From an uncultured Verrucomicrobiae bacterium (GTDB taxonomy: Bacteria; Verrucomicrobiota; Verrucomicrobiia; Limisphaerales; UBA11358), in assembly GCA_963806905.1 (NCBI GenBank), contig CAWEAA010000002.1, forward strand, positions 310,640 to 374,639: a DNA stretch of 64,000 nt, in the 5' to 3' direction. Positions 1 to 64,000 of the stretch are shown piece after piece. The notes beneath the pieces were generated by a model that saw only the letters and a list, made by a program, of their open reading frames with translations, had not been told where the DNA came from and made no database searches. Numbering within the stretch: position 1 is the first letter of the stretch; every line of letters begins with the position of its first letter. The translations under genes and the position numbers were made by a program.

Positions 1-597
1 TTAAGCGCGGCAATTATACCCGTTTTTGATTACACTGTGACCGAATTGAGCAAAACGCTTGGGAAATTTTCATTCGATTCTGGCGAGACGATTGTTTCAG
101 ATTTCCCTGGGAATTCGCCTTCGGTCTACTCATCTGATTTAGTGAACGATGGAGTAATAGCTAACGGCACGAATTTTATTAAAATAGGAACAAATTCAGC
201 ATGGAACTTTTCAATATTTACAGCGTTTGATTCTGCTAGATTAAATGAACAAATAATGAAGTATAACCGATTCCAGATGCGGCGCGTCGAAAACATAGCA
301 ACCATCAACATTGCAAGCCAAACTACAAACGGAGAATCAATTTTAACCGTGTCCCCTTCGGATTTTGTTTTTAGATCTCGCCGAATGCGTGGGACGAATG
401 GAAACGGGAGGGTTATAATTACTGTAGTTACAAATGTTGTTTTTAATCAGATTTCTATAAAACTCAATGTTCCTAATGGGCTAAATATGGATGAAACTTT
501 ACCATCCGCGGATTATGAGGGAAAAATTGACGAAGCTGTGAAACGTTTAATTGGAGCACAGGATCAACAAAACCCATTACCTTTGAAGGCAAATTAG
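1..597 (+). CDS. Hypothetical protein, AT-rich, probably 5'-truncated by the window edge
   Basis: The frame of ORF 37..597 is open back to base 1 (LSAAIIPVFDYTVTELSK...). AT-richer than its neighbours; no motif recognised. Confidence 0.6.
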   Translation, partial: LSAAIIPVFDYTVTELSKTLGKFSFDSGETIVSDFPGNSPSVYSSDLVNDGVIANGTNFIKIGTNSAWNFSIFTAFDSARLNEQIMKYNRFQMRRVENIATINIASQTTNGESILTVSPSDFVFRSRRMRGTNGNGRVIITVVTNVVFNQISIKLNVPNGLNMDETLPSADYEGKIDEAVKRLIGAQDQQNPLPLKAN

Positions 598-627
598 CAA
601 TCAGAGGAAAATACGATGTTTTGCGCA

Positions 628-656
628 TTGACAATGGTTTCTCCAAAAACCATGCT
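628..656 (+). promoter_or_regulatory. Candidate sigma70 promoter of rpsU
   Basis: TTGACA (628-633), 17-nt spacer, CATGCT (651-656). Inverted repeat ATGGTTT...AAACCAT in the spacer. Confidence 0.5.
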
Positions 657-722
657 TTGCGCCCATATTGCGAGCCCCGCCCTGGAGCGGATTTTCTCGC
701 CCCGGAAAGGATGTGAGTTGCG

Positions 723-920
723 TTGACCGAAATTAGATTAAAAAAAGGCGAACCAGTGGAACGCGCGTTGCGGCGACTGAAGAAAAAAGTTGACCGCGAA
801 GGGACCTTGAAGGTCGTGCGCAATCACCGGCATTTTGAAAAGCCGAGTGAAAAGCGACGCCGCAAGGAAAAGGCCGCGCGCTTTTCCGCGATGCTCAGCG
901 CCCGCTACGCCGACCTGTAA
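723..920 (+). CDS. rpsU: 30S ribosomal protein S21
   Basis: GEPVERALRRLKKK...HFEKPSEKRRRK signature, 65 aa, TTG start. Confidence 0.97.
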   Translation: MTEIRLKKGEPVERALRRLKKKVDREGTLKVVRNHRHFEKPSEKRRRKEKAARFSAMLSARYADL

Positions 921-932
921 TTTGCAATTTCC

Positions 933-971
933 AAAACCGGGTGCGTCCGATTACGATGCGCCCGGTTTTTT
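933..971 (+). terminator. Intrinsic terminator after rpsU
   Basis: AAAACCGGGTGCGTC-loop-GATGCGCCCGGTTTTTT hairpin followed by a T-run. Confidence 0.75.
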
Positions 972-1886
972 ATGTATTCATTTTCCACCTGCTGGAATTC
1001 CCACCGTCACACGGACGGGCGCGCCCTGCTGCGCGAAATCCGCGACCTCGGTTTTGCATACGCGGAGTTGAGCCACGGCACCCGCCTCGGCCTCATGCCC
1101 GGCATCCTCGAAGCGGTGGACGCGGGTGAAATCAAGATTTCCAGCCTGCACAATTTCTGTCCGCTGCCGATGGGGGTCACGCGTGCGTCGCCCAACCTCT
1201 ACCAGTTTTCCGCCGAGGACCCGCGCGAACATGAATTGGCGGTGAAGCACACGCTCAGGACGCTGGAGTTCGCCGGGCGCGTCAAGGCGCCGGTCGTGGT
1301 GTTGCATCTCGGCAGCCTTGAGTTGAAGGATTACACCGGCAAACTGTGCGAGATGCTGAAAAGCGCCGGGAAAGAATCGCCCCCATACCGGAAATTGCGC
1401 GACGAAGCCGCCGCCAAACGCGAGGCAAAGAAAAAACCGTTCGTCGAACGGGTCTATGAAACCTTGCGGAAGGTCCTGCCCGAAGCCGAAAAACGCGGCC
1501 TCAAGCTCGGCATCGAAAACCGCCAGGCGCTCGAGGAAATTCCACTGGACGGCGACTTCGAAAATTTCTTCCGCGACTTTGACAATCCGAACGTCGTTTA
1601 CTGGCACGACACCGGCCATGCGCAAATCAAGGAAAACCTCGGTTTCATCCAACACGCGCAGCAGCTTGAGTCACTGGCCGCGCGCCTGGCCGGTTTTCAT
1701 GTTCACGACGTGAAATTTCCCGACGACGACCACGCCGCGCCCGGCACCGGCACGATTGATTACGCGAAGCTCAAGCCGTTCGTGAAGCCGCAGCACATCA
1801 AGGTTTTTGAACTCAGCCCGGCGTTGCCCGTCGAGGCCGTTAAATGCGGCGTCGCGCACGTCAAAAGAATCTGGGGCGAAGGATGA
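972..1886 (+). CDS. Sugar phosphate isomerase/epimerase (xylose isomerase-like TIM barrel, AP_endonuc_2)
   Basis: LGIENR, WHDTGH, HVHD...DH..PGTG and VFEL metal-binding motifs. Confidence 0.85.
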   Translation: MYSFSTCWNSHRHTDGRALLREIRDLGFAYAELSHGTRLGLMPGILEAVDAGEIKISSLHNFCPLPMGVTRASPNLYQFSAEDPREHELAVKHTLRTLEFAGRVKAPVVVLHLGSLELKDYTGKLCEMLKSAGKESPPYRKLRDEAAAKREAKKKPFVERVYETLRKVLPEAEKRGLKLGIENRQALEEIPLDGDFENFFRDFDNPNVVYWHDTGHAQIKENLGFIQHAQQLESLAARLAGFHVHDVKFPDDDHAAPGTGTIDYAKLKPFVKPQHIKVFELSPALPVEAVKCGVAHVKRIWGEG

Positions 1887-1890
1887 ATCT

Positions 1891-1944
1891 GTAGCCGCGT
1901 TTGTCAAAACGCGGTTTCGTCCGCCGTTTGACAACGGCGGCTAC
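1891..1944. repeat. GTAG-type REP doublet (inverted pair)
   Basis: GTAG-CCGCGTTT-gtca-AAACGCGG and CCGCCGTT-tgac-AACGGCGG-CTAC: two hairpins in inverted orientation with GTAG/CTAC ends. Confidence 0.75.
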
Positions 1945-1960
1945 GGTTTGCGATTCGACC

Positions 1961-1988
1961 CGTAAATCGTATATCGTAAATCGCAAAT
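1961..1988 (+). repeat. Heptamer tandem repeat (CGTAAAT x4) overlapping the cca start codon
   Basis: CGTAAAT CGTATAT CGTAAAT CGCAAAT(G). Confidence 0.8.
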
Positions 1989-3444
1989 GATAAGCGTCGC
2001 ACCACGCAAGACTGGCGTTGAAATCGTCCGCCGCCTGCAAACGGCGGGCTTCGCGGCGTTCTGGGTCGGCGGCTGCGTGCGCGATTTTCTGCTCGGACGC
2101 GAACCGCAGGATTACGACATCGCCACGGACGCGAAGCCGGAACAGGTCGAAAAGCTCTTCAACCGCACCCTCGCCGTCGGGCGCAAATTCGGCGTGATGA
2201 TTGTGGTCGAAGCCCGGCACCAATTCCAGGTTGCCACGTTTCGTGCCGAGGCGGATTACCGGGACGGTCGCCGCCCGACAAAAATTGTTTTCGCGAGCGC
2301 CGAGGCCGATGCGCAGCGCCGTGATTTCACCGTCAACGGGCTGTTTTACGATCCGGTTGCCGAAAAACTTCACGACTGGGTCAGCGGCGAAAAGGATTTG
2401 CGCGCAAAAATCATCCGCACCATCGGCCCGCCGGAGGAACGCTTTGCCGAAGACCATTTGCGCCTGTTGCGCGCGGTGCGGTTTGCCGCCCGGTTGAATT
2501 TTGAGATCGAGCCGCAGACCTTCGCCGCCGTCAAATCGCTCGTGCCGAAAATCAAGCTCATCAGCGCCGAACGGATTCGTGACGAACTCATCAAGCTGTT
2601 TGCGCCGCCTCAATTGGATCGGGGAGCGCACCCGCCCCGGGTGCGGTCCGACGCGCCCCGCGTCGGACATGTGCCCGAACCAGCGAGCGAGGCGCTCGCC
2701 GGAACACGCGAGGCGCGTGTGCTCCCCCTTTATTCCTCCGCGGCGCGCGGTTTGGTGCTGCTGCGCGACAGCGGATTGCTGGAGCACGTTTTGCCGGAAC
2801 TGGCGGCGACGGTTACGTGCGAGCAATCGCCGGAATATCATCCCGAAGGCACCGTATTCGAGCACATCCGGTTGATGCTGGAAAAATTGCCTCCGGGCGC
2901 GAGCGAGTCCTTGCCGTGGGCGGTGATTTTGCACGACATCGGCAAGCCCGTGACGGCGGAGCGCGATGCCGCGACCGGCAAAATCCATTTTTACGAGCAC
3001 GAAAAAATCGGCGCGGCGATGGCCGGAAAGATTTTACAGCGGTTGCGCTTTCCCAAAAGGCAAATCGAGGAAATCGTCGCGTGCGTGCGACAGCACATGC
3101 AGTTCAAAGACGTGAAGCAAATGCGGACGGCAACGCTGCGCCGGCTACTGTTGCGCGAGACATTTCCGCTGGAATTGGAACTGCACCGGCTCGACTGCCT
3201 CGGCTCGCACGGCGACCTGGGCCATTATGAGTTTTTAGTCAGGCAGGCGGCCGAGTTAAAAAAGAAGCCAACCATTCGCCCGCCCCTGCTCGCGGGAATA
3301 GATTTAATCAAACTGGGAATGAAGCCCGGTCCAGCCATGGGCGCGTTGCTGAACGAAATCCGCGAGAAACAGTTACAGGATGAATTGAAAACGCCGCTGC
3401 AGGCCCGCAACTGGGCAAAGACCCGGATCAAAAATGCTGGATAA
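1987..3444 (+). CDS. cca: CCA tRNA nucleotidyltransferase with HD domain; carries a ~40-aa palindrome-derived insertion
   Basis: VGGCVRD, DYDIAT, RRDFTVN, EDHLRLLRAVRF, ERIRDEL, YHPEG, LHDIGKP motifs. Confidence 0.92.
   Translation: MISVAPRKTGVEIVRRLQTAGFAAFWVGGCVRDFLLGREPQDYDIATDAKPEQVEKLFNRTLAVGRKFGVMIVVEARHQFQVATFRAEADYRDGRRPTKIVFASAEADAQRRDFTVNGLFYDPVAEKLHDWVSGEKDLRAKIIRTIGPPEERFAEDHLRLLRAVRFAARLNFEIEPQTFAAVKSLVPKIKLISAERIRDELIKLFAPPQLDRGAHPPRVRSDAPRVGHVPEPASEALAGTREARVLPLYSSAARGLVLLRDSGLLEHVLPELAATVTCEQSPEYHPEGTVFEHIRLMLEKLPPGASESLPWAVILHDIGKPVTAERDAATGKIHFYEHEKIGAAMAGKILQRLRFPKRQIEEIVACVRQHMQFKDVKQMRTATLRRLLLRETFPLELELHRLDCLGSHGDLGHYEFLVRQAAELKKKPTIRPPLLAGIDLIKLGMKPGPAMGALLNEIREKQLQDELKTPLQARNWAKTRIKNAG
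2621..2727. repeat. Palindromic element inserted in frame in cca
   Basis: Terminal inverted repeat GGGGAGC(G)CAC...GTG(T)GCTCCCC enclosing four hairpins. Confidence 0.8.
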
Positions 3445-3548
3445 ACCTTCCCCGGAAGATAATTGTTTGACTCTGATGGTGTGAACTTATTTCCTGGTTC
3501 GTGTCTATTCGTGTTGATGCGAGAGCGGGAATTAAAAAGACGACCAAT

Positions 3549-3673
3549 ATGCCAATTCAACTTCGCGAAAAATCACTGTGTAAATACGACCTGATTGCGC
3601 TGGGCGAAATCATGCTCCGGTTCGACCCGGGTGAAGGCCGTATCCGCACCGCTCGCGAATTCAAGGTCTGGAA
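3549..3673 (+). pseudogene. 5' fragment (41 codons) of a second kdgK allele
   Basis: MPIQLREKSLCKYDLIALGEIMLRFDPGEGRIRTAREFKVW matches the start of 4685..5782. I count 17 nt differences over 123 nt; similarity then stops abruptly. Confidence 0.85.
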
Positions 3674-3706
3674 TTTGGCTAATTCGAATTGGTGCAAGTT
3701 TGATAT

Positions 3707-4642
3707 ATGAAACTCAAAATCATATTAGTCATTCTTGGCTTTCTGGCATGGGCAAACGTTTTGTCAGCCGTTTACGCTCAAGTTTTTTGGGCCAAAATAT
3801 TTGGAATACTTGAATACAATTTTGATCTGACGCCTGCACAAGGCATTCTGCTGTTTCCAGTTCTTGTTCTTACACTTTTTATTCTGACTGGAGTTTGTTC
3901 GGCAGTTTTTCTGACGAAACAAATCCGCGCTAAAAAATTACTTTGCAAGTCATACGAAAACTTGGCGGGCTTTTTTTGCCTGTCAGCTTTTATATTTTAT
4001 CTCGTCATTTCAGGAAGCTACATGACGATGTGCGCTCAAATAATGGCGGCCGGTCGTATTGAGCAACCGCATGCCAAGGTCTATCAAACAGGACAAGTCA
4101 TAAATGGACAGTATGTGAATGAAACGTTTGGTTTGAGTTTTGTGTTGCCGCCCGGATGGGGTAACGCAAGTTGGGCAACGTTGGAAAGAAAGAGAATGTC
4201 AGGAGGAAATCCTTTATTACGAGAAAGGTTTTCTTCAATAAACATGACGCCAAGATTTTTTGAAGGACTTGAAACTTTAACAGCCATCCTGAAATTCCTG
4301 CCGGACAATGGAATTCCCTATAACCCAAACATGGTGGTAAATGCGAACGACAAAAAGGTTTTAGAGAAAAGAGGCATCACCGATTTGCTTGCCTTTTCTG
4401 AAGGCATGGCAAATCTCCCTTCATCCTATGTCGTTGACCAACCCACTGCGCCTGTAAACATTGGTGGAAGAAGATCGTTTAAATTCAAATATCATTCGCA
4501 AAGAGACGGGGTTGTAATTAAGCAAGAAATCTATACGTTCGAATCCGGAGATACATACTTCGCATTTGTAATTTCTGCCTTTGACGATTTGGATATTTCA
4601 AATTTAACGACGTGCGTGAATACAGTAAAATTTTCGAAGTAG
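3707..4642 (+). CDS. Hypothetical membrane protein (three N-terminal hydrophobic segments plus a soluble, possibly PsbP-like, domain), AT-rich
   Basis: Long ORF with hydrophobic N-third; Y.NETFGLSFVLPPGW start of the soluble domain. Confidence 0.7.
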   Translation: MKLKIILVILGFLAWANVLSAVYAQVFWAKIFGILEYNFDLTPAQGILLFPVLVLTLFILTGVCSAVFLTKQIRAKKLLCKSYENLAGFFCLSAFIFYLVISGSYMTMCAQIMAAGRIEQPHAKVYQTGQVINGQYVNETFGLSFVLPPGWGNASWATLERKRMSGGNPLLRERFSSINMTPRFFEGLETLTAILKFLPDNGIPYNPNMVVNANDKKVLEKRGITDLLAFSEGMANLPSSYVVDQPTAPVNIGGRRSFKFKYHSQRDGVVIKQEIYTFESGDTYFAFVISAFDDLDISNLTTCVNTVKFSK

Positions 4643-4684
4643 TTTTAAATCGACGCGCCACGATTTAGCAAACAAAGTAAAAAC

Positions 4685-5782
4685 ATGCCAATTCAACTTC
4701 GCGACAAATCACAATGCAAGTACGACATGATTGCGCTGGGTGAAATCATGCTGCGATTCGATCCGGGCGAGGGCCGCATCCGCACGGCCCGCGAATTCAA
4801 GGCTTGGGAAGGCGGCGGCGAATACAACGTCGCCCGCGGCCTGCGTCGCTGCTTCGGCCTCAAGACCGCCGTTTGCACCGCGTTCGCCGACAACGAAGTC
4901 GGACGGCTCATCGAGGATTTTATTTTGCAGGGCGGCGTGGACACGGAATTCATCAAGTGGATGCCGTTTGACGGCGTGGGCCGCGCGGTGCGCAACGGCC
5001 TGAATTTCACCGAACGTGGTTTCGGGGTGCGGGGCGCGGTGGGTGTTTCCGACCGCGGCCATTCCGCCGCCAGCCAGCTCAAGGCCGGCGATTTCGACTG
5101 GGACCACATTTTTGGCAAACTCGGGGTACGCTGGTTCCACACCGGCGGCATCTTCGCCGCGCTCAGCAACACCACACCGCAACTCGTCATCGAGGCCGTC
5201 AAGAAAGCCCGGCAATACGGCACGATCGTTTCCTATGACCTCAATTATCGCCCGTCGCTCTGGAAGTGCATCGGCGGCCAGAGGCGCGCGCAGTCGGTGA
5301 ATAAAAAAATCGCCAGGCACGTGGACGTGATGATTGGCAACGAGGAAGATTTCACCGCTGGCCTCGGCTTTGCCGTCAGAGGTTCGGACGAACACCTGTT
5401 GCACATTGACGTGAGTGCGTTCAAGAGAATGATCGAAACGGCGGTGAAGGCGTATCCGAATTTCAAAGGGATGGCCACGACCCTGCGCGCGGCGAAAACG
5501 GCGACGCGCAACGATTGGGCCGCGATTTGCTGGATGGACGGAAGATTTTATGAATCAAAAAAATATCCCGACCTTGAAATCCTCGACCGCGTGGGCGGCG
5601 GCGACAGTTTTGCCAGCGGTTTGATTTACGGTTTGATGACCACCGGCGATCCGCAGAAGGCGGTGGATTACGGCGCGGCGCACGGCGCTCTGGCCATGAC
5701 GACGCCGGGCGACACTTCCATGGCATCGAAGGACGAGGTTGAAAAATTGATGAAAGGCGGCGGTGCACGCGTGCAGCGTTAA
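4685..5782 (+). CDS. kdgK: 2-keto-3-deoxygluconate kinase-like PfkB sugar kinase
   Basis: GEIMLRFDP, GGGEYNVA, SYDLNYRPSLW, NEED, DRVGGGDSFASG. Confidence 0.85.
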   Translation: MPIQLRDKSQCKYDMIALGEIMLRFDPGEGRIRTAREFKAWEGGGEYNVARGLRRCFGLKTAVCTAFADNEVGRLIEDFILQGGVDTEFIKWMPFDGVGRAVRNGLNFTERGFGVRGAVGVSDRGHSAASQLKAGDFDWDHIFGKLGVRWFHTGGIFAALSNTTPQLVIEAVKKARQYGTIVSYDLNYRPSLWKCIGGQRRAQSVNKKIARHVDVMIGNEEDFTAGLGFAVRGSDEHLLHIDVSAFKRMIETAVKAYPNFKGMATTLRAAKTATRNDWAAICWMDGRFYESKKYPDLEILDRVGGGDSFASGLIYGLMTTGDPQKAVDYGAAHGALAMTTPGDTSMASKDEVEKLMKGGGARVQR

Positions 5783-5783
5783 C

Positions 5784-5906
5784 GGCGGAGCGGCAGCTCC
5801 GCCCTACCACATCGGTAGGGCCGCGCTGCTGCGCGGCCGCGGACGGCCCGCAGGTCGTCCAATTCAATCAGCCAATTACGAAGGCTCGAGAGACTCTCGC
5901 CCCACC
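5784..5906. repeat. Cluster of GTAG/CTAC REP-like hairpins between convergent kinase genes
   Basis: GGCGGAGCGGCAGCTCCGCCCTACC, GGTAGGGCCGCGCTGCTGCGCGGCC, GGACGGCCCGCAGGTCGTCC; related copy at 8074-8120. Confidence 0.75.
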
Positions 5907-5930
5907 AATCGGAAACCTGTAAATCCGTTC

Positions 5931-7013
5931 CTACCGCTGGATGCGGGCCGAGCCGCCTTTGGCGAACGCCTTCACCTGTTCCACGGTTGCCATCGTTGTG
6001 TCGCCCGGGAAGGTGGTCAGCAACGCGCCGTGCGCCCAGCCCAGCTTCACCGCCTGTTCCGGTTCTTCGCCCGTCAGCAGGCCGTAGAAAAATCCTGACG
6101 CGAAGCCGTCGCCGCCGCCGACGCGGTCGTGCACGTTCAACTCGCACGTCGGTGCGACATAAGTCTTGCCGTCAATCCACGCCACGGCGCTCCAGCTATG
6201 ATGGTTTGTGGAGTGAACTTCGCGCAGCGTGGTGGCCACAATCTTGACCTTCGGATATTTCTTCACCACCTGGTCCATCATCCCGAAGAATACACTCGGA
6301 TCGAGCTTGGACTTGGCCACCACGTCCGGGCCTTTCAAGCCAAGCCCCTTCTGCAAATCCTCCTCGTTGCCGACCAGCACGTCGCACTGTTCGACAATCC
6401 GTTTCACCACCGACACCGCTTTTTTTTGTCCGCCCCAGATGTCCCAGAGCTTTTGGCGGAAGTTCAAATCGAACGACGTGATTGCGCCCGCCGCCTTCGC
6501 CGCTTTCATGCCTTCGATGATCAATTCGCCCGTGGTCTCGGAGAGCGCGGCGAAGATGCCGCCGCTGTGGAACCAGCGAACACCCTGGCCGAAGATTTCC
6601 TTCCAGTTGAAATCGCCCGGCTTTAGCAATCCGCCCGCCTCGTTGCTGCGGTTGTAAAACACCACCGGCGCGCGCACGCCGTAGCCCTGGTCGCTATAGA
6701 CCGTCGCGTGGTTTGGGCCGCGCACACCATCATGCTTGAACCGCTTGTAGAACGGTTTCACGCCCATCGCCTTCACGCGCTCGGCAATGAGGTCGCCGAT
6801 GGGATAATCCACCATGGCCGTGGCGATGCCGGTGTTCAGGCGGAAGCAGTCGGCGAGGTTGGCGGCGCAGTTGAATTCGCCGCCGCTGACGTGGATTCTG
6901 CATTCCGTGGCCTTGCGGAAAGGGATGATGCCGGTATCAAGGCGGTGGACCAGGGCGCCGATGGACAGGAAGTCCAGCCCGCCTTTTTCGGGGATGTTCA
7001 AACCATATTTCAT
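5931..7013 (-). CDS. Second KdgK-like PfkB sugar kinase
   Basis: SGGEFNCA, SFDLNFRQKLW, NEEDLQ, DRVGGGDGFASG. Start taken at MKYGLN (7013); the longer ORF-track start runs through repeats. Confidence 0.85.
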   Translation of the reverse strand: MKYGLNIPEKGGLDFLSIGALVHRLDTGIIPFRKATECRIHVSGGEFNCAANLADCFRLNTGIATAMVDYPIGDLIAERVKAMGVKPFYKRFKHDGVRGPNHATVYSDQGYGVRAPVVFYNRSNEAGGLLKPGDFNWKEIFGQGVRWFHSGGIFAALSETTGELIIEGMKAAKAAGAITSFDLNFRQKLWDIWGGQKKAVSVVKRIVEQCDVLVGNEEDLQKGLGLKGPDVVAKSKLDPSVFFGMMDQVVKKYPKVKIVATTLREVHSTNHHSWSAVAWIDGKTYVAPTCELNVHDRVGGGDGFASGFFYGLLTGEEPEQAVKLGWAHGALLTTFPGDTTMATVEQVKAFAKGGSARIQR

Positions 7014-7147
7014 TCTATTTTCCTGATGATTTAAGATTTTCCGCCGGGTCATTTTGCGGAAAAAATTCCGAAATGCCCGGGGTGTTGGTGCGTGAAACAA
7101 GTAGCAGGCCGGGTGCGGTTTGTCTGTAAAAAAATGGGGACGACGCT

Positions 7148-7282
7148 GGGGCGCGAGTTGTCTCAACTCGCAGCACCTCCGAAGAACCGGCTGCTGCGGA
7201 TTGAGGACAATCCGCGCTCCGCATTTGGAGTGCGCGGACATTTCTGCGCTTTTAAAGCGGCGACATGTCCGCGCACTCCAAA
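7148..7282. repeat. Two palindromic REP-like elements
   Basis: Perfect 18-bp inverted repeat TTTGGAGTGCGCGGACAT (7224-7241) / ATGTCCGCGCACTCCAAA (7265-7282). Upstream pair GCGAGTTGtctCAACTCGC and GCGGATTgaggacAATCCGC. Confidence 0.7.
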
Positions 7283-7390
7283 TCCCGCCGCAGCTTTTTC
7301 TGGACAAACTTTTTGGCCGGGCGCAATGTCAAAACCATGAAACCAGATTGGCTGCAAATTGAGCCGTCTATTAACGAGCTAAGCGGCTTG

Positions 7391-7930
7391 ATGACATGTC
7401 TCGCTTTAATATTCACTTTTTGCCTTGCGACTTTTGTCATTGGGTGCAAAACCGGATCGCGTTCGATTTCCAGCTTTGCCAATGATCTTCGGCACAGCAT
7501 TCCGCCAGGCTGGAATATCAGCACCTCGAACAATGTGGTTCGCATCCGCAGCGAAGCCGAGCTCACACTGATCATCCAAATGCAGCTACCAGTATCGGCT
7601 GATTCGATAGACGAGGTCCTCCGCAAATATGGGGAGAAGGAAAAGTATGAGGTTGCATTATCGTTTGTTCCCCGGTTGAGCGATTCGGAACTTGAGCATC
7701 TACACGAAGCGCGCCGTCCATATGAACAGGCTCTGCATGGGAACAGTATGACCAGTGTTTCACAATCGCTTTGGGCTTTGGATCGGATTCCACTCCCTAC
7801 CTACTACACCGATGATTACAGCATTTTTGTCGTCCGCCCTCTTTTAAATGGGGGTTATGAGGATTATCCTGCCGCACGACAGGTCGAGCAGTTAATGGAT
7901 TCCTTGAAGGCAGGATTTCATGAATATTGA
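7391..7930 (+). CDS. Hypothetical lipoprotein, AT-rich
   Basis: MTCLALIFTFCLATFVIG-C lipobox-like signal; start uncertain (7337 or 7391). Confidence 0.6.
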   Translation: MTCLALIFTFCLATFVIGCKTGSRSISSFANDLRHSIPPGWNISTSNNVVRIRSEAELTLIIQMQLPVSADSIDEVLRKYGEKEKYEVALSFVPRLSDSELEHLHEARRPYEQALHGNSMTSVSQSLWALDRIPLPTYYTDDYSIFVVRPLLNGGYEDYPAARQVEQLMDSLKAGFHEY

Positions 7931-8073
7931 ACCGCCAATATCATGATGGGCTGCAAGTTTCCCCGATTTCTCATTCGTTTTTTTCTGAAAAGTGAATAGG
8001 CGGCGCTCTGCCGAGGAGCGCTACGAATCATTCGGTAGCAGGCTGCTGTTAATTTCTGATTCACGATTTACAT

Positions 8074-8120
8074 GGTAGCGCTGCCGCGCGGCCTCGGACG
8101 ACCAGCAGGTCGTCCCTACC
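8074..8120. repeat. REP-like element, copy of 5814-5860
   Basis: GGTAGCGCTGCCGCGCGGCCTCGGACGACCAGCAGGTCGTCCCTACC. Confidence 0.7.
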
Positions 8121-8178
8121 GATCATTCCCCCAACATTGCCAAACCCGATGCGTGTGGTGTAACATGGACTGGAACTT

Positions 8179-9453
8179 ATGCTTTATTTCGAACGCGGTT
8201 CCCCAAAGGCAAAGTTGTCGCTGGATGATTTGCGCGATGGCTTGTACAAGGCGCTGGCCCGCCTGGGCAAGCCCCAGCGGGTGCTGGTCGTGCCGCCGGA
8301 TTTCACCCGGTTCCATTCGCAGGCGGGTGTGCTGACCAGGCTCATCTCCGATTACTACGATGAGCGTTTGACGGACGTTCTGCCCGCGCTGGGCACGCAT
8401 TCGCCGATGACACCGGAACAGATCGCCGAAATGTATGCCGGCGTGCCGCCGGAGTTGTTCCGGGTTCACAACTGGCGCACGGGCGTCGCCACTGTCGGCG
8501 AAGTGCCGGCGGAGTTCGTGCGGCAGGTAACCGATGGCGCCGTGGATTTTCCCTGGCAGGCGCAACTGGCCAATCTCATCTGGAGGGGCAAACACGATTT
8601 GATCCTGTCCGTCGGCCAGATCGTCCCGCACGAAGTCGTCGGCATGGCCAGTTACAACAAGAACATCTTCGTGGGCACGGGTGGCACGGAAAGCATCAAC
8701 AAGAGCCATTTCGTCGGCGCGGCCTACGGGATGGAGCGGATGATGGGGCGCGCGGACACGCCGGTGCGGCGCATTCTCAACTACGCCTCCGAGCATTTCA
8801 CGAAGCACCTGCCCATCGTCTATGTGCACACGGTGATGGGAAACGACGCCAAGGGCAGATTGTGCGTGCGCGGCCTGTTCGTGAGCGACGATAGTTCTGG
8901 TTTCGACAAGGGCGCGGCGCTTTCATTAAAGGTCAATTTCAACATGCTCGACAAGCCGCTCAAAAAAGTGGTCGTCTATTTGGATCCCGGCGAGTTCAAG
9001 AGCACATGGCTGGGCAACAAGAGCATTTATCGCACGCGCATGGCCATGGCCGATGGCGGCGACTTGATTGTGCTTGCACCCGGGTTGAAGGAATTCGGCG
9101 AAGACGAGGAAATTGACCGGCTCATCCGCAAGTACGGTTATCGCGGCACGCCGGCGACGCTGGCGGCCGTGAAAGCCAACGCCGAATTGCAGAACAATCT
9201 CAGCGCGGCGGCGCATTTCATCCACAGCTCCTCCGAGGGCCGGTTCAACATCACGTATTGCCCCGGCCACCTCTCACGGGCGGAAATCGAGAGCGTCAAT
9301 TTCCGTTATGCCGACCTGCGACAAATGACAGCGCGTTATAATCCGGCCAAGCTCAGGGACGGCTGGAACATCATGCCGGATGGCGATCAAATCTTTTACA
9401 TTTCAAACCCGGCACTCGGACTGTGGGCGTATCGGGGACGATTCGAGGATTAG
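8179..9453 (+). CDS. LarA (lactate racemase)-family nickel-pincer epimerase, possibly D-mannonate/D-gluconate 2-epimerase
   Basis: PPDFTR, ALGTH, VPHEVVGMASYNK and KSHF align with LarA D-x-T-R, catalytic His, cofactor Lys and Ni-His motifs; hexuronate gene context. Confidence 0.75.
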   Translation: MLYFERGSPKAKLSLDDLRDGLYKALARLGKPQRVLVVPPDFTRFHSQAGVLTRLISDYYDERLTDVLPALGTHSPMTPEQIAEMYAGVPPELFRVHNWRTGVATVGEVPAEFVRQVTDGAVDFPWQAQLANLIWRGKHDLILSVGQIVPHEVVGMASYNKNIFVGTGGTESINKSHFVGAAYGMERMMGRADTPVRRILNYASEHFTKHLPIVYVHTVMGNDAKGRLCVRGLFVSDDSSGFDKGAALSLKVNFNMLDKPLKKVVVYLDPGEFKSTWLGNKSIYRTRMAMADGGDLIVLAPGLKEFGEDEEIDRLIRKYGYRGTPATLAAVKANAELQNNLSAAAHFIHSSSEGRFNITYCPGHLSRAEIESVNFRYADLRQMTARYNPAKLRDGWNIMPDGDQIFYISNPALGLWAYRGRFED

Positions 9454-9491
9454 AATCAAATTGCGTTCAAAATCCCACAAATTGATAAACG

Positions 9492-9560
9492 CCCCCTCAC
9501 TCGCCCTTCGGGCACCCTCTCCCCCGTTGTCAACGGGGGAGGAGGCCGGGGCAAGGGGGC
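9492..9560. repeat. CCCTCAC/CCCTCTCCC-type palindromic repeat
   Basis: CCCCTCACTCGCCCTTCGGGCACCCTCTCCCCCGTTGTCAACGGGGGAGGAGG...GGGG; related to 45297-45426. Confidence 0.7.
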
Positions 9561-9595
9561 GCGGTGCCCGCAACGCGTAAGCCACGGAGGCCACT

Positions 9596-10702
9596 TTGAA
9601 TCGAAGAATCGCCGGCCTGATTTCAGTACTGATGGCGGTGGGGCTTTTGATCGTTGGGATGTGGCCTTTTGCGTTCCGGCCTCTCAATCGCGTGGGCTGG
9701 CTTAAAGACCGCGCGGGTTTGTCATTCCTGCCCGACGGCGTCGCCTACGGACCGGAGGCAACCGATTGGTCCCGGGGCGGCCCGCCGGATCAACCGGCGG
9801 CGTTCACGATGGAACTCTGGCTCGAACCGGGCCAAGTGCCCCCCACCGATTTGTTCGATATCCTGACGATTGACGATGGCGTCTTCCCGTCAGGAATCGT
9901 CCTGTTTCAATGGAAGACGGAACTGCTGCTTCGTATTCGCGACCGTGCCAGCCGCCGTGGATTTCGAGAGGTTGGGCCGAGCGGCGTTCTGACAGAGCAA
10001 ACGCCCTGTTTCATCACCGTCACGGTGGCCCCCTCGGGGACAACTTTCTATTCGAACGGGTCCCGGTTGAGTCATTATCCCGGTTTCACCGTACCCAACT
10101 CACGGTTGAACGGGCGATTGATCCTCGGAAATGCCGCCGAGGGCAAACATCCTTGGAGAGGGAATTTATTCGGCCTGGCCATTTTCAATCGAGCTTTGGA
10201 CGCATCCGAAGTTGCGCAACATTACGCATTATGGACGAGCCATCAGGCAGGACAGCTTGCGGCTGAATCCGGCCTGGCCGCATTGTATCGCTTCGACGAG
10301 GGCAATGGACAATGGGTGAATGATCTCTCCACCAACCGGCATCGGCTGTTGATTCCAGAGCGATACAATGTATTGCGAAAACGCGTGCTGGAACTGGATC
10401 CAGTCGGAATGTCCGATTTGGATGATATCGCGGTGAATATCCTTGGATTCATGCCGTTCGGATTTATCGTGTACGGCTATCGCCGGCTGGCCAAACCTGA
10501 TGGCCGGGGCGGGAATCTTGTGTGGGCGGTCTGCGCCGGCGCAACGATCAGTTTGGCCATCGAACTGACCCAGGCCTGGCTGCCCAACCGCACCTCGTCG
10601 ATTAACGATATTTTGACCAATACGCTGGGGACATTCCTGGGCGCGCTCCTTGCAAGGAAGTTGCTGTCCAGGAGAACCTCCACCAACGTCACGCCTCCTT
10701 AA
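9596..10702 (+). CDS. VanZ-family membrane protein with inserted LamG/concanavalin-like domain
   Basis: FTMELWL, WRGNLFGLAIFNRALDASEV, LYRFDEGNG (LamG); NILGFMPFG, IELTQAWLPNRTSSINDILTNTLG (VanZ). Confidence 0.8.
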   Translation: MNRRIAGLISVLMAVGLLIVGMWPFAFRPLNRVGWLKDRAGLSFLPDGVAYGPEATDWSRGGPPDQPAAFTMELWLEPGQVPPTDLFDILTIDDGVFPSGIVLFQWKTELLLRIRDRASRRGFREVGPSGVLTEQTPCFITVTVAPSGTTFYSNGSRLSHYPGFTVPNSRLNGRLILGNAAEGKHPWRGNLFGLAIFNRALDASEVAQHYALWTSHQAGQLAAESGLAALYRFDEGNGQWVNDLSTNRHRLLIPERYNVLRKRVLELDPVGMSDLDDIAVNILGFMPFGFIVYGYRRLAKPDGRGGNLVWAVCAGATISLAIELTQAWLPNRTSSINDILTNTLGTFLGALLARKLLSRRTSTNVTPP

Positions 10703-10892
10703 TCCGGAGGCAATGGGATGCTTGCGTCACCACGACGATGGGCGGCACGCACAAGGCAAGAATGAACATACCAGTCTTGCGCATACGGGCAGGACAAGAG
10801 ACAATGGTGTGGCATGACTGCGCGTTTCATCAAGCGCCGGGCCACACCGGAGAAACGTGGTGCGAGACGGTTTGGGACAGGTTTTGATTTAT

Positions 10893-11666
10893 ATGACAAC
10901 ACCAGCGGAACTTTTTTCCCTCAAAGAGCGCGTGGCCGTCATCATCGGCGGCACGGGCGAATTGTGCGGCACGATGGCGGAAGGTTTTGCGTCGGCGGGC
11001 GCGAAGGTCGCGCTGGTCGGACGCGACGCGGGCAAAGCCAAAGTGCGGCTCGATAAAATTTCAAAAGACGGCGGCAAGGCGGAATTTTTCCCGTGCGACA
11101 CGACATCGAAGGCCGGGCTGCAAAAACTGCTGGCCGGTGTTCTTGCCAAATTTGGCCGCGTGGACATTCTGGTCAATGGCGCGGGCGTGAATTCGCCGAC
11201 GCCGTTCTTTGACATTTCCGAGGAGGAAATGGACCGCATTCTCACGGTGAATTTGAAAGGCGTGGTGCTGGCTTGCCAGGTTTTTGGCAAGCACATGGTC
11301 GCGCAAGGTTCAGGCAGCATCATCAATGTCGGTTCGGCGTCGGGGCTGAATCCGCTATCGCGCGTGTTCACCTATTCGGCGTCGAAGGCCGCCGTGCATA
11401 ACATTTCCAAAAATCTCGCGCGCGAGTGGGCGGCGAGGGGTGTGCGGGTGAACATTCTCGTGCCGGGATTTTTCCCCGCCGAACAAAATCGCACCGTGTT
11501 GAGCCCCGACCGGGTGGCCTCAATCCTGGCCAAAACGCCGATGAAACGCTTTGGCGAGGCACACGAACTCATCGGCGCGGCGTTGCTGCTCGCATCCGAT
11601 GCGGGCAGTTTTATCACCGGAACCGAACTCGTCGTGGACGGCGGGTTCGATGCCATGACCATTTGA
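10893..11666 (+). CDS. SDR oxidoreductase, probably fructuronate reductase/D-mannonate oxidoreductase
   Basis: [29 protein letters not shown]; directly upstream of uxaC. Confidence 0.8.
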
Positions 11667-11667
11667 T

Positions 11668-13074
11668 ATGAAATTCTGCGACGAAAATTTTCTGCTGTCG
11701 AACGATGTGGCCCGCGAGTTGTATCACCACACCGCGGTGAACCAGCCGATCATTGATTATCACTGCCATCTTTCGCCAAAGGACATTGCGGAAGACCGGC
11801 GCTTTGAGAATATCCACGAACCATGGCTGGGCGGTGATCATTACAAATGGCGCGCGATGCGGGCCAACGGCGTGCCGGAAAAATTGATCACCGGCAACGA
11901 GACCACCGCGCGCGAAAAATTCCAGGTGTGGGCGGCGACGGTTCCCAAGACCCTGCGCAATCCGCTTTTCCATTGGACGCACCTGGAATTGCAGCGCTAT
12001 TTCAGCATTGAAAAATTGCTGGAAGAAAGCACGGCGCAGGAAATTTGGGACGAAACCAGCCGTTTGCTCGCGCAACCGGGCTTTTCCGTGCGCGGACTTG
12101 TCGAGCGCATGAACGTCAAGGTGATTTGCACCACGGACGATCTCACCGACCGGCTCGAGCATCACAAAGCCATCGTAAAATCGGGCTGGAAGGTGAAAGT
12201 ATTTCCGGCGTTCCGCCCCGACAACGCGCTGCGCGTCAATCAGCCGGAGCGTTTCAAGCAATGGGTGAAAACTTTGAGCGACGCAGCGGGAACCAACGCG
12301 ACCACGTTCAAAGGTTTTCTAAAGGCGCTGAAGCAACGCCACGATTTCTTCCACGCCAACGGCGGCCGGCTTTCCGATCATGGCCTGAATCAAATGCCGT
12401 CTCTGGATTGCACGGAGAAAAAGGCCGCGGCGATTTTCTCGGCGGCACTCAAAGGCAGGGCGGCTTCGCCGGAAGACGCCGAGCGGTTTGCGTCATTCAT
12501 GATGGAATTTTTCGGCGTGCTGGACGCGGAGAAGAATTGGACGAAGCAGCTTCATCTCGGCGCCTTGCGCGACCCGAATTCGCGCATGGCGGAAAAACTC
12601 GGCGCGGACACGGGCAGCGACACCATTGGTGATTTTCCACAGATGGCGGGACTCGCGCGTTATCTGGACCGGCTTGATCGCATCGGCAAGTTGCCCAAGA
12701 CCATCATCTACAATTTGAACCCGGCGGACACCGGTCTGTTCGCGGGCATGCCGGGCAGTTTTCAGGACGGCTCCGTGGCGGGCAAGCTGCAGTATGGCGC
12801 GGCATGGTGGTTTCTCGATCAGGAGAACGGCATCCGCGCGCAGCTGGATGTCCTTTCCGATCTCGGTTTGCTCAGCCGATTCGTCGGGATGCTGACGGAT
12901 TCGCGTTCGTTTCTGTCGTATCCGCGTCACGAATATTTCCGGCGCATCCTTTGCGACACGCTCGGCGCGGACGTGGAGAGCGGGCGACTGCCCGACCGGC
13001 GCGAATGGCTCACCAATCTGGTCACCGACGTTTGTTACCGGAATGCGAAGAATTACTTCGGGTTCCCCGCTTAA
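11668..13074 (+). CDS. uxaC: Uronate (glucuronate/galacturonate) isomerase
   Basis: IIDYHCHL, GDHYKWRAMRANG, NPLFHWTHLEL, WWFLD, GMLTDSRSFLSYPRHEYFRRILC. Confidence 0.96.
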   Translation: MKFCDENFLLSNDVARELYHHTAVNQPIIDYHCHLSPKDIAEDRRFENIHEPWLGGDHYKWRAMRANGVPEKLITGNETTAREKFQVWAATVPKTLRNPLFHWTHLELQRYFSIEKLLEESTAQEIWDETSRLLAQPGFSVRGLVERMNVKVICTTDDLTDRLEHHKAIVKSGWKVKVFPAFRPDNALRVNQPERFKQWVKTLSDAAGTNATTFKGFLKALKQRHDFFHANGGRLSDHGLNQMPSLDCTEKKAAAIFSAALKGRAASPEDAERFASFMMEFFGVLDAEKNWTKQLHLGALRDPNSRMAEKLGADTGSDTIGDFPQMAGLARYLDRLDRIGKLPKTIIYNLNPADTGLFAGMPGSFQDGSVAGKLQYGAAWWFLDQENGIRAQLDVLSDLGLLSRFVGMLTDSRSFLSYPRHEYFRRILCDTLGADVESGRLPDRREWLTNLVTDVCYRNAKNYFGFPA

Positions 13075-13144
13075 GCGCGTCGCCCAAAAATCAGCCCGCT
13101 GAAGTGATTCGCTTCAATGGTCTTTTATTTTCAGACGGAAGTTT

Positions 13145-14503
13145 TTACAAGTCCGTGATGGGTTTGTGCCGGGGCACAAGCGCTTTGATGATGCCCCACG
13201 CAATCAGATAACTCAGGGCGCAGATGGTGAACATGATGAGGTAAGCGGTTTGCGGGGTCGGGAAGGCGTCGCGCAGCCGACCTTGAAGCAATTGGATCAG
13301 CACGCCGCCGATGCCCCCGGCCATGGTGCCAATGCCGGTGACCGATGCCACGGTTTTCTTTGGAAACATGTCGGAAACCGTCGTGAAGAGATTTGCCGAC
13401 CAGGCCTGATGCGCCGTGCAGCCGATACAAATCATGGCCACGGCGAGCGTTGCGGCCAGATGGCCAAAACGGTTCACATCTCCGAAGTACTGTGTCAACA
13501 GGACCGTTAGCGGAAAGACGGCGATGACCAGCATCGTCATCATGCGCGCTTGGTAAACGGCCATGCCACGTTTGATGAGGGTGAACGGAATGCTGCTGCC
13601 GTAAATGCTGCCGAGGATGGCGATTCCATATACGATAAAAGTGGGCATTCGCACTTCGCTTTGTGTCATCTTAAATTGATCGTGCAAATAAGCCGGCAGC
13701 CAGAACAAATAAAACCACCAGATGCCGTCGGTCATGAATTTGCCCGCGATGAACGCCCAGAGTTGGCGGTAGCCAAACAACCGCAGCCACGGAACCTTCG
13801 CCTTATCACTCGTCTGGGCGCCGGTGGCGACTTCGTCGTCGATATGAATGTAATCATATTCAGTTTTGGAGAGTCGCGGGTGTTTCCCGGGCGGGTTATA
13901 GAGCCAGAACCAGAAAATCAGCCAGAAGAACCCCAAGGCGCCGGTGATGACAAACGCCCATTTCCAACCCCGTTGATCGCCAAAATAGACCATGAAGGTT
14001 GGAACGAGCAGCGCCGCGACCATGGCGCCGGCGTTCGACCCGGCGTTGAAAATCGAAGTTGCCAGTGCTCGTTCGCGTTTGGGGAACCATTCGGCAACGG
14101 TTTTGATGGATGCAGGAAAGTTGCCCGCTTCACTGACGGCAAATAAGCTCCGCACCATAATATGCATCACGAGCAACCTCCCGACGAAGGCGTTGAGAAT
14201 CCCGAAAACGGACCACGCGATAAGTGAAAGCGCCAAACCCAGCTTTGTGCCGATTCTGTCAATGAGCCATCCGGCGAAGACCGTTGCCGCCGCGTAAACG
14301 CCGGTGAAGGCCGACGTCAAATAGGAAAAATCGGAATTGGTCCAGCCGAAGCCGCCCTGGCTTTCCGGTCGGCAGAAAAATGGCTGCAGATAGCTGATGA
14401 CCTGCCGGTCCAGGTAGTTGAAGGTGGTGGCGAAAAACAGCAGCGCGCAGATGACCCAACGATAGTTGCTCGAAGCCGGGGCGGTTTGGCTGGGGGAATT
14501 CAT
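13145..14503 (-). CDS. exuT: MFS hexuronate transporter (ExuT-like)
   Basis: RWVICALLFFATTFNYLDRQ, EAGNFP, AEWFPKRERA, KFMTDGIWWFYLFWLP, HQAWSAN. Confidence 0.85.
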   Translation of the reverse strand: MNSPSQTAPASSNYRWVICALLFFATTFNYLDRQVISYLQPFFCRPESQGGFGWTNSDFSYLTSAFTGVYAAATVFAGWLIDRIGTKLGLALSLIAWSVFGILNAFVGRLLVMHIMVRSLFAVSEAGNFPASIKTVAEWFPKRERALATSIFNAGSNAGAMVAALLVPTFMVYFGDQRGWKWAFVITGALGFFWLIFWFWLYNPPGKHPRLSKTEYDYIHIDDEVATGAQTSDKAKVPWLRLFGYRQLWAFIAGKFMTDGIWWFYLFWLPAYLHDQFKMTQSEVRMPTFIVYGIAILGSIYGSSIPFTLIKRGMAVYQARMMTMLVIAVFPLTVLLTQYFGDVNRFGHLAATLAVAMICIGCTAHQAWSANLFTTVSDMFPKKTVASVTGIGTMAGGIGGVLIQLLQGRLRDAFPTPQTAYLIMFTICALSYLIAWGIIKALVPRHKPITDL

Positions 14504-14593
14504 TCGCGCGAAAATACCCCAAAACACTCCCATCCCTCAAGCGTTCAAATCCAACTTTACAAACCGGTGGCACTTATGCCACGCTGAGTGATT

Positions 14594-14971
14594 ATGTTGA
14601 AGAAATTTCTGGCAGTCCTGCCGCTCCTTTTGCTGACCGGTTGCGCCACCACGTTCACGCGCCTGACGCCGCTGGAACAGCCGCGCAATTCCAACAACCT
14701 TTACCCCGTCGAAGTCGTCTTCAATTCCTCGCAGCAATCGCTGCGCTGGGAGAGCATCCAGCCTTACGTGCTCGTCAATGGCGCGCTTTACCCGATGCGC
14801 CAGGTGCCAATGATGCAAAATCGTTGGGACGGTTTCGTGCCAGTGCCGCCGGGAACAAATTCCGCAAGCTACCGTTTCAAATTCGATTATCTCTACAACG
14901 ATTTCGGCGCGCCGCCCAAGCCCAACAGCGTCTTTTCGCCGGTGTACAAGCTGACCATCGTTGACCAGTAA
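14594..14971 (+). CDS. Hypothetical lipoprotein
   Basis: MLKKFLAVLPLLLLTG-C lipobox; host-like codon usage. Confidence 0.75.
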   Translation: MLKKFLAVLPLLLLTGCATTFTRLTPLEQPRNSNNLYPVEVVFNSSQQSLRWESIQPYVLVNGALYPMRQVPMMQNRWDGFVPVPPGTNSASYRFKFDYLYNDFGAPPKPNSVFSPVYKLTIVDQ

Positions 14972-15007
14972 CCGGAGGGACGGGTTACACGAGTCCCCAA
15001 ATGATGT

Positions 15008-15038
15008 CGGGCGCGGATGATTTATCCGCGCCCGTTTT
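15008..15038. terminator. Hairpin terminator between convergent genes
   Basis: CGGGCGCGGAT-gattt-ATCCGCGCCCG-TTTT. Confidence 0.7.
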
Positions 15039-15092
15039 AAAAATGGGAGGAATTGCCGGATTCGCACAGCGCGTCCCCCGGAAACGCGGTGG

Positions 15093-15542
15093 TCAGTGCC
15101 GGGGCCGGAGCAGGATCGCTTTTTTGTCCGAGCCTTCCACTTCGACGCTGTGCGTTTCCACGTCGGGGTCGTCCTTCAACGCGTGATGCACGACGCGGCG
15201 GTCAAAGGCATTCAAGGGCTCCAATTCCACCGCGTCACCCCAGCGCCGGACTTTTTCGGCGGCGTCCTTCGCTTTTTTCACGAGCGCCTCGCGCGCCTGC
15301 GCGCGGTAGCCGCCCACGTCCACCATCGCCTTGGGCGAACTGGGGTCCTGCTGGAAGAGCAGGCGATTGGTGATGTATTGCAAATCGGCCAGTGTCTGGC
15401 CCTGGCGGCCGATGAGCCGCCCGGCGTCCTCGGTTTTCACGTCGAGCAAGAGGCCTTCTTCCAGCTTGTGTTCCTCAACAGCGGCTTGAAAGCCGAGCAA
15501 CGTCAGAATTTTTTCCAGGGTTTCTTTCGGTTGGGCGGGCAT
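15093..15542 (-). CDS. jag: Jag/KhpB-type RNA-binding protein (KH + R3H, no Jag_N)
   Basis: LIGRQGQTLADLQY (KH), FDRRVVHHAL (R3H); downstream of yidC. Confidence 0.88.
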   Translation of the reverse strand: MPAQPKETLEKILTLLGFQAAVEEHKLEEGLLLDVKTEDAGRLIGRQGQTLADLQYITNRLLFQQDPSSPKAMVDVGGYRAQAREALVKKAKDAAEKVRRWGDAVELEPLNAFDRRVVHHALKDDPDVETHSVEVEGSDKKAILLRPRH

Positions 15543-15582
15543 AAGTTGGTTGCGGGTTGAATGTCGCCTGTTTGTTTTCGCC

Positions 15583-17364
15583 TTATTTCTTCTTTTTTGG
15601 CGGCGGCGTCAATGCCGGATTTGCCGCCGGCGCCGCCGGGTCGCGCAGGTTTTTCGTCAGCTTGGTTTGCAGAATGGTCAGCAAATTGTTCACCGTCCAG
15701 TAAAGCGCCAGTCCCGCCGAGTAGTTGTAGAGGAACACCAAAAAAATCAACGGCAGGTACCGCATGATTTTTGCCTGCGTTGGGTCCATGCCCGGCGACG
15801 GTGGCGTCAGATGCGATTGCCACAGCATCGCCCCGCCCATCAGCAGCGGCAGCAGGTTGAACGGGAAATTGGTGCCCGGAATCATGAACAGCGTATCCGG
15901 CTTGGACAAATCCTTGACCCACAGGAAACTGGCGCCGCGCAATTCAATGGCGCTGCGCAGCATCGTGAAAAAACCGATGAACACCGGTGTCTGGATCAAC
16001 ATCGGCAAACAACCGCTCACCGGGCTGACCTTGTGTTTCCGCCAAAGCTCCATTTGCTTCTGTGTGAATTTTTGCGGGTCGTCCTTGTATTTTTCCTTGA
16101 GCGCCTTAACCTCCGGCGCGAGCGCCTGCATCCGTTTCATCGAGCGCGTGCTCGCCGCCATCAACGGCCAGAAAATGCCGCGCAGCAGAACAGTAATCAG
16201 AACAATCACCGAGCCGTAACCGAATTTCGTGACGTCGTGCAGCCAGTTCATCGCCAGCAGCAACGGCTTCGCGCAAAAACCGAAGAATCCGCCGAAGCCC
16301 ATCACGTTGTCCGCGTGATTTTGAAACTGCGCGCCAATGTCCGCCAGCGTCCGGTATTCCTTCGGCCCGGCGAAGAAAACGATTTGCCGCTCGATGACCT
16401 GATTGGTTGCCAGCGTCTGTGCGGGATAAACCAGGGCCGTTTGGACGCCTTGCGGCGGCGGTGCGCCGGGAATGGGTTCGACATTCGGAAACAACGGCAG
16501 AGTGACGGGGCGCGCGATGATTTGCTCCACCGGCTGCTTCGGCATCGCCAGCAACGCAAAAAACTGATTGTGCGCCGCCGCCCAAACAACGTTGTTCGAA
16601 CCGGCAACATATTCCGAACGCGGCATACCGCGAAAACAGCCGAGGCCTGAGCCCGAAAACCACGAGAACGGGTTGTCGTGCGAACTCGCGCCATCAAACC
16701 ACATCGCGCCTTCGTACATGGAATAGGTGCTGTCGTCCGGCCCCATCGGCGTCGCCGTGCCCACCACCAATTCCTGCGCCGGCAACGCGAGCGGTTTATC
16801 CGAGGTGTTTTCGAGCCGCACACTGGCGTTCACCAGATAATTGGAGCTGAGATGAAACTCCTTCACGAGCCGCAAACCGTTGGTGAACGATTTCTCGGCG
16901 CGAACCCCGTCATCGGTTTTCGTCAAAGTGAATATGCCGTCGCCGACGATCCCGTCATCGCCCAAAATCGCCAGCACCGGCACGGGCGCGCGGGTGTTCA
17001 ACGTGGCCACGGCGTTGGTCGGATTGCCTTTTCGAGTTGTCCACCGCGCCGAAACCGTTTCGGGGTAATCCAGCAATTCAACCAATTTCAGGCCGCCGCC
17101 GCGCGACGTAAACGTGTAACGCGCGAGCTGGTTCGCGAGCACCAGCGTCCGCTCGGGCGTGTTGGTGTCGAATGAATAAGCCGAAACCGCGGTCGGTGCG
17201 GCCAGGCCGGCGCTGGCATTTGCCGTTGTTGTTTGGGCCGCCGCGAGCGTGTTCGTGCCCGTTTGCGGCTGCGGCAAATGCGAGTAATACTTTTGCTGCT
17301 CGTAAAAACTCACGCCAAGCAGAATGGCGCAGAGTGTGACGACGATGATGCCGGTGCGGTCCAT
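15583..17364 (-). CDS. yidC: Membrane protein insertase YidC
   Basis: FAGPK, SMKRMQAL.PE, GCLPMLIQTPVF, IELRGASFLWVKDLSKPD, ALYWTVNN. Confidence 0.96.
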   Translation of the reverse strand: MDRTGIIVVTLCAILLGVSFYEQQKYYSHLPQPQTGTNTLAAAQTTTANASAGLAAPTAVSAYSFDTNTPERTLVLANQLARYTFTSRGGGLKLVELLDYPETVSARWTTRKGNPTNAVATLNTRAPVPVLAILGDDGIVGDGIFTLTKTDDGVRAEKSFTNGLRLVKEFHLSSNYLVNASVRLENTSDKPLALPAQELVVGTATPMGPDDSTYSMYEGAMWFDGASSHDNPFSWFSGSGLGCFRGMPRSEYVAGSNNVVWAAAHNQFFALLAMPKQPVEQIIARPVTLPLFPNVEPIPGAPPPQGVQTALVYPAQTLATNQVIERQIVFFAGPKEYRTLADIGAQFQNHADNVMGFGGFFGFCAKPLLLAMNWLHDVTKFGYGSVIVLITVLLRGIFWPLMAASTRSMKRMQALAPEVKALKEKYKDDPQKFTQKQMELWRKHKVSPVSGCLPMLIQTPVFIGFFTMLRSAIELRGASFLWVKDLSKPDTLFMIPGTNFPFNLLPLLMGGAMLWQSHLTPPSPGMDPTQAKIMRYLPLIFLVFLYNYSAGLALYWTVNNLLTILQTKLTKNLRDPAAPAANPALTPPPKKKK

Positions 17365-17370
17365 GAGAAA

Positions 17371-17865
17371 TTAAATTTCGAACTCCTTGCCGCGTCGAAG
17401 CGCAGCGGAGACGGGCGAATTCCCGCCTTCGCCTTCGGCTCCGGCGCGGCAAGCCTGGATGCAGGCAGCGTTGAAGCGCAGCGCAGACGGGCGAACTCCA
17501 AACTCCGGACTCCGAACTCCGAATTCCCTCTGGGGCACCGGATCGTGCCCGCCTTCGCCCCACGGATAACAGCGGCAAATCCGCTTTATTGCCAGCCAAC
17601 CGCCGCCAACGGCGCCTTGCGTGTGAATCGCCTCCATCGCGTATTGCGAACAGGTCGGCGTGAAGCGGCAGCCGCTGCCCGCGCCAAAAAGAAAAATTTG
17701 CGCCGGAGAAATTGTGAGTTGGTACACGCGAATGGCCAGCGTCAGAACTCGAATGACTAATGACGAAGCCCTAATGACTAAAGAATGACGAAACCCAAAT
17801 GATAAACCAGAAGCCGCCGTGCGCGCGGAGGTTTGGGCATTCGTTATTGGCAATTCTTTAGTCAT
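17371..17865 (-). CDS. yidD: Membrane protein insertion efficiency factor YidD with repeat-derived N- and C-terminal extensions
   Basis: [10 protein letters not shown]...[16 protein letters not shown]...[23 protein letters not shown]; between rnpA and yidC. Confidence 0.92.
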
Positions 17866-17888
17866 TCGGATTCAGGAATCAGTCATTT
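17750..17888. repeat. Inverted-arm heptamer element (AATGACT.../...AGTCATT), copy 1
   Basis: Left arm of AATGAC(T/G) units, right arm of AGTCATT units; 34-nt segment nearly identical to the copy at 53538-53697. Confidence 0.8.
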
Positions 17889-18253
17889 CCCAGCAGCCCT
17901 GCGCGATTCAGCGCAGTGAGCAAATCCCTTTCGACCTCGGCAAAACCGCGCCCGGCAATTGAATTTCGCGCCACGAGGACGAGTTCCACCGGTTGGGACA
18001 ATTCATGTTGATGCCGACGGAAGCTCTCACGGAGCAGCCGCCGCGCACGACTGCGTTCCACCGCACCACCGATTTTCCGGCTGGTGACAACGCCGAGTTT
18101 TGGTGTTGTGCCGACAGGCAGTTTGTTCCAGTTGGCGATGAGACAACCCTGTGCGAGCCGCTGTCCCTGCTGCCGGATGCGCATGAAATCACGATTTTGA
18201 CCGAGGCGCATGGCGCGACCCAGTTGCAGGCGTTTCGGCGATTCGGCGGGCAT
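17879..18253 (-). CDS. rnpA: Ribonuclease P protein component
   Basis: RL....DF, LGVVTSRKIGGAVERSRARRLLRESFR; between rpmH and yidD. Confidence 0.93.
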   Translation of the reverse strand: MPAESPKRLQLGRAMRLGQNRDFMRIRQQGQRLAQGCLIANWNKLPVGTTPKLGVVTSRKIGGAVERSRARRLLRESFRRHQHELSQPVELVLVARNSIAGRGFAEVERDLLTALNRAGLLGND

Positions 18254-18266
18254 GAACGCGCGCGGG

Positions 18267-18404
18267 TTAAACCGGGGTCAGGCGTTTGCGTCCGACGCGG
18301 CGGCGGTTGCGCAACGTGGCTTTGCCGCTCTTGCTCGAATTGCGGTTAAGAAATCCGTGCTGCCGTTTGCGGCGGATTTTCGACGGTTGATACTGGCGTT
18401 TCAT
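18267..18404 (-). CDS. rpmH: 50S ribosomal protein L34 (below the ORF-track cutoff)
   Basis: Manual translation [45 protein letters not shown]. Confidence 0.96.
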
Positions 18405-18446
18405 AAATGGTTCAGCGTCCTTCCGGGTGAAAGACCGGAACGTGCG

Positions 18447-18474
18447 AGGATAGCCATGAAACGCCTCGTGTCAA
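18447..18474 (-). promoter_or_regulatory. Candidate sigma70 promoter of the rpmH operon
   Basis: Minus strand TTGACA-16 nt-TATCCT; hairpin TTCCGG..CCGGAA at 18421-18440 in the leader. Confidence 0.6.
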
Positions 18475-18547
18475 GGCGGGGTTCGGCCTTCAAATCAACA
18501 AGCCGCACCCAATCGGATGCGGCCTGTGAAATGCAATTGCCTGCCTG

Positions 18548-18725
18548 TTACTTCACCAGTTGGGCGGCGGGCGCGGGCGTTGGTGCGGGCGTCGGCGCTG
18601 AATTTTGATGAACCGCGGCGCGTTCGATGCGGCCGGCGCTGTCCCACGCGCGCAACTTGTCCGCGTTGCTCTTGTATTTGTTCCGCACGATGGCATCAAG
18701 ACAGTTCACTTCCTTTATACCGTCA
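18548..18725 (-). pseudogene. C-terminal remnant of a hypothetical protein
   Basis: Reads DGIKEVNCLDAIVRNKYKSNADKLRAWDSAGRIERAA...PTPAPTPAPAAQLVK*; protein-like, but an in-frame stop lies just upstream. Confidence 0.5.
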
Positions 18726-18902
18726 CGCCAGCGCGTGGAATTCCTTTTCGCCCTCTACGAAAAACTCACCGCCCCGCTGTTGCCCGTCACGCCCAAAACC
18801 AAAAGCCGCCGGTCATCCCGCGATGGCGGGACCACTACAACACCGCGCCCGCGCAAACAGCGGACACCGGGTTTGCCGGGGCAAACTCCGATTCCTGGTT
18901 AA
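18726..18902 (+). pseudogene. Probable C-terminal remnant of an MmeI-like type IIL restriction-modification gene
   Basis: RQRVEFLFALYEKLTAPLLP followed by a basic tail, as recalled for MmeI-family C-termini; rest of the gene absent. Confidence 0.55.
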
Positions 18903-19007
18903 ATCCAAGCAAACGGAATTGCGCCAATTCATCCAGCAGGTCTTTCTATGCTGAAATCTCCTGAATTGATGCTGTTTTGAATGCAGCAATCTCCCGTCAT
19001 TATCACG

Positions 19008-21032
19008 CTATTGAGAAAGATAATTTATGATAGCCGGCACAACTGCCGACATGCCATGGTTGCCAACATTGGAATCGCTAAAGCCAAATCGAAGGGGTTG
19101 GCTGCCAGTAATGCCAGTAATTGTTGGTAATGGTATTGTTGGCCAAGTGACAGGGCGAACAACGATTTGTTTTCCTAGAGCGGTTGGAACGTTTGTGACT
19201 ATGGCCTGAGCGGAATTTTGAGCTGTTGTCAGCGTCTCACCGAATACATTATAATTAGTAATTTGCGATGTTTCCGCTGCCGCACTGTAACCGTAGTCGC
19301 TTGGCCTGACACCGGCGGCGTTAAAAGTAATAGCAGGCAGGCCAGTGGCAACTGACGCCAATGCCGCCTCGCCTCCCCCCAATGAATGTCCAGAAATTGT
19401 TATCGGGGTATTGGGAAATTCTTTCTGAACAAGCCTTGCTATTAGCGCCGCGGACACATATGCTTGTGACTTTTCGCCTAACGCATTTTGCTCATCCGCA
19501 CGCCGGTCATTCGGGTTGCTAGGATCTGTTCCGCGAAACGCCAAAATCAGGTTAACTGGTTTTCCGTCATCACTCATTTTCCCATAAAGAACAGCATCGG
19601 TTCCATCGCGAACAAGGGTGAATATTTGAAGAATTGAGTATCCCGGAGGATAATGATTCGTGGTGTAAGAGCTGTCGGCCGCATACATAGCATCAATAAC
19701 GCCCTGAAATCGAGCAAGCTTCGAACCTAAAACTCCTTGAGAAGGTGACGATGGTCCAGGGGAAGTTAAAGGCCCGGTATATCCCGCGCTTTTCTGGTAA
19801 TAATTGACACTGCTGCCGTTGCCGCCGGCAAAACCAGTCGAATTACCCGCTGCCGATGTCTCTTGAGCGGTTCCTGAAAGTTTGAGACCAAGTGGATTAT
19901 TCGCGTCCGGCTGCTGTGCGGAGGCAATCGTTTGCTGCGGCGTTGGATTGGGTGGAGGCAATTGATCAGGTGTTCCTTGATGAACTCCTGCGCCGCCCTG
20001 CGCTTGCATCGTGCTGGCCTCGCCTTTTACCATCGCTGGATCAACGGTCAAAGTTTTGGCATCCCGCAAATCAACGACATTGGGATCACCTGTCGGTTGC
20101 GGCGCGGCTGAATTTCCATTCCCGCCACCAAGACCAAAAAACGATGTGCCTTGTGGATGAAGATTTCCATCCGTCGCAGTGGCTGCGGCGGCTGAAGTGT
20201 TCAATGCGCTGCCAGGGCCACCATCGAAACCGCTCGAATCGCCTGCAGCCGATGTTGATTGAGCGATGCCAGTAATTTTAAGCTCAAGCGGATTATTGGG
20301 GTCTTGACCGCTCAATTGCGGGCCGCCCGATAGCTTTAACCCGCCGAGTTCAGGTGTTCCTGACAATTTCAAAACCCCATTCAAATCTGCAGCGATTTTA
20401 TTCCGACGCAAAGCGTCTTCAAGTTGTTGCAAGTCTTGCTGGGCGTCGGATAAGTCCTTTTGAATATATTGATTCGACACAAATTGGAGGGATCTTCCAA
20501 AATTGGCGACGGCAACTCGCAGATCTGCGAGCTCGGTGGAAGTATCTTGCTGTTTAGTAGCCAATGCAGCTTTGTTGAAGGCATCCGCGCCATATGCGTA
20601 ATAAAGATTTGCCCGGATTTGGTTGTCATTTGGAGAAAGTTGTGCGGCCTGCGCGAAACAATTTATTGCAGTCTGCCAGTCGCTTCTCCCACATGCATCA
20701 ATGCCTTGTTGGTTAATAGTGAGAGCTTGTTGTATCCGTGGGTCAACCGACGTTGGAGCGAAAAGCATGTGGCCCAAATTATATCCAAAATTGTATGAAG
20801 CTTGCCCAATATTATTAAGCATCATTTGTTGGCCGGGATTCAGACCAGGCGAGGAATATGAGGGAGTTGAGGGTTGGCTTGGTGCGGGGGGAGGATTTAC
20901 CGGAGTGGGAGTTGCAATGGGAACTAGGGTGCCAGGCGCTGTGTCATTATAGTATTGCTGCTGCGAGAAGGAATTCAGAGACAATAGCAAAGTTGTTAAT
21001 AATATTGTTGATCTGAAAATGGTAGCTTTCAT
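19008..21032 (-). CDS. Secreted protein: signal peptide, TPR, low-complexity linker and C-terminal lipase (DUF2974/Mbeg1/lipase_3-like)
   Basis: Signal MKATIFRSTILLTTLLLSLNSFS; TPR AINCFAQAAQLSPND; LAFRGTD, ISGHSLGG, AITFNAAG, C-terminal GNHGM. Confidence 0.8.
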   Translation of the reverse strand: MKATIFRSTILLTTLLLSLNSFSQQQYYNDTAPGTLVPIATPTPVNPPPAPSQPSTPSYSSPGLNPGQQMMLNNIGQASYNFGYNLGHMLFAPTSVDPRIQQALTINQQGIDACGRSDWQTAINCFAQAAQLSPNDNQIRANLYYAYGADAFNKAALATKQQDTSTELADLRVAVANFGRSLQFVSNQYIQKDLSDAQQDLQQLEDALRRNKIAADLNGVLKLSGTPELGGLKLSGGPQLSGQDPNNPLELKITGIAQSTSAAGDSSGFDGGPGSALNTSAAAATATDGNLHPQGTSFFGLGGGNGNSAAPQPTGDPNVVDLRDAKTLTVDPAMVKGEASTMQAQGGAGVHQGTPDQLPPPNPTPQQTIASAQQPDANNPLGLKLSGTAQETSAAGNSTGFAGGNGSSVNYYQKSAGYTGPLTSPGPSSPSQGVLGSKLARFQGVIDAMYAADSSYTTNHYPPGYSILQIFTLVRDGTDAVLYGKMSDDGKPVNLILAFRGTDPSNPNDRRADEQNALGEKSQAYVSAALIARLVQKEFPNTPITISGHSLGGGEAALASVATGLPAITFNAAGVRPSDYGYSAAAETSQITNYNVFGETLTTAQNSAQAIVTNVPTALGKQIVVRPVTWPTIPLPTITGITGSQPLRFGFSDSNVGNHGMSAVVPAIINYLSQ

Positions 21033-21158
21033 AGCTCATTAATTTGTGATCTACTTTTCTTTGGATTCGGGCAACCACGGCACAATCCGGCTGTTTGAAT
21101 GACTAGATGACGTTATGTTCATGATCATTTAATTGCGCGCAGGAATTAAGTCATTCCG

Positions 21159-22127
21159 TTATTTCGGCTGTTCGTCAGGAGGTAGAAAGATGCCCCCTAT
21201 TCCTACTCCTCTGCGCCCTGGAGGCGGAGGCTGTAAACTATTAGACTCCTGCGGGGATTCTTTGGCTTTTTCTTCCCAAATAATTATCTCATCGCGCGCC
21301 GCCGCCGCATCTTTGGAATCGGGCACAAGTTCCAGATAGCGACGCATATGGTCTGCTGCGTCGGCATAATCACCAAGCTCCTTTTCAATCATTGCGGTGT
21401 TAAACTGGCCATCCGGCCAGCAAGGTTCGATTTCCAAAGCCTGTTCATAATAATCCGCGGCCTCTTGAAAGCGTTTTTCACTATAAGCATTTTCGGCAAG
21501 CACGCGATTTTTATTAGCCTCTTCAGGCAACGGTGGCTTGGTGGCCAAAGCGCGCCATACCTCTGCTTTTTTCAGGAAGACCGCGAACTCATCTTCCGGG
21601 TTTAGCTTTCCACTTTGGGCGTCTGAAACAAGAACATCGAAGGCATCGAGGAAGGACTTCGCATCCGACAATTGGGCAAAAGTCACAAGCAGGCATCTTT
21701 TTTCCTGTTGATTTTCAAAGTTCATTGTCACGACATATCCACTTCCATTGCCAAAATGCACTACTGCGCTCGGACGTTCCCAAGGGCCTTGAAAACGAAT
21801 CCGGTGATTTATGGAATCTCGAAATAAGACAGTGAAAGTTTCCGTATTGTCCGGACTGCGGTAAACCAAACCGTCGCCGGTTGGAGATAAAACAATGCTT
21901 CCTCCCATCCTCACTGCTCCCGCCGTCCAAATTGACTCAACCGGATCGCGCAAAACAGAAGCCTGCTTTAAGTCGCGTTTTAATTGCAACCGCACTTGGG
22001 ATGCAGTTGTTGTTGAAGCAGACAGCGGTGTGGCACTTGGCTGATATGCAGTGGTGGCACATCCAGCGCAGAACAAAAGTAAACCAGCAAAAACGGTTTC
22101 AATTCGTGGAGTATATTTAGCTTTCAT
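21159..22127 (-). CDS. Lipoprotein with C-terminal TPR domain (paralog 3)
   Basis: LLLFCAG-C lipobox; WRALATKPPLPEEA...YYEQALEIEPCWP...YLELVPD. Confidence 0.8.
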   Translation of the reverse strand: MKAKYTPRIETVFAGLLLFCAGCATTAYQPSATPLSASTTTASQVRLQLKRDLKQASVLRDPVESIWTAGAVRMGGSIVLSPTGDGLVYRSPDNTETFTVLFRDSINHRIRFQGPWERPSAVVHFGNGSGYVVTMNFENQQEKRCLLVTFAQLSDAKSFLDAFDVLVSDAQSGKLNPEDEFAVFLKKAEVWRALATKPPLPEEANKNRVLAENAYSEKRFQEAADYYEQALEIEPCWPDGQFNTAMIEKELGDYADAADHMRRYLELVPDSKDAAAARDEIIIWEEKAKESPQESNSLQPPPPGRRGVGIGGIFLPPDEQPK

Positions 22128-22129
22128 TG

Positions 22130-22942
22130 TTAGTCAGTTAGTGGCGCTTTGGCTTTTTCTTCCCAAATGATTATTTCGTCATGAGCCGCTCTTGCATCTT
22201 TGGCATCGGGAACCAGCTCCAAATAGCAGCGCATGTGGTAAGCGGCGTAGGCATAATCACCAAGCTCCTTGGCGATCATAGCGGCATTGAATTGACCCTC
22301 CGGCCAGCAAGGTTCAATCTCCAATGCCTGCTCGTAGTAATCAATGGCGTCCTTAAATCGTTTTTCACTATAAGCATTTTCGGCCAACACGCGATTTCTG
22401 TCGACCTCATCCGGCAACGGCGGCTTGGAGGTCAAGCCACGCCATGCCACGGCCTTTTCTTTGAATTGATCAAAATCCTCTGCGTTCGGCAGCCCGTTTT
22501 TGGATACGGAGATCAGCAGGTTAATCGCATCCGTAAACGATTTCGCATCGTCAAGGTTTGTCCAGCATACTCGGCCATCGAATCCAAACGGCATAACATA
22601 GTAAGTGCCGTCGGCAGGGTTAAACCATACAGAAACCGCATACATATCCCGGAACAATCCCGAATGTGTCCTTCCGTCGATTCCCGTAAAGTGAAACTTG
22701 CGAAACGATGCTTCAAACCACTTATAATCGCCCTCGCGGACACTCTCGGAGCGGCTCAAGGATTGCATCAGTTGTTTTTGCGCCGTAGTAACTGGTATTT
22801 TTGAAATTGTTGCCGGATCCGAATCGTAAACAACTCTCTTCTGCTCGGCTTGGTTGCTCGCGCAGCCGCTAACAGCGAGCAAAGCGAAAGCACTCAGAAC
22901 ACAGGTGCAAACAATTCCAAGAATGCTCGATTGCTTGCTCAT
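22130..22942 (-). CDS. Lipoprotein with C-terminal TPR domain (paralog 2)
   Basis: LLAVSG-C lipobox; same TPR C-domain. Confidence 0.8.
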   Translation of the reverse strand: MSKQSSILGIVCTCVLSAFALLAVSGCASNQAEQKRVVYDSDPATISKIPVTTAQKQLMQSLSRSESVREGDYKWFEASFRKFHFTGIDGRTHSGLFRDMYAVSVWFNPADGTYYVMPFGFDGRVCWTNLDDAKSFTDAINLLISVSKNGLPNAEDFDQFKEKAVAWRGLTSKPPLPDEVDRNRVLAENAYSEKRFKDAIDYYEQALEIEPCWPEGQFNAAMIAKELGDYAYAAYHMRCYLELVPDAKDARAAHDEIIIWEEKAKAPLTD

Positions 22943-23775
22943 TTGATTATCGTGTTAGCTGGTTCCGGAGCAAAAGGCTCGCTGGGACTCGATGATGGTT
23001 CTTTTGCTTTCTCATCCCAAATGATCACTTGATTGCGGGCGGCTTCGGCATCTGAGGCGCCAGGAACCAACTCCACATAGCAGCGCATATGAAACGCGGC
23101 ATCTCCGTAATTACCAAGCTCGCCGTCAATCATCGCCACGTCATGCTGCGCATCCGGCCACAATGGACAAATTTCCAATCCTTGTTCGTAATAATCGGAG
23201 GCATCCGCAAAGCGCTTCTCTTGAACAGCATTCGCGGCTAGCACCAGATATTTATGGGCCTCATCCGGCAGCGGGGGTTTGGTGACCAATGCGCGCCATG
23301 CGGCGGCTTTTTGCTTGAATCGTTCAAAGTCGGCGTCTTGGCCAATTCCTTTTGATTTGAGAACGAGAACATTTAGCGCATCCGCAAAGGCTTCGGCTGA
23401 CTCAAGCCGATTCCATTGCACGTTGATTCCTTTGACCCGATAAATGTTTTGAACACCGAGTCGAACCACGACTGCGTCGTCTAGATTCTTGAAGCGATAC
23501 GAAAAAGTCCCCCCATCCCACCAAATCGGCGCACCAAAAGGATCGTGAGGATAAAAAATTTGGAAACCATCGCGACTTACTCTGATTTCCTTTTTATACA
23601 TCCCCTCCTGCAACGCTGCCTGTAATTGTTGTCGCGCCTGCGAAGCCGTTGTGTTTGCACTGCTCGCGTGTGAAATATCCGGCTGATATGCCGTGCTGAC
23701 GCAACCTGTGCTAAAAAGAAGCAAACCCGCAAAAAAGGAGACGGATACAATTCTTAAAACGACGATTGGTTTCAT
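22939..23775 (-). CDS. Lipoprotein with C-terminal TPR domain (paralog 1)
   Basis: LLLFSTG-C lipobox; same TPR C-domain; 4-nt overlaps with both neighbours. Confidence 0.8.
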   Translation of the reverse strand: MKPIVVLRIVSVSFFAGLLLFSTGCVSTAYQPDISHASSANTTASQARQQLQAALQEGMYKKEIRVSRDGFQIFYPHDPFGAPIWWDGGTFSYRFKNLDDAVVVRLGVQNIYRVKGINVQWNRLESAEAFADALNVLVLKSKGIGQDADFERFKQKAAAWRALVTKPPLPDEAHKYLVLAANAVQEKRFADASDYYEQGLEICPLWPDAQHDVAMIDGELGNYGDAAFHMRCYVELVPGASDAEAARNQVIIWDEKAKEPSSSPSEPFAPEPANTIIK

Positions 23776-24212
23776 GAGGGCGGACTTCCCTCCTTAACGG
23801 ATTCAATGCGGACTCTACGCGTTCGTGTTTTCTCATCGTTTGTGTCCAATGGCAAGAGCACGATTTCAGCCGTCACATATTTTCCGCAATAGTCTCTGAG
23901 TTTTTCGGCATTGCTGGCTTGTCCTACTACAAAGGGGCTCTTCGCCCCATTGTCCTCGGCAGCGAGGTAAAACACGATGCAGCGGTTTGTTTCGTTGCAG
24001 TTCTGTAAACATTCTTGTGACGGTTTTGTGTTCGGGCCGTAAATTTCGAGAAAAGCAGAGAGTTTTTTTGCACATATTCGATCTGCAAGCACCCAACCTT
24101 TGACAGTTATTTTATCTTTAGTGACAGCATTGGTGGATTCTTGTGCGTACACCAACGGCGCTATAAACCATAATGCAAAAATATTTATCGTAAGAATTTT
24201 TATCAGCTTCAT
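23772..24212 (-). CDS. Small secreted Cys-containing hypothetical protein
   Basis: GGAGAA RBS; signal peptide ending VYA-Q; several Cys; overlaps the next gene. Confidence 0.7.
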   Translation of the reverse strand: MKLIKILTINIFALWFIAPLVYAQESTNAVTKDKITVKGWVLADRICAKKLSAFLEIYGPNTKPSQECLQNCNETNRCIVFYLAAEDNGAKSPFVVGQASNAEKLRDYCGKYVTAEIVLLPLDTNDEKTRTRRVRIESVKEGSPPS

Positions 24213-24541
24213 ACAATTCTCCTTTTGTCATTTCGCCGGTGGCGGCGCGTGGTTGCCCGTCGGGAAAGTGTTGAGCCGGAATTCATCGCGCCCGCTGGAA
24301 TCGGCCGAGTCAGTCGCAGGGCATTTCAAATCGTCTAATTGCGGCAAGGGAATACTGGTTGCGGAACGTGGATGAGACCTGTTTCCGTAACGGTCAACGA
24401 CTCTGAGGTGTTGTTTTAGGGTCATACCCGTCGCCGCTTATGATAAACATTTTGGAACATAATTATCAAGGGAAAACCTTTCCACGCCAGTTTGCCCCCC
24501 CAACGGACATTATTTGCCAAGTCGTGGCTGCATCTTCCGAC

Positions 24542-24643
24542 GATGTCGCTCCTGAACGGAGCTTGGCCGGACAATGGATTGCGATCTACAATGATGCCAG
24601 CCCTATGGGCTTTGAATTCGTGTCAATTCGTGAAATTCGTGTC
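24542..24643. repeat. Degenerate REP-like element plus short TTCGTG repeat
   Basis: GATGTCGCTCCTGAACGGAGC and GATGCCAGCCCTATGGGCT hairpins; ATTCGTGTCAATTCGTGAAATTCGTGTC. Confidence 0.5.
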
Positions 24644-24729
24644 AAACCGTCTTCACTGTCCCCTTTTGACCACCTACAAGCGGTCGGAACGGTAAAACCC
24701 CAATTTTAAAGGCTTTTTCACATTTTTTA

Positions 24730-24960
24730 CCCCGCTGACACCTTCCTCGCCAAGATTTACCCGTTCCCCGCTAAAACTGGCACCGGCCCCGATTCGGCTG
24801 ACATTTCCCCTCACCAATTTACAGGTTCACCCGGTCAGCTCCATTTGCCCCGCCCAAATTTACATGCACCTCCTGTTCCTCTATCACTCACCCTTGATCG
24901 TCTCACACATGCCTCGCATCGCCTGACAGCCGCCCCGACCGGCTGGCATCCGCCCCCGTC
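24730..24960. repeat. Degenerate 20-21-bp periodic tract
   Basis: CTGACA/TTTAC/CTGGCA cores at 24735, 24756, 24777, 24798, 24818, 24859, 24902, 24923 and 24943. Confidence 0.6.
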
Positions 24961-25064
24961 CAATTACCGGAACATTCGGTCGCATAACAAACGCCCGTCG
25001 GCGGCTGACACACGCCGCTGAAGGTTTCGCACGCGCCTGCCGGGGAAATGCAGACGGGTTTGTG

Positions 25065-26507
<1,443 letters not shown>

Positions 26508-26587
26508 TTTGCCGAAGCCGAACATAACTGATTTGTGCCGGGCGGACAGCGAATTTTGCGTGCGGCCAAAATGGGGTTTTTCATTGT

Positions 26588-26616
26588 TTGACCTTGTTTC
26601 CTTCAACGCCTATACT
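26588..26616 (+). promoter_or_regulatory. Candidate sigma70 promoter of serA
   Basis: TTGACC-17 nt-TATACT, ending 16 nt before the ATG. Confidence 0.65.
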
Positions 26617-26632
26617 CACGACTCGTTTTGAT

Positions 26633-28231
26633 ATGAAAATCATCGTATGCGACCCGGTCTCGCCCAAGGGCATTGCGCTCCTGCAGCAGCGGCCGGAATT
26701 CCAGGTTGTGGTGCTGCCGAAGCGGTTGACGGAGGCGGAACTGCTCCCGGTGGTGGCCGACGCGACGGCGCTGGTGGTGCGTTCGGAAACGAAAGTCACG
26801 CGCAAGGTCATCGAAGCCGCGAAGCAACTGCGCGCCGTCGGTCGCGCGGGTGTCGGTGTGGACAACGTGGACGTGGAAGCCGCCACGCAGCACGGCATCG
26901 TGGTGATGAACACGCCGGGCGGCAACACGGTGACGACGGCGGAATTGAGCTTTGCCCTGTTGCTGGCGCTCGCGCGCAAGGTGCCGCAGGCTCACGCCTC
27001 GATGACCGCGGGCAAGTGGGACCGCAAACTGTTTCAAGGCCTGGAACTGGCCGGCAAGACCCTCGGCGTGCTCGGCATGGGCCGTATCGGCACGGAAGTC
27101 GCCAAACGCGCCGTCGCGTTCGGCATGCGCGTCATCGCCTACGATCCTTATCTCACCGAAGACCGCGCCAAGGCCATCGGCGCGGAATTTGCCGACAGCG
27201 TGGACGATCTTTATCGCGTGGCGGATTTCATCACCATTCACATGCCGGTGACGCCGGAAACCAAACACATGTTGAACGCCGCCGCGTTCGCCCGGATGAA
27301 ACCCGGGGTGCGCCTCGTGAATTGCGCCCGCGGCGAAATCGTCGTCGAGGACGATCTCATTGCGGCGCTCGAATCCGGCAAGGTGGCCGGCGCCGCGGTG
27401 GATGTTTTCGCCACCGAACCGCTGCCCGCCGACCATCCGTATCGCCGGCAGCCGAATTTGATTCTCACGCCGCACCTCGGCGCGAGCACGGGAGAAGCGC
27501 AGGAAAAATGCGGCATTGAAGTGGCCGAGGTCATTGCCGGTTATCTGCTCACCGGCGAAGTCCGCAACGCGGTGAACCTGCCGTATCTCGACGCCAAGAC
27601 TTATGAGCAGGTGAAGCCCTACCTGCCGCTGGGCGAGGCGCTCGGCAAATTGCTGGCGCAACTGGCGCCGGCGAACGCGGACCGGCTTTACATCACTTAC
27701 GGCGGCCACGCGCGCCAGTTGCCGAACATTGATCCGGTCACGCGCGCGGTGTTGCGCGGCTTTCTCTCGGGCAGCAATTTGAAGGACGTGAACAATGTCA
27801 ACGTCCGCAGTGTGGCCCAAAGCCTCGGCCTCACCGTCGAGGAAAAGAAATCCGACGAGCCGGTGACCTTCAACGAATGGGTTCATGTGCAGGTGTTCGG
27901 CAACGGGAACAAGCTGATTTCCGCCGGGGGAACCTTCTTCGGGTCGCCGAACAATCCCCGCATCGTGCGGCTGTACAGCACGCCGGTGGAGATTCCCGTC
28001 AGCGGCACGTTGTTGCTGTTGAACAACAAGGACCGGCCGGGCATCGTCGGCCACCTCGGCACGTTGCTGAGCAAACACAAAGTGAATATTGCCAACATGA
28101 GCCTGACGCGCGACACTGCGGGCGGGCTGGCGTTGACGGTGTTGAATCTCGATAGTGTGCCGCCGCCGGCAGTGCTCGAAGAGCTTCAGAAAGACCCTGA
28201 CATCAGCAATGTGAAAGTAGTAAAATTGTAG
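26633..28231 (+). CDS. serA: D-3-phosphoglycerate dehydrogenase (with ASB and ACT domains)
   Basis: GRAGVGVDNVD, GMGRIG, NCARG, TPHLGAST.EAQ, C-terminal DRPGIVG ACT domain. Confidence 0.95.
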   Translation: MKIIVCDPVSPKGIALLQQRPEFQVVVLPKRLTEAELLPVVADATALVVRSETKVTRKVIEAAKQLRAVGRAGVGVDNVDVEAATQHGIVVMNTPGGNTVTTAELSFALLLALARKVPQAHASMTAGKWDRKLFQGLELAGKTLGVLGMGRIGTEVAKRAVAFGMRVIAYDPYLTEDRAKAIGAEFADSVDDLYRVADFITIHMPVTPETKHMLNAAAFARMKPGVRLVNCARGEIVVEDDLIAALESGKVAGAAVDVFATEPLPADHPYRRQPNLILTPHLGASTGEAQEKCGIEVAEVIAGYLLTGEVRNAVNLPYLDAKTYEQVKPYLPLGEALGKLLAQLAPANADRLYITYGGHARQLPNIDPVTRAVLRGFLSGSNLKDVNNVNVRSVAQSLGLTVEEKKSDEPVTFNEWVHVQVFGNGNKLISAGGTFFGSPNNPRIVRLYSTPVEIPVSGTLLLLNNKDRPGIVGHLGTLLSKHKVNIANMSLTRDTAGGLALTVLNLDSVPPPAVLEELQKDPDISNVKVVKL

Positions 28232-28254
28232 CCGCCGTCAAACCAATTGAAAAA

Positions 28255-29388
28255 ATGAAGACTAACATAAAAATGATTTTCCCCATCACGCTGGCCGCGC
28301 TTGTTGTCGGAGCGTTCTCCACACCGGCCGCGGCTGACACTGCGTCCACAAATGCCGCACCGGCGCCGGTCGGCACGAACTCCAATCCCGAAGCCGCGAT
28401 GACCGCGTTGTTCGGCGACCCGGTGATTGTCAAAGGCAAGGGCCTTGAGATCAAGCAGAGCCAGTTGGATGCCGTGGCGAGCAACTTGAAAGAAATCTAT
28501 GCGGCCCGCGGATTGGCTGCGCCACCCAATCTGGAAGGGCAGGCATTGCAGGCGTTGATTTTTCAACAATTGATACTTGGCAAGGCCACCGAGGCCGACA
28601 AAGCCAGGGGCCGGGAGCAATTTAACACTTCGTTGCAGAAGTTAAAAGCCAACCAGCACCTGACGGATGAACAGTTTAATCAAACGCTGGAAAAACAGTT
28701 GATGCTGAGGGGACAGACCCGGAGCCAGTGGGAGAAACAGAACATTGAACAAGCCACCATCCCGATGGTGCTTGAACGTGAATTGAACATCAGTGTGACG
28801 GACGCCGCCGCAAAAGAATACTACACCAACCATCCGGCGGATTTTGAGCAACCGGACAAAATCCGACTGTGCGACATTCTACTATTGACCGTGAATCCGG
28901 GTACCGGCACGCCCCTGCCGGCGGATCAGCAGCAGGCCAAACGCAAAAAGGCGGATGACCTGCTCAAGCGCGCGCGCAGCGGCGAGAATTTTACGAATCT
29001 CGCGGCGCAATATTCCGAAGACCCTGCCTCGAAGGACAACAACGGTGAGCTGCCGCCTGCCTCACGAGACCAAATGAGTCCGGAACTCGCGGCGGCGGCG
29101 TTTTCGCTGACCAACAATCAGGTCAGCGATGTCATCGAAATATCTTACGGTTATTATATCATCAAGCTGCTGGACAAAATTCCGGCCAAAAAACTGGATT
29201 ACGCGACTGTGGCCGACGATCTGAAAGACGCGTTGAAGCGGCAGAAAATCACCGGCCAGGCGCCGGCCTATCTGGAGAAATTGAAAAAGGCATCCGGTGT
29301 GGAAATTTTGGACCCAAAGCTGGAGGCCATGGAAATGGCCGTGGAAGCAGCCATGTCCAACTCGCCCGCCATGACGCCAGAAAAATGA
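28255..29388 (+). CDS. Exported parvulin-type peptidyl-prolyl isomerase (PrsA/SurA-like)
   Basis: Signal peptide; FTNLAAQYSEDPASKDNNGEL...AFSL....VSDVIE..YGYYIIK. Confidence 0.88.
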   Translation: MKTNIKMIFPITLAALVVGAFSTPAAADTASTNAAPAPVGTNSNPEAAMTALFGDPVIVKGKGLEIKQSQLDAVASNLKEIYAARGLAAPPNLEGQALQALIFQQLILGKATEADKARGREQFNTSLQKLKANQHLTDEQFNQTLEKQLMLRGQTRSQWEKQNIEQATIPMVLERELNISVTDAAAKEYYTNHPADFEQPDKIRLCDILLLTVNPGTGTPLPADQQQAKRKKADDLLKRARSGENFTNLAAQYSEDPASKDNNGELPPASRDQMSPELAAAAFSLTNNQVSDVIEISYGYYIIKLLDKIPAKKLDYATVADDLKDALKRQKITGQAPAYLEKLKKASGVEILDPKLEAMEMAVEAAMSNSPAMTPEK

Positions 29389-29434
29389 CGCGGGCTTGCC
29401 AAAAGCACCGCGTCCAGCCATGTTCGGAGGCGTT

Positions 29435-30212
29435 ATGAAAACAAAAATGGCCATTGTCATACTCACGGTGGTTTGTGCGGGGCTGGCGGTCGCTTTGATT
29501 GCCGCGAAGAAGACCACCAGCGACCAGTTGAAAAACAACGCGGCCGCCGTCCTCGACTTTTCCAACCAGTTGGTGACTGCCAACGACAACCTTGATGAAT
29601 TGCGGCAGGTCAATCTCCGGTTGACCAATGATCTCGCCGCCGTTCAACAGCAGAACGTCCCGGCTTTCCAACGGTCTGAGCGAAGCCTCCAGCGCGCTGG
29701 CCTCCGCCAAAGCGACGCTCCTGGGCGCCCAGGACCAGATCGCCAACCTGAACGGCCGCATCAGCGACTTGGAAACACAAAACAAGGTGCTGGATGATCG
29801 CGCCACCGCGTTGACCAACACCATCGCCGCGCTTAACGGACAAATCGCCGACACCGAACAGAAACTCGCCAATTCCGAGACCAACAATGTCTTTCTTGAA
29901 AAGGAACTGCAGCAGCAAATCGCCCAAAGGGCCGAATTGGAACATAAGTTCGATGACATCAATGAAGTCCGCGCCCAGGTCAAAAAATTGCGCGACGAAC
30001 TGTTCGTTGCCCGCCGGTTGGAGTTGATGCGCGCCGGCATCACCGACCAGAAGGGCGCCCAACTGCTCGTGCAGCCGCGCACCGTTGCCACCACCGCCGC
30101 CCCGGCCAACCTGCCGCCGCATTACGATTTGAACGTGGAAGTCGGTTCCGACGGCTCCGTCCATGTCATTCCGCCGCCGACCAGTCCGATGACGAATACG
30201 CCGGCGCGTTAA
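29435..30212 (+). pseudogene. Membrane-anchored coiled-coil protein split by a +1 frameshift near 29654
   Basis: MKTKMAIVIL...AVQQQ continues as TSRLSNGLSEASS... if one A of CAG-A-ACG is removed. Confidence 0.75.
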
Positions 30213-30249
30213 ACGGCTGGCGCGGCGAAGATTTGTTCGCAAATTGCCG

Positions 30250-30561
30250 ATGCCGACTTACGAATATATTTGCGAGAAATGCGGGCACGAGTTTGAGGCC
30301 ATTCAATCCATTTCCGCCAAACCGCTGCGGATGTGCCCGGAAGCATCCTGCGCCCGGAAAAAATGGGGGCGCGGCCGCGTGAAGCGCAAAATCAGCGCCG
30401 GTGGCGGCCTGTTATTCAAGGGCAGCGGCTTTTATATCACCGATTACCGCAGCGAAGGCTACAAACAGGCGGCCAAAAAGGATTCCACCGCTCCGAAAAC
30501 CTCCAGCGGTGATGCCAAATCCGCGCCCGCAAAAGCCACAACCGGCGCGGCCAAGAAATGA
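30250..30561 (+). CDS. FmdB-family zinc-ribbon protein
   Basis: MPTYEYICEKCGHEFE...CP...C...FKGSGFYITDY. Confidence 0.9.
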   Translation: MPTYEYICEKCGHEFEAIQSISAKPLRMCPEASCARKKWGRGRVKRKISAGGGLLFKGSGFYITDYRSEGYKQAAKKDSTAPKTSSGDAKSAPAKATTGAAKK

Positions 30562-31952
30562 TTCAAACGCTTCAACGTTGCATCGTTGCATCGTTGCACC
30601 GGTCGGGCAGTTTGACGGTTCAACCCCTGCTCATTTGGGGTGTGCTGTTTCTGCCGGTGTTTGTCAGCGGGCAACCTTCCACGCCGGTTGTAAATTCCGT
30701 GCAGAGCGCTTCCGGCCAGTTCGTCGCGACCAGCCCGTCGCAATTTTCACCGCTCGTTCCTTGGCCCCGCGTGGCAACCAATAACAATCTTGTCCGGCTG
30801 GACCCGGCCTTGCTGTCGGTCTCTGCCGAGCGCATCAAAGATTCGCTCCGGCGCAAGCTCGGCATTGCCCCCAACGAGCCATGGCAGGGGAAAATTTTTC
30901 TGGTCCTGCATCCGGCGCAATCGCTCGACGAAGACGTCACGATTGTCTCCCAACCCTTCCTCAACGGCTGGAATTATCAGGTGCAATTGCCGGATGTTCT
31001 GTCGCAAACCCGTTTCCTGCGCACGATGACCGGTGTGTTGCTACTGGAATTGGCCAATCGCAATGCCACGGGCGCGCGTGCTGCGGAAATCCCCGGCTGG
31101 CTGACCGACGGCTTGTCGCAACAATTGTCCGACGCCGGTTCGCCGGAAATTATTCTGTCGACGCCGGGCAGACTCGTGGATGGCCTGCCGCAGAACCGCA
31201 TGATCACAACGCAACGCGGGGTGGACCTGCTCGCCGACGCGCGCCGTGTGTTGCGCGACCATGCCGCGCTGACGTTCGACCAATTGAGCTGGCCGGCCGA
31301 CGCCCAATTGGCCGGCGGGGACGACGGGGTGTATCGTGCCAGTGCGCAATTGTTCGTGAGTGAATTGCTCCGCCTGAAAAACGGCCCGGCGCATTTGCGC
31401 GCGATGCTGGCGGCTTTGCCGGGTTGTTATAATTGGCAGACCGCATTTCAAAGCGCGTTTCGTGAAAATTTCCCGCGACCGCTCGACGTGGAGAAATGGT
31501 GGGCGCTGCAGGTCGTGAGTTTTGTTGCGCACAGTTCCGGTTTGCGGTGGACGCCCGCCGTCAGCCGCGAAAAACTGGATGAAATTTTGAGCGTGCCGGT
31601 GGAGGTCTGGACCGCGTCAAACACCCTCCCCGCGCGCACGGAAGTTTCCTTGCAGGCCGTCATCCGCAATTTTGAGCCGGCGCGCCAGGTGGCGATTCTT
31701 CAAATCAAATTGCGCGATCTCGAATTGGCGCAACTCCGCATGGCCGCGCCGTTGGCCGCCTTGACCGATGAATATCGCCGGGCCATTGCCGGCTATCTCG
31801 GCCAAAACCGGGAAGTCCGCCAGCCGGCCTGGAGCAAACATCCCGTGCCACAGAAAACGGGCGCGCGCGCGACGTTGAAAAAACTGGACGCGCTCGACGC
31901 GCAACGGCAAACCATCGAATTATCCATCAAACCGGTCGTTTGGACGCCGTAA
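30558..31952 (+). CDS. Hypothetical exported protein
   Basis: 464-aa ORF with host codon usage; hydrophobic N-segment; the first codons come from a CGTTGCA(T) heptamer repeat. Confidence 0.75.
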   Translation: MIQTLQRCIVASLHRSGSLTVQPLLIWGVLFLPVFVSGQPSTPVVNSVQSASGQFVATSPSQFSPLVPWPRVATNNNLVRLDPALLSVSAERIKDSLRRKLGIAPNEPWQGKIFLVLHPAQSLDEDVTIVSQPFLNGWNYQVQLPDVLSQTRFLRTMTGVLLLELANRNATGARAAEIPGWLTDGLSQQLSDAGSPEIILSTPGRLVDGLPQNRMITTQRGVDLLADARRVLRDHAALTFDQLSWPADAQLAGGDDGVYRASAQLFVSELLRLKNGPAHLRAMLAALPGCYNWQTAFQSAFRENFPRPLDVEKWWALQVVSFVAHSSGLRWTPAVSREKLDEILSVPVEVWTASNTLPARTEVSLQAVIRNFEPARQVAILQIKLRDLELAQLRMAAPLAALTDEYRRAIAGYLGQNREVRQPAWSKHPVPQKTGARATLKKLDALDAQRQTIELSIKPVVWTP

Positions 31953-31984
31953 AGCTTGAACGGGCGGCGCCAGCAATGGTCAAC

Positions 31985-32012
31985 TTGACAGGACGAAATT
32001 CAAACTTATAGT
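31985..32012 (+). promoter_or_regulatory. Candidate sigma70 promoter
   Basis: TTGACA-16 nt-TATAGT just upstream of ATG 32024. Confidence 0.65.
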
Positions 32013-32023
32013 TTCCATCTAAA

Positions 32024-33262
32024 ATGAAGGATGACAATTTGCAGGCGAATGACGAGGAGCCGCCATCAGGCCCCCGAATCCGATTTTTGAAGGAATTTCA
32101 CTCCGCTGGCCGCGGCTTCTGGCACGATGTTTCCGATGCCGATTGGAACAACTGGCGCTGGCAGCTCAAACACCGCATCACCACGCCGGAGCAATTGCAG
32201 CGGCTGATGCCCACGCTCACCCCGGAGGAATTCGCCGGCGCAAAACTGGCCAACCACAAGCTCGCGCTGGCCATCACGCCGTATTTTTTCAACTTGATTG
32301 ACCCGGCGGACGAACATTGCCCGATTCGCCTCCAGGTCATTCCGCACATTGAGGAAACCCACACCGCGTCGTGGGAGATGAGCGACCCGTGCGGCGAGGA
32401 TTCACACTCACCCGTCCCCGGTCTCGTGCACCGGTATCCCGACCGCGTGCTGTTCCTTGTCACCGACCGTTGCGCGGCGTATTGCCGTTACTGCACGCGC
32501 TCGCGGCTCGTCAGCAACGCCAGCGGCTACGATTTTCATCCCGAATTCGACAAACAAATCGCCTACATCGCGCAACACCCGGAGGTCCGCGACGTCCTGT
32601 TGAGCGGCGGCGATCCGTTGTTGTTAAACGATGAAAAATTGGAAAATCTTTTGAGCCGGTTGCGGGCCATCCCGCACGTCGAGTTTTTGCGCATCGGTTC
32701 GCGCATCCCGACTTTCCTGCCGCAGCGCATCACGCCCGAACTCTGCGCGATGCTGAAGAAATTCCATCCGCTGTTCATGAGCATTCACTCGAACCATCCG
32801 CGCGAACTGACCACGGAAGTCCGCGACGCACTGGGTCGCCTCGCCGATGCCGGCATTCCGCTCGGCAATCAGTCCGTCCTGCTTAAACACGTCAATGACG
32901 ACGCGGCGGTGATGAAGGCGCACATGCAAAAACTGCTGATGTGCCGCGTGAAGCCGTATTACCTTTACCAGTGCGATTTGATTTCCGGCTCGGCACATTT
33001 GCGCGCCAGCGTCCGCAAGGGCATCGAAATCATGACCCAATTGCGCGGCCACACGACCGGCTACGCCGTACCGCAATACGTCATCGACGCGCCCGGCGGC
33101 GGCGGCAAGGTGCCCATCGCCCCGGACTACGTTTTGAGCCACAACCCCGATCGCGTCGTGCTGCGCAATTACGAGGGCAAAATTTTCGAGTATCCGGAAG
33201 CCCCGGACGGCACACCGTGCGGCCAGCCGCCGAAGGAAATTGTCGAGCCGGAGTTGGTGTGA
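32024..33262 (+). CDS. KamA-family radical SAM enzyme (lysine 2,3-aminomutase-like)
   Basis: HRYPDRVL, CAAYCRYCTR, LSGGDPL, NQSVLL, DAPGGGGKVP. Confidence 0.92.
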   Translation: MKDDNLQANDEEPPSGPRIRFLKEFHSAGRGFWHDVSDADWNNWRWQLKHRITTPEQLQRLMPTLTPEEFAGAKLANHKLALAITPYFFNLIDPADEHCPIRLQVIPHIEETHTASWEMSDPCGEDSHSPVPGLVHRYPDRVLFLVTDRCAAYCRYCTRSRLVSNASGYDFHPEFDKQIAYIAQHPEVRDVLLSGGDPLLLNDEKLENLLSRLRAIPHVEFLRIGSRIPTFLPQRITPELCAMLKKFHPLFMSIHSNHPRELTTEVRDALGRLADAGIPLGNQSVLLKHVNDDAAVMKAHMQKLLMCRVKPYYLYQCDLISGSAHLRASVRKGIEIMTQLRGHTTGYAVPQYVIDAPGGGGKVPIAPDYVLSHNPDRVVLRNYEGKIFEYPEAPDGTPCGQPPKEIVEPELV

Positions 33263-33490
33263 ACCTTTAATCCTTTCCAAAAGGCGGTGGCGCCGGCAGC
33301 ACGCCAACGGTTGGATCTTCCCGCGCGGTCGGCGCGACGGATCGTAGTGTCCGGACGAAACGAACACCGCCTGCCGGGGAGACAGGTTTTGGATTGCCGT
33401 TCGTGGAGGGGGCTGCGATGTTGCACACATTATGCGGCGCCGAATCGGGCGTCGCGCGCTTAAGGTCGAGATGTTCAAAAAAGAAAGCCT

Positions 33491-34831
33491 ATGATGTCAT
33501 CTGACTTATCGGACTTCCTGGCCGCTATCAAACGACGTTACCCGTCGGAAACGGAATTTCACCAGGCGGTCACGGAAGTGGCCAAATCCGTCTGGCCGCA
33601 TATCGAAAAAAATCCCAAATACAAAAAGGCAAAAATCCTCGAACGCCTGATCGAGCCGGAGCGCGCCATCCTCTTCCGCGTGACGTGGATGGACCGCCAT
33701 GGAGCGGTGCAGGTCAACCGCGGCTACCGTGTGCAGATGAACAGCGCCATCGGGCCATACAAGGGTGGCCTGCGCTTTCACCCAACCGTCACGCTTGGCA
33801 CACTGAAATTTCTCGCGTTCGAGCAGGTCTTCAAAAACGCACTCACCACGCTGCCGATGGGCGGTGGCAAGGGCGGCTCGGATTTTGACCCGAAAGGCAA
33901 GACCGACGAGGAGGTCATGCGGTTCTGCCAGGCGTTCATGAGCGAGCTCTTTCGGCACATCGGGCCGGACACGGATGTGCCGGCGGGCGACATCGGCGTG
34001 GGTGGACGCGAGATTGGGTTTCTGTTCGGCCAATACAAGAAACTCTGCAACGAGTTCACCGGCGTGCTCACCGGCAAAGGCATCAATTGGAGCGGCAGCC
34101 GCATTCGTCCCGAAGCCACGGGCTACGGCCTGATTTATTTCGTCGAGGAAATGCTCCACACCCGCGGCCAGAGCATCGGTGGAAAAACCGTCGTGGTCTC
34201 CGGCTCCGGCAACGTCGCGCAGTTCGCCGCCGCGAAAGCCATCCTCATGGGCGGCAAGGTCGTCAGCTTCTCCGACTCGGACGGCTGCGTTTACGACCGT
34301 GACGGCGTGAACGAGGAAAAACTCGCTTTCGTCAAGGAACTCAAAGATGTCAAGCGCGGCCGGATCAAGGAATACGCCGACCATTTCCAATGCGAATACC
34401 ATGCGCGCCAACGCCCGTGGGATATCAAATGCGATGTCGCGCTGCCTTGCGCCACGCAAAACGAACTCAATGCCGACGAGGCCAATACACTCCTCAAAAA
34501 CGGCTGTTTCTGCGTCGCCGAAGGCGCGAACATGCCCTCCACTGCCGAGGCCGTGGATGTTTTTCTGGCGAACAAAATCCTGTTCGGCCCGGGCAAGGCC
34601 GCCAACGCCGGCGGCGTGTCCGTCAGCGGACTGGAAATGACCCAGAACAGCATGCGCCTGCAATGGACCAATAATGAGGTGGACAAGCGCCTCAACGACA
34701 TTATGAAGGCCATCCACAACCAATGCGTCCGCTTCGGCGAGCAGAATAGTTGGATCAATTATGTGGACGGCGCGAACATCGCCGGCTTCCACAAAGTTGC
34801 TGAAGCCATGCTGGACCAGGGCTTGGTTTAG
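33491..34831 (+). CDS. gdhA: NADP-specific glutamate dehydrogenase
   Basis: GPYKGGLRFHP, MGGGKGGSDFDP, DVPAGDIGVG, RPEATGYG, SGSGNVA, EGANMP. Confidence 0.96.
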   Translation: MMSSDLSDFLAAIKRRYPSETEFHQAVTEVAKSVWPHIEKNPKYKKAKILERLIEPERAILFRVTWMDRHGAVQVNRGYRVQMNSAIGPYKGGLRFHPTVTLGTLKFLAFEQVFKNALTTLPMGGGKGGSDFDPKGKTDEEVMRFCQAFMSELFRHIGPDTDVPAGDIGVGGREIGFLFGQYKKLCNEFTGVLTGKGINWSGSRIRPEATGYGLIYFVEEMLHTRGQSIGGKTVVVSGSGNVAQFAAAKAILMGGKVVSFSDSDGCVYDRDGVNEEKLAFVKELKDVKRGRIKEYADHFQCEYHARQRPWDIKCDVALPCATQNELNADEANTLLKNGCFCVAEGANMPSTAEAVDVFLANKILFGPGKAANAGGVSVSGLEMTQNSMRLQWTNNEVDKRLNDIMKAIHNQCVRFGEQNSWINYVDGANIAGFHKVAEAMLDQGLV

Positions 34832-34949
34832 GAACTGGAAGGCAGACCGCCCCGGCCGCCCCTTGACGGAAGCAGCCTTTTTGTTGGAACCATTTTCAGG
34901 TTTTGCTTCCGGCCTGATTTTTATTAACCTTCACAATAAATTAAATATT

Positions 34950-37226
34950 ATGGCCATAACTCATCAATGGAAATTCTTCCGCGCCGGCGGCTTCGACCAG
35001 GTCAAGCTCGAAACCGGCGCCGATCTGATGAACCTGGACCAACTTGACCAGAAGTTGTGGGTCGCCCTTGCCTGCCCCACCACCGGTCTGGAGTTCGATG
35101 CCAAGACGCTCGCGCTCGTTGACACGGACAAGGACGGCCGCATCCGCGCGCCCGAACTCATCGCCGCTGTCAAATGGGCCGGCTCCCTGCTCAAAAACGC
35201 GGACGAACTGGTCAAGGGCGGCGACGAACTTCCGCTGGCCGCGATCAACGAAGCCACGCCCGAAGGCAAACAGCTCCTTTCGTCCGCAAAACAAATTCTG
35301 GCCAACCTCGGCAAAAGAGACGCCACTGCCATTTCCGTCGAGGACGCTTCGGACGCGAACAAAATTTTCGCCAACACCGTTTTCAACGGCGACGGCGTCA
35401 TCATTGCCGAATCCGCCGGCGACGACGCCACCAGGGCCGTCATCGCTGACATTGCCGCCTGCATGGGCATTGTCACCGACCGTTCCGGCAAGCCGGGCAT
35501 TGACCAAACCAAGGCCGATGCGTTTTTTGCCGAAGCCCGGGCACACTCCGACTGGTGGAAACAGGCCGAAGGCGACGCGGAGATTTTGCCACTGGGCGAA
35601 GGCACCTCTGCCGCCGCCGCCGCCGTGAAAGCGGTCAAGGCCAAGGTGGACGATTATTTTACCCGGTGCCGGCTTGCCGCCTTTGATCCCCGCGCCATCG
35701 GGGCACTCAACCGCGAAGAGAAGGAATATCTGGCGTTTGCCGCCAAGGACCTCACGCTCACGGCCGCGGAAATCGCCGGCTTGCCGCTGGCGCACATCGA
35801 AGCAGACAAGCCATTGCCGCTGAAGGAAGGAGTCAATCCCGCCTGGGCCGCCGCACTCGCCACCTTGCACTCCGGTGCGGTGAAACCTTTGCTGGGAGAC
35901 CGTTCATCGTTGTCGGAACACGACTGGGCCGCTCTTACCGTCGGGCTGGGACCCTATGAGTGCTGGGCCGCCGGCAAGGTGGGCGCGGCGGTCGAGAAAC
36001 TCGGCCTCAAACGCGTGCGCGAAATTCTCGCCGGCCAGGCGAAGGAAACCATTGAGGCGTTGATTGCAAAAGACAAGGCACTGGAACCGGAAGCCACGGC
36101 GATCACGAACGTGGAAAAACTTGCGCGTTTCCACCGCGATCTCTTCACGCTCTGCGTCAACTTCGTCAATTTCAAGAAACTTTACAGCGCGGAGGCGCCC
36201 GCCATTTTCCAATGCGGCACGCTTTACCTTGACCAGCGTTCGTGCAGCCTCTGCCTCACCGTCGAAGACGCCGGGCGGCACGCGATGATGGCTGCCCTGG
36301 CCGGCGCCTACCTCGCCTATTGCGATTGCGTCCGCAAAGCCACCGGCGAAAAAATGAGCATCGCCGCAATTTTTTCGCAAGGCGACGACGACAACTTGAT
36401 GATCGGGCGCAACGGAATTTTTTATGACCGCAAAGGCCGCGATTACGATGCCACCATCACAAAAATTCTTTCCAATCCCATCAGTCTGCGCCAGGCGTTC
36501 TGGGCGCCCTACAAAAAACTGGTGCGGCTGGTCGAGGAACAGGTGGCCAAGCGCGCCGCGGCGGCGGACGCCGACGTGAACGCGAATCTCACCGCCACCG
36601 CCAGTGTCACCGCCGGTACTGCGGCCGGGCCGCAAAAGCCGATGTTCGATCCGAGCGTGATCGCGTTGTTGAGCGTCGCGGTCGGCAGCCTCGCGGCGGC
36701 GTTTGCCGGCATCGCCGCCTTTCTCGGCAAATTCGCGGCGTGGCAACTGCCCATCGTCCTGGCCGGCATCATGCTGATTGTTTCCGGCCCGTCGCTGATT
36801 CTGGCTTACATCAATCTCCGCAAGCGCAATCTCGGTCCGATCCTCGACGCCAACGGCTGGGCGGTAAATGCGAAGGCCAAAATCAACGTGCCGTTCGGCG
36901 CCAGCCTCACCCGCATCGCGAAACTGCCGCCCGGCTCGAAGGTGGACGTCAGCGACCGTTACGCCGAAAAATCCGCACTGTGGCCCAAGGTGCTCGTCTT
37001 CGTGTTCGTCATCTGGTGGATTTATGCCTTCCTCAACGACAGCGAGGGCCGGCTCTACCGCTGGACGGATGGGAAATATGGCAAGACACCAGTCGAAGTG
37101 CAAAAGGCACTTGATGCGAAGGCTGCTGAAAAAAAGGGTGTCGACGCCATTACCGCCGCGGCAACGGCCAAGGCGGCGAGCAGCGCTGCCACCAACGCGC
37201 CGCCTGCTACAGCGCCAAAACCGTAA
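34950..37226 (+). CDS. Large hypothetical membrane protein with EF-hand-like loop
   Basis: DTDKDGRIRAPEL loop; C-terminal hydrophobic segments; start at MAITHQW. Confidence 0.8.
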   Translation: MAITHQWKFFRAGGFDQVKLETGADLMNLDQLDQKLWVALACPTTGLEFDAKTLALVDTDKDGRIRAPELIAAVKWAGSLLKNADELVKGGDELPLAAINEATPEGKQLLSSAKQILANLGKRDATAISVEDASDANKIFANTVFNGDGVIIAESAGDDATRAVIADIAACMGIVTDRSGKPGIDQTKADAFFAEARAHSDWWKQAEGDAEILPLGEGTSAAAAAVKAVKAKVDDYFTRCRLAAFDPRAIGALNREEKEYLAFAAKDLTLTAAEIAGLPLAHIEADKPLPLKEGVNPAWAAALATLHSGAVKPLLGDRSSLSEHDWAALTVGLGPYECWAAGKVGAAVEKLGLKRVREILAGQAKETIEALIAKDKALEPEATAITNVEKLARFHRDLFTLCVNFVNFKKLYSAEAPAIFQCGTLYLDQRSCSLCLTVEDAGRHAMMAALAGAYLAYCDCVRKATGEKMSIAAIFSQGDDDNLMIGRNGIFYDRKGRDYDATITKILSNPISLRQAFWAPYKKLVRLVEEQVAKRAAAADADVNANLTATASVTAGTAAGPQKPMFDPSVIALLSVAVGSLAAAFAGIAAFLGKFAAWQLPIVLAGIMLIVSGPSLILAYINLRKRNLGPILDANGWAVNAKAKINVPFGASLTRIAKLPPGSKVDVSDRYAEKSALWPKVLVFVFVIWWIYAFLNDSEGRLYRWTDGKYGKTPVEVQKALDAKAAEKKGVDAITAAATAKAASSAATNAPPATAPKP

Positions 37227-37389
37227 AAATCATCATCGTTTGAAGGGCCGGAGTTGGTTTGATTTCTTGACGGGAAGCGCTACGGCTGTTCTCGACGGGC
37301 AACATTAGTCTTGTGCGGATATCGACAACGGAGTAGAATATCGCCTGTTCCACGCAGATTGTCAGAGTGGATAAAGTTGTCTGACTGCC

Positions 37390-39960
37390 ATGCAACAAAC
37401 CCGGCGCCAGTTTTCGATGATGGTCCTGCTCTTGAGCACATGGGCGGGAATCCAGCCGGCGGCAGCGCAATACACCTCCAACTATCAAACCAACACCATC
37501 AGCGGTGTGACCAGCTTCTGGCCGGGCGACTACGTCGTAGGCTCAAACACTTTCGCGGACGCATTACTGATTCGGAACGCTGGTGTGCTCACCAATGCCA
37601 ACGGCTATGTGGGTTACCTGCCTGCCAGCAGCAGCAACTACGTCATGGTCACCGGCACGAATTCGGTCTGGAACAGCGGCACCTGGTTGGAATTGGGATA
37701 TGCCGGGCCCGGCAACCGCCTGGTTATCAGCAATGGCGGCTGGGTGGTCGCCGCCGGCGCCAAAGTGGGTGATGCCTCCACGAGCAGCGGCAACAATGCG
37801 CTCATCACCGGCGCAGGTTCGGTCTGGAACAACACAGGAATGTGCACGATCGGCAGCAGTGGCAGCAGTAACAAAGTGACAATCAACAAAGGCGGCCGCC
37901 TGGTTTCCAATTTTGCCGTCCTCGGTTCCTTGAATTCGGCCACCAACAACTCGATCCTGGTTTCGGACAACGGTTCGGTCTGGGATGACTCGGCGACTGC
38001 TTCGGAGATTTCATTCGGCGTGTTCGGCTCGGGCAACAGTCTAATCGTCACCAATGGCGGCCAGGTATTGGGTTACTATGCTTACTTCGGGAGGTTCTCG
38101 TCCGACAACTCCGCGCTGGTGACCGGTCCCGGTTCGGGCTTCTCGGTCAACTGCTACATTTACACCGGCTACCAAGGCAACAACAACTCGTTCACCGTCG
38201 CCAATGGCGCCACGGTGTCGGACAAATTCTGCTACATCAGCTACGTAGCCGGCAGCAGCAACAACGCGGTGTTGGTTGCGGGCACCAACTCCTCCTGGCA
38301 GAACAGTGACAGCGTGTTCGTCGGCTTTGACGGCGTGAACGGAAGCCTGACCATCAGCAATGGCGCGACGATGAGCACCGGCGGAGCGTTTGCAGTGAGT
38401 CACGACGGCGCCCTCGGGTGCGATTCCACCAGCAGCAATAACTTCGCCTTGGTCACGGGCGGCGGCTCTGTTTTGAACTGTGCCGACAACGTGTACGTTG
38501 GTCTGGATGGCCCGGGAAACAGCCTGGTCATCAGCAATGGCGGCCAGGTCATCAACAACACTGGTTATGTGGGATCAAACCCCGGCAGCGACGGCAACAG
38601 CACGCTGGTCGTTGGCGCCCATTCGGTCTGGGCCAACAGTTCCGACATGTATGTCGGATATTTCACCGCGGGCAACAGCCTGGTCATCAGCAGCGGCGGC
38701 CGGGTCATCAACGATTATGGTTTCGTGGGAGAGGTCGCCGGCAGCGACAACAACAGCGTGCTGGTCACCGGCGCCGGTTCCGTCTGGACCAACTACGACG
38801 ACGTGTATGTCGGAGATTCCGGCACGGGCAACAGCCTGGTCGTCAGCAACGGCGGCTGGGTCATCAACGATTATGGTTTCGTGGGGGAGGTCGCCGGCAG
38901 CGACAACAACAGCGTGCTGGTCACCGGCGCCGGTTCCGTCTGGACCAACTATGACGACATGTATGTCGGAGGTTACGGCGCGGGCAACAGCCTGGTCATC
39001 AGCAACGGCGGCCGGGTCAGCGACGACATGGGCGTGATTGGATATGATACGAACAGCTTCAACAATCAGGTGCTGGTCACCGGCGCCGGCTCGGTCTGGA
39101 GCAACACCACCGCGGTGTTTGTCGGGTACTACGGTCCCAGCAACAATCTGGTGATCAGCAACGGCGGCTTGGTGGCCGATGACTGGGGTCTTATTGGCGA
39201 GGCGGATTCGACGAGCAGCGACAATACTGTGTGGGTGGAACCCGGCGGCATCTGGCGCAATCAGCAACTCGCGGTTGGCGACCTCGGCTCGGAGAATACC
39301 TTGTTCGTGGAAGGCGGGTCGGTTTTCGCCACCAACATGGTCGTTGGATACAATTCGCTCTACTGCGACAATCTCGTCCAGTTGGACAGCGGGCAGATCA
39401 CCGTCACCAACCCAACGCACAGCGCCGTGCTGGAAGTATATGACGGCACATTTGTGCTCAACGGCGGCACGCTGCGCGTGGACACGCTGATTGTGACCAA
39501 CGACTGTGCTCAATTCCTGCATATTGGCGGCACGCTGATTTACCGGAGCCTCCAGCTCAACCCGAACCAGAGCGCCGTCGGCGACGGCATTCCGAACTGG
39601 TGGAAGCAGCAATACGGCTTCGACCCGCTTGATCCCACCGTGGCCAGTGCCGATCCCGATCGTGACGGCGCGGACAACCTGCAGGAATATCTGGCCGGCA
39701 CCAACCCGACGAACGCTGCCAGCGTTTTCCACATCATCAGCGCCGCGAAGACGAACTCGAATGTGCGCGTGACCTGGTCAACCGTCGGCGGCCACAGCTA
39801 CGTCTTGCAGACCAACGACGATCTGGGCGCCGGCGCGTTCGCGGACTTCAGCCCCGTCATTTCAGTGGGGGGCACGAACGAAGGGACGACGAATTACCTC
39901 GACCCCGGAGCCGCCACGAATCATTTCAGTCGCTTCTACCGGATACGGCTTGCTCCGTGA
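37390..39960 (+). CDS. Secreted beta-helical repeat protein (T5SS/PEP-CTERM-associated repeats) with C-terminal FYR domain
   Basis: Signal peptide; repeated 52-aa unit VG..G.GNSLVISNGG.V...VLVTGAGSVW; GDGIPNWW, DPDRDGADNLQEYLAGTNP; ends RFYRIRLAP. Confidence 0.85.
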   Translation: MQQTRRQFSMMVLLLSTWAGIQPAAAQYTSNYQTNTISGVTSFWPGDYVVGSNTFADALLIRNAGVLTNANGYVGYLPASSSNYVMVTGTNSVWNSGTWLELGYAGPGNRLVISNGGWVVAAGAKVGDASTSSGNNALITGAGSVWNNTGMCTIGSSGSSNKVTINKGGRLVSNFAVLGSLNSATNNSILVSDNGSVWDDSATASEISFGVFGSGNSLIVTNGGQVLGYYAYFGRFSSDNSALVTGPGSGFSVNCYIYTGYQGNNNSFTVANGATVSDKFCYISYVAGSSNNAVLVAGTNSSWQNSDSVFVGFDGVNGSLTISNGATMSTGGAFAVSHDGALGCDSTSSNNFALVTGGGSVLNCADNVYVGLDGPGNSLVISNGGQVINNTGYVGSNPGSDGNSTLVVGAHSVWANSSDMYVGYFTAGNSLVISSGGRVINDYGFVGEVAGSDNNSVLVTGAGSVWTNYDDVYVGDSGTGNSLVVSNGGWVINDYGFVGEVAGSDNNSVLVTGAGSVWTNYDDMYVGGYGAGNSLVISNGGRVSDDMGVIGYDTNSFNNQVLVTGAGSVWSNTTAVFVGYYGPSNNLVISNGGLVADDWGLIGEADSTSSDNTVWVEPGGIWRNQQLAVGDLGSENTLFVEGGSVFATNMVVGYNSLYCDNLVQLDSGQITVTNPTHSAVLEVYDGTFVLNGGTLRVDTLIVTNDCAQFLHIGGTLIYRSLQLNPNQSAVGDGIPNWWKQQYGFDPLDPTVASADPDRDGADNLQEYLAGTNPTNAASVFHIISAAKTNSNVRVTWSTVGGHSYVLQTNDDLGAGAFADFSPVISVGGTNEGTTNYLDPGAATNHFSRFYRIRLAP
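38515..39135 (+). repeat. 156-bp intragenic tandem repeats
   Basis: GGnAACAGCCTGGTC at 38515, 38671, 38827 and 38983; the two middle units are nearly identical. Confidence 0.85.
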
Positions 39961-40110
39961 CACAGTGGCTTTATTCCTTCCATTGATCGCCCGAATTTCA
40001 CCGGGTGGTTTGACGCTTTCCCGATAATTTGGGCATTGACCAAGCAACACGTTCCAAGTCGCAAAGTTTTCTTCGTGTCCTGGCTTTCTTGTGGTTAAGA
40101 TTTCGGCGGA

Positions 40111-40770
40111 ATGCCATGCGAAACATCTGAAACCAAAACCGCGCGCCTGAAAAAAATCATCGCTGCGCTGGACCAGACCTATCCCGAGGCGCACTGCGAG
40201 TTGAATCACGCCGCACCGCTCGAATTGCTCATCGCCACGATTCTTTCCGCACAATGCACCGACAAACGCGTCAATATCGTCACGAAGGAGTTGTTCAAAA
40301 AATACCGTTCGGCGGCGGATTATGCGAACGCCTCGCTCGCAGAACTTGAGCAAGCCATCAAATCCACCGGCTTTTTCCGCAACAAGGCCAAAAACATTCA
40401 GGCCTGTAGCCGCAGGCTCGTTGAGTGTCACGGCGGCCAAGTGCCGCGCACGATGGAGGAATTGACGCAATTGGATGGCGTCGGACGCAAGACCGCCAAC
40501 GTCGTTCTCGGCAATGCGTTTGGCATCAACGCCGGCGTTGTGGTGGACACACACGTTGCACGATTATCGCATCGGCTCGGATTGACGAAGCAGAAAACGC
40601 CGGAGAAGATTGAGCAGGAATTGATGGCGCTCGTGCCGCAAAAACAATGGACGCTGTTCAGTCACTGGCTCATCTGGCATGGACGACGGCGTTGTTATGC
40701 GCGCAAGCCGGATTGTGACCATTGTGAAATCAGAAAGCTGTGCCCGCAAATCGGGGTGAAAGAAAAATGA
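40111..40770 (+). CDS. nth: Endonuclease III
   Basis: LIATILSAQCTDKRVN, LDGVGRKTANVV, VDTHV, C-terminal CxxxxxxCxxCxxxxxC. Confidence 0.96.
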   Translation: MPCETSETKTARLKKIIAALDQTYPEAHCELNHAAPLELLIATILSAQCTDKRVNIVTKELFKKYRSAADYANASLAELEQAIKSTGFFRNKAKNIQACSRRLVECHGGQVPRTMEELTQLDGVGRKTANVVLGNAFGINAGVVVDTHVARLSHRLGLTKQKTPEKIEQELMALVPQKQWTLFSHWLIWHGRRRCYARKPDCDHCEIRKLCPQIGVKEK

Positions 40771-40896
40771 AAGCCCCAAATTCCAACATCCAAGCTCCAG
40801 AGAAACATCAAGCATCAAGGTCCAAAAACAGCGCGCGCGATTGGTATTTGAAGTTTGGAGCTTCTCTGGATGTTGGAGCTTGGTGCTTGGAGCTTC
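40771..40896. repeat. Inverted-arm heptamer element (CCAAGCT / AGCTTGG type)
   Basis: CCAACATCCAAGCTCCAGAGAAACATCAAGC mirrored by TTGGAGCTTCTCTGGATGTTGGAGCTTGGTGCTTGGAGCTT. Confidence 0.8.
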
Positions 40897-40911
40897 ATAT
40901 CCGTGGTTAAA

Positions 40912-41595
40912 ATGAATCCCTGGCTTTTACTGAACTCCGGTCCCGGCGCACCGGCGTTCAACATGGCGCTGGACGAGGCGCTGCTGGAGGCTGCGTCGCG
41001 ACCGGGCAGACCGGTGCTGCGCTTTTACGGCTGGACCGAACCGGCCGCCACCTTCGGCTATTTTCAAAAATATGCGGACGTTGAACGGGCAACGCCGTTG
41101 CGACCGCTGATTCGCCGTCCAACCGGCGGCGGCATCGTGCCGCACGACGCCGACTGGACCTACAGCCTCGCCTTTCCGCCCGGCCACGAATGGCATTTGC
41201 TCAAGGCCGAGGAGAGCTACCGCCGCGTTCACGAGTGGATCCAATCCGCGTTCGCAAAATTAAAGGTCGCCACCACGCTCGCGCCAAACACTCACAAAAC
41301 CGGTCCCGGGCAATGCTTTGCCGGCTACGAAAAATTCGATGTGCTCTGGAACGGAAAAAAAATCGCCGGTGCGGCGCAACGCCGCAACAAGTTCGGCCTG
41401 CTGATTCAAGGTTCGGTCCAGCCACCCCTGATTCCCCTGGCCCGGACAGATTGGCAAAAGGTTATGTGTGAAGTGGGGCATGCAGAATTGGGGATCGGGT
41501 GGCTCGAATTTGAGCCGGACGACCCGTTGCGGAAACGGGCGGAATATTTGGTCCGACATAAATATTTGCAAATGAAGTTCATAAGAAAACGTTAG
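40912..41595 (+). CDS. Lipoate-protein ligase / octanoyltransferase (LplA/LipM-like)
   Basis: NMALDEALL, LRFYGW, GYFQ, RRPTGGG, KKIAGAAQRR. Confidence 0.87.
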   Translation: MNPWLLLNSGPGAPAFNMALDEALLEAASRPGRPVLRFYGWTEPAATFGYFQKYADVERATPLRPLIRRPTGGGIVPHDADWTYSLAFPPGHEWHLLKAEESYRRVHEWIQSAFAKLKVATTLAPNTHKTGPGQCFAGYEKFDVLWNGKKIAGAAQRRNKFGLLIQGSVQPPLIPLARTDWQKVMCEVGHAELGIGWLEFEPDDPLRKRAEYLVRHKYLQMKFIRKR

Positions 41596-41677
41596 GTATT
41601 TACAATTTTTCGCAAAATGAGATTATTGTACCGAACAGGCAGTCGGGACAGGTTGCGCTGTCTGTTTCAGAGCATTT

Positions 41678-43729
41678 GTGAAAAAAGCTGCATTTTGCAT
41701 CACGACATTTCTTCTTTCCACCATTTTGGCGGGCGCAGCAATTCTTCTGAGTGATTCCTTCAGTTACTCCGACGGCCCATTGGTGACCGTGAGCAGCAAC
41801 TTGTGGGTGCATCATAGCGGTTCGGTTACCGGCGAAGTGGCGGTTGTGTCCGGCCGGGTGTTGCTGAATGAAGCCAAAACCGAAGATGTCAATGCGCTCC
41901 TGGCGGGCCAGCCCTACCCTTCTTCCGGCTCAACCAATGTGTTCTACGCAAGTTTCACGGTGAAATTCACCTCCCTTCCGAATGGGGGCGGCACTTACTT
42001 CGCGCATTTCAAAAATTCGTCCAGTGGTTATCGGGCGCGCATCTGGGCGTTGCCTGGCGGAGCGGCGCCGAACAAGTTCCGGCTGGGAATTTCTTCCACC
42101 AGCAGCTCGGATATCAGCGCCACAAATTCCACGGATTTGAGTCTCAACACGGATTACATCGTCGTGACCCGCCTGGTAAACAGCAACTCGAGCACCCTTT
42201 GGATTAATCCGGCGGCGGAGAGCGATCCGGGCATTTCAACCAGTGACAGTCCATCGGCGTTTACCGTGGTCAGCTATGCCTTGCGAGAGAGCACCGGTGA
42301 AGGAGCTTTGAGCATTGACAATTTGCGGGTTGGCACCTCCTTTGCCGATGTGGTCACCGGTGGGTTGGGACAGCCGCCGGCCATCACATCCCAATCGCAA
42401 AATCAGACCGTGACGAACGGCGCGAGCGTCACTTTCAGCATAAGCGCCAGCGGCACACCGCCGCTCAGTTATCAATGGCAGTTCACCCCGACATCGGATG
42501 TCGGTGTTCAAGGCACGAATCTTCCCGGAGCGACGAGCCCCAATCTCACGCTGACAGGCGTTACCTTCGCCCAGGCCGGCTTTTATGCTGCCGTTGTCAC
42601 CAACGCCGTCGGTTCGACCATCAGCGACCCCGTCGTCTTGAGCGTCTGGTGCGCTTCAACTCCGGCGTTTTCATATCTCACGTACAATGTGCACGGCAAC
42701 GGCCTGACCAATTGGAGCACGAACATGTGGCATGTGCAGGCCATCGGCCGGCAAATGCAATACCTCGATCCTGACATCATCACCTTTAACGAAATCCCGG
42801 TCACCAACAATTGCACGGCGCAGATGGCGGATTTTGCCACGGCCTTCCGCCCGGGCTATTACCTCGTCACCAACTCCGCGGACGACGGGTTCATTCACAG
42901 CGTCATCCTCAGCCGTTATCCCATCGTCTCCTCGACCAGTTGGCTGCACGGCTCCGACCTCACGCCTTACGGTTACAGCGGGTCGGGTTTCACCCGCGAT
43001 TTGTTCGAAGCGCAAATTTCCGTGCCTGGTCTTTCGCAGCCACTGCACGTGTTCACGGCGCATTTGAAATCGGGACAGGACACCGATTCGGCGGCGAAAC
43101 GGACGGCGGAGGCGGGAGCCGTTTCCAATTTTTTCGCCACGGTCTATTTGCCAGCCAATGACGGGCAACCTTACGTGTTGAGCGGCGACATGAATGAAGA
43201 CATTGTCCGCCCGCCGGCGAGTAATCCACAGTCTATCCAGCGCCTGGTCGGCGCGCCGACCGGGTTGCACCTGGCCACCGCCGTCAATCCTTTCACCGGC
43301 AGCGAACTGACCTGGTCCATCCAGGACACCAACGGTCTGACCAGGCGCTATGATTACATCCTGCCATGCGCGATGCTGTCGTCGAACATTGTCAGCAGCC
43401 GGATTTTTCGCACGGATTTGCTGACTCCTGTGCCGCCCGACTTGTACAGCAACGACGACAAAACCGCGTCGGACCATCTGCCCCTGCTCATGATTTTTGG
43501 CAATCCGTTCAACGTGCCGTTTCGTTTGCTCACCATCGGCGTGACAAACCAGATCATTTCGTTGAAATGGGAATCCGCCAGCAACCGCTTCTACGATGTC
43601 GAAGTTTCAGCCGATCTTGTCACTTGGACGCCACTCGCCACAAACATTCCGGCCACAACGACCAATCTTGCCTTTGCCACGAACGTCACGGGCAGCGTGA
43701 AATTCTTCCGCGTCCATCGCGCGCCGTGA
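41678..43729 (+). CDS. Secreted Ig-domain + endonuclease/exonuclease/phosphatase (EEP) protein
   Basis: Signal peptide; Ig domain PPLSYQW; LTYNV, FNEI, HLKS, GDMNE, DYIL, SDHLP; ends FFRVHRAP. Confidence 0.87.
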   Translation: MKKAAFCITTFLLSTILAGAAILLSDSFSYSDGPLVTVSSNLWVHHSGSVTGEVAVVSGRVLLNEAKTEDVNALLAGQPYPSSGSTNVFYASFTVKFTSLPNGGGTYFAHFKNSSSGYRARIWALPGGAAPNKFRLGISSTSSSDISATNSTDLSLNTDYIVVTRLVNSNSSTLWINPAAESDPGISTSDSPSAFTVVSYALRESTGEGALSIDNLRVGTSFADVVTGGLGQPPAITSQSQNQTVTNGASVTFSISASGTPPLSYQWQFTPTSDVGVQGTNLPGATSPNLTLTGVTFAQAGFYAAVVTNAVGSTISDPVVLSVWCASTPAFSYLTYNVHGNGLTNWSTNMWHVQAIGRQMQYLDPDIITFNEIPVTNNCTAQMADFATAFRPGYYLVTNSADDGFIHSVILSRYPIVSSTSWLHGSDLTPYGYSGSGFTRDLFEAQISVPGLSQPLHVFTAHLKSGQDTDSAAKRTAEAGAVSNFFATVYLPANDGQPYVLSGDMNEDIVRPPASNPQSIQRLVGAPTGLHLATAVNPFTGSELTWSIQDTNGLTRRYDYILPCAMLSSNIVSSRIFRTDLLTPVPPDLYSNDDKTASDHLPLLMIFGNPFNVPFRLLTIGVTNQIISLKWESASNRFYDVEVSADLVTWTPLATNIPATTTNLAFATNVTGSVKFFRVHRAP

Positions 43730-43737
43730 ATGCGGTT

Positions 43738-44421
43738 TCAGGGGCACCAGACCAGCTCCGGATTGTTGGTTATTCCCTTGCCCGTGCTGAAGTTCCAATA
43801 CTCGGTGTTCCGAAAACGCGCAACATGGCCGTCGAGAAAAACAAACTGCGCGCCTTTGTTGTGCAGGTTGGTGTGAACAAAATTCGCTTCACCGACAGCG
43901 GGTAGATTTTTGCTATCGAACAAATACACGACGCATGACGAATCCCGGACGGAGGCGAGCCTTATGGGAAAATCACCTGTGCCAGAGCCATCGATGAATT
44001 CATTCAGGCAGTAATGGAACAAATTGTTTGTCTTGCTGCTGGCATTACAACGACGGGGATTGGAAGGGCAGATCCAAAGCGAATCCCCCGGATCAACCGA
44101 AGGGTTCGTGCGCCACGGCATTTCAGCGTAACGCGACAAGTTCATTTGCGCTGGCAGCTGGATGTACCAGGCTTGATATGTTGGATTGGCCAGATCTGTT
44201 TCCAGCGGGGTGGGTTTGCCTTCCGGCGGCAGGAAATCGTCATGATCCGCCGCGAAGAGATGCAATGCTGAACCCCACTGCCGGAGATTGTTCCGACACC
44301 CGGCGGCTTGTGCGGTGGCTTTGGCACGGTGGAGTGCGGACAGCAACAGGGCGGCAAGAATCGCGATGATGGTAATGGCCACCAGCAATTCAATCAGCGT
44401 GAATGCACGCGCCGCTTTCAT
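43738..44421 (-). CDS. Prepilin-type N-methylation / H-X9-DG (DUF1559-like) protein
   Basis: [22 protein letters not shown]; [14 protein letters not shown]. Confidence 0.88.
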
Positions 44422-44608
44422 CAAATCTGCCGATTTTGAAACCCGGACGAGTTAACACTCTGGCCGGCCGATTGGCAAAATTTTTCTTAATCAAGCAAAT
44501 AGCTGTTTTAGAGCGACTTACACGCAGCCGGCTGGGCTGGGCACCCGACGATCGGACGCCGGTGTGACTTTTGCTCGCCGGAACCCCTGCGTCTTGATAT
44601 TTTCCAAC

Positions 44609-45292
44609 ATGGTTCGGCTGGTTCTATTCGACGTTGACGGCACGCTCGTTCACACGGGGCGCGCCGGAACCCAGGCCTTTGCCAAAACCTTTGCCACCGA
44701 GTTCAACGCGCCCAACGGCGTCGAAAAAATCAGTTTCGCCGGCCGCACCGACGTGAACCTCGTCCGCGAATTTTTCGGTTTCCACGCTATTCCAGCCTCG
44801 CCGGAAAATTTCGCGCGATTCTTCGAGCGCTATGTTTTCTGGCTCGACCAGATGGTCGCGCAAAGCCACGGCGGTCCCTGTGCCGGTGTGCCGGAATTTC
44901 TCGACGGTTTGCAGACGCTGTCCCGCCCGCCGTTGCTCGGCCTGCTCACCGGCAACATCCGTCTCGGCGCGGAAATCAAATTGCGCCGGTACCAGCTCTG
45001 GGACGTTTTTGCGACCGGCGCGTTTGCCGATGACAGCGAGGACCGCAATCAAATCGCCGTTGCCGCGCTCAAACGCGGCCGCCGCGTGCTCGGAAAGGAT
45101 TTGCAACCGGACGAAATCCTCGTGGTCGGCGACACGCCGTTTGACATCCGCTGCGGAAAATTCATCGGCGCAAAAGTTCTGGCCGTGGCCACCGGCGACG
45201 CGACGCTGGAAGAACTAAAGCGACATCAACCGGATTGGGCGGTCGGGGATTTGACCCGCGTGACAGCGCGGGAAGTTTGCGGAAAATTCTGA
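44609..45292 (+). CDS. HAD-superfamily hydrolase
   Basis: LFDVDGTL, LLTGN, VVGDTPFD. Confidence 0.9.
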   Translation: MVRLVLFDVDGTLVHTGRAGTQAFAKTFATEFNAPNGVEKISFAGRTDVNLVREFFGFHAIPASPENFARFFERYVFWLDQMVAQSHGGPCAGVPEFLDGLQTLSRPPLLGLLTGNIRLGAEIKLRRYQLWDVFATGAFADDSEDRNQIAVAALKRGRRVLGKDLQPDEILVVGDTPFDIRCGKFIGAKVLAVATGDATLEELKRHQPDWAVGDLTRVTAREVCGKF

Positions 45293-45296
45293 TGCG

Positions 45297-45426
45297 CCCT
45301 CACCCCGGCCCTCTCCCATCCGATGGGCGAGGGAGAATTATAGTCAGTCGGTTGGCGAATCGGAAATCGTAGGAGCTTTCGGGCGACGTCCCTCTCCCGT
45401 CCGACGGGAGAGGGCCAGGGTGAGGG
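45297..45426. repeat. Inverted pair of CCCTCACCCCGGCCCTCTCCC-type repeats
   Basis: CCCTCACCCCGGCCCTCTCCCATCCGATGGGCGAGGG ... CCCTCTCCCGTCCGACGGGAGAGGGCCAGGGTGAGGG. Confidence 0.8.
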
Positions 45427-45431
45427 AAATT

Positions 45432-45650
45432 TCAATGTCCGTGACAATGGCCGCCGCAGCAGCCGCCACCGCCGCCGTTTCCGGACGGCGCATCGCTGCC
45501 GCCGGCGTTGGCCGAAGCGAAGACGGACAATTTCTTGGCCAGTTTCGCCGAGCCGCAATGCGGGCAGGTTGTGCCCTTCCAATCCGTCGAGCGAACCAGG
45601 ATTTCGCTGTCGCGTTCGCACTTTTCGCAATGGAATTCGTAAATCGGCAT
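45432..45650 (-). CDS. FmdB-family zinc-ribbon protein
   Basis: MPIYEFHCEKC...CPHCGS.KL.KKLSVF; Cys/His-rich tail. Confidence 0.88.
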   Translation of the reverse strand: MPIYEFHCEKCERDSEILVRSTDWKGTTCPHCGSAKLAKKLSVFASANAGGSDAPSGNGGGGGCCGGHCHGH

Positions 45651-45680
45651 GGGGGAAAGATAATCAACGCGATTAGAATC

Positions 45681-46487
45681 TCAAGGCGCGAGTTTTTCAC
45701 GATGCGGCAGATGATCGCGGTTCCAGCGGACCAAAGCCGCGTCGTTGGTGTCTTCAAAAAGAAATTTCAGCGTCGGTGATTCGACGTGGCCATCGCAAAA
45801 AACCACATTGGCTCTTCCTTGGTGCCGCGCATACCCGCTTTTGGTGCTTCCCTTGTAGAATGCCCACAATTGTCCATCGCCCGGCCGCCACAGATATTCC
45901 TGCCCATCCCGAATTACTCCACCGCCGCCAATGAAACCGTCGCCGATTGCCATCATGTCACTTGGGTCAACCACTTCTGACTCAGCAACGGGAGGAGCGG
46001 TTGACCAAAACTTGGCAGGAGCGGACCGCTGCGGAACTCCTTTGTGACCGCCCAAACCAAGCGAATCGGGAGAGTTGGTTCTACTCATACCAAAGCTATT
46101 ATATCCGTAATCGACATAAGGCCAGTCGCCAGAATAATTGGATGGAGGATGAGCAGAAGGACAATGCCACACACCCTTATTCCACCATTCGGGCGTTCCG
46201 AGAACTCCAAATTCACTTCCCATCGCACCCATCCAACTGTAATGATGAGCAGGGTAATTGCCGGGTCCATCCCAATCCAGTGGGTAAACATGATTCTCCG
46301 AGACAAAATTGTGCAATCCAATTCCAAATTGGTGCACATTATTGACGCATTGAATTCGCGAGGCTCTTCCTTTGGCTTGAGAAATTGCTGTCAGCAAAAG
46401 CGCCGCCAGAATTCCGATGATGGCGATGACAACCAGAAGCTCAATCAGCGTGAGCGCAGAATTTTTGTTCTGGCGCAGGCTGTTCAT
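45681..46487 (-). CDS. Prepilin-type / H-X9-DG protein
   Basis: [15 protein letters not shown]; [14 protein letters not shown]. Confidence 0.88.
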
Positions 46488-47239
46488 GGTATGAGTTTTT
46501 CACGATGCGGCAGATGGTCGCGGTTCCAGCGAACCAAAGCCGCATTGTTGGTGTCGGCCAAAAGAAATTTCAGTGTTGGCGATTCAACATGGTCATCGCA
46601 AAAGACCGCGTTGACTTTTCCTTGATGCCGTAAATATGCATTTCCCGAGCTGGCCTCTTTAACGTCGCGCCAAAATAGAATTCCGCCATTGAGTACGTCA
46701 CCAATTGCCATCATGTCGCTCGGAACCGCCACTTCCGATTCATAGACCGGCGGGGCCAACGTTTGCGCGAACATTCCTGCTTTATGTCCGCCCAGGCCAA
46801 GTGACACGGGGTTTCCAATTACGTCCAGGCCATAGGCGTTGTAGCCGTAGGACATATAGACCGAATTCGTGGGGAAGTTGGATGGGCGTTGAGCCGCCGG
46901 GCAATGCCACACGCCCGTTTCAAAAAAACTTTTGCCGGGTTGGGAGGCAATTTTTTCATGCTCCAGGGCGTCAACCCAAGTTCCATAATGCTCCGGATAG
47001 CCGCCTTTATGGAAATCCACATTTACAAACAAAGGATAAACATGGTTATCCACGACGAATTCCTGCAAAGCGAGTCCCAGTTGCCGCACGTTGCTGGCGC
47101 ACTGGATGCGTTGTGCCGGTCCCTTGCCCCGGGCAACGGCCACAAGCAAAAGCGCGGCCAAAATTCCAATAATGGCGGTGAGCGTCAGAAGTTCGATCAA
47201 GGTGAACGCTGAACTCGCGTTTCCGCGTCTCGAAGACAT
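46484..47239 (-). CDS. Prepilin-type / H-X9-DG-like protein, tandem paralog
   Basis: SAFTLIELL; [14 protein letters not shown]; C-terminus shared with its neighbour. Confidence 0.86.
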
Positions 47240-47297
47240 ATCCAACAATACCCGCTTTCGCCTTTTCTTTCAACGGCCAACAATTAACCTTCCGCGC

Positions 47298-47864
47298 ATG
47301 ACTCTCTTGCAACGGGCGATTGAAGATTCCGTCACGACGCTGCGCGCACTGGCTGTTTTTGAAGAACCGTTGAACCGCGCGGCGCAGATGGTCCTGCGCT
47401 GTCTGACTTCCGGCCACAAGCTGCTCGTCTGCGGCAACGGCGGCAGCGCCTCGGACGCCACACATCTGGCCACGGAATTTCTTTGCCGCTTCGTCGCCGA
47501 CCGCCGGCCTTACCCGGCCATTTCGCTCACGGCCAACGGCGAACTCATGACCGCCATCTGCAACGATTACACCTTTGACGAGGTTTTCTCCCGGCAGGTC
47601 CGGGGCTTGGGTGAAAAAGGCGACGTGCTCATCGCGTTCTCGACCAGCGGCAAATCAAAAAATGTCCTGCGCGCCCTTGAAGAAGCCAAACACAAAAGCA
47701 TTGAAAGCATTTGCTTCCTCGGTCGCGATGGCGGGTTTACCAAAGGCGTGGCGACGCTCGACTTGCTCGTGCCGGGAACCGTGACGACGCGCATCCAGGA
47801 AGGTCAAAAATTGCTCTTCCACGTGCTCTGCGAGATGGTCGAGGAAAAATTGCCCAAGTCCTGA
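47298..47864 (+). CDS. gmhA: Phosphoheptose isomerase (SIS domain)
   Basis: CGNGGSASDATH, NDY.FDEVFSRQV, FSTSGKSKNV, RIQE. Confidence 0.9.
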   Translation: MTLLQRAIEDSVTTLRALAVFEEPLNRAAQMVLRCLTSGHKLLVCGNGGSASDATHLATEFLCRFVADRRPYPAISLTANGELMTAICNDYTFDEVFSRQVRGLGEKGDVLIAFSTSGKSKNVLRALEEAKHKSIESICFLGRDGGFTKGVATLDLLVPGTVTTRIQEGQKLLFHVLCEMVEEKLPKS

Positions 47865-47898
47865 AAAACACCGGCTCAATCTTAATAGCCGGTGTGAT

Positions 47899-48168
47899 TC
47901 ACGCCTGATTCCTCGCCAAAATGATGAGGGCGAGGATGAAGCTCCAAAAAATGGGCCCGGCGGCAGCGCAGACTACACCTCCAATCCGATAAGGCCGCGC
48001 GGCATTCCAAAAACGTTTTTCCTGGACGCGAACCTTTCCTGAAATCACCAGCGCCGCAATTGCGAAAGGCAATCCCCATAGTGGGATCAATCCAAGCAGC
48101 CCGTAAACAAAGCATCGAAGCGAGCTCTTGAGCATCCGGATTTTGGCGCTGGGAATGTCGTCGCTCAT
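47899..48168 (-). CDS. Small two-TM membrane protein (DUF4190-like), last gene of the pilin operon
   Basis: Two hydrophobic segments; 4-nt overlap with the upstream gene. Confidence 0.65.
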   Translation of the reverse strand: MSDDIPSAKIRMLKSSLRCFVYGLLGLIPLWGLPFAIAALVISGKVRVQEKRFWNAARPYRIGGVVCAAAGPIFWSFILALIILARNQA

Positions 48169-48401
48169 TTTGATTCCGGTTTCACCGGCGATTCTACGGT
48201 CGTAACCGCGTTGGTTTGCGAGGCGTTCAACCGCTCAATCTGCCGGTGCTCCAGCAGTTTTGTTTCCTGGTGCAAACGGGAAAGGGCGTTGCCGTTGGCG
48301 GCGACCAAAATCATCATGATCGCCAGCAGAGAGATGAAAACAAAAACAACCGAACCGTTCTGTCGGCGGTGGCAGGTAAAATGGGATTGGGAAATTTTCA
48401 T
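48165..48401 (-). CDS. Short pilin-like protein (GspK/PilX/ComGG-like, no E5)
   Basis: RRQNG|SVVFVFISLLAIMMILV class III-like signal. Confidence 0.65.
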   Translation of the reverse strand: MKISQSHFTCHRRQNGSVVFVFISLLAIMMILVAANGNALSRLHQETKLLEHRQIERLNASQTNAVTTVESPVKPESK

Positions 48402-48904
48402 GGCGTGGTTTTGGCCGCTGCCTCAAACGTGAACAGCAGCGGCAAATGCGTTTCCTTGCGGCGCGATTGCAATTCCAGCTCCCAGCGCCACGCGCTGACT
48501 GGTCCGCGCCTGTCCATCACCATTTGCGACGCTTGGACGGTCGGCAGCAACGACTCTGAGAAATTCGATGAAGCCAGTCGGCGGCAGATTTCACCGGCAT
48601 TGTAACTGTAGAGAATCACGCTCGTTCCATGGGGTATCCGCAAAAACTCTCCCTGCGGCGTGGTCTCGACGGTGATTTTTCCCGTGGCGCTGCGCACGTC
48701 GGCGCGCCAGCGTTCGCCGACGCGCAACGCGGCGGCGATGTCGTCCGTGGCATAAAGCAACGCCTTTGAGTTGTCCCAGCAAAGATAGAATGTCGCCAGG
48801 CCCAGGCCAACGATGACGGCAAACAAGGCGATGTAGAACAAACATTCCAGCAAAAGATAACCGGCTTGAACGCGGGCGCGAAAGATGGAGGGCGGCGGTT
48901 TCAT
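48398..48904 (-). CDS. Minor pseudopilin-like protein
   Basis: RVQAG|YLLLECLFYIALFAVIV class III signal with E5. Confidence 0.75.
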   Translation of the reverse strand: MKPPPSIFRARVQAGYLLLECLFYIALFAVIVGLGLATFYLCWDNSKALLYATDDIAAALRVGERWRADVRSATGKITVETTPQGEFLRIPHGTSVILYSYNAGEICRRLASSNFSESLLPTVQASQMVMDRRGPVSAWRWELELQSRRKETHLPLLFTFEAAAKTTP

Positions 48905-49293
48905 TTGACGGTAATTTCACGGGCGACCGTGCCGACGCCGCGCCGTTGATCCGATTTCCATTCCAGTCGCAAATGTTTTCCGGTCTTGGTCAATTGAAAA
49001 TGGCCGGATGGCAGGCGGGCGGCGGCTTGGGCATGAACGGTGTAAATCTGTGGGCCGTCCGGGAAATCCCGCCATTCGCCGGCGGCCAGAATCTCCATCT
49101 CCCCGTCCACGATTTCCATGGCGACAGCGCGAAAATATTCCGCGCGCAGCAGTTGTCGTTCGTGGACGAACGAAAATGTCAGCGGCATGATGGCCAGCGT
49201 CAGAATCGCCATGCCGACAAGCAAATCCACCATGAGAAAACCGCGCCCGTGTTTGGGTGACGCGCGAAAATGTTGGTGAACATTTATTTTCAT
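48901..49293 (-). CDS. Minor pseudopilin-like protein
   Basis: KHGRG|FLMVDLLVGMAIL class III signal with D at +5. Confidence 0.72.
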   Translation of the reverse strand: MKINVHQHFRASPKHGRGFLMVDLLVGMAILTLAIMPLTFSFVHERQLLRAEYFRAVAMEIVDGEMEILAAGEWRDFPDGPQIYTVHAQAAARLPSGHFQLTKTGKHLRLEWKSDQRRGVGTVAREITVK

Positions 49294-50516
49294 AACAACA
49301 ACGCTCCGTTCAACATTGCCACCAGCAGGCCGAACATGGCCGTCGTAATCAGCGCCACGAGCAAACCGTTCAAAATCACCAGGCCGCTGGTGACGGCATG
49401 AGCAGTGGCTTCCTCCTGCTGAAACGCCTTGGCGTCGAGGGCCTCGTGCCAGCCGCGCAACGCCTCCAAAAATCCACCGCGCGTCCCGCTCCGCGGGATC
49501 GCGTTGGTCAACCGCCAGTGGAATTCACCACTGTCGTCAAACCTGCGTACGGCGTCATCCAGTTTCGTTCCTTGTTCAATCGCGGTAATCACATGTTGTG
49601 CGCGGCGGCGGCAGATTTCGTTGGCGGTGCAATCACCCGCCAGCCGGACGGCTTCGCTTTCCGGCACGCCGCCGTCGAGCAGCACCGACAACATGGCGGA
49701 AAACGTCCGTTGCAACCGTTTTTGCTTCCACGGAATCCGCCACGCGATCCAGTCCACAAACGGCACTCCTCGGAATTGAAACCACCTGGCAAATCGGGGA
49801 CCGCCAATGTAAAGCAACGTCGCGGCGGCCAGCAGCAGGAAAAGCATTATTTCAAAGCCAATCAGCCAGACCGTGTTGGCGAAGACGAATTGGGTTATTG
49901 GCCACAACGCAGCGTTGCTTCCGGCAGCGACTTCCTTGAATCGTGGAACGACAAAAATCATTGTCATCGTGACCACGAAAACAAAGACCGGCGAGAAAAA
50001 CAGAACGACCAAAATCATGTAATGCACCGCGCTCCGGACGGCAGCCGGCCGGTCCTGCAGGATTTCACGGCAGGCCGGCAACACGCGCCGGAGGTCGCCC
50101 AGTTTTTCGCCGGCGCGGAGCATGGCGGAAATTTGCGGCGGCAAAAAGCGCGGGACTTTTTCCAGCGCGGCAGCAAAGCGCAAACCGCCTTCGATGTGTG
50201 CCGCAACCAGATGGAAACGCACGCCCAGAATCCGATCGCGGCTTTGGGCGATGGAAAGAATCATTTCCTCAACGGACTGGCCGCGATTGAGCGCGCTTTC
50301 CAGCAAATCAAGAAACAACCGCGCACGTTCCATCCGGCGCATCGGCAAGGTGAGGAAAAAGTGAATCAAACAAATCGTGCCTGCCATGCTGCCCACCCCA
50401 AAAAGAAAGGAGATCGCCCCCAACACCAGTCTGACCGGCACTTCAATACCTGAAGCGTCAGAATTGAAAATCTGGCCCAGCAGCGGCTGGAAAATTATTT
50501 CAGCGTTCATCGCCAT
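49290..50516 (-). CDS. Type II secretion F / PilC-family platform protein (second)
   Basis: P....AMLRAGEKLGDL; FSAMLSVLLDGGVP..EAV; TM pattern. Confidence 0.8.
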   Translation of the reverse strand: MAMNAEIIFQPLLGQIFNSDASGIEVPVRLVLGAISFLFGVGSMAGTICLIHFFLTLPMRRMERARLFLDLLESALNRGQSVEEMILSIAQSRDRILGVRFHLVAAHIEGGLRFAAALEKVPRFLPPQISAMLRAGEKLGDLRRVLPACREILQDRPAAVRSAVHYMILVVLFFSPVFVFVVTMTMIFVVPRFKEVAAGSNAALWPITQFVFANTVWLIGFEIMLFLLLAAATLLYIGGPRFARWFQFRGVPFVDWIAWRIPWKQKRLQRTFSAMLSVLLDGGVPESEAVRLAGDCTANEICRRRAQHVITAIEQGTKLDDAVRRFDDSGEFHWRLTNAIPRSGTRGGFLEALRGWHEALDAKAFQQEEATAHAVTSGLVILNGLLVALITTAMFGLLVAMLNGALLL

Positions 50517-50520
50517 TTAT

Positions 50521-51510
50521 TTAATCTCCAACACCACCGCCAATCGCGTTGATAAACGCGATCAACGCTGCGAATACGGGTTGAATTTGGGATATGATCA
50601 TTGCCGCCAGTGCCAGAATGGAACACGGCAGTGCCGAATAAAGCAGCAGTTCGGAGCGATACATGGCGCGGGAATGAAAAATCTCGGCGGCGCGGCGAAA
50701 ACCGGCCGTCAAATCCTCGCCGGATTGCGCTACCGTCCAGATGAAAAGGGCCGGAAACGTTTTACTCGCGGTTGCCATTTCGGAAAATTTGCCCCGACCG
50801 GAAGCCAGCCGCTGACGCCATTGCGCAATTTCCCTTTCCGCGCCGGTTCCCTTTTCCAGTTGTTCCACCAGCGCCAACGCGTCGTCGAAGGGCACGCCGT
50901 TTTTCAGCATCAACCACATGGCGGACGCGACTTGGGCCAGGCTCGCTTCCCGGAAAGCGGGCAGCCGCCAGCGTAACATCCGGCGCGCCGGTGAAATGGT
51001 GATGGCGACCAAAACCGCAACCAGCGTCAGTCCAATGAATACCGGCGACATCCACAAACCGGCTGAAATCACCGGAAGCGCGGGATTACCCACGAGGGAC
51101 TGGAGGTTGTTCCAAATAAAGGTGCTGAGGATGAATGACAAGAAGCACGATAACAAAAATGCGGCGAACAACACGATGAGAGGATAAACCATCAGCCCCT
51201 TCAGGCGCGTCCCCAGCAGGTGACGGCGCTGGAAATAATCCGCGAGCATGGTCAGCGCACCGGGCAGGTCGCCGCTTTTGACGCCGACGAGAATCATTCG
51301 CTTGTAAAGTTCTGGAAGTTGACGCGCTTTCAGCGCCTCAGCGAGCGGTGTGCCTTTGGCGAGGTCGGCTTCGAGGGCTTGCAGCTCATCGCGCAATTTT
51401 CCGCGGCGCATTTCCTGGCAGAGCCGCCGCAGCGCGCCTTCGAGCGGGATGCCGTCACGCAGCATCGCGGCGAGTTGTTGGTTGAAGAAGGCAAATTCGT
51501 CGTATTTCAT
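50521..51510 (-). CDS. Type II secretion F / PilC-family platform protein (first)
   Basis: FNQQLAAMLRDGIPL, GVKSGDL...L..LADY, LMVYP; start at MKYDEF. Confidence 0.85.
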   Translation of the reverse strand: MKYDEFAFFNQQLAAMLRDGIPLEGALRRLCQEMRRGKLRDELQALEADLAKGTPLAEALKARQLPELYKRMILVGVKSGDLPGALTMLADYFQRRHLLGTRLKGLMVYPLIVLFAAFLLSCFLSFILSTFIWNNLQSLVGNPALPVISAGLWMSPVFIGLTLVAVLVAITISPARRMLRWRLPAFREASLAQVASAMWLMLKNGVPFDDALALVEQLEKGTGAEREIAQWRQRLASGRGKFSEMATASKTFPALFIWTVAQSGEDLTAGFRRAAEIFHSRAMYRSELLLYSALPCSILALAAMIISQIQPVFAALIAFINAIGGGVGD

Positions 51511-51524
51511 AAGCCATTTAATTT

Positions 51525-51634
51525 GGTGGGGCGAGCGCCTGTCGCGCCGTAGCCCGGCGAAGGCTGATCCCCGCGAGCCGGACTCGGCGCGCCAAAGCGG
51601 AGCGACGGCGGCTCGTCGGTAGCCTCGCCCCACC
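51525..51634. repeat. REP doublet with a nested 30-nt element
   Basis: GGTGGGGCGAGCG[CCTGTCGCGCCGTAGCCCGGCGAAGGCTGA]TCCCCGCGAGCCG ... CGGCTCGTCGGTAGCCTCGCCCCACC. Confidence 0.75.
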
Positions 51635-51654
51635 GCAATTTGTCCGAAAGAACT

Positions 51655-52758
51655 TCATAAGCCGAAGAGCCGTTGGAATTCCGCCTCGTTGGTCACGCCC
51701 TGTTCCACGAGTGCGCGGGCCGAGGCCTCCAGGGTTTGCGCCGAAACGAGCGAGGTTAATTCGCGTCGGCGGATTTTTTCGCGGATGGCTTCGCTCACGC
51801 GCAGCCATTCGACGAGCGGCACGCGGCCCTGATACCCGGTGCGCAGACAGGTTTCACAGCCGGCGCCCTTGCATGCAGAACAGAGTTTGCGGATGAGGCG
51901 CTGGTTGAAAACCAGTTCAACCGCGCTCGCTACGGCGGAATAATCGGCGCACATTACGAGCAGGCGCTCGAAAACGCCGCGGCACGAACCGGCGTGCAGC
52001 GTTGAAATTACCAGATGCCCCGTCAGCCCGGCGCGGACGGCAAGTTGCGCGGTGGCTTCGTCGCGAATCTCGCCGATGATGAGCACCTGCGGGTCCTGCC
52101 GCAGCAAATGCCGCGCGGCTCGGGCGAAATCAAGGCCAATGGCTTCGTTGGCCTCGGTCTGCATCGTGCCGGGAACAATCTGCTCGACCGGGTCCTCGAC
52201 GGTGATGATGTGGCGTCCGCCGAGTTCGGCGAGGTGGCGGAGGCAGGCGTAAATCGTCGTCGTCTTGCCGCTGCCCGCCGGACCGGTGAGCAACAGCAAG
52301 CCGGTGGATTGCCGGAGAAAATGTTCAAGTTCGGCGCAGGCGACCGCGGACAGGGACAATTCGCGGAGCGCTTTCGCCGAAGTGGAGTTGAAAAGGCGGA
52401 GAACGATTTTTTCGCCGGTGACAGTCGGGTAAGTGGCGACGCGGATATCGTTTCGGATTCCGAGTTCCTCCCGCGCAATGCGGCCGTCCTGCGGCAGCGA
52501 TTCCTGATACGTTTTCAACCGCGCCAGGAATTTGATCCGGCCAAAAACGCGTTCGGCAATATCGGCGGGGAGTTCGCGGCCGGGAACGATGAGGCCGTCA
52601 AGCCGGAAGCCGACCTCGGCGGATTTGCCGCGCATTTGCAGGTGGATGTCGCTGGCCCCGGCGCGTTCGGCCTGGCGAACAAGCTGCTCTAAAATCTTCG
52701 GCGCGGTGACCTGGAACTGGTCTGTTTCCGCTCCGTTTTGGTTTGTCCCAACAATCAT
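51655..52758 (-). CDS. Short GspE/PilB/ComGA-family assembly ATPase
   Basis: ASDIHL, FRLDG, PQDGR, GEKIVLRL, GPAGSGKTTT, TVEDPVE, LRQDP..IIGEIRD, TGHLVISTLH, CxxC...CxxC. Confidence 0.92.
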   Translation of the reverse strand: MIVGTNQNGAETDQFQVTAPKILEQLVRQAERAGASDIHLQMRGKSAEVGFRLDGLIVPGRELPADIAERVFGRIKFLARLKTYQESLPQDGRIAREELGIRNDIRVATYPTVTGEKIVLRLFNSTSAKALRELSLSAVACAELEHFLRQSTGLLLLTGPAGSGKTTTIYACLRHLAELGGRHIITVEDPVEQIVPGTMQTEANEAIGLDFARAARHLLRQDPQVLIIGEIRDEATAQLAVRAGLTGHLVISTLHAGSCRGVFERLLVMCADYSAVASAVELVFNQRLIRKLCSACKGAGCETCLRTGYQGRVPLVEWLRVSEAIREKIRRRELTSLVSAQTLEASARALVEQGVTNEAEFQRLFGL

Positions 52759-52913
52759 GGCTTTTTAAAAGGTTGTTTCCATAGGTTCGGACAAAGCTGC
52801 CAAAGGTTCGTCACACGAAAAACCGGGCCCCTCAGGCCGGGTTGAAGCCAGGCTGGCTGCAACGCGTCCGTTCAAATCGTCCCAATTTTGTTTCCAACCC
52901 TGGCCGACCGGTT

Positions 52914-53489
52914 TCAGAAATAATCCGGCTCGTTGCCGGCTTTCCACTTGATGTTGCAGCCCATGCTGGCCTTTTGGTTTGCCGAAACGGGTTTGCCGGC
53001 CAACACGGCGTCGAGCGCGGCGCGCAAATCCTTTCCGGTTACAGGAATGCCGTTGCCCGGGCGGCTGTCATCAAGCTGGCCGCGATAGACGAGCTTGCGC
53101 CCCTTGGCAAAAAGGTAAATGTCCGGCGTGCAGGCGGCGCGGTAAGCTTTGGCAACCGCCTGGGTCTCGTCGTAAAGATACGGGAACAAATAGCCGGCAG
53201 ATTTGGCTTCCTCCTTCATCCTGGCCGGGCTGTCGTCGGGATAATTCGCCGCGTCATTGGAATTGATGCCGACGATGGCAACACCACGCGGCAGGTAATC
53301 GCGGGCGAGTTGCGCGAGCCCGGCGCGGATGTGCTTCACGTAAGGACAATGGTTGCAAATGAACAAAACCAGCAGCGCGGGCTTGTCCTCGAAGTCCGGG
53401 AGCGAGACGGTTTTCCCATTCGTGTCCGGCAATTTGAAATCGGGTGCTGTCGTGCCGGGCGGCAGCATGGTGGAGGGTGTCAATGCCAT
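52914..53489 (-). CDS. Thioredoxin-family (AhpC/TSA-like) protein
   Basis: APDFKLPD, FICNHCPYV, YLYDETQ.VAKAY.AACTPD, GCNIKW. Confidence 0.9.
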   Translation of the reverse strand: MALTPSTMLPPGTTAPDFKLPDTNGKTVSLPDFEDKPALLVLFICNHCPYVKHIRAGLAQLARDYLPRGVAIVGINSNDAANYPDDSPARMKEEAKSAGYLFPYLYDETQAVAKAYRAACTPDIYLFAKGRKLVYRGQLDDSRPGNGIPVTGKDLRAALDAVLAGKPVSANQKASMGCNIKWKAGNEPDYF

Positions 53490-53537
53490 GTGCGGAATGT
53501 GGAACGGCGCACGGAATTTCGCAAGTGGCTAAGTAGA

Positions 53538-53697
53538 AAATGACGAATGACTAAACCATGCCGCCGCGCGGAATGACTAATTCCTAAACCATAATGACGA
53601 AATAAGCCCGAAGCTCGAAAGCACAACCTGGCCGGCGCGTTGGTTATTGGGCCATTTGGACATTCTTTAGTCATTCGGATTCAGGAATTAGTCATTC
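53538..53697. repeat. Inverted-arm heptamer element (AATGACT/AGTCATT), copy 2
   Basis: Shares TTCTTTAGTCATTCGGATTCAGGAAT(C/T)AGTCATT with the copy at 17750-17888. Confidence 0.8.
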
Positions 53698-53763
53698 CCC
53701 GGCGGGGAGCGGTAGTTTGAAATTGTTTTCGATGGCAAATGCGGTTTTCATGATGCGAGCACT

Positions 53764-54297
53764 TTGAAAAACATCGTCTATTTCGATCTCGAAACGCAGA
53801 AATCCGCCGATGAGGTGGGCGGCTGGAACAACATTTCCCGCATGGGGATGAGCATCGGCGTGACATTCAGCACCGCGCGCGGCGATTACAAAATTTACGG
53901 CGAGAAACAGGTCAATGATTTGCTGACGGATTTGCAGCGGGCCGATCTGGTCGTGGGCTTCAACATTTTGCGGTTCGACTACGAGGTGCTGCACGGATAC
54001 ACGTCCTTTGATTTGCGCCAATTGCCGACACTGGACATGATGGTGGAACTGCAAAACAAATTACAGCACCGGCTCTCGCTTGATTCCATCGCCACGGCGA
54101 CGTTCGGTGTGGAAAAGACGGCGGAAGGCTTGCAGGCCATCCGGTGGTTCAAGGACGGCAAGCTGGCGGAAATCGCGGAGTATTGTTGTTACGATGTGAA
54201 ACTGACCAAACTCGTCCACGAATACGGCCAGCGCCACAAACAACTGCATTATCACAATCGTTTCGGCAAAAAAATGACTGTGCCGGTGAGTTGGTGA
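53764..54297 (+). CDS. RNase H-like DEDD 3'-5' exonuclease domain protein (YprB/RNase_H_2-like)
   Basis: YFDLET, VGFNILRFD, LD, YCCYDV. Confidence 0.85.
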   Translation: MKNIVYFDLETQKSADEVGGWNNISRMGMSIGVTFSTARGDYKIYGEKQVNDLLTDLQRADLVVGFNILRFDYEVLHGYTSFDLRQLPTLDMMVELQNKLQHRLSLDSIATATFGVEKTAEGLQAIRWFKDGKLAEIAEYCCYDVKLTKLVHEYGQRHKQLHYHNRFGKKMTVPVSW

Positions 54298-54754
54298 TTT
54301 GGGATTTTATCCGGGTGGCCCGCCTGCGCACTGCGTGCTTCGGCGCAGCAGTCTTCGCTCCTCGTTCTTGTGGTTGCTTTTGTGTGTTGCCAATGTTCCT
54401 GCTGGTCTTGCTCTATTGCCCAGGAGCTGGAAAGGCCCAAGGACGGCGAAATCCCAATAATGGGAGGCCTTTCCCGTGAACATTAAGATATTTAGCCCAT
54501 CAGCAGTTGACAGCGGCTACGGAGTTAGCAGAATTGGCGCAGGAGCGGGAGATTTGCCGGCGTTGGCATGCGCTGAATTTGGTTTTTCATACGCCGCCTT
54601 GTGGCGGGTCCAAATCCTGCAAACCAGCTTTTTACAACCTTGAACCATCAAATCTGTGATGATGCCAGTGCATAATTTTCATATAGTTTTGCAAAAGAAC
54701 ACAGTGTCACTCGCGGTGGTTTTATAAGATTGTGATTCGTTCAAGCAATAATTT

Positions 54755-56068
54755 ATGAACCAATTTTTACCGCTGGGCAAATTTTCCTTCGGCATCGGCG
54801 ACCGGTTTGCGCATCAGGGCAAGGCGCAGCTTCGCGCTTGCATCCGGGCCACCGAACTCGGCGCTCTTTTTGTTCCCGTCTGGAACAAATCCAACCGGGA
54901 ACACACTATTGTCGGCAGCGACCCGGCCAGCACGCGCGCCGCCGCCGATGCCGCCGTCAGGGAACTCGGCTGGGACAAGCCGTATCATGTGGACGCCGAC
55001 CATATCCGCCTTGAAACCGTTGACCGCTTTATTCCTTATTCGGATTTTTACACGATTGATGTGACCGACAGCATCGGCAAACCCGCCAGCGCGTCAGACG
55101 CGAAGACGTTTGTGGATCGCCATCCCGAACTCATCGGCACGATTTCCATTCCGCATATTGACCAGCCGTTTGCCATCACGCGCGCTGAAGTCGAGCGCGT
55201 CGCCAACACATTTTTACTCGCCGCGCAGGACGCGGGAAAAATCTACCAGCACATCGTCAAGGCCAAGGGCGCGGCAAATTTCATCACCGAAATTTCAATG
55301 GACGAAACCGACAGTCCGCAGACGCCGCCGGAATTGCTCGTCATTCTTGCCGCGATTGCCGACCAGAAAATTCCAATCCAGACCGTCGCGCCAAAGTTCA
55401 CCGGCCGTTTCAACAAGGGCGTGGATTACGTCGGCGACGTGAGACAATTTGAAAAGGAATTCAACGAGGACCTCGCCGTCATCGCATTTGCGATCAAGCA
55501 ATACGGACTGCCGGCGTCGCTCAAGTTGAGCGTCCACTCCGGCAGCGACAAATTTTCCATCTACGAACCGATGCGGCGCGCGTTGAGGAAATTTGACGCG
55601 GGCGTGCACATCAAGACCGCCGGCACCACGTGGCTGGAAGAACTCATCGGCCTCGCCGAAGCGGGCGGCGACGGCCTGGAAATCGTCAAGGAAATTTACG
55701 CCTCCGCCATCGGGCACGTGGACGAATTTTGCGCGCCATACGCGGCGGTCATTGACATTGACCGGGCAAAACTGCCGGCGGCAGCGGTGGTGAAAGGCTG
55801 GAGTTCGCACCAGTTTGTTTCCGCGTTGCGCCACGACCAGAGTTGCGCGGAATACAATCCCAGTTTCCGTCAATTGCTGCACATCAGCTTCAAAGTCGCG
55901 GCCAAAAAGGGCAACCGCTACCTCAACGCGCTGAAAAAGCACGAAGCTATCATTGCCAAAAACGTGACGGAAAATCTCTTTGAGCGGCACATGAAACCGT
56001 TGTTGCTGGGCCAGACGAAGACCCCGCAGGCGATTCGTTTGCCGCGGCGCGAAACGGTTCCGGCTTGA
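54755..56068 (+). CDS. uxaE: Tagaturonate/fructuronate epimerase
   Basis: SFGIGDRF, DADH, EISMDET, APKFTGRFNKGVDY, KLSVHSGSDKFSIY, HIKTAGT.WLE. Confidence 0.9.
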   Translation: MNQFLPLGKFSFGIGDRFAHQGKAQLRACIRATELGALFVPVWNKSNREHTIVGSDPASTRAAADAAVRELGWDKPYHVDADHIRLETVDRFIPYSDFYTIDVTDSIGKPASASDAKTFVDRHPELIGTISIPHIDQPFAITRAEVERVANTFLLAAQDAGKIYQHIVKAKGAANFITEISMDETDSPQTPPELLVILAAIADQKIPIQTVAPKFTGRFNKGVDYVGDVRQFEKEFNEDLAVIAFAIKQYGLPASLKLSVHSGSDKFSIYEPMRRALRKFDAGVHIKTAGTTWLEELIGLAEAGGDGLEIVKEIYASAIGHVDEFCAPYAAVIDIDRAKLPAAAVVKGWSSHQFVSALRHDQSCAEYNPSFRQLLHISFKVAAKKGNRYLNALKKHEAIIAKNVTENLFERHMKPLLLGQTKTPQAIRLPRRETVPA

Positions 56069-56108
56069 AAGCTCAACGCGGACACACCGCACAGGCATTT
56101 ATCCGTGA

Positions 56109-57872
56109 TTATCTTTTCGCGGGTGTTTCCGCCGCCAATTTTTCCCCCAGCCACGCCATCATTTTTGCCTGAAAGCCCGGGGCAACCTTGTCCCAATTGG
56201 CGATGCGATGTTGCGCGTTTGTGAGGGTAATCAAATCGCAGAGAACGCCGGCCGCCTTCAATCTCGCCTGAAACGCCAGCGTCAGGTCGTAAGCAACCGT
56301 TTTGTCCGTATCGCCCTGAATCAATAAAAATGGCGGCAGCCCCGGCCGGACATGATTGATTGGGGAAATCTTTCCCAACAGTTTCAACGTCCGGTCGTCC
56401 AACCGGTCACGGCCCAGAAGATTTGTCATGGAAGACCATTTATCCAGACCGCCGCGCCGGTGCGCGTCAGCGACCAAATCTGTCGGCGGCGCGAACCCGA
56501 CGACCGCCTGTACTTGCGTGTCTTTTTTTGCCGACATCGCCGCGAGCGCCGCCAGTTGGCCACCCGCGGAATAGCCCAGCAGCGCGATGCGGTTCGAGTC
56601 GCCCTTGAATTCCGCCGCATGTTGTTTCACCCAACGAATCGCCGTTTGCACGTCTTTAAAACACGCCGGCCACCGGTTCGTCGGTGCGAGCTGGTAATTG
56701 ATCGTGAACCAGGTGAAATTCGTCGCGACCGTCGCGAAGAGCGGCACGATGTCCGTCTCCTTGTCACCGCCGCTCCAGCCGCCGCCGTGAACGATAATCG
56801 CGACGGGAAATTTCCCTTCGCCGTCGGGAACGTGCGCGTCGAGCAATAATTTTTCACCCCCCGCTTCGCCATATTCGAGGTTCAAACAGTTGGCTCCGAA
56901 CGGTGAATTTTGCATCGCAACCGGATTCCAGCCATCCGCGCCGCCAAGAACCTTTTCCACCGTGATTTTTTCCGCTTCGGCTCCAGTCAATTGTTTGATC
57001 CAATCAGGCCGTGTGGTCCGACTCGCGCCCGGACCGGTGTTGTTGAATTCCGCGTAACGCGCCGTGGTGTGCGCCCCCGGTTTTTTCCAGTCGTTCCAGC
57101 CTTCGGGGCGAACAACCCCGGACATTTCCGTGTTCAGATAAATCGTGCTGGCGTAAACCCGCCACGGCCGGCCGAGGAACGTTTCCACGCCCGGCTTCGC
57201 CCCGGAGATTTGGCAATTCGCGAAAACAAATCCAAATGGTTCATCAACCGGCGTCGAGGCAGCGGTGATGTAGCCGCGGCCGAGACAGTTGATGTGGCAC
57301 TTCTCAAACCATGCCGTCGCCGCGCCAAAAATAAAATCCACCGCGCCGGCGATGTAACAATTTTCAAAATACTGCCGTCCGCGATTGAGCAAAATCGTGT
57401 CCTGCCAGCCGAGGAAACGGCAGTTGCGGAAACTGGCCCGGTCGCCGTCCACGCGGATGGCCAATGCCTGCCCGACCGCGCCGGCGGAATTTTCAAACGT
57501 GAGGTTCTCTGCCGTGAAATCGTCCGCGTCAATCGTCGTCGAAGGCGTGTGAAAAGTTCCAATCGGCCTGCCGTCAAAGTTGGTGAGACTGGCATACAGA
57601 CCAAAAGTCAGCACCGTGTTTGTCGCGCTCTCGCCGACCAATTTGAAAAAACGCTTCTCGCGCTGGAGGTAAATCAGCTCTTTATAGACGCCCGGCTTGA
57701 TGTGGATGATGACGGGATTCGTGTTGCTGCCTGACGGAACGGACATGACCGCCTCCTGCACGGATTTAAATGGCGCACTGCCGTCGGCGGCAACAAACAG
57801 GTTCGTCTGCGCCGCCAGATGCAGACCGGAGAAAATCCAAATGCCCAGCGCGAGGAAAAACAGACGGTTCAT
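56109..57872 (-). CDS. Pectin methylesterase (CE8) fused to an alpha/beta-hydrolase esterase
   Basis: GVYKE, QALA, GWQDT, GAVDFIFG, LGRPW (CE8); VHGGGW, GYSAGG, GDTD..V, H (esterase). Confidence 0.9.
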   Translation of the reverse strand: MNRLFFLALGIWIFSGLHLAAQTNLFVAADGSAPFKSVQEAVMSVPSGSNTNPVIIHIKPGVYKELIYLQREKRFFKLVGESATNTVLTFGLYASLTNFDGRPIGTFHTPSTTIDADDFTAENLTFENSAGAVGQALAIRVDGDRASFRNCRFLGWQDTILLNRGRQYFENCYIAGAVDFIFGAATAWFEKCHINCLGRGYITAASTPVDEPFGFVFANCQISGAKPGVETFLGRPWRVYASTIYLNTEMSGVVRPEGWNDWKKPGAHTTARYAEFNNTGPGASRTTRPDWIKQLTGAEAEKITVEKVLGGADGWNPVAMQNSPFGANCLNLEYGEAGGEKLLLDAHVPDGEGKFPVAIIVHGGGWSGGDKETDIVPLFATVATNFTWFTINYQLAPTNRWPACFKDVQTAIRWVKQHAAEFKGDSNRIALLGYSAGGQLAALAAMSAKKDTQVQAVVGFAPPTDLVADAHRRGGLDKWSSMTNLLGRDRLDDRTLKLLGKISPINHVRPGLPPFLLIQGDTDKTVAYDLTLAFQARLKAAGVLCDLITLTNAQHRIANWDKVAPGFQAKMMAWLGEKLAAETPAKR

Positions 57873-57895
57873 CCGGTGGATTTCGGAAAGGAACG

Positions 57896-59089
57896 TCACT
57901 TCTGGCCGGGTTTGTTTTTCCGGGCCAGGCCACAGGTCAATCCGAAGACCGGGGTTTTTTCACGAAATTGTTTGGCTGACATCCCCGTGACGCGTTTGAA
58001 AGCGATGCAAAAACTGTTTGCACTTTGGTAGCCGCACATCCCGGCGACCGTCTCAATTTTATGGTTTGAACCAATCAGCAGTTGTTTGGCCCGGTCAATC
58101 CGCACGCGCTGAAGTTCCTGCCCGGGCGTCCGTCCAAGGTGTTCCAGAAACGCCATGTGCAGCCCGCGCCGCGACATCGCGGCGACCCCGACCAGGTCTT
58201 TGACGCAGATGGGTTCGTGGCTGTGCTCCCAGATGTGGCGCAGGCTCCGGGCCACGCCCTTGTGCGCGATGGTCAGGATGTCGCTGCTCTTGCGGGCAAC
58301 GATTCCCACGGCCGGAATGCGAATGGGATTGGGGGGCGCAGGTTTGCCGTTCATCAAATTGTCCAGCAGTTCCGCGCCGCGATAGCCCAGGGTCTCCAGA
58401 TTCGTGTCCACGCTGGAAATGGGCGTGCGCATGGCATCCGGCGCCAGCAGATAATTTTCCGCGCCGATGATAGCAACCTGTTCGGGAATGGCTATGCCCA
58501 CGCTCTCACAAGATTCGAGCACGTCCAACGCCTGCTGGTCGTTCGCGGCAAAAACCGCGAGCGGCTTGGGCGCCCTTTTCATTTCCGCGGCGAGCCAGTT
58601 GCGCTTTTGCTTCCATTCATTGCGGCCGGTCGTGAAAACCGCCGACTGGTGCCAGCGGAGCCAATTGGCGTGGTGTCCGGCGCGTTTCAGCGCGTTGATG
58701 AACCCTTCGCCACGCTCCTCATAAGACCAGTTGTCCATGTCGCTGTAGAAAAGAAAATGGGTGAAACCGCGCGACAGAAAATGGTCGGCAACCAGTTGCG
58801 CGGCATGCGCGTGATCTTCCAGCACGCGGGGAAAATTCAATTGCGGACGCCGCAGGCTGAAATCCACCGTCGGCTTGTTGACGGCTTTGACAAATTCCGC
58901 GAGGTCGTCGCCCGCGCCGAGCCAGGCCAGAACGCCATCGCCTTCCCAACCCCAGGGAATTACCTTTTCCCGGGCCATATTGGAATAGAGATGCCAGCCA
59001 TGTTCCCGCGCATATTTCTCAATGCCCTGGTGCAAATGGTAATCATACCAGCCGAGTGCCAGGAGGACGCGCTTTTGTCTTTTGGCCAT
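57896..59089 (-). CDS. XylR-type regulator (periplasmic-binding-like domain + AraC HTH)
   Basis: N-terminal LacI-like sensor; C-terminal MSRRGL...RIDRAKQLL...CGYQSANSF...FKR. Confidence 0.88.
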   Translation of the reverse strand: MAKRQKRVLLALGWYDYHLHQGIEKYAREHGWHLYSNMAREKVIPWGWEGDGVLAWLGAGDDLAEFVKAVNKPTVDFSLRRPQLNFPRVLEDHAHAAQLVADHFLSRGFTHFLFYSDMDNWSYEERGEGFINALKRAGHHANWLRWHQSAVFTTGRNEWKQKRNWLAAEMKRAPKPLAVFAANDQQALDVLESCESVGIAIPEQVAIIGAENYLLAPDAMRTPISSVDTNLETLGYRGAELLDNLMNGKPAPPNPIRIPAVGIVARKSSDILTIAHKGVARSLRHIWEHSHEPICVKDLVGVAAMSRRGLHMAFLEHLGRTPGQELQRVRIDRAKQLLIGSNHKIETVAGMCGYQSANSFCIAFKRVTGMSAKQFREKTPVFGLTCGLARKNKPGQK

Positions 59090-59301
59090 GGGTTTACAAG
59101 ACGCTAAAACGAGACGCCCGTTTTTTCAAGCCCTTCCGCGCGGTTTGTGCTCTTTTTTCAAACAACTTTGCAAATCCTTGCCATATCCAAAGATAATAAC
59201 ATGCCCTATTCTTTTTTCACACATGATCCCGGAAACACATTTTTAAAAACGATACGACGCGACGGCGGAGATAAAAACGAAGTTTTCAAACAGTGGAAAG
59301 T

Positions 59302-60192
59302 ATGAATTGTTTTTTCAAAAACACAGACCCAAAGGTCAGCCGGCGCGGGGCCTTTACCTTGATTGAACTTCTGGTGGTCATTGCCATCATTGCCATTTTG
59401 GCGGCCATTTTGCTGCCGGCGCTCGCCGCAGCCAAGCGCAAGGCGTATTTGATCAACTGCAGTGCCAACATGAGGCAGACCTGTATGGCACTGCAGATGT
59501 ATTTTCTCGATTATAATGATCTGTGTCCGCCGGGTCCGGGTTCCCGAGCCACTCCAGGTCCGGGAGTGGACTACGGACTTACTTATGGTCAAGTTCCGGT
59601 TTACAATGGCCAGACTTCGGGGAATAGCGTGAAGTGGTTGCCGATATACATACATTCATATCTAACCTTGCCGGAACCCAGAACCATTGGAATCGTTTCA
59701 AACTTTGTTGTCCAGGTGTTCGTATGCCCGGCTTGGATGAGCCTCTGGGCGCCGGGCAATATTGACTCGGCCTCCAGCTTTACGGACCCCTCTAAGGATA
59801 ATTTTCAATCTTATGCCACTGCCAGCTCTGCGATGGGACCCTATGCGGTAAACATTGGCACGGGGGACAGTGGGGCGAAAGCGCTGTTAGACGCTGCCTT
59901 TCCAGCTGGAAACAGGATGGGTACAGGGGGATCCCAATTAGGTCCGGAACCGTTTGGTAAACAAGGCTCCGGTGGCCATGAACCTTTGAGCTTGAGCCTG
60001 ATCAGAAGTGCCGGGGTGTCGCTTTCCGCTCTGTGGGCCATTGCAGACGCTGACGAAGTTGCCGACTCTTCGTTGGTCAAACCGGGCGCCGCCCTCCGTC
60101 CAGTGCATAGAACCCTTCGCAGCTTTGGTTACTTCGACGGCCGGGCGGGGATTGTGAAGCTTGCTGCCGATGGAACCTATGATAGTCAATAA
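59302..60192 (+). CDS. Prepilin-type / H-X9-DG protein
   Basis: [28 protein letters not shown]; [12 protein letters not shown]. Confidence 0.88.
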
Positions 60193-60258
60193 AACAGATT
60201 TGTAAAAAATTGGACGGTATTCCAACTGACGGAAGAAATTCCCAACCCCAATCAAGTT

Positions 60259-63200
60259 ATGAGTAAAAATCCAACCCGGATGTTCAAAAAAATCATTGGA
60301 ATGTGCGGCGTTCTGCTGCTGATTCAGAACGCCCATGCGCAGTTCGGTTTTCCGGTTTATGAACCGTTTAGCGAATACGCGGAAGGCGACTGGATCGGGA
60401 AAAACACTTCCACCCAGAATCCCTTTAATGACCCGGCTGTGTACGCCAATTGGAGCATAGGCAACAGTATGAGCACCAATGAAAGCCCGGTGGTGAGTGT
60501 CGACTATGCCTTGAGTTATCCCGGCCTGTCTCCCGATCCGAATACTCCGCATAGAGGAATAATGGGACCTAGGCCCGGCACCGCTCCCCCAAGTAGCGGT
60601 CGAAGCGCCGGCGCACCGTTTACGGCACAGACCAGCGGGACGAATTACCTCTCATTCCTTTTGAACATTCAATCACTGCCCCCCACTGGCCCCAACAACG
60701 CCCGCCCCATCATTGGTGAGCTCGAGAGCGCGACCGCCACTTCAGCGAACGGCAGCAGCGGAGTCACCGTTTGGGTCACCCCGACCGGCCAGTTGCAGTT
60801 TGATGTGCACAACAGCAGCACACCATTGACGAACACAACCAGTGCTTTGACCGTCGGCAATACATACTTTGTCGTGCTGGCCTACGTGTTTTCAAATAAT
60901 ATAACGCACAACAGAGGGGAAGTGGACCTGTGGGTCAATCCGACCTCCCTGGGCAACGACGCGAGCATCCCGGCCCCGACCATCTTCACCACCAACTCCA
61001 ACCCTGACGGTGTGCATGGCGGCCCTTTGTCCTCTCCACCCACACTGACAAGCTTATTTCTTATCTACGGCACCTCACAAGGCGGTTCAGTCATTTCCAC
61101 CAATCTGTTTGACGAGTTGCGTGTGGACAATCATTGGGCGGGTGTGACGCCAACGGGTCCTTCGCCCGGGCCAACCTTCAATGTGACGGGCGGCGGCAAT
61201 GGATGTCCCGGCAGTGGTTTTGCGGTTGGTTTGGGCGGCTCAACTACGAGTGATAAGTATTGGCTTTACATCAATAGTGCGTTCTCCGGGCAAATCGTTG
61301 CCGGCACCGGTTCCGCCATCAGCTTCGGCCCGCAATTTGTTTCCGGAGTTTACGCCGTGTTGGCGAGCAACACGGCCAGTGGCAATCTCGGCTGGATGAA
61401 TGGCAACGCCGTCGTGTTGGTTACGGCCGGGCCGAACATTACCACCCAGCCAGCCTCGATCACGGTCGCCACCAATGGTTATGCAACCTTCTCCGTGACC
61501 GCCACCGGCGACGGGTTGGATTATCAATGGTATAAAAATAATGGAACCGGCCTGAGCGATGGCGGCCACGTCTCCGGCTCCCAGACCAGTACGCTGGTCA
61601 TTTCTCCGGCGACCACGGCCGACGCCGCGACGGTCGCCAATGGTTATTATGTGATCATCACCAACGGTTGCGGCTTGTCAGCCACTTCAACTCCGGTCGC
61701 GTCGTTGACCCTCGCAGCGCCGGCGAATCTGGTCTGGCAGGGAGGCAATCCCAATACGAACTGGGATTTGGGCATCAGCCCCAGCTGGACCAACAGCGCC
61801 GGCAACGGCAGTGCTGTGGTTTTCCAAACGGGTGATGGCGTTACTTTTGATGATTCTTCCGCCCAGCCGGTTGTGACCCTGGTTGGCATTTTGGCCCCCG
61901 GCTCAATCAACGAAACAGCCGCCGAGAATTATTTCATGACTGGCAGCGGCAGTGTTGCGGGGCCAACGGCCTGGCTCATGAGCGGTTCAGGCACACTGAC
62001 CATCAGCAACGCAAACAGCTACACCGGGGGCACAACGATCAGCAGCGGCCGGGTGGTTGTGGATGACTCGAGCCAGATGGCGCTCGGCGTCGGCACCGTG
62101 ACCCTGGCCGGGGGAACATTGGAAATAGGATTAAAATCAGGTTCAGCCCTTGTTGGTTTGAGCAATATCAATGTTACCGCCAGCAGCACCCTTCAATTTG
62201 ACGGCGCCGGATCGTATGCCTTCAATTTAATGAGCACATTGACCGGGTCATCCGGCGCAACACTCACCTTCTTGGACTATTTGAACAATAGCACAACGCC
62301 AGACAGGGTTCGTTTCTACGGATTTTTTACCAACAATGCTCCAATGGTCATTAGCACCTCCGGCAATGAAGTTGAGCTGGCTCCTTATAACACCACCAAC
62401 GGCAGTCAGGTTTACAACGGTCTCATTTCCGGCAGCGGCGGACGGTTTGTGCCGCGCGGCAATGGCAGTGCCATTTTTAATAATGGCGCCAATACCTTCA
62501 ATGACAGTGGTGCCAATGCCGGCGGCGCCGGGGGGAGCGGATACAGCGTTCTCCTGAGCAGCGGCAATGTCGGGGTGGGCGCAGATGCGGCAAGTTGGCC
62601 AACGTCCAGTCCGTTAGGCACGGGCATTCTGGGCATTCAAGTAGGCAGCGAGGGTGGTGAAAGTCACTTGTTCGCCAGCGGAGGCGCACACACGATTGCC
62701 AACACCATTGCTTACACCAGCGCGACAAACACTGTGACCCTGTCCCTCAGCGGCAGCAACAGCCTGACTTTGGCGGGCGCGTTTATACTCTCGGGCGCGG
62801 ACGGCACGGGTCCGACCAACCGGACAATCAACGAGCAAAACACCACCATGCCAAGCACAATTTCCGGCGTTATCAGTGATGCCGGCCTTGGCTGTGGCAT
62901 TACAAAGATTGGCGCCGGCACACTGGTATTTAGCGCGGTTAATACTTACGACGGCCCGACGACCGTCAGTAACGGCACTTTGCTGGTGAACGGACAAATC
63001 GACACCAACACCGTGACGGTGGCGGGCGGCACGCTCGGCGGATCCGGCACCATTCGCGGACCGGTGACGGTGTTGTCTGGCGGCACGCTTGCACCCGGCA
63101 CTTCCGCCATCGGCACGCTTACCATCAACAACACTCTCACCTTGAACGGCAACCTGTACTTCAAAGTCAACAAGTCGCTGTCACCGGCACAGTCCAATGA

Positions 63201-63645
63201 CATCGCGTCGGTCAGCGGCACACTGACCAGTAGTGGCATCGGAACATTGACGGTGTCGAACATGGGTCCGGCCCTGGTGGTCGGGGACAGGTTCAAGCTG
63301 TTTAACAAGGCCGTACCGAATGGCAGTACGCTGGGCGTATCCGGGGGTGGCGTGCAGTGGGCCAACAATCTGCAGGCTGACGGAAGCATTTCCGTGGATT
63401 CCCTGACAGTGCCGACGCCGGTCATCAACTCCGTCACGCTCCTGAGTGATGGCACGAATCTCGTGTTCAGCGGCAACAACGGCCCGGTCGGTGGCGGCTA
63501 TTCCGTATTGAGTTCCACCAACCTGGCGACGCCGCTGGCCAACTGGGTTTTGCAGGCGTCCGGCACGTTCGATAGTGCCGGCGAGTTTAACTACACCAAC
63601 GTCATCAATGGGCCCGTGAATTTCTTGCTGTTGCGAATACCGTGA
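60259..63645 (+). CDS. Large secreted protein with Ig domain and autotransporter passenger-associated repeats; no beta-barrel
   Basis: Signal ...NAHA-Q; GSGTLTISNANSYTGGTTI and KIGAGTLVFSAVNTYDGPTTV repeats; C-terminal YSVLSSTNLATPLANW domain. Confidence 0.87.
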   Translation: MSKNPTRMFKKIIGMCGVLLLIQNAHAQFGFPVYEPFSEYAEGDWIGKNTSTQNPFNDPAVYANWSIGNSMSTNESPVVSVDYALSYPGLSPDPNTPHRGIMGPRPGTAPPSSGRSAGAPFTAQTSGTNYLSFLLNIQSLPPTGPNNARPIIGELESATATSANGSSGVTVWVTPTGQLQFDVHNSSTPLTNTTSALTVGNTYFVVLAYVFSNNITHNRGEVDLWVNPTSLGNDASIPAPTIFTTNSNPDGVHGGPLSSPPTLTSLFLIYGTSQGGSVISTNLFDELRVDNHWAGVTPTGPSPGPTFNVTGGGNGCPGSGFAVGLGGSTTSDKYWLYINSAFSGQIVAGTGSAISFGPQFVSGVYAVLASNTASGNLGWMNGNAVVLVTAGPNITTQPASITVATNGYATFSVTATGDGLDYQWYKNNGTGLSDGGHVSGSQTSTLVISPATTADAATVANGYYVIITNGCGLSATSTPVASLTLAAPANLVWQGGNPNTNWDLGISPSWTNSAGNGSAVVFQTGDGVTFDDSSAQPVVTLVGILAPGSINETAAENYFMTGSGSVAGPTAWLMSGSGTLTISNANSYTGGTTISSGRVVVDDSSQMALGVGTVTLAGGTLEIGLKSGSALVGLSNINVTASSTLQFDGAGSYAFNLMSTLTGSSGATLTFLDYLNNSTTPDRVRFYGFFTNNAPMVISTSGNEVELAPYNTTNGSQVYNGLISGSGGRFVPRGNGSAIFNNGANTFNDSGANAGGAGGSGYSVLLSSGNVGVGADAASWPTSSPLGTGILGIQVGSEGGESHLFASGGAHTIANTIAYTSATNTVTLSLSGSNSLTLAGAFILSGADGTGPTNRTINEQNTTMPSTISGVISDAGLGCGITKIGAGTLVFSAVNTYDGPTTVSNGTLLVNGQIDTNTVTVAGGTLGGSGTIRGPVTVLSGGTLAPGTSAIGTLTINNTLTLNGNLYFKVNKSLSPAQSNDIASVSGTLTSSGIGTLTVSNMGPALVVGDRFKLFNKAVPNGSTLGVSGGGVQWANNLQADGSISVDSLTVPTPVINSVTLLSDGTNLVFSGNNGPVGGGYSVLSSTNLATPLANWVLQASGTFDSAGEFNYTNVINGPVNFLLLRIP

Positions 63646-63669
63646 CGGCAGGCGAACCAAATAAGAACC

Positions 63670-63710
63670 AATGGCAGTATGGATTGAGAGTTAAACTATA
63701 CTGCCATTTT
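63670..63710 (+). terminator. Probable terminator hairpin
   Basis: AATGGCAGTAT...ATACTGCCATT followed by TT. Confidence 0.6.
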
Positions 63711-63900
63711 AATTTAATTGTCCTGTGATTTGCCTTGTCCACCGTCGGGTGTTCTTAAATTGACTGCATCAAATCAACCGGTTCTAAAATCGCCGACTTG
63801 GTTTGCAAGGAAAACCGGCGGCGGGGGGGTACATTTTTTTAAACTGATTTGCTCAAATTGGTGTGTTCAGCGGGGACATATTAATGCACTTTCCCGTCCC

Positions 63901-64000
63901 ATGCGCTTAATCATTGCCTCCGCTCGGGTTTTTCTTTTTTTTGCCATTTCGCTCCACGCCGCTGACGGGGCAAAAGTATTTGATGTCCGCCAGTTTGGCG
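63901..64000 (+). CDS. Start of a secreted GH28/pectate-lyase-3-like beta-helix enzyme (truncated by window end)
   Basis: MRLIIASARVFLFFAISLHAADGAKVFDVRQFG: signal peptide plus the V..FGA(xGDG) N-terminal motif; pectin context. Confidence 0.6.
   Translation, partial: MRLIIASARVFLFFAISLHAADGAKVFDVRQFG

Follow-up and report, generated by a model that had tools for sequence, protein, structure and literature searches.

The lipase considered here has as its nearest relative, by sequence and by fold, an antibacterial effector, Tle of Enterobacter cloacae, the toxin of the Tle-Tli ('Tle6-Tli6') pair represented by structures 9CYS and 7UBZ. In the portion of PMC11470151 drawn on here, the catalytic triad of Tle is given as Ser341/Glu393/His448, its activity is stated to need a methylglyoxal crosslink between Arg180 and Lys461, its partner is described as a periplasmic lipoprotein of helical repeats, and Tle6 lipases are said to be invariably paired with ankyrin immunity proteins. 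The island analyzed in this study resembles Tle-Tli in its homologous lipase, its GHSLGG elbow, the arrangement of Ser, Glu, and His, and candidate partners that are lipoproteins with predicted helical repeats. It differs in having a putative Sec signal peptide and no T6SS carrier, in a genome in which no T6SS was found, and in lacking an ankyrin partner, the candidate partners being lipoproteins that carry TPRs and, in addition, an alpha/beta domain. The same C-terminal lipase (30-45% identity) is also found on RHS, VgrG, PAAR, TssD, WXG100, and XVIPCD proteins (L058, L059, and L060), which are contact-dependent carriers followed by secreted ankyrin proteins; the island has neither.

Polymorphic toxins of the Sec/T2SS type, as outlined in the excerpt of Zhang et al. 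2012 (PMC3482391) that we used, share with the island a signal peptide, TPR-type repeats, conservation of the N-terminal portion, and a variable C-terminal toxin domain. The N-module of the island protein, with its GTSFFGxGGG and VVDLRD motifs, does not figure among the leader and pre-toxin domains named in that excerpt (MAFB-N, MicroscillaN, APD1, APD2, and inactive transglutaminase). Unlike those toxins, the island has no downstream immunity gene; its partner genes lie upstream and carry a conserved module of their own. Colicin-like bacteriocins are released toxins with a long disordered region that bears short binding epitopes, and we presume a loose resemblance of VVDLRD to a TonB box. Colicins have no signal peptide and, by comparison with their generally known organization, the island shows neither a lysis gene nor a gene for cytoplasmic immunity, and a receptor-binding domain is likewise not seen.

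Layout and composition of the island

Five co-oriented, partly overlapping genes on the minus strand span positions 19008-24212 of the window (the whole 64,000-nucleotide stretch of DNA analyzed), as read from the list of open reading frames. Neighbouring genes overlap by 4 bp in two cases and are otherwise 2 bp and 126 bp apart, the wider gap lying between the lipoprotein gene LP1 and the toxin gene. Sliding GC content is 0.46-0.52 across the island versus 0.55-0.64 in its surroundings (genome GC, 0.565), and GC3 of the island genes is 0.42-0.54 versus 0.76-0.80 in the flanking yidC, sigma-54 regulator, and serA genes. The AT-richer, co-oriented five-gene unit recognized in the preliminary description is thus upheld by open reading frames, GC, and GC3 alike. 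When the corresponding regions of relatives were compared with the genome by blastn, same-genus homology ended, towards rpmH, near 18494 and, towards the regulator gene, at 25064, which leaves a genome-specific segment at 18495..25063 (no strand assigned). The cassette is present in a single copy, and the lipase protein was found in none of the 39 relatives examined.

Immunity genes of polymorphic toxins usually follow the toxin gene. At this locus no immunity gene was found immediately downstream of the toxin gene; approximately 600 bp without a recognizable gene are followed by rpmH. The island genes encode no export machinery. In the genome, which is 92% complete, neither VipB/TssC, TssD, Phage_GPD, nor XVIPCD was detected, the TssD search having given no match in control genomes either, and only secretin genes were found that could offer a route across the outer membrane. 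An earlier remark that no T6SS, T4SS, or CDI marker is visible therefore extends to the whole genome for the markers searched, with the qualification that one RHS protein is encoded on the same contig, about 308 kb away.

The first gene (23772..24212, minus strand; GC 0.442) encodes a protein of 146 aa that matched only itself among 1.84 billion representatives and matched no Pfam or NCBIfam family, with Atlas scores of 0.88 or less. It had been described as a small, Cys-rich secreted protein; it is small and has a signal-peptide-like N-terminus, but with 5 Cys in 146 aa the term 'Cys-rich' is generous. It is important to note that signal peptides and lipoboxes of all island proteins were judged by eye from the sequence.

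Taken as a whole, we consider it an even call that the cassette is a horizontally acquired, Sec-dependent, polymorphic-toxin-like system whose lipoproteins are membrane-anchored partners of the toxin.

The lipase domain

The C-terminal lipase of the 674-aa protein (residues 440-674; 19011..19715, minus strand) was assigned to the Tle6-type alpha/beta hydrolases using phmmer, a structural model, and Foldseek. phmmer aligned it to E. cloacae Tle (7ubz_B) with an E-value of 1.3e-10, bringing GHSLGGG, TFNAAG, and GE.LT..Q into register, and the model (pLDDT 88.8) had 9cys_A as its top Foldseek match (E 3.5e-11). The score against Pfam class 3 lipase (Lipase_3) was 19.9 bits, under the cut-off of 22, and the precomputed annotation of the domain is PF26363. 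Residues S550, E599, and H659 do not vary among 7 members of the family and align to, or are spaced as, the published Tle triad; Glu599 is aligned within 'GE.LT..Q', while His659, which lies outside the phmmer alignment, was placed by spacing and invariance. Ser550 (19383-19385), Glu599 (19236-19238), and His659 (19056-19058, all minus strand) are thus the putative catalytic triad. Residues 659-674 contain no Lys where Tle has its crosslinked Lys461, a difference read from sequence rather than from a structural alignment, the phmmer alignment to 7ubz_B stopping short of the terminal helices.

Among the 120 lipase homologues listed, 65 have a carrier domain or name (33 XVIPCD, 10 WXG100, 6 TssD, 6 RHS, 5 PF14107, 3 VgrG-type, and 2 PAAR). 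Of 98 lipase-relative loci fetched, 56 have an ankyrin-like ORF on the same strand at a distance of no more than 500 bp; none occurs in the window, and the genome's two ankyrin (Ank_2) genes both lie on another contig. The lipase domain, judged by homology, belongs to an antibacterial effector family, which agrees with the earlier statement that similar lipases act as antibacterial effectors, given the Tle match in both searches and the toxin carriers among homologues.

The enzyme might instead be no weapon at all, being a secreted or surface-held lipase for nutrients or envelope lipid remodelling, with the lipoproteins as folding or anchoring accessories. A Sec signal in a genome in which no injection system was found, the missing ankyrin immunity gene, the additional resemblance of the model to fungal lipases and feruloyl esterases in Foldseek, and two scaffold-lipase relatives without an obvious immunity neighbour (L008 and L056, see below) are all compatible with such a role. 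We nevertheless consider it distinctly unlikely, given that the nearest relative is an antibacterial effector, that toxin carriers bear at least 65 of the 120 homologues listed, that distribution is sporadic and codon usage foreign, and that unrelated C-termini on one scaffold are typical of toxins and untypical of metabolic enzymes.

An exchangeable C-terminus on a conserved scaffold

The 674-aa protein (19008..21032, minus strand), a putative Sec-type pre-toxin, comprises a signal peptide, an N-module, a disordered linker, and the C-terminal lipase. Its hydrophobic N-terminus, its G/S/P/Q linker (residues 216-440, 225 aa, 44% G+S+P+Q), and GHSLGG (residues 548-553) are as the preliminary description had them; the TPR that it also claimed came down to one weak match at residues 108-136 (TPR_2, E 0.042, below the cut-off). 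The N-module (residues 64-385; 19878..20843, minus strand) is 57% identical to P0184, and beyond it the two proteins are unrelated, homology stopping at the second 'NPLGLKL' segment of the 674-aa protein. This second segment (NPLGLKLSG...GFAGGNGS; 19812..19907) is copy 1 of a 96-nt direct repeat whose copy 2 (NPLELKITG...; 20208..20303; no strand assigned to either) is 72% identical to it in DNA and 57% at the protein level, and copy 1 sits where the variable C-terminal part joins the scaffold.

Two motifs mark the scaffold. GTSFFGLGGG (residues 295-304; 20121..20150, minus strand) is the first; in a scan of 13 distinct N-module proteins by regular expression, the form GTSFFGxGGG matched 8. 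The second is the short linear motif VVDLRDAKTLTVDPAMVK (residues 319-336; 20025..20078, minus strand); its VVDLR-like form is present in 13/13 distinct N-module proteins scanned versus 7/120 lipase-domain matches listed, and its strict form occurs once when the genome is read in all six frames (9,733,810 residues). P0187, P0188, and P0189, more distant N-module members, share scaffold motifs and lack GHSxGG.

The C-terminus of the scaffold is exchangeable. The preliminary description had suggested as much and had named homologues that always carry the same C-domain as the observation that would count against it; the search was run, and 4 of 6 non-self N-module homologues lack the lipase and carry other C-termini, among them P0184, which diverges after residue 385. 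A conserved N-terminal region on unrelated C-terminal domains is a feature of polymorphic toxin systems of the Sec/T2SS class.

The lipoproteins and their possible roles

LP3 (278 aa; 22939..23775), LP2 (270 aa; 22130..22942), and LP1 (322 aa; 21159..22127, adjoining the toxin gene), all on the minus strand, are probable lipoproteins and paralogues of one another. As previously described, they are variable and TPR-bearing: pairwise identity reaches 58-72% in the TPR part at the C-terminus but no more than 11-21% in the N-domain. In LP3 the N-domain is of variable alpha/beta type and is followed by a conserved C-terminal module of two TPRs. In all three proteins, as in most of their relatives, the hydrophobic stretch ends in a G-C lipobox-like motif, with a non-canonical position -3 in LP1 and LP3. 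LP3 has the closest relatives elsewhere (P0124, 61% identity). The AlphaFold2 model of LP1 (mean pLDDT 80.8) has a helix, a strand-rich domain (strands 77-150), and helices 153-290. TPR modules commonly bind short peptides, and peptide-bound TPR entries are among the fold matches of the lipoproteins; for the N-domain, fold searches returned nothing informative.

The lipoprotein family is rare, having been found in 2 of the 401 genomes sampled across the phylum (this genome and G579), in 1 of 301 genomes of the order (0 of 300 outside this genome), and in 1 of 251 genomes of the order of G579. The only member in G579 is encoded two genes away from a 610-aa protein that is similar to the toxin only in a 27-aa VVDLRD stretch (14/27 identical), so that family and motif recur together in another genome. 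P0184, P0125, and P0128 are each on a JGI metagenome contig of 8,347 bp and, judged from equal size and source alone, probably share one contig, on which the lipoprotein family would then accompany a motif protein. The predicted linkage of the lipoproteins to such scaffold proteins elsewhere is accordingly observed in G579 and probable for the metagenome contig. Among the fetched relatives that combine this scaffold with the lipase, the three closest yielded no such lipoproteins (in the fetched flanks of L008 and L056, and in 2.4 kb downstream of L057), nor were ankyrin genes nearby; the family was not found at E <= 1e-8 in the 4.4-Mb genome behind L008, whose completeness is not stated, and the A2 lipoprotein profile had no match at the 100 lipase-relative loci fetched. 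The proposal that TPR lipoproteins confer immunity is not supported by any of the results.

A predicted complex of toxin residues 25-674 with LP1 residues 24-292 scored 0.35, above the best of 3 controls (0.00), with one of three runs at 0.00. The score mark is reached by 58 of 80 solved complexes versus 2 of 110 mismatched pairs, and at scores of 0.60 or less only by 7 of the 80 and by both passing mismatches. Runs agreed in at least 0% of contacts, the partner had a pLDDT of 69 or more, and the output names no interface. For the suggested toxin-lipoprotein complex, modelled for LP1, the prediction offers weak support.

It would be very improbable for the lipase gene to lie in one island with the lipoprotein array by coincidence, with no functional tie. 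The 126-bp gap and the 0/100 result of the A2 profile would fit such a coincidence; against it, all the genes share one orientation and those upstream overlap by 4 bp, the pairing of two rare families is seen again in G579 and, with probability, on the contig of 8,347 bp, and the complex score, weak as it is, exceeds its controls.

The three lipoproteins are probably docking or immunity partners of the scaffold. Docking alone is an unlikely account. Contact between TPR and motif would in that case tether or escort the scaffold so that it can be displayed on the surface, exported, or released, the lipoproteins would confer no immunity, and the producer would be protected by the inactivity of the lipase before its release or processing. 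The family travels with the motif and without the lipase, since G579 has no lipase and the C-terminus of P0184 differs; scaffold-lipase relatives without these lipoproteins occur; and the short-peptide binding common among TPR modules, with the peptide-bound TPR entries among fold matches, also suits docking, as does the activation that E. cloacae Tle requires to work according to the portion of PMC11470151 used. Docking alone nonetheless leaves the hypervariable N-domains (11-21%) and the three tandem paralogues unexplained, and the island encodes no export machinery.

In the reading that we consider an even call, the signal peptide would export the 674-aa protein, whose scaffold would combine one TPR, a coiled stretch, and a disordered linker of about 225 aa with GTSFFGxGGG and VVDLRD..VDPAxxK. 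Acting from the periplasm, the Tle6-type phospholipase (Ser550/Glu599/His659) would degrade the phospholipids of the membrane, and may thereby be toxic. The conserved TPR module of the lipoproteins would most likely grip the conserved linker motif, and the hypervariable N-domains would most likely give specificity, by capping the variable toxin domain (immunity) or by selecting it. We tentatively put forward a bolder and rather doubtful version, a previously undescribed 'handle and cap' Sec-dependent toxin system in which the TPR holds VVDLRD..VDPAxxK and the N-domains cap the toxin domain.

The system comprises only five genes and offers obvious targets for mutation, namely Ser550, each lipoprotein, and the 18-aa motif, and is testable in E. 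coli. Tle6-type lipases are known from contact-dependent weapons, and the homologues found here sit on T6SS, T7SS, T4SS, and RHS carriers; a Sec-exported form with an exchangeable scaffold of its own and another family of partners, if true, would be another way for diderms to deploy periplasm-acting toxins. It would also bring a pre-toxin module and a lipoprotein family that are both new, together with a conserved short linear motif and a directly testable pairing, and possibly a second, non-ankyrin control of a Tle6-type lipase. Should 'handle and cap' hold, bacteria without a T6SS could make use of, and withstand, a phospholipase of the Tle6 type, which outside this system is known solely from injection systems whose immunity proteins are ankyrins.

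Gene content, composition and borders of the island

The island comprises five genes, all on the minus strand in the ORF listing: a first gene with a 146-aa product (23772..24212), three genes for paralogous, probable TPR lipoproteins, namely LP3 (278 aa, 22939..23775), LP2 (270 aa, 22130..22942) and LP1 (322 aa, 21159..22127), and a gene for a 674-aa protein with a C-terminal lipase domain (19008..21032). Adjacent genes overlap by 4 bp at two of the first three junctions and are 2 bp apart at the other, and 126 bp separate LP1 from the lipase gene. One flank carries yidC, yidD, rnpA and rpmH on the minus strand (15583-18404), and the other a sigma-54 response regulator (25065-26606) followed by serA. 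Sliding GC content is 0.46-0.52 within the island versus 0.55-0.64 outside it, and GC3 is 0.42-0.54 versus 0.76-0.80 in yidC, the regulator and serA (genome GC 0.565); the island is thus foreign by composition. The cassette occurs once in the 4.87-Mb genome.

In the regions fetched from same-genus genomes, similarity ends near 18494 on the rpmH side (four genomes) and at 25064 on the regulator side (five genomes), and the neighbours of both rpmH and the regulator vary in every one of these genomes. Because the neighbours differ in each relative, the 6.6-kb segment is best described as genome-specific and lying between two variable junctions, and a clean insertion site could not be drawn. Both junctions are genus-wide synteny breakpoints, the DNA beyond them mapping to differing contigs of the window's genome in each relative examined. 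No tRNA was found within the window. A transposase remnant at 18410-19008, a stretch that is single-copy in the genome, was considered and rejected: seven stop-to-stop translations from there and upstream gave no meaningful Pfam match at E <= 5, the sole match at that threshold being meaningless. The approximately 600 bp between rpmH and the lipase gene (18405-19007) have a GC content near 0.58 and contain long ORFs on both strands, none with a family match and none gene-like; rpmH has a promoter-like site there, at 18474-18447. Upstream of the island, an 850-bp non-coding stretch holds an element of about 36 nt (24608-24646) that reads ...GAATTCGTGTCAATTCGTGAAATTCGTG..., with five further copies on four contigs of the same genome at 90-94% identity.

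The full-length 674-aa protein was detected in 1 of 40 genomes, its own, the 39 comparison genomes comprising 23 from its genus and another 16 from its order. A profile built on all three lipoproteins (A2) had one match among 301 genomes of the order at E <= 1e-15 (the window's own, G000), two among 401 sampled phylum genomes at E <= 1e-12 (G000 and a second genome, G579), and one among 251 genomes of the order of G579 (G579 itself). These surveys are samples that include incomplete genomes, so rarity here means not found in the genomes searched. The 146-aa product had no relative among 1.84 billion representatives; the best ESM Atlas scores, 0.88 for this protein and 0.82 for the N-domain of LP1, were both under the useful range.

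A Tle6-type lipase domain used as a toxin module in other bacteria

Against the local Pfam copy, the lipase domain gave a sub-threshold Lipase_3 match (19.9 bits versus a cut-off of 22), and against NCBIfam a partial match to the SA1320 family. Used as a query, residues 440-674 retrieved 138 proteins at E <= 0.001, and the best 120 of these all carry the precomputed family PF26363, which is absent from the local Pfam copy and of which no mention was found in the literature searched. The only solved sequence relative is a "T6SS lipase effector" of Enterobacter cloacae (7ubz_B/9cys, E 1.3e-10), the alignment with 7ubz_B pairing the GHSLGGG, TFNAAG and GE.LT..Q segments. When the domain was modelled with AlphaFold2 (50-row alignment, mean pLDDT 88.8), the top Foldseek match of the model was 9cys_A (E 3.5e-11), ahead of feruloyl esterases and lipases from fungi. 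PMC11470151 names the group Tle6 and gives its triad as Ser341/Glu393/His448; Ser550, Glu599 and His659 of the window protein are invariant across the seven closest family members, with a spacing that resembles this triad.

Elsewhere this domain is a toxin module. By precomputed domains and names, the best 120 of the 138 matches include 33 carriers of X-Tfes_XVIPCD (PF20410, name confirmed), ten of WXG100 (PF06013), six of TssD (PF17642, name confirmed), three of VgrG-type domains, two of PAAR (PF05488), five of PF14107, which we take to be a PAAR-like DUF, and six of RHS by domain, name or sequence. Of 100 relative loci taken from genomes and metagenomes, 98 contain a lipase-domain ORF, and 56 of these 98 have an ankyrin-like ORF on the same strand within 500 bp, in agreement with the statement in PMC11470151 that Tle6 effectors are accompanied by ankyrin immunity lipoproteins. 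In loci L058 and L059, RHS tips have secreted ankyrin proteins behind them. Locus L059, a metagenome contig, is a classic example of arrayed toxin-immunity modules: within 1-4256, three RHS-tip cassettes occur in succession, the first with an HExxH-like domain and a small secreted protein, and the second and third each with a Tle6-type lipase and a secreted ankyrin protein.

The window itself has no ankyrin-like ORF, the two Ank_2 genes of the genome lying on a different contig, and VipB/TssC, TssD, Phage_GPD and XVIPCD were not found in this 92%-complete genome, in which secretins are present. One RHS protein, a 1,831-aa open frame with RHS repeats, is located outside the window, approximately 308 kb from the island, at the start of contig C2 (bases 1289-2731). 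With these genomic surroundings on one side and the use of the domain as a toxin module on the other, a secreted lipase that serves as no weapon is a reading we hold to be quite improbable.

A scaffold with exchangeable C-termini

Ahead of the lipase, the 674-aa protein has a signal-like, hydrophobic N-terminus, then a conserved region containing a single TPR, then a low-complexity linker (225 aa, 44% G+S+P+Q); its six closest lipase relatives (P0002-P0007, 560-880 aa) follow this layout, with a signal peptide, a TPR and a long low-complexity linker before the lipase. Amuc_1098, a pilus outer-membrane family, was discarded as an assignment for the TPR region, the weak NCBIfam matches (20.9 bits versus a cut-off of 750) being taken as generic TPR similarity. 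The preliminary description had proposed that the C-terminal domain may be exchanged, and the search with residues 60-345 alone bore this out: among 8,000 candidates scored, seven proteins matched at E <= 0.01, six of them non-self, and only two of the six (P0185 and P0186) end in a lipase. The other four (P0184, P0187, P0188 and P0189) lack GHSxGG in their C-termini, for which Pfam, NCBIfam and PDB sequences offered nothing informative. Over residues 64-385 of the window protein, P0184 matches it at 57% identity, with no similarity beyond. A 96-nt direct repeat inside the gene (19812-19907 and 20208-20303, 72% identity) encodes two "NPLGLKL..." segments, and the break coincides with the second of them.

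Two motifs mark the linker. A VVDLR-type motif, in most cases with (I/V)DP..(L/V)K after it, is present in all 13 distinct scaffold proteins scanned, and G(T/S)xFFGxGGG in 8 of the 13; among the 120 listed lipase-domain matches, only the seven scaffold proteins carry the VVDLR-type motif. VVDLRD may loosely resemble a TonB box. The strict VVDLRD motif occurs once in 9,733,810 six-frame residues of the genome, and no further locus of the N-terminal module was found in 400 other phylum genomes at E <= 1e-4. P0184 and P0002 also display paired CxxCxGxG motifs behind the signal peptide (weak DnaJ_CXXCXGXG matches, E 2.5e-4 and 0.018), which are absent from the window protein. In P0187, a Gly/Ala-rich hydrophobic C-terminal stretch (residues ~455-520) gives the impression, from its sequence, of a glycine-zipper membrane toxin. 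In locus L056, from a metagenome contig of 357 kb, the gene 1.9 kb upstream of the scaffold-lipase gene (3110-4555) encodes an alpha/beta hydrolase of the DUF900 family that has a signal peptide.

Candidate lipoprotein partners and their proposed role

LP1-LP3 are 58-72% identical in their C-terminal 135 residues (a helix, "W R A L.. K P P L P E" and two TPRs) and 11-21% identical in the N-domain. In a model of LP1 (pLDDT 80.8), an initial helix is followed by a strand-rich domain and further helices; Foldseek and VIA-align matched nothing but the TPR part, at residues ~198-292, so that the N-domain was barely probed. At E <= 0.001 the protein collection contains 55 family members, including the window's three. 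Their TPR module is constant, while the N-domains, or in some members C-terminal extensions such as SLBB, vary. Four members share one 6,333-bp ENA contig size and source and two an 8,347-bp JGI contig, which suggests tandem arrays.

The A2 profile matched none of 100 lipase-relative loci, and this absence counts against lipoprotein-lipase linkage. Around three scaffold-lipase genes, a PEGA/PD40 lipoprotein (upstream in L008), a DUF2846 lipoprotein (upstream in L056) and an SLBB protein (downstream in L057) were encountered, with no A2-type lipoprotein in the fetched flanks and no A2-type gene at E <= 1e-8 in the genome behind L008. The L057 product, secreted and helical and containing an SLBB domain, is encoded by a gene (909-1946) overlapping the end of the scaffold-lipase gene, and it is 37% identical (E 8e-10) to the SLBB domain that P0129 carries in fusion with the TPR module of the lipoprotein family.

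Linkage to the scaffold motif appears in two further settings. For P0184, which joins the window scaffold to other cargo, and likewise for P0125 and P0128 of the lipoprotein family, the record names exactly one contig, from JGI and 8,347 bp long, and from the equal size and source they are probably on the same one. G579, the only other genome with the family in the phylum sample, encodes a single member (403 aa, L154 7870-9081) two genes from a 610-aa protein (10498-12330) whose sole similarity to the window protein is "P.P...P.VVDLRDA....(V/I)DPA(L/M).K" (14/27 identical, pairwise E 1e-5). Between them, a 380-aa secreted protein (9359-10501, on contig C4) overlaps the motif protein gene by 4 bp; its C-terminus has a Cys-containing segment, ..EDNMVCSEAARL.., that may resemble papain-like or NlpC-type enzymes. 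Neither the 610-aa nor the 380-aa protein gave an informative Pfam, NCBIfam or PDB sequence match. Over six loci, the motif reads VVDLRD...(V/I)DPA where these lipoproteins are linked and VVDLRGK.GIVDP(S/A) in relatives without them. From this co-conservation we infer that the conserved TPR module may recognise and bind the conserved linker motif. That the lipoproteins and the lipase are neighbours by chance, a reading with which the 100 loci lacking A2 matches would agree and these motif-bearing loci would not, seems very improbable.

Complex prediction with residues 25-674 of the 674-aa protein (56-row alignment) and 24-292 of LP1 (46-row alignment) gave a score of 0.35 (runs 0.00, 0.38 and 0.35) versus 0.00 for the best of three controls. 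The mark is reached by 58 of 80 solved complexes versus 2 of 110 mismatched pairs, and scores of 0.60 or less at the mark comprise only seven of the 80 solved complexes plus both passing mismatches; the runs agreed in at least 0% of contacts, with a partner pLDDT of at least 69. The prediction thus lends weak support to a complex, and as no interface is given, contact with the lipase and contact with the scaffold are indistinguishable in it. That the lipoproteins dock the toxin and confer no immunity is a reading that we consider unlikely.

We give an even chance to the island being a Sec-dependent, polymorphic-toxin-like cassette with a Tle6-type phospholipase as cargo and the lipoproteins as cognate partners. 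In the model that we favour, the TPR module of the lipoproteins would hold the linker motif, and their variable N-domain would handle the variable cargo, either giving immunity to it or selecting it. PMC3482391 describes a class of Sec/T2SS-type polymorphic toxins that have TPR repeats. The literature searched, in which only the 2024 paper was relevant to Tle6/Tli6, was not found to describe such an architecture, and other Tle6 architectures or pre-toxin domains may appear in the supplements of PMC11470151 and PMC3482391. What looks new is that a Tle6-type lipase is used with neither T6SS nor ankyrin immunity, carried on a scaffold with its own motifs and accompanied by a family of lipoprotein partners.
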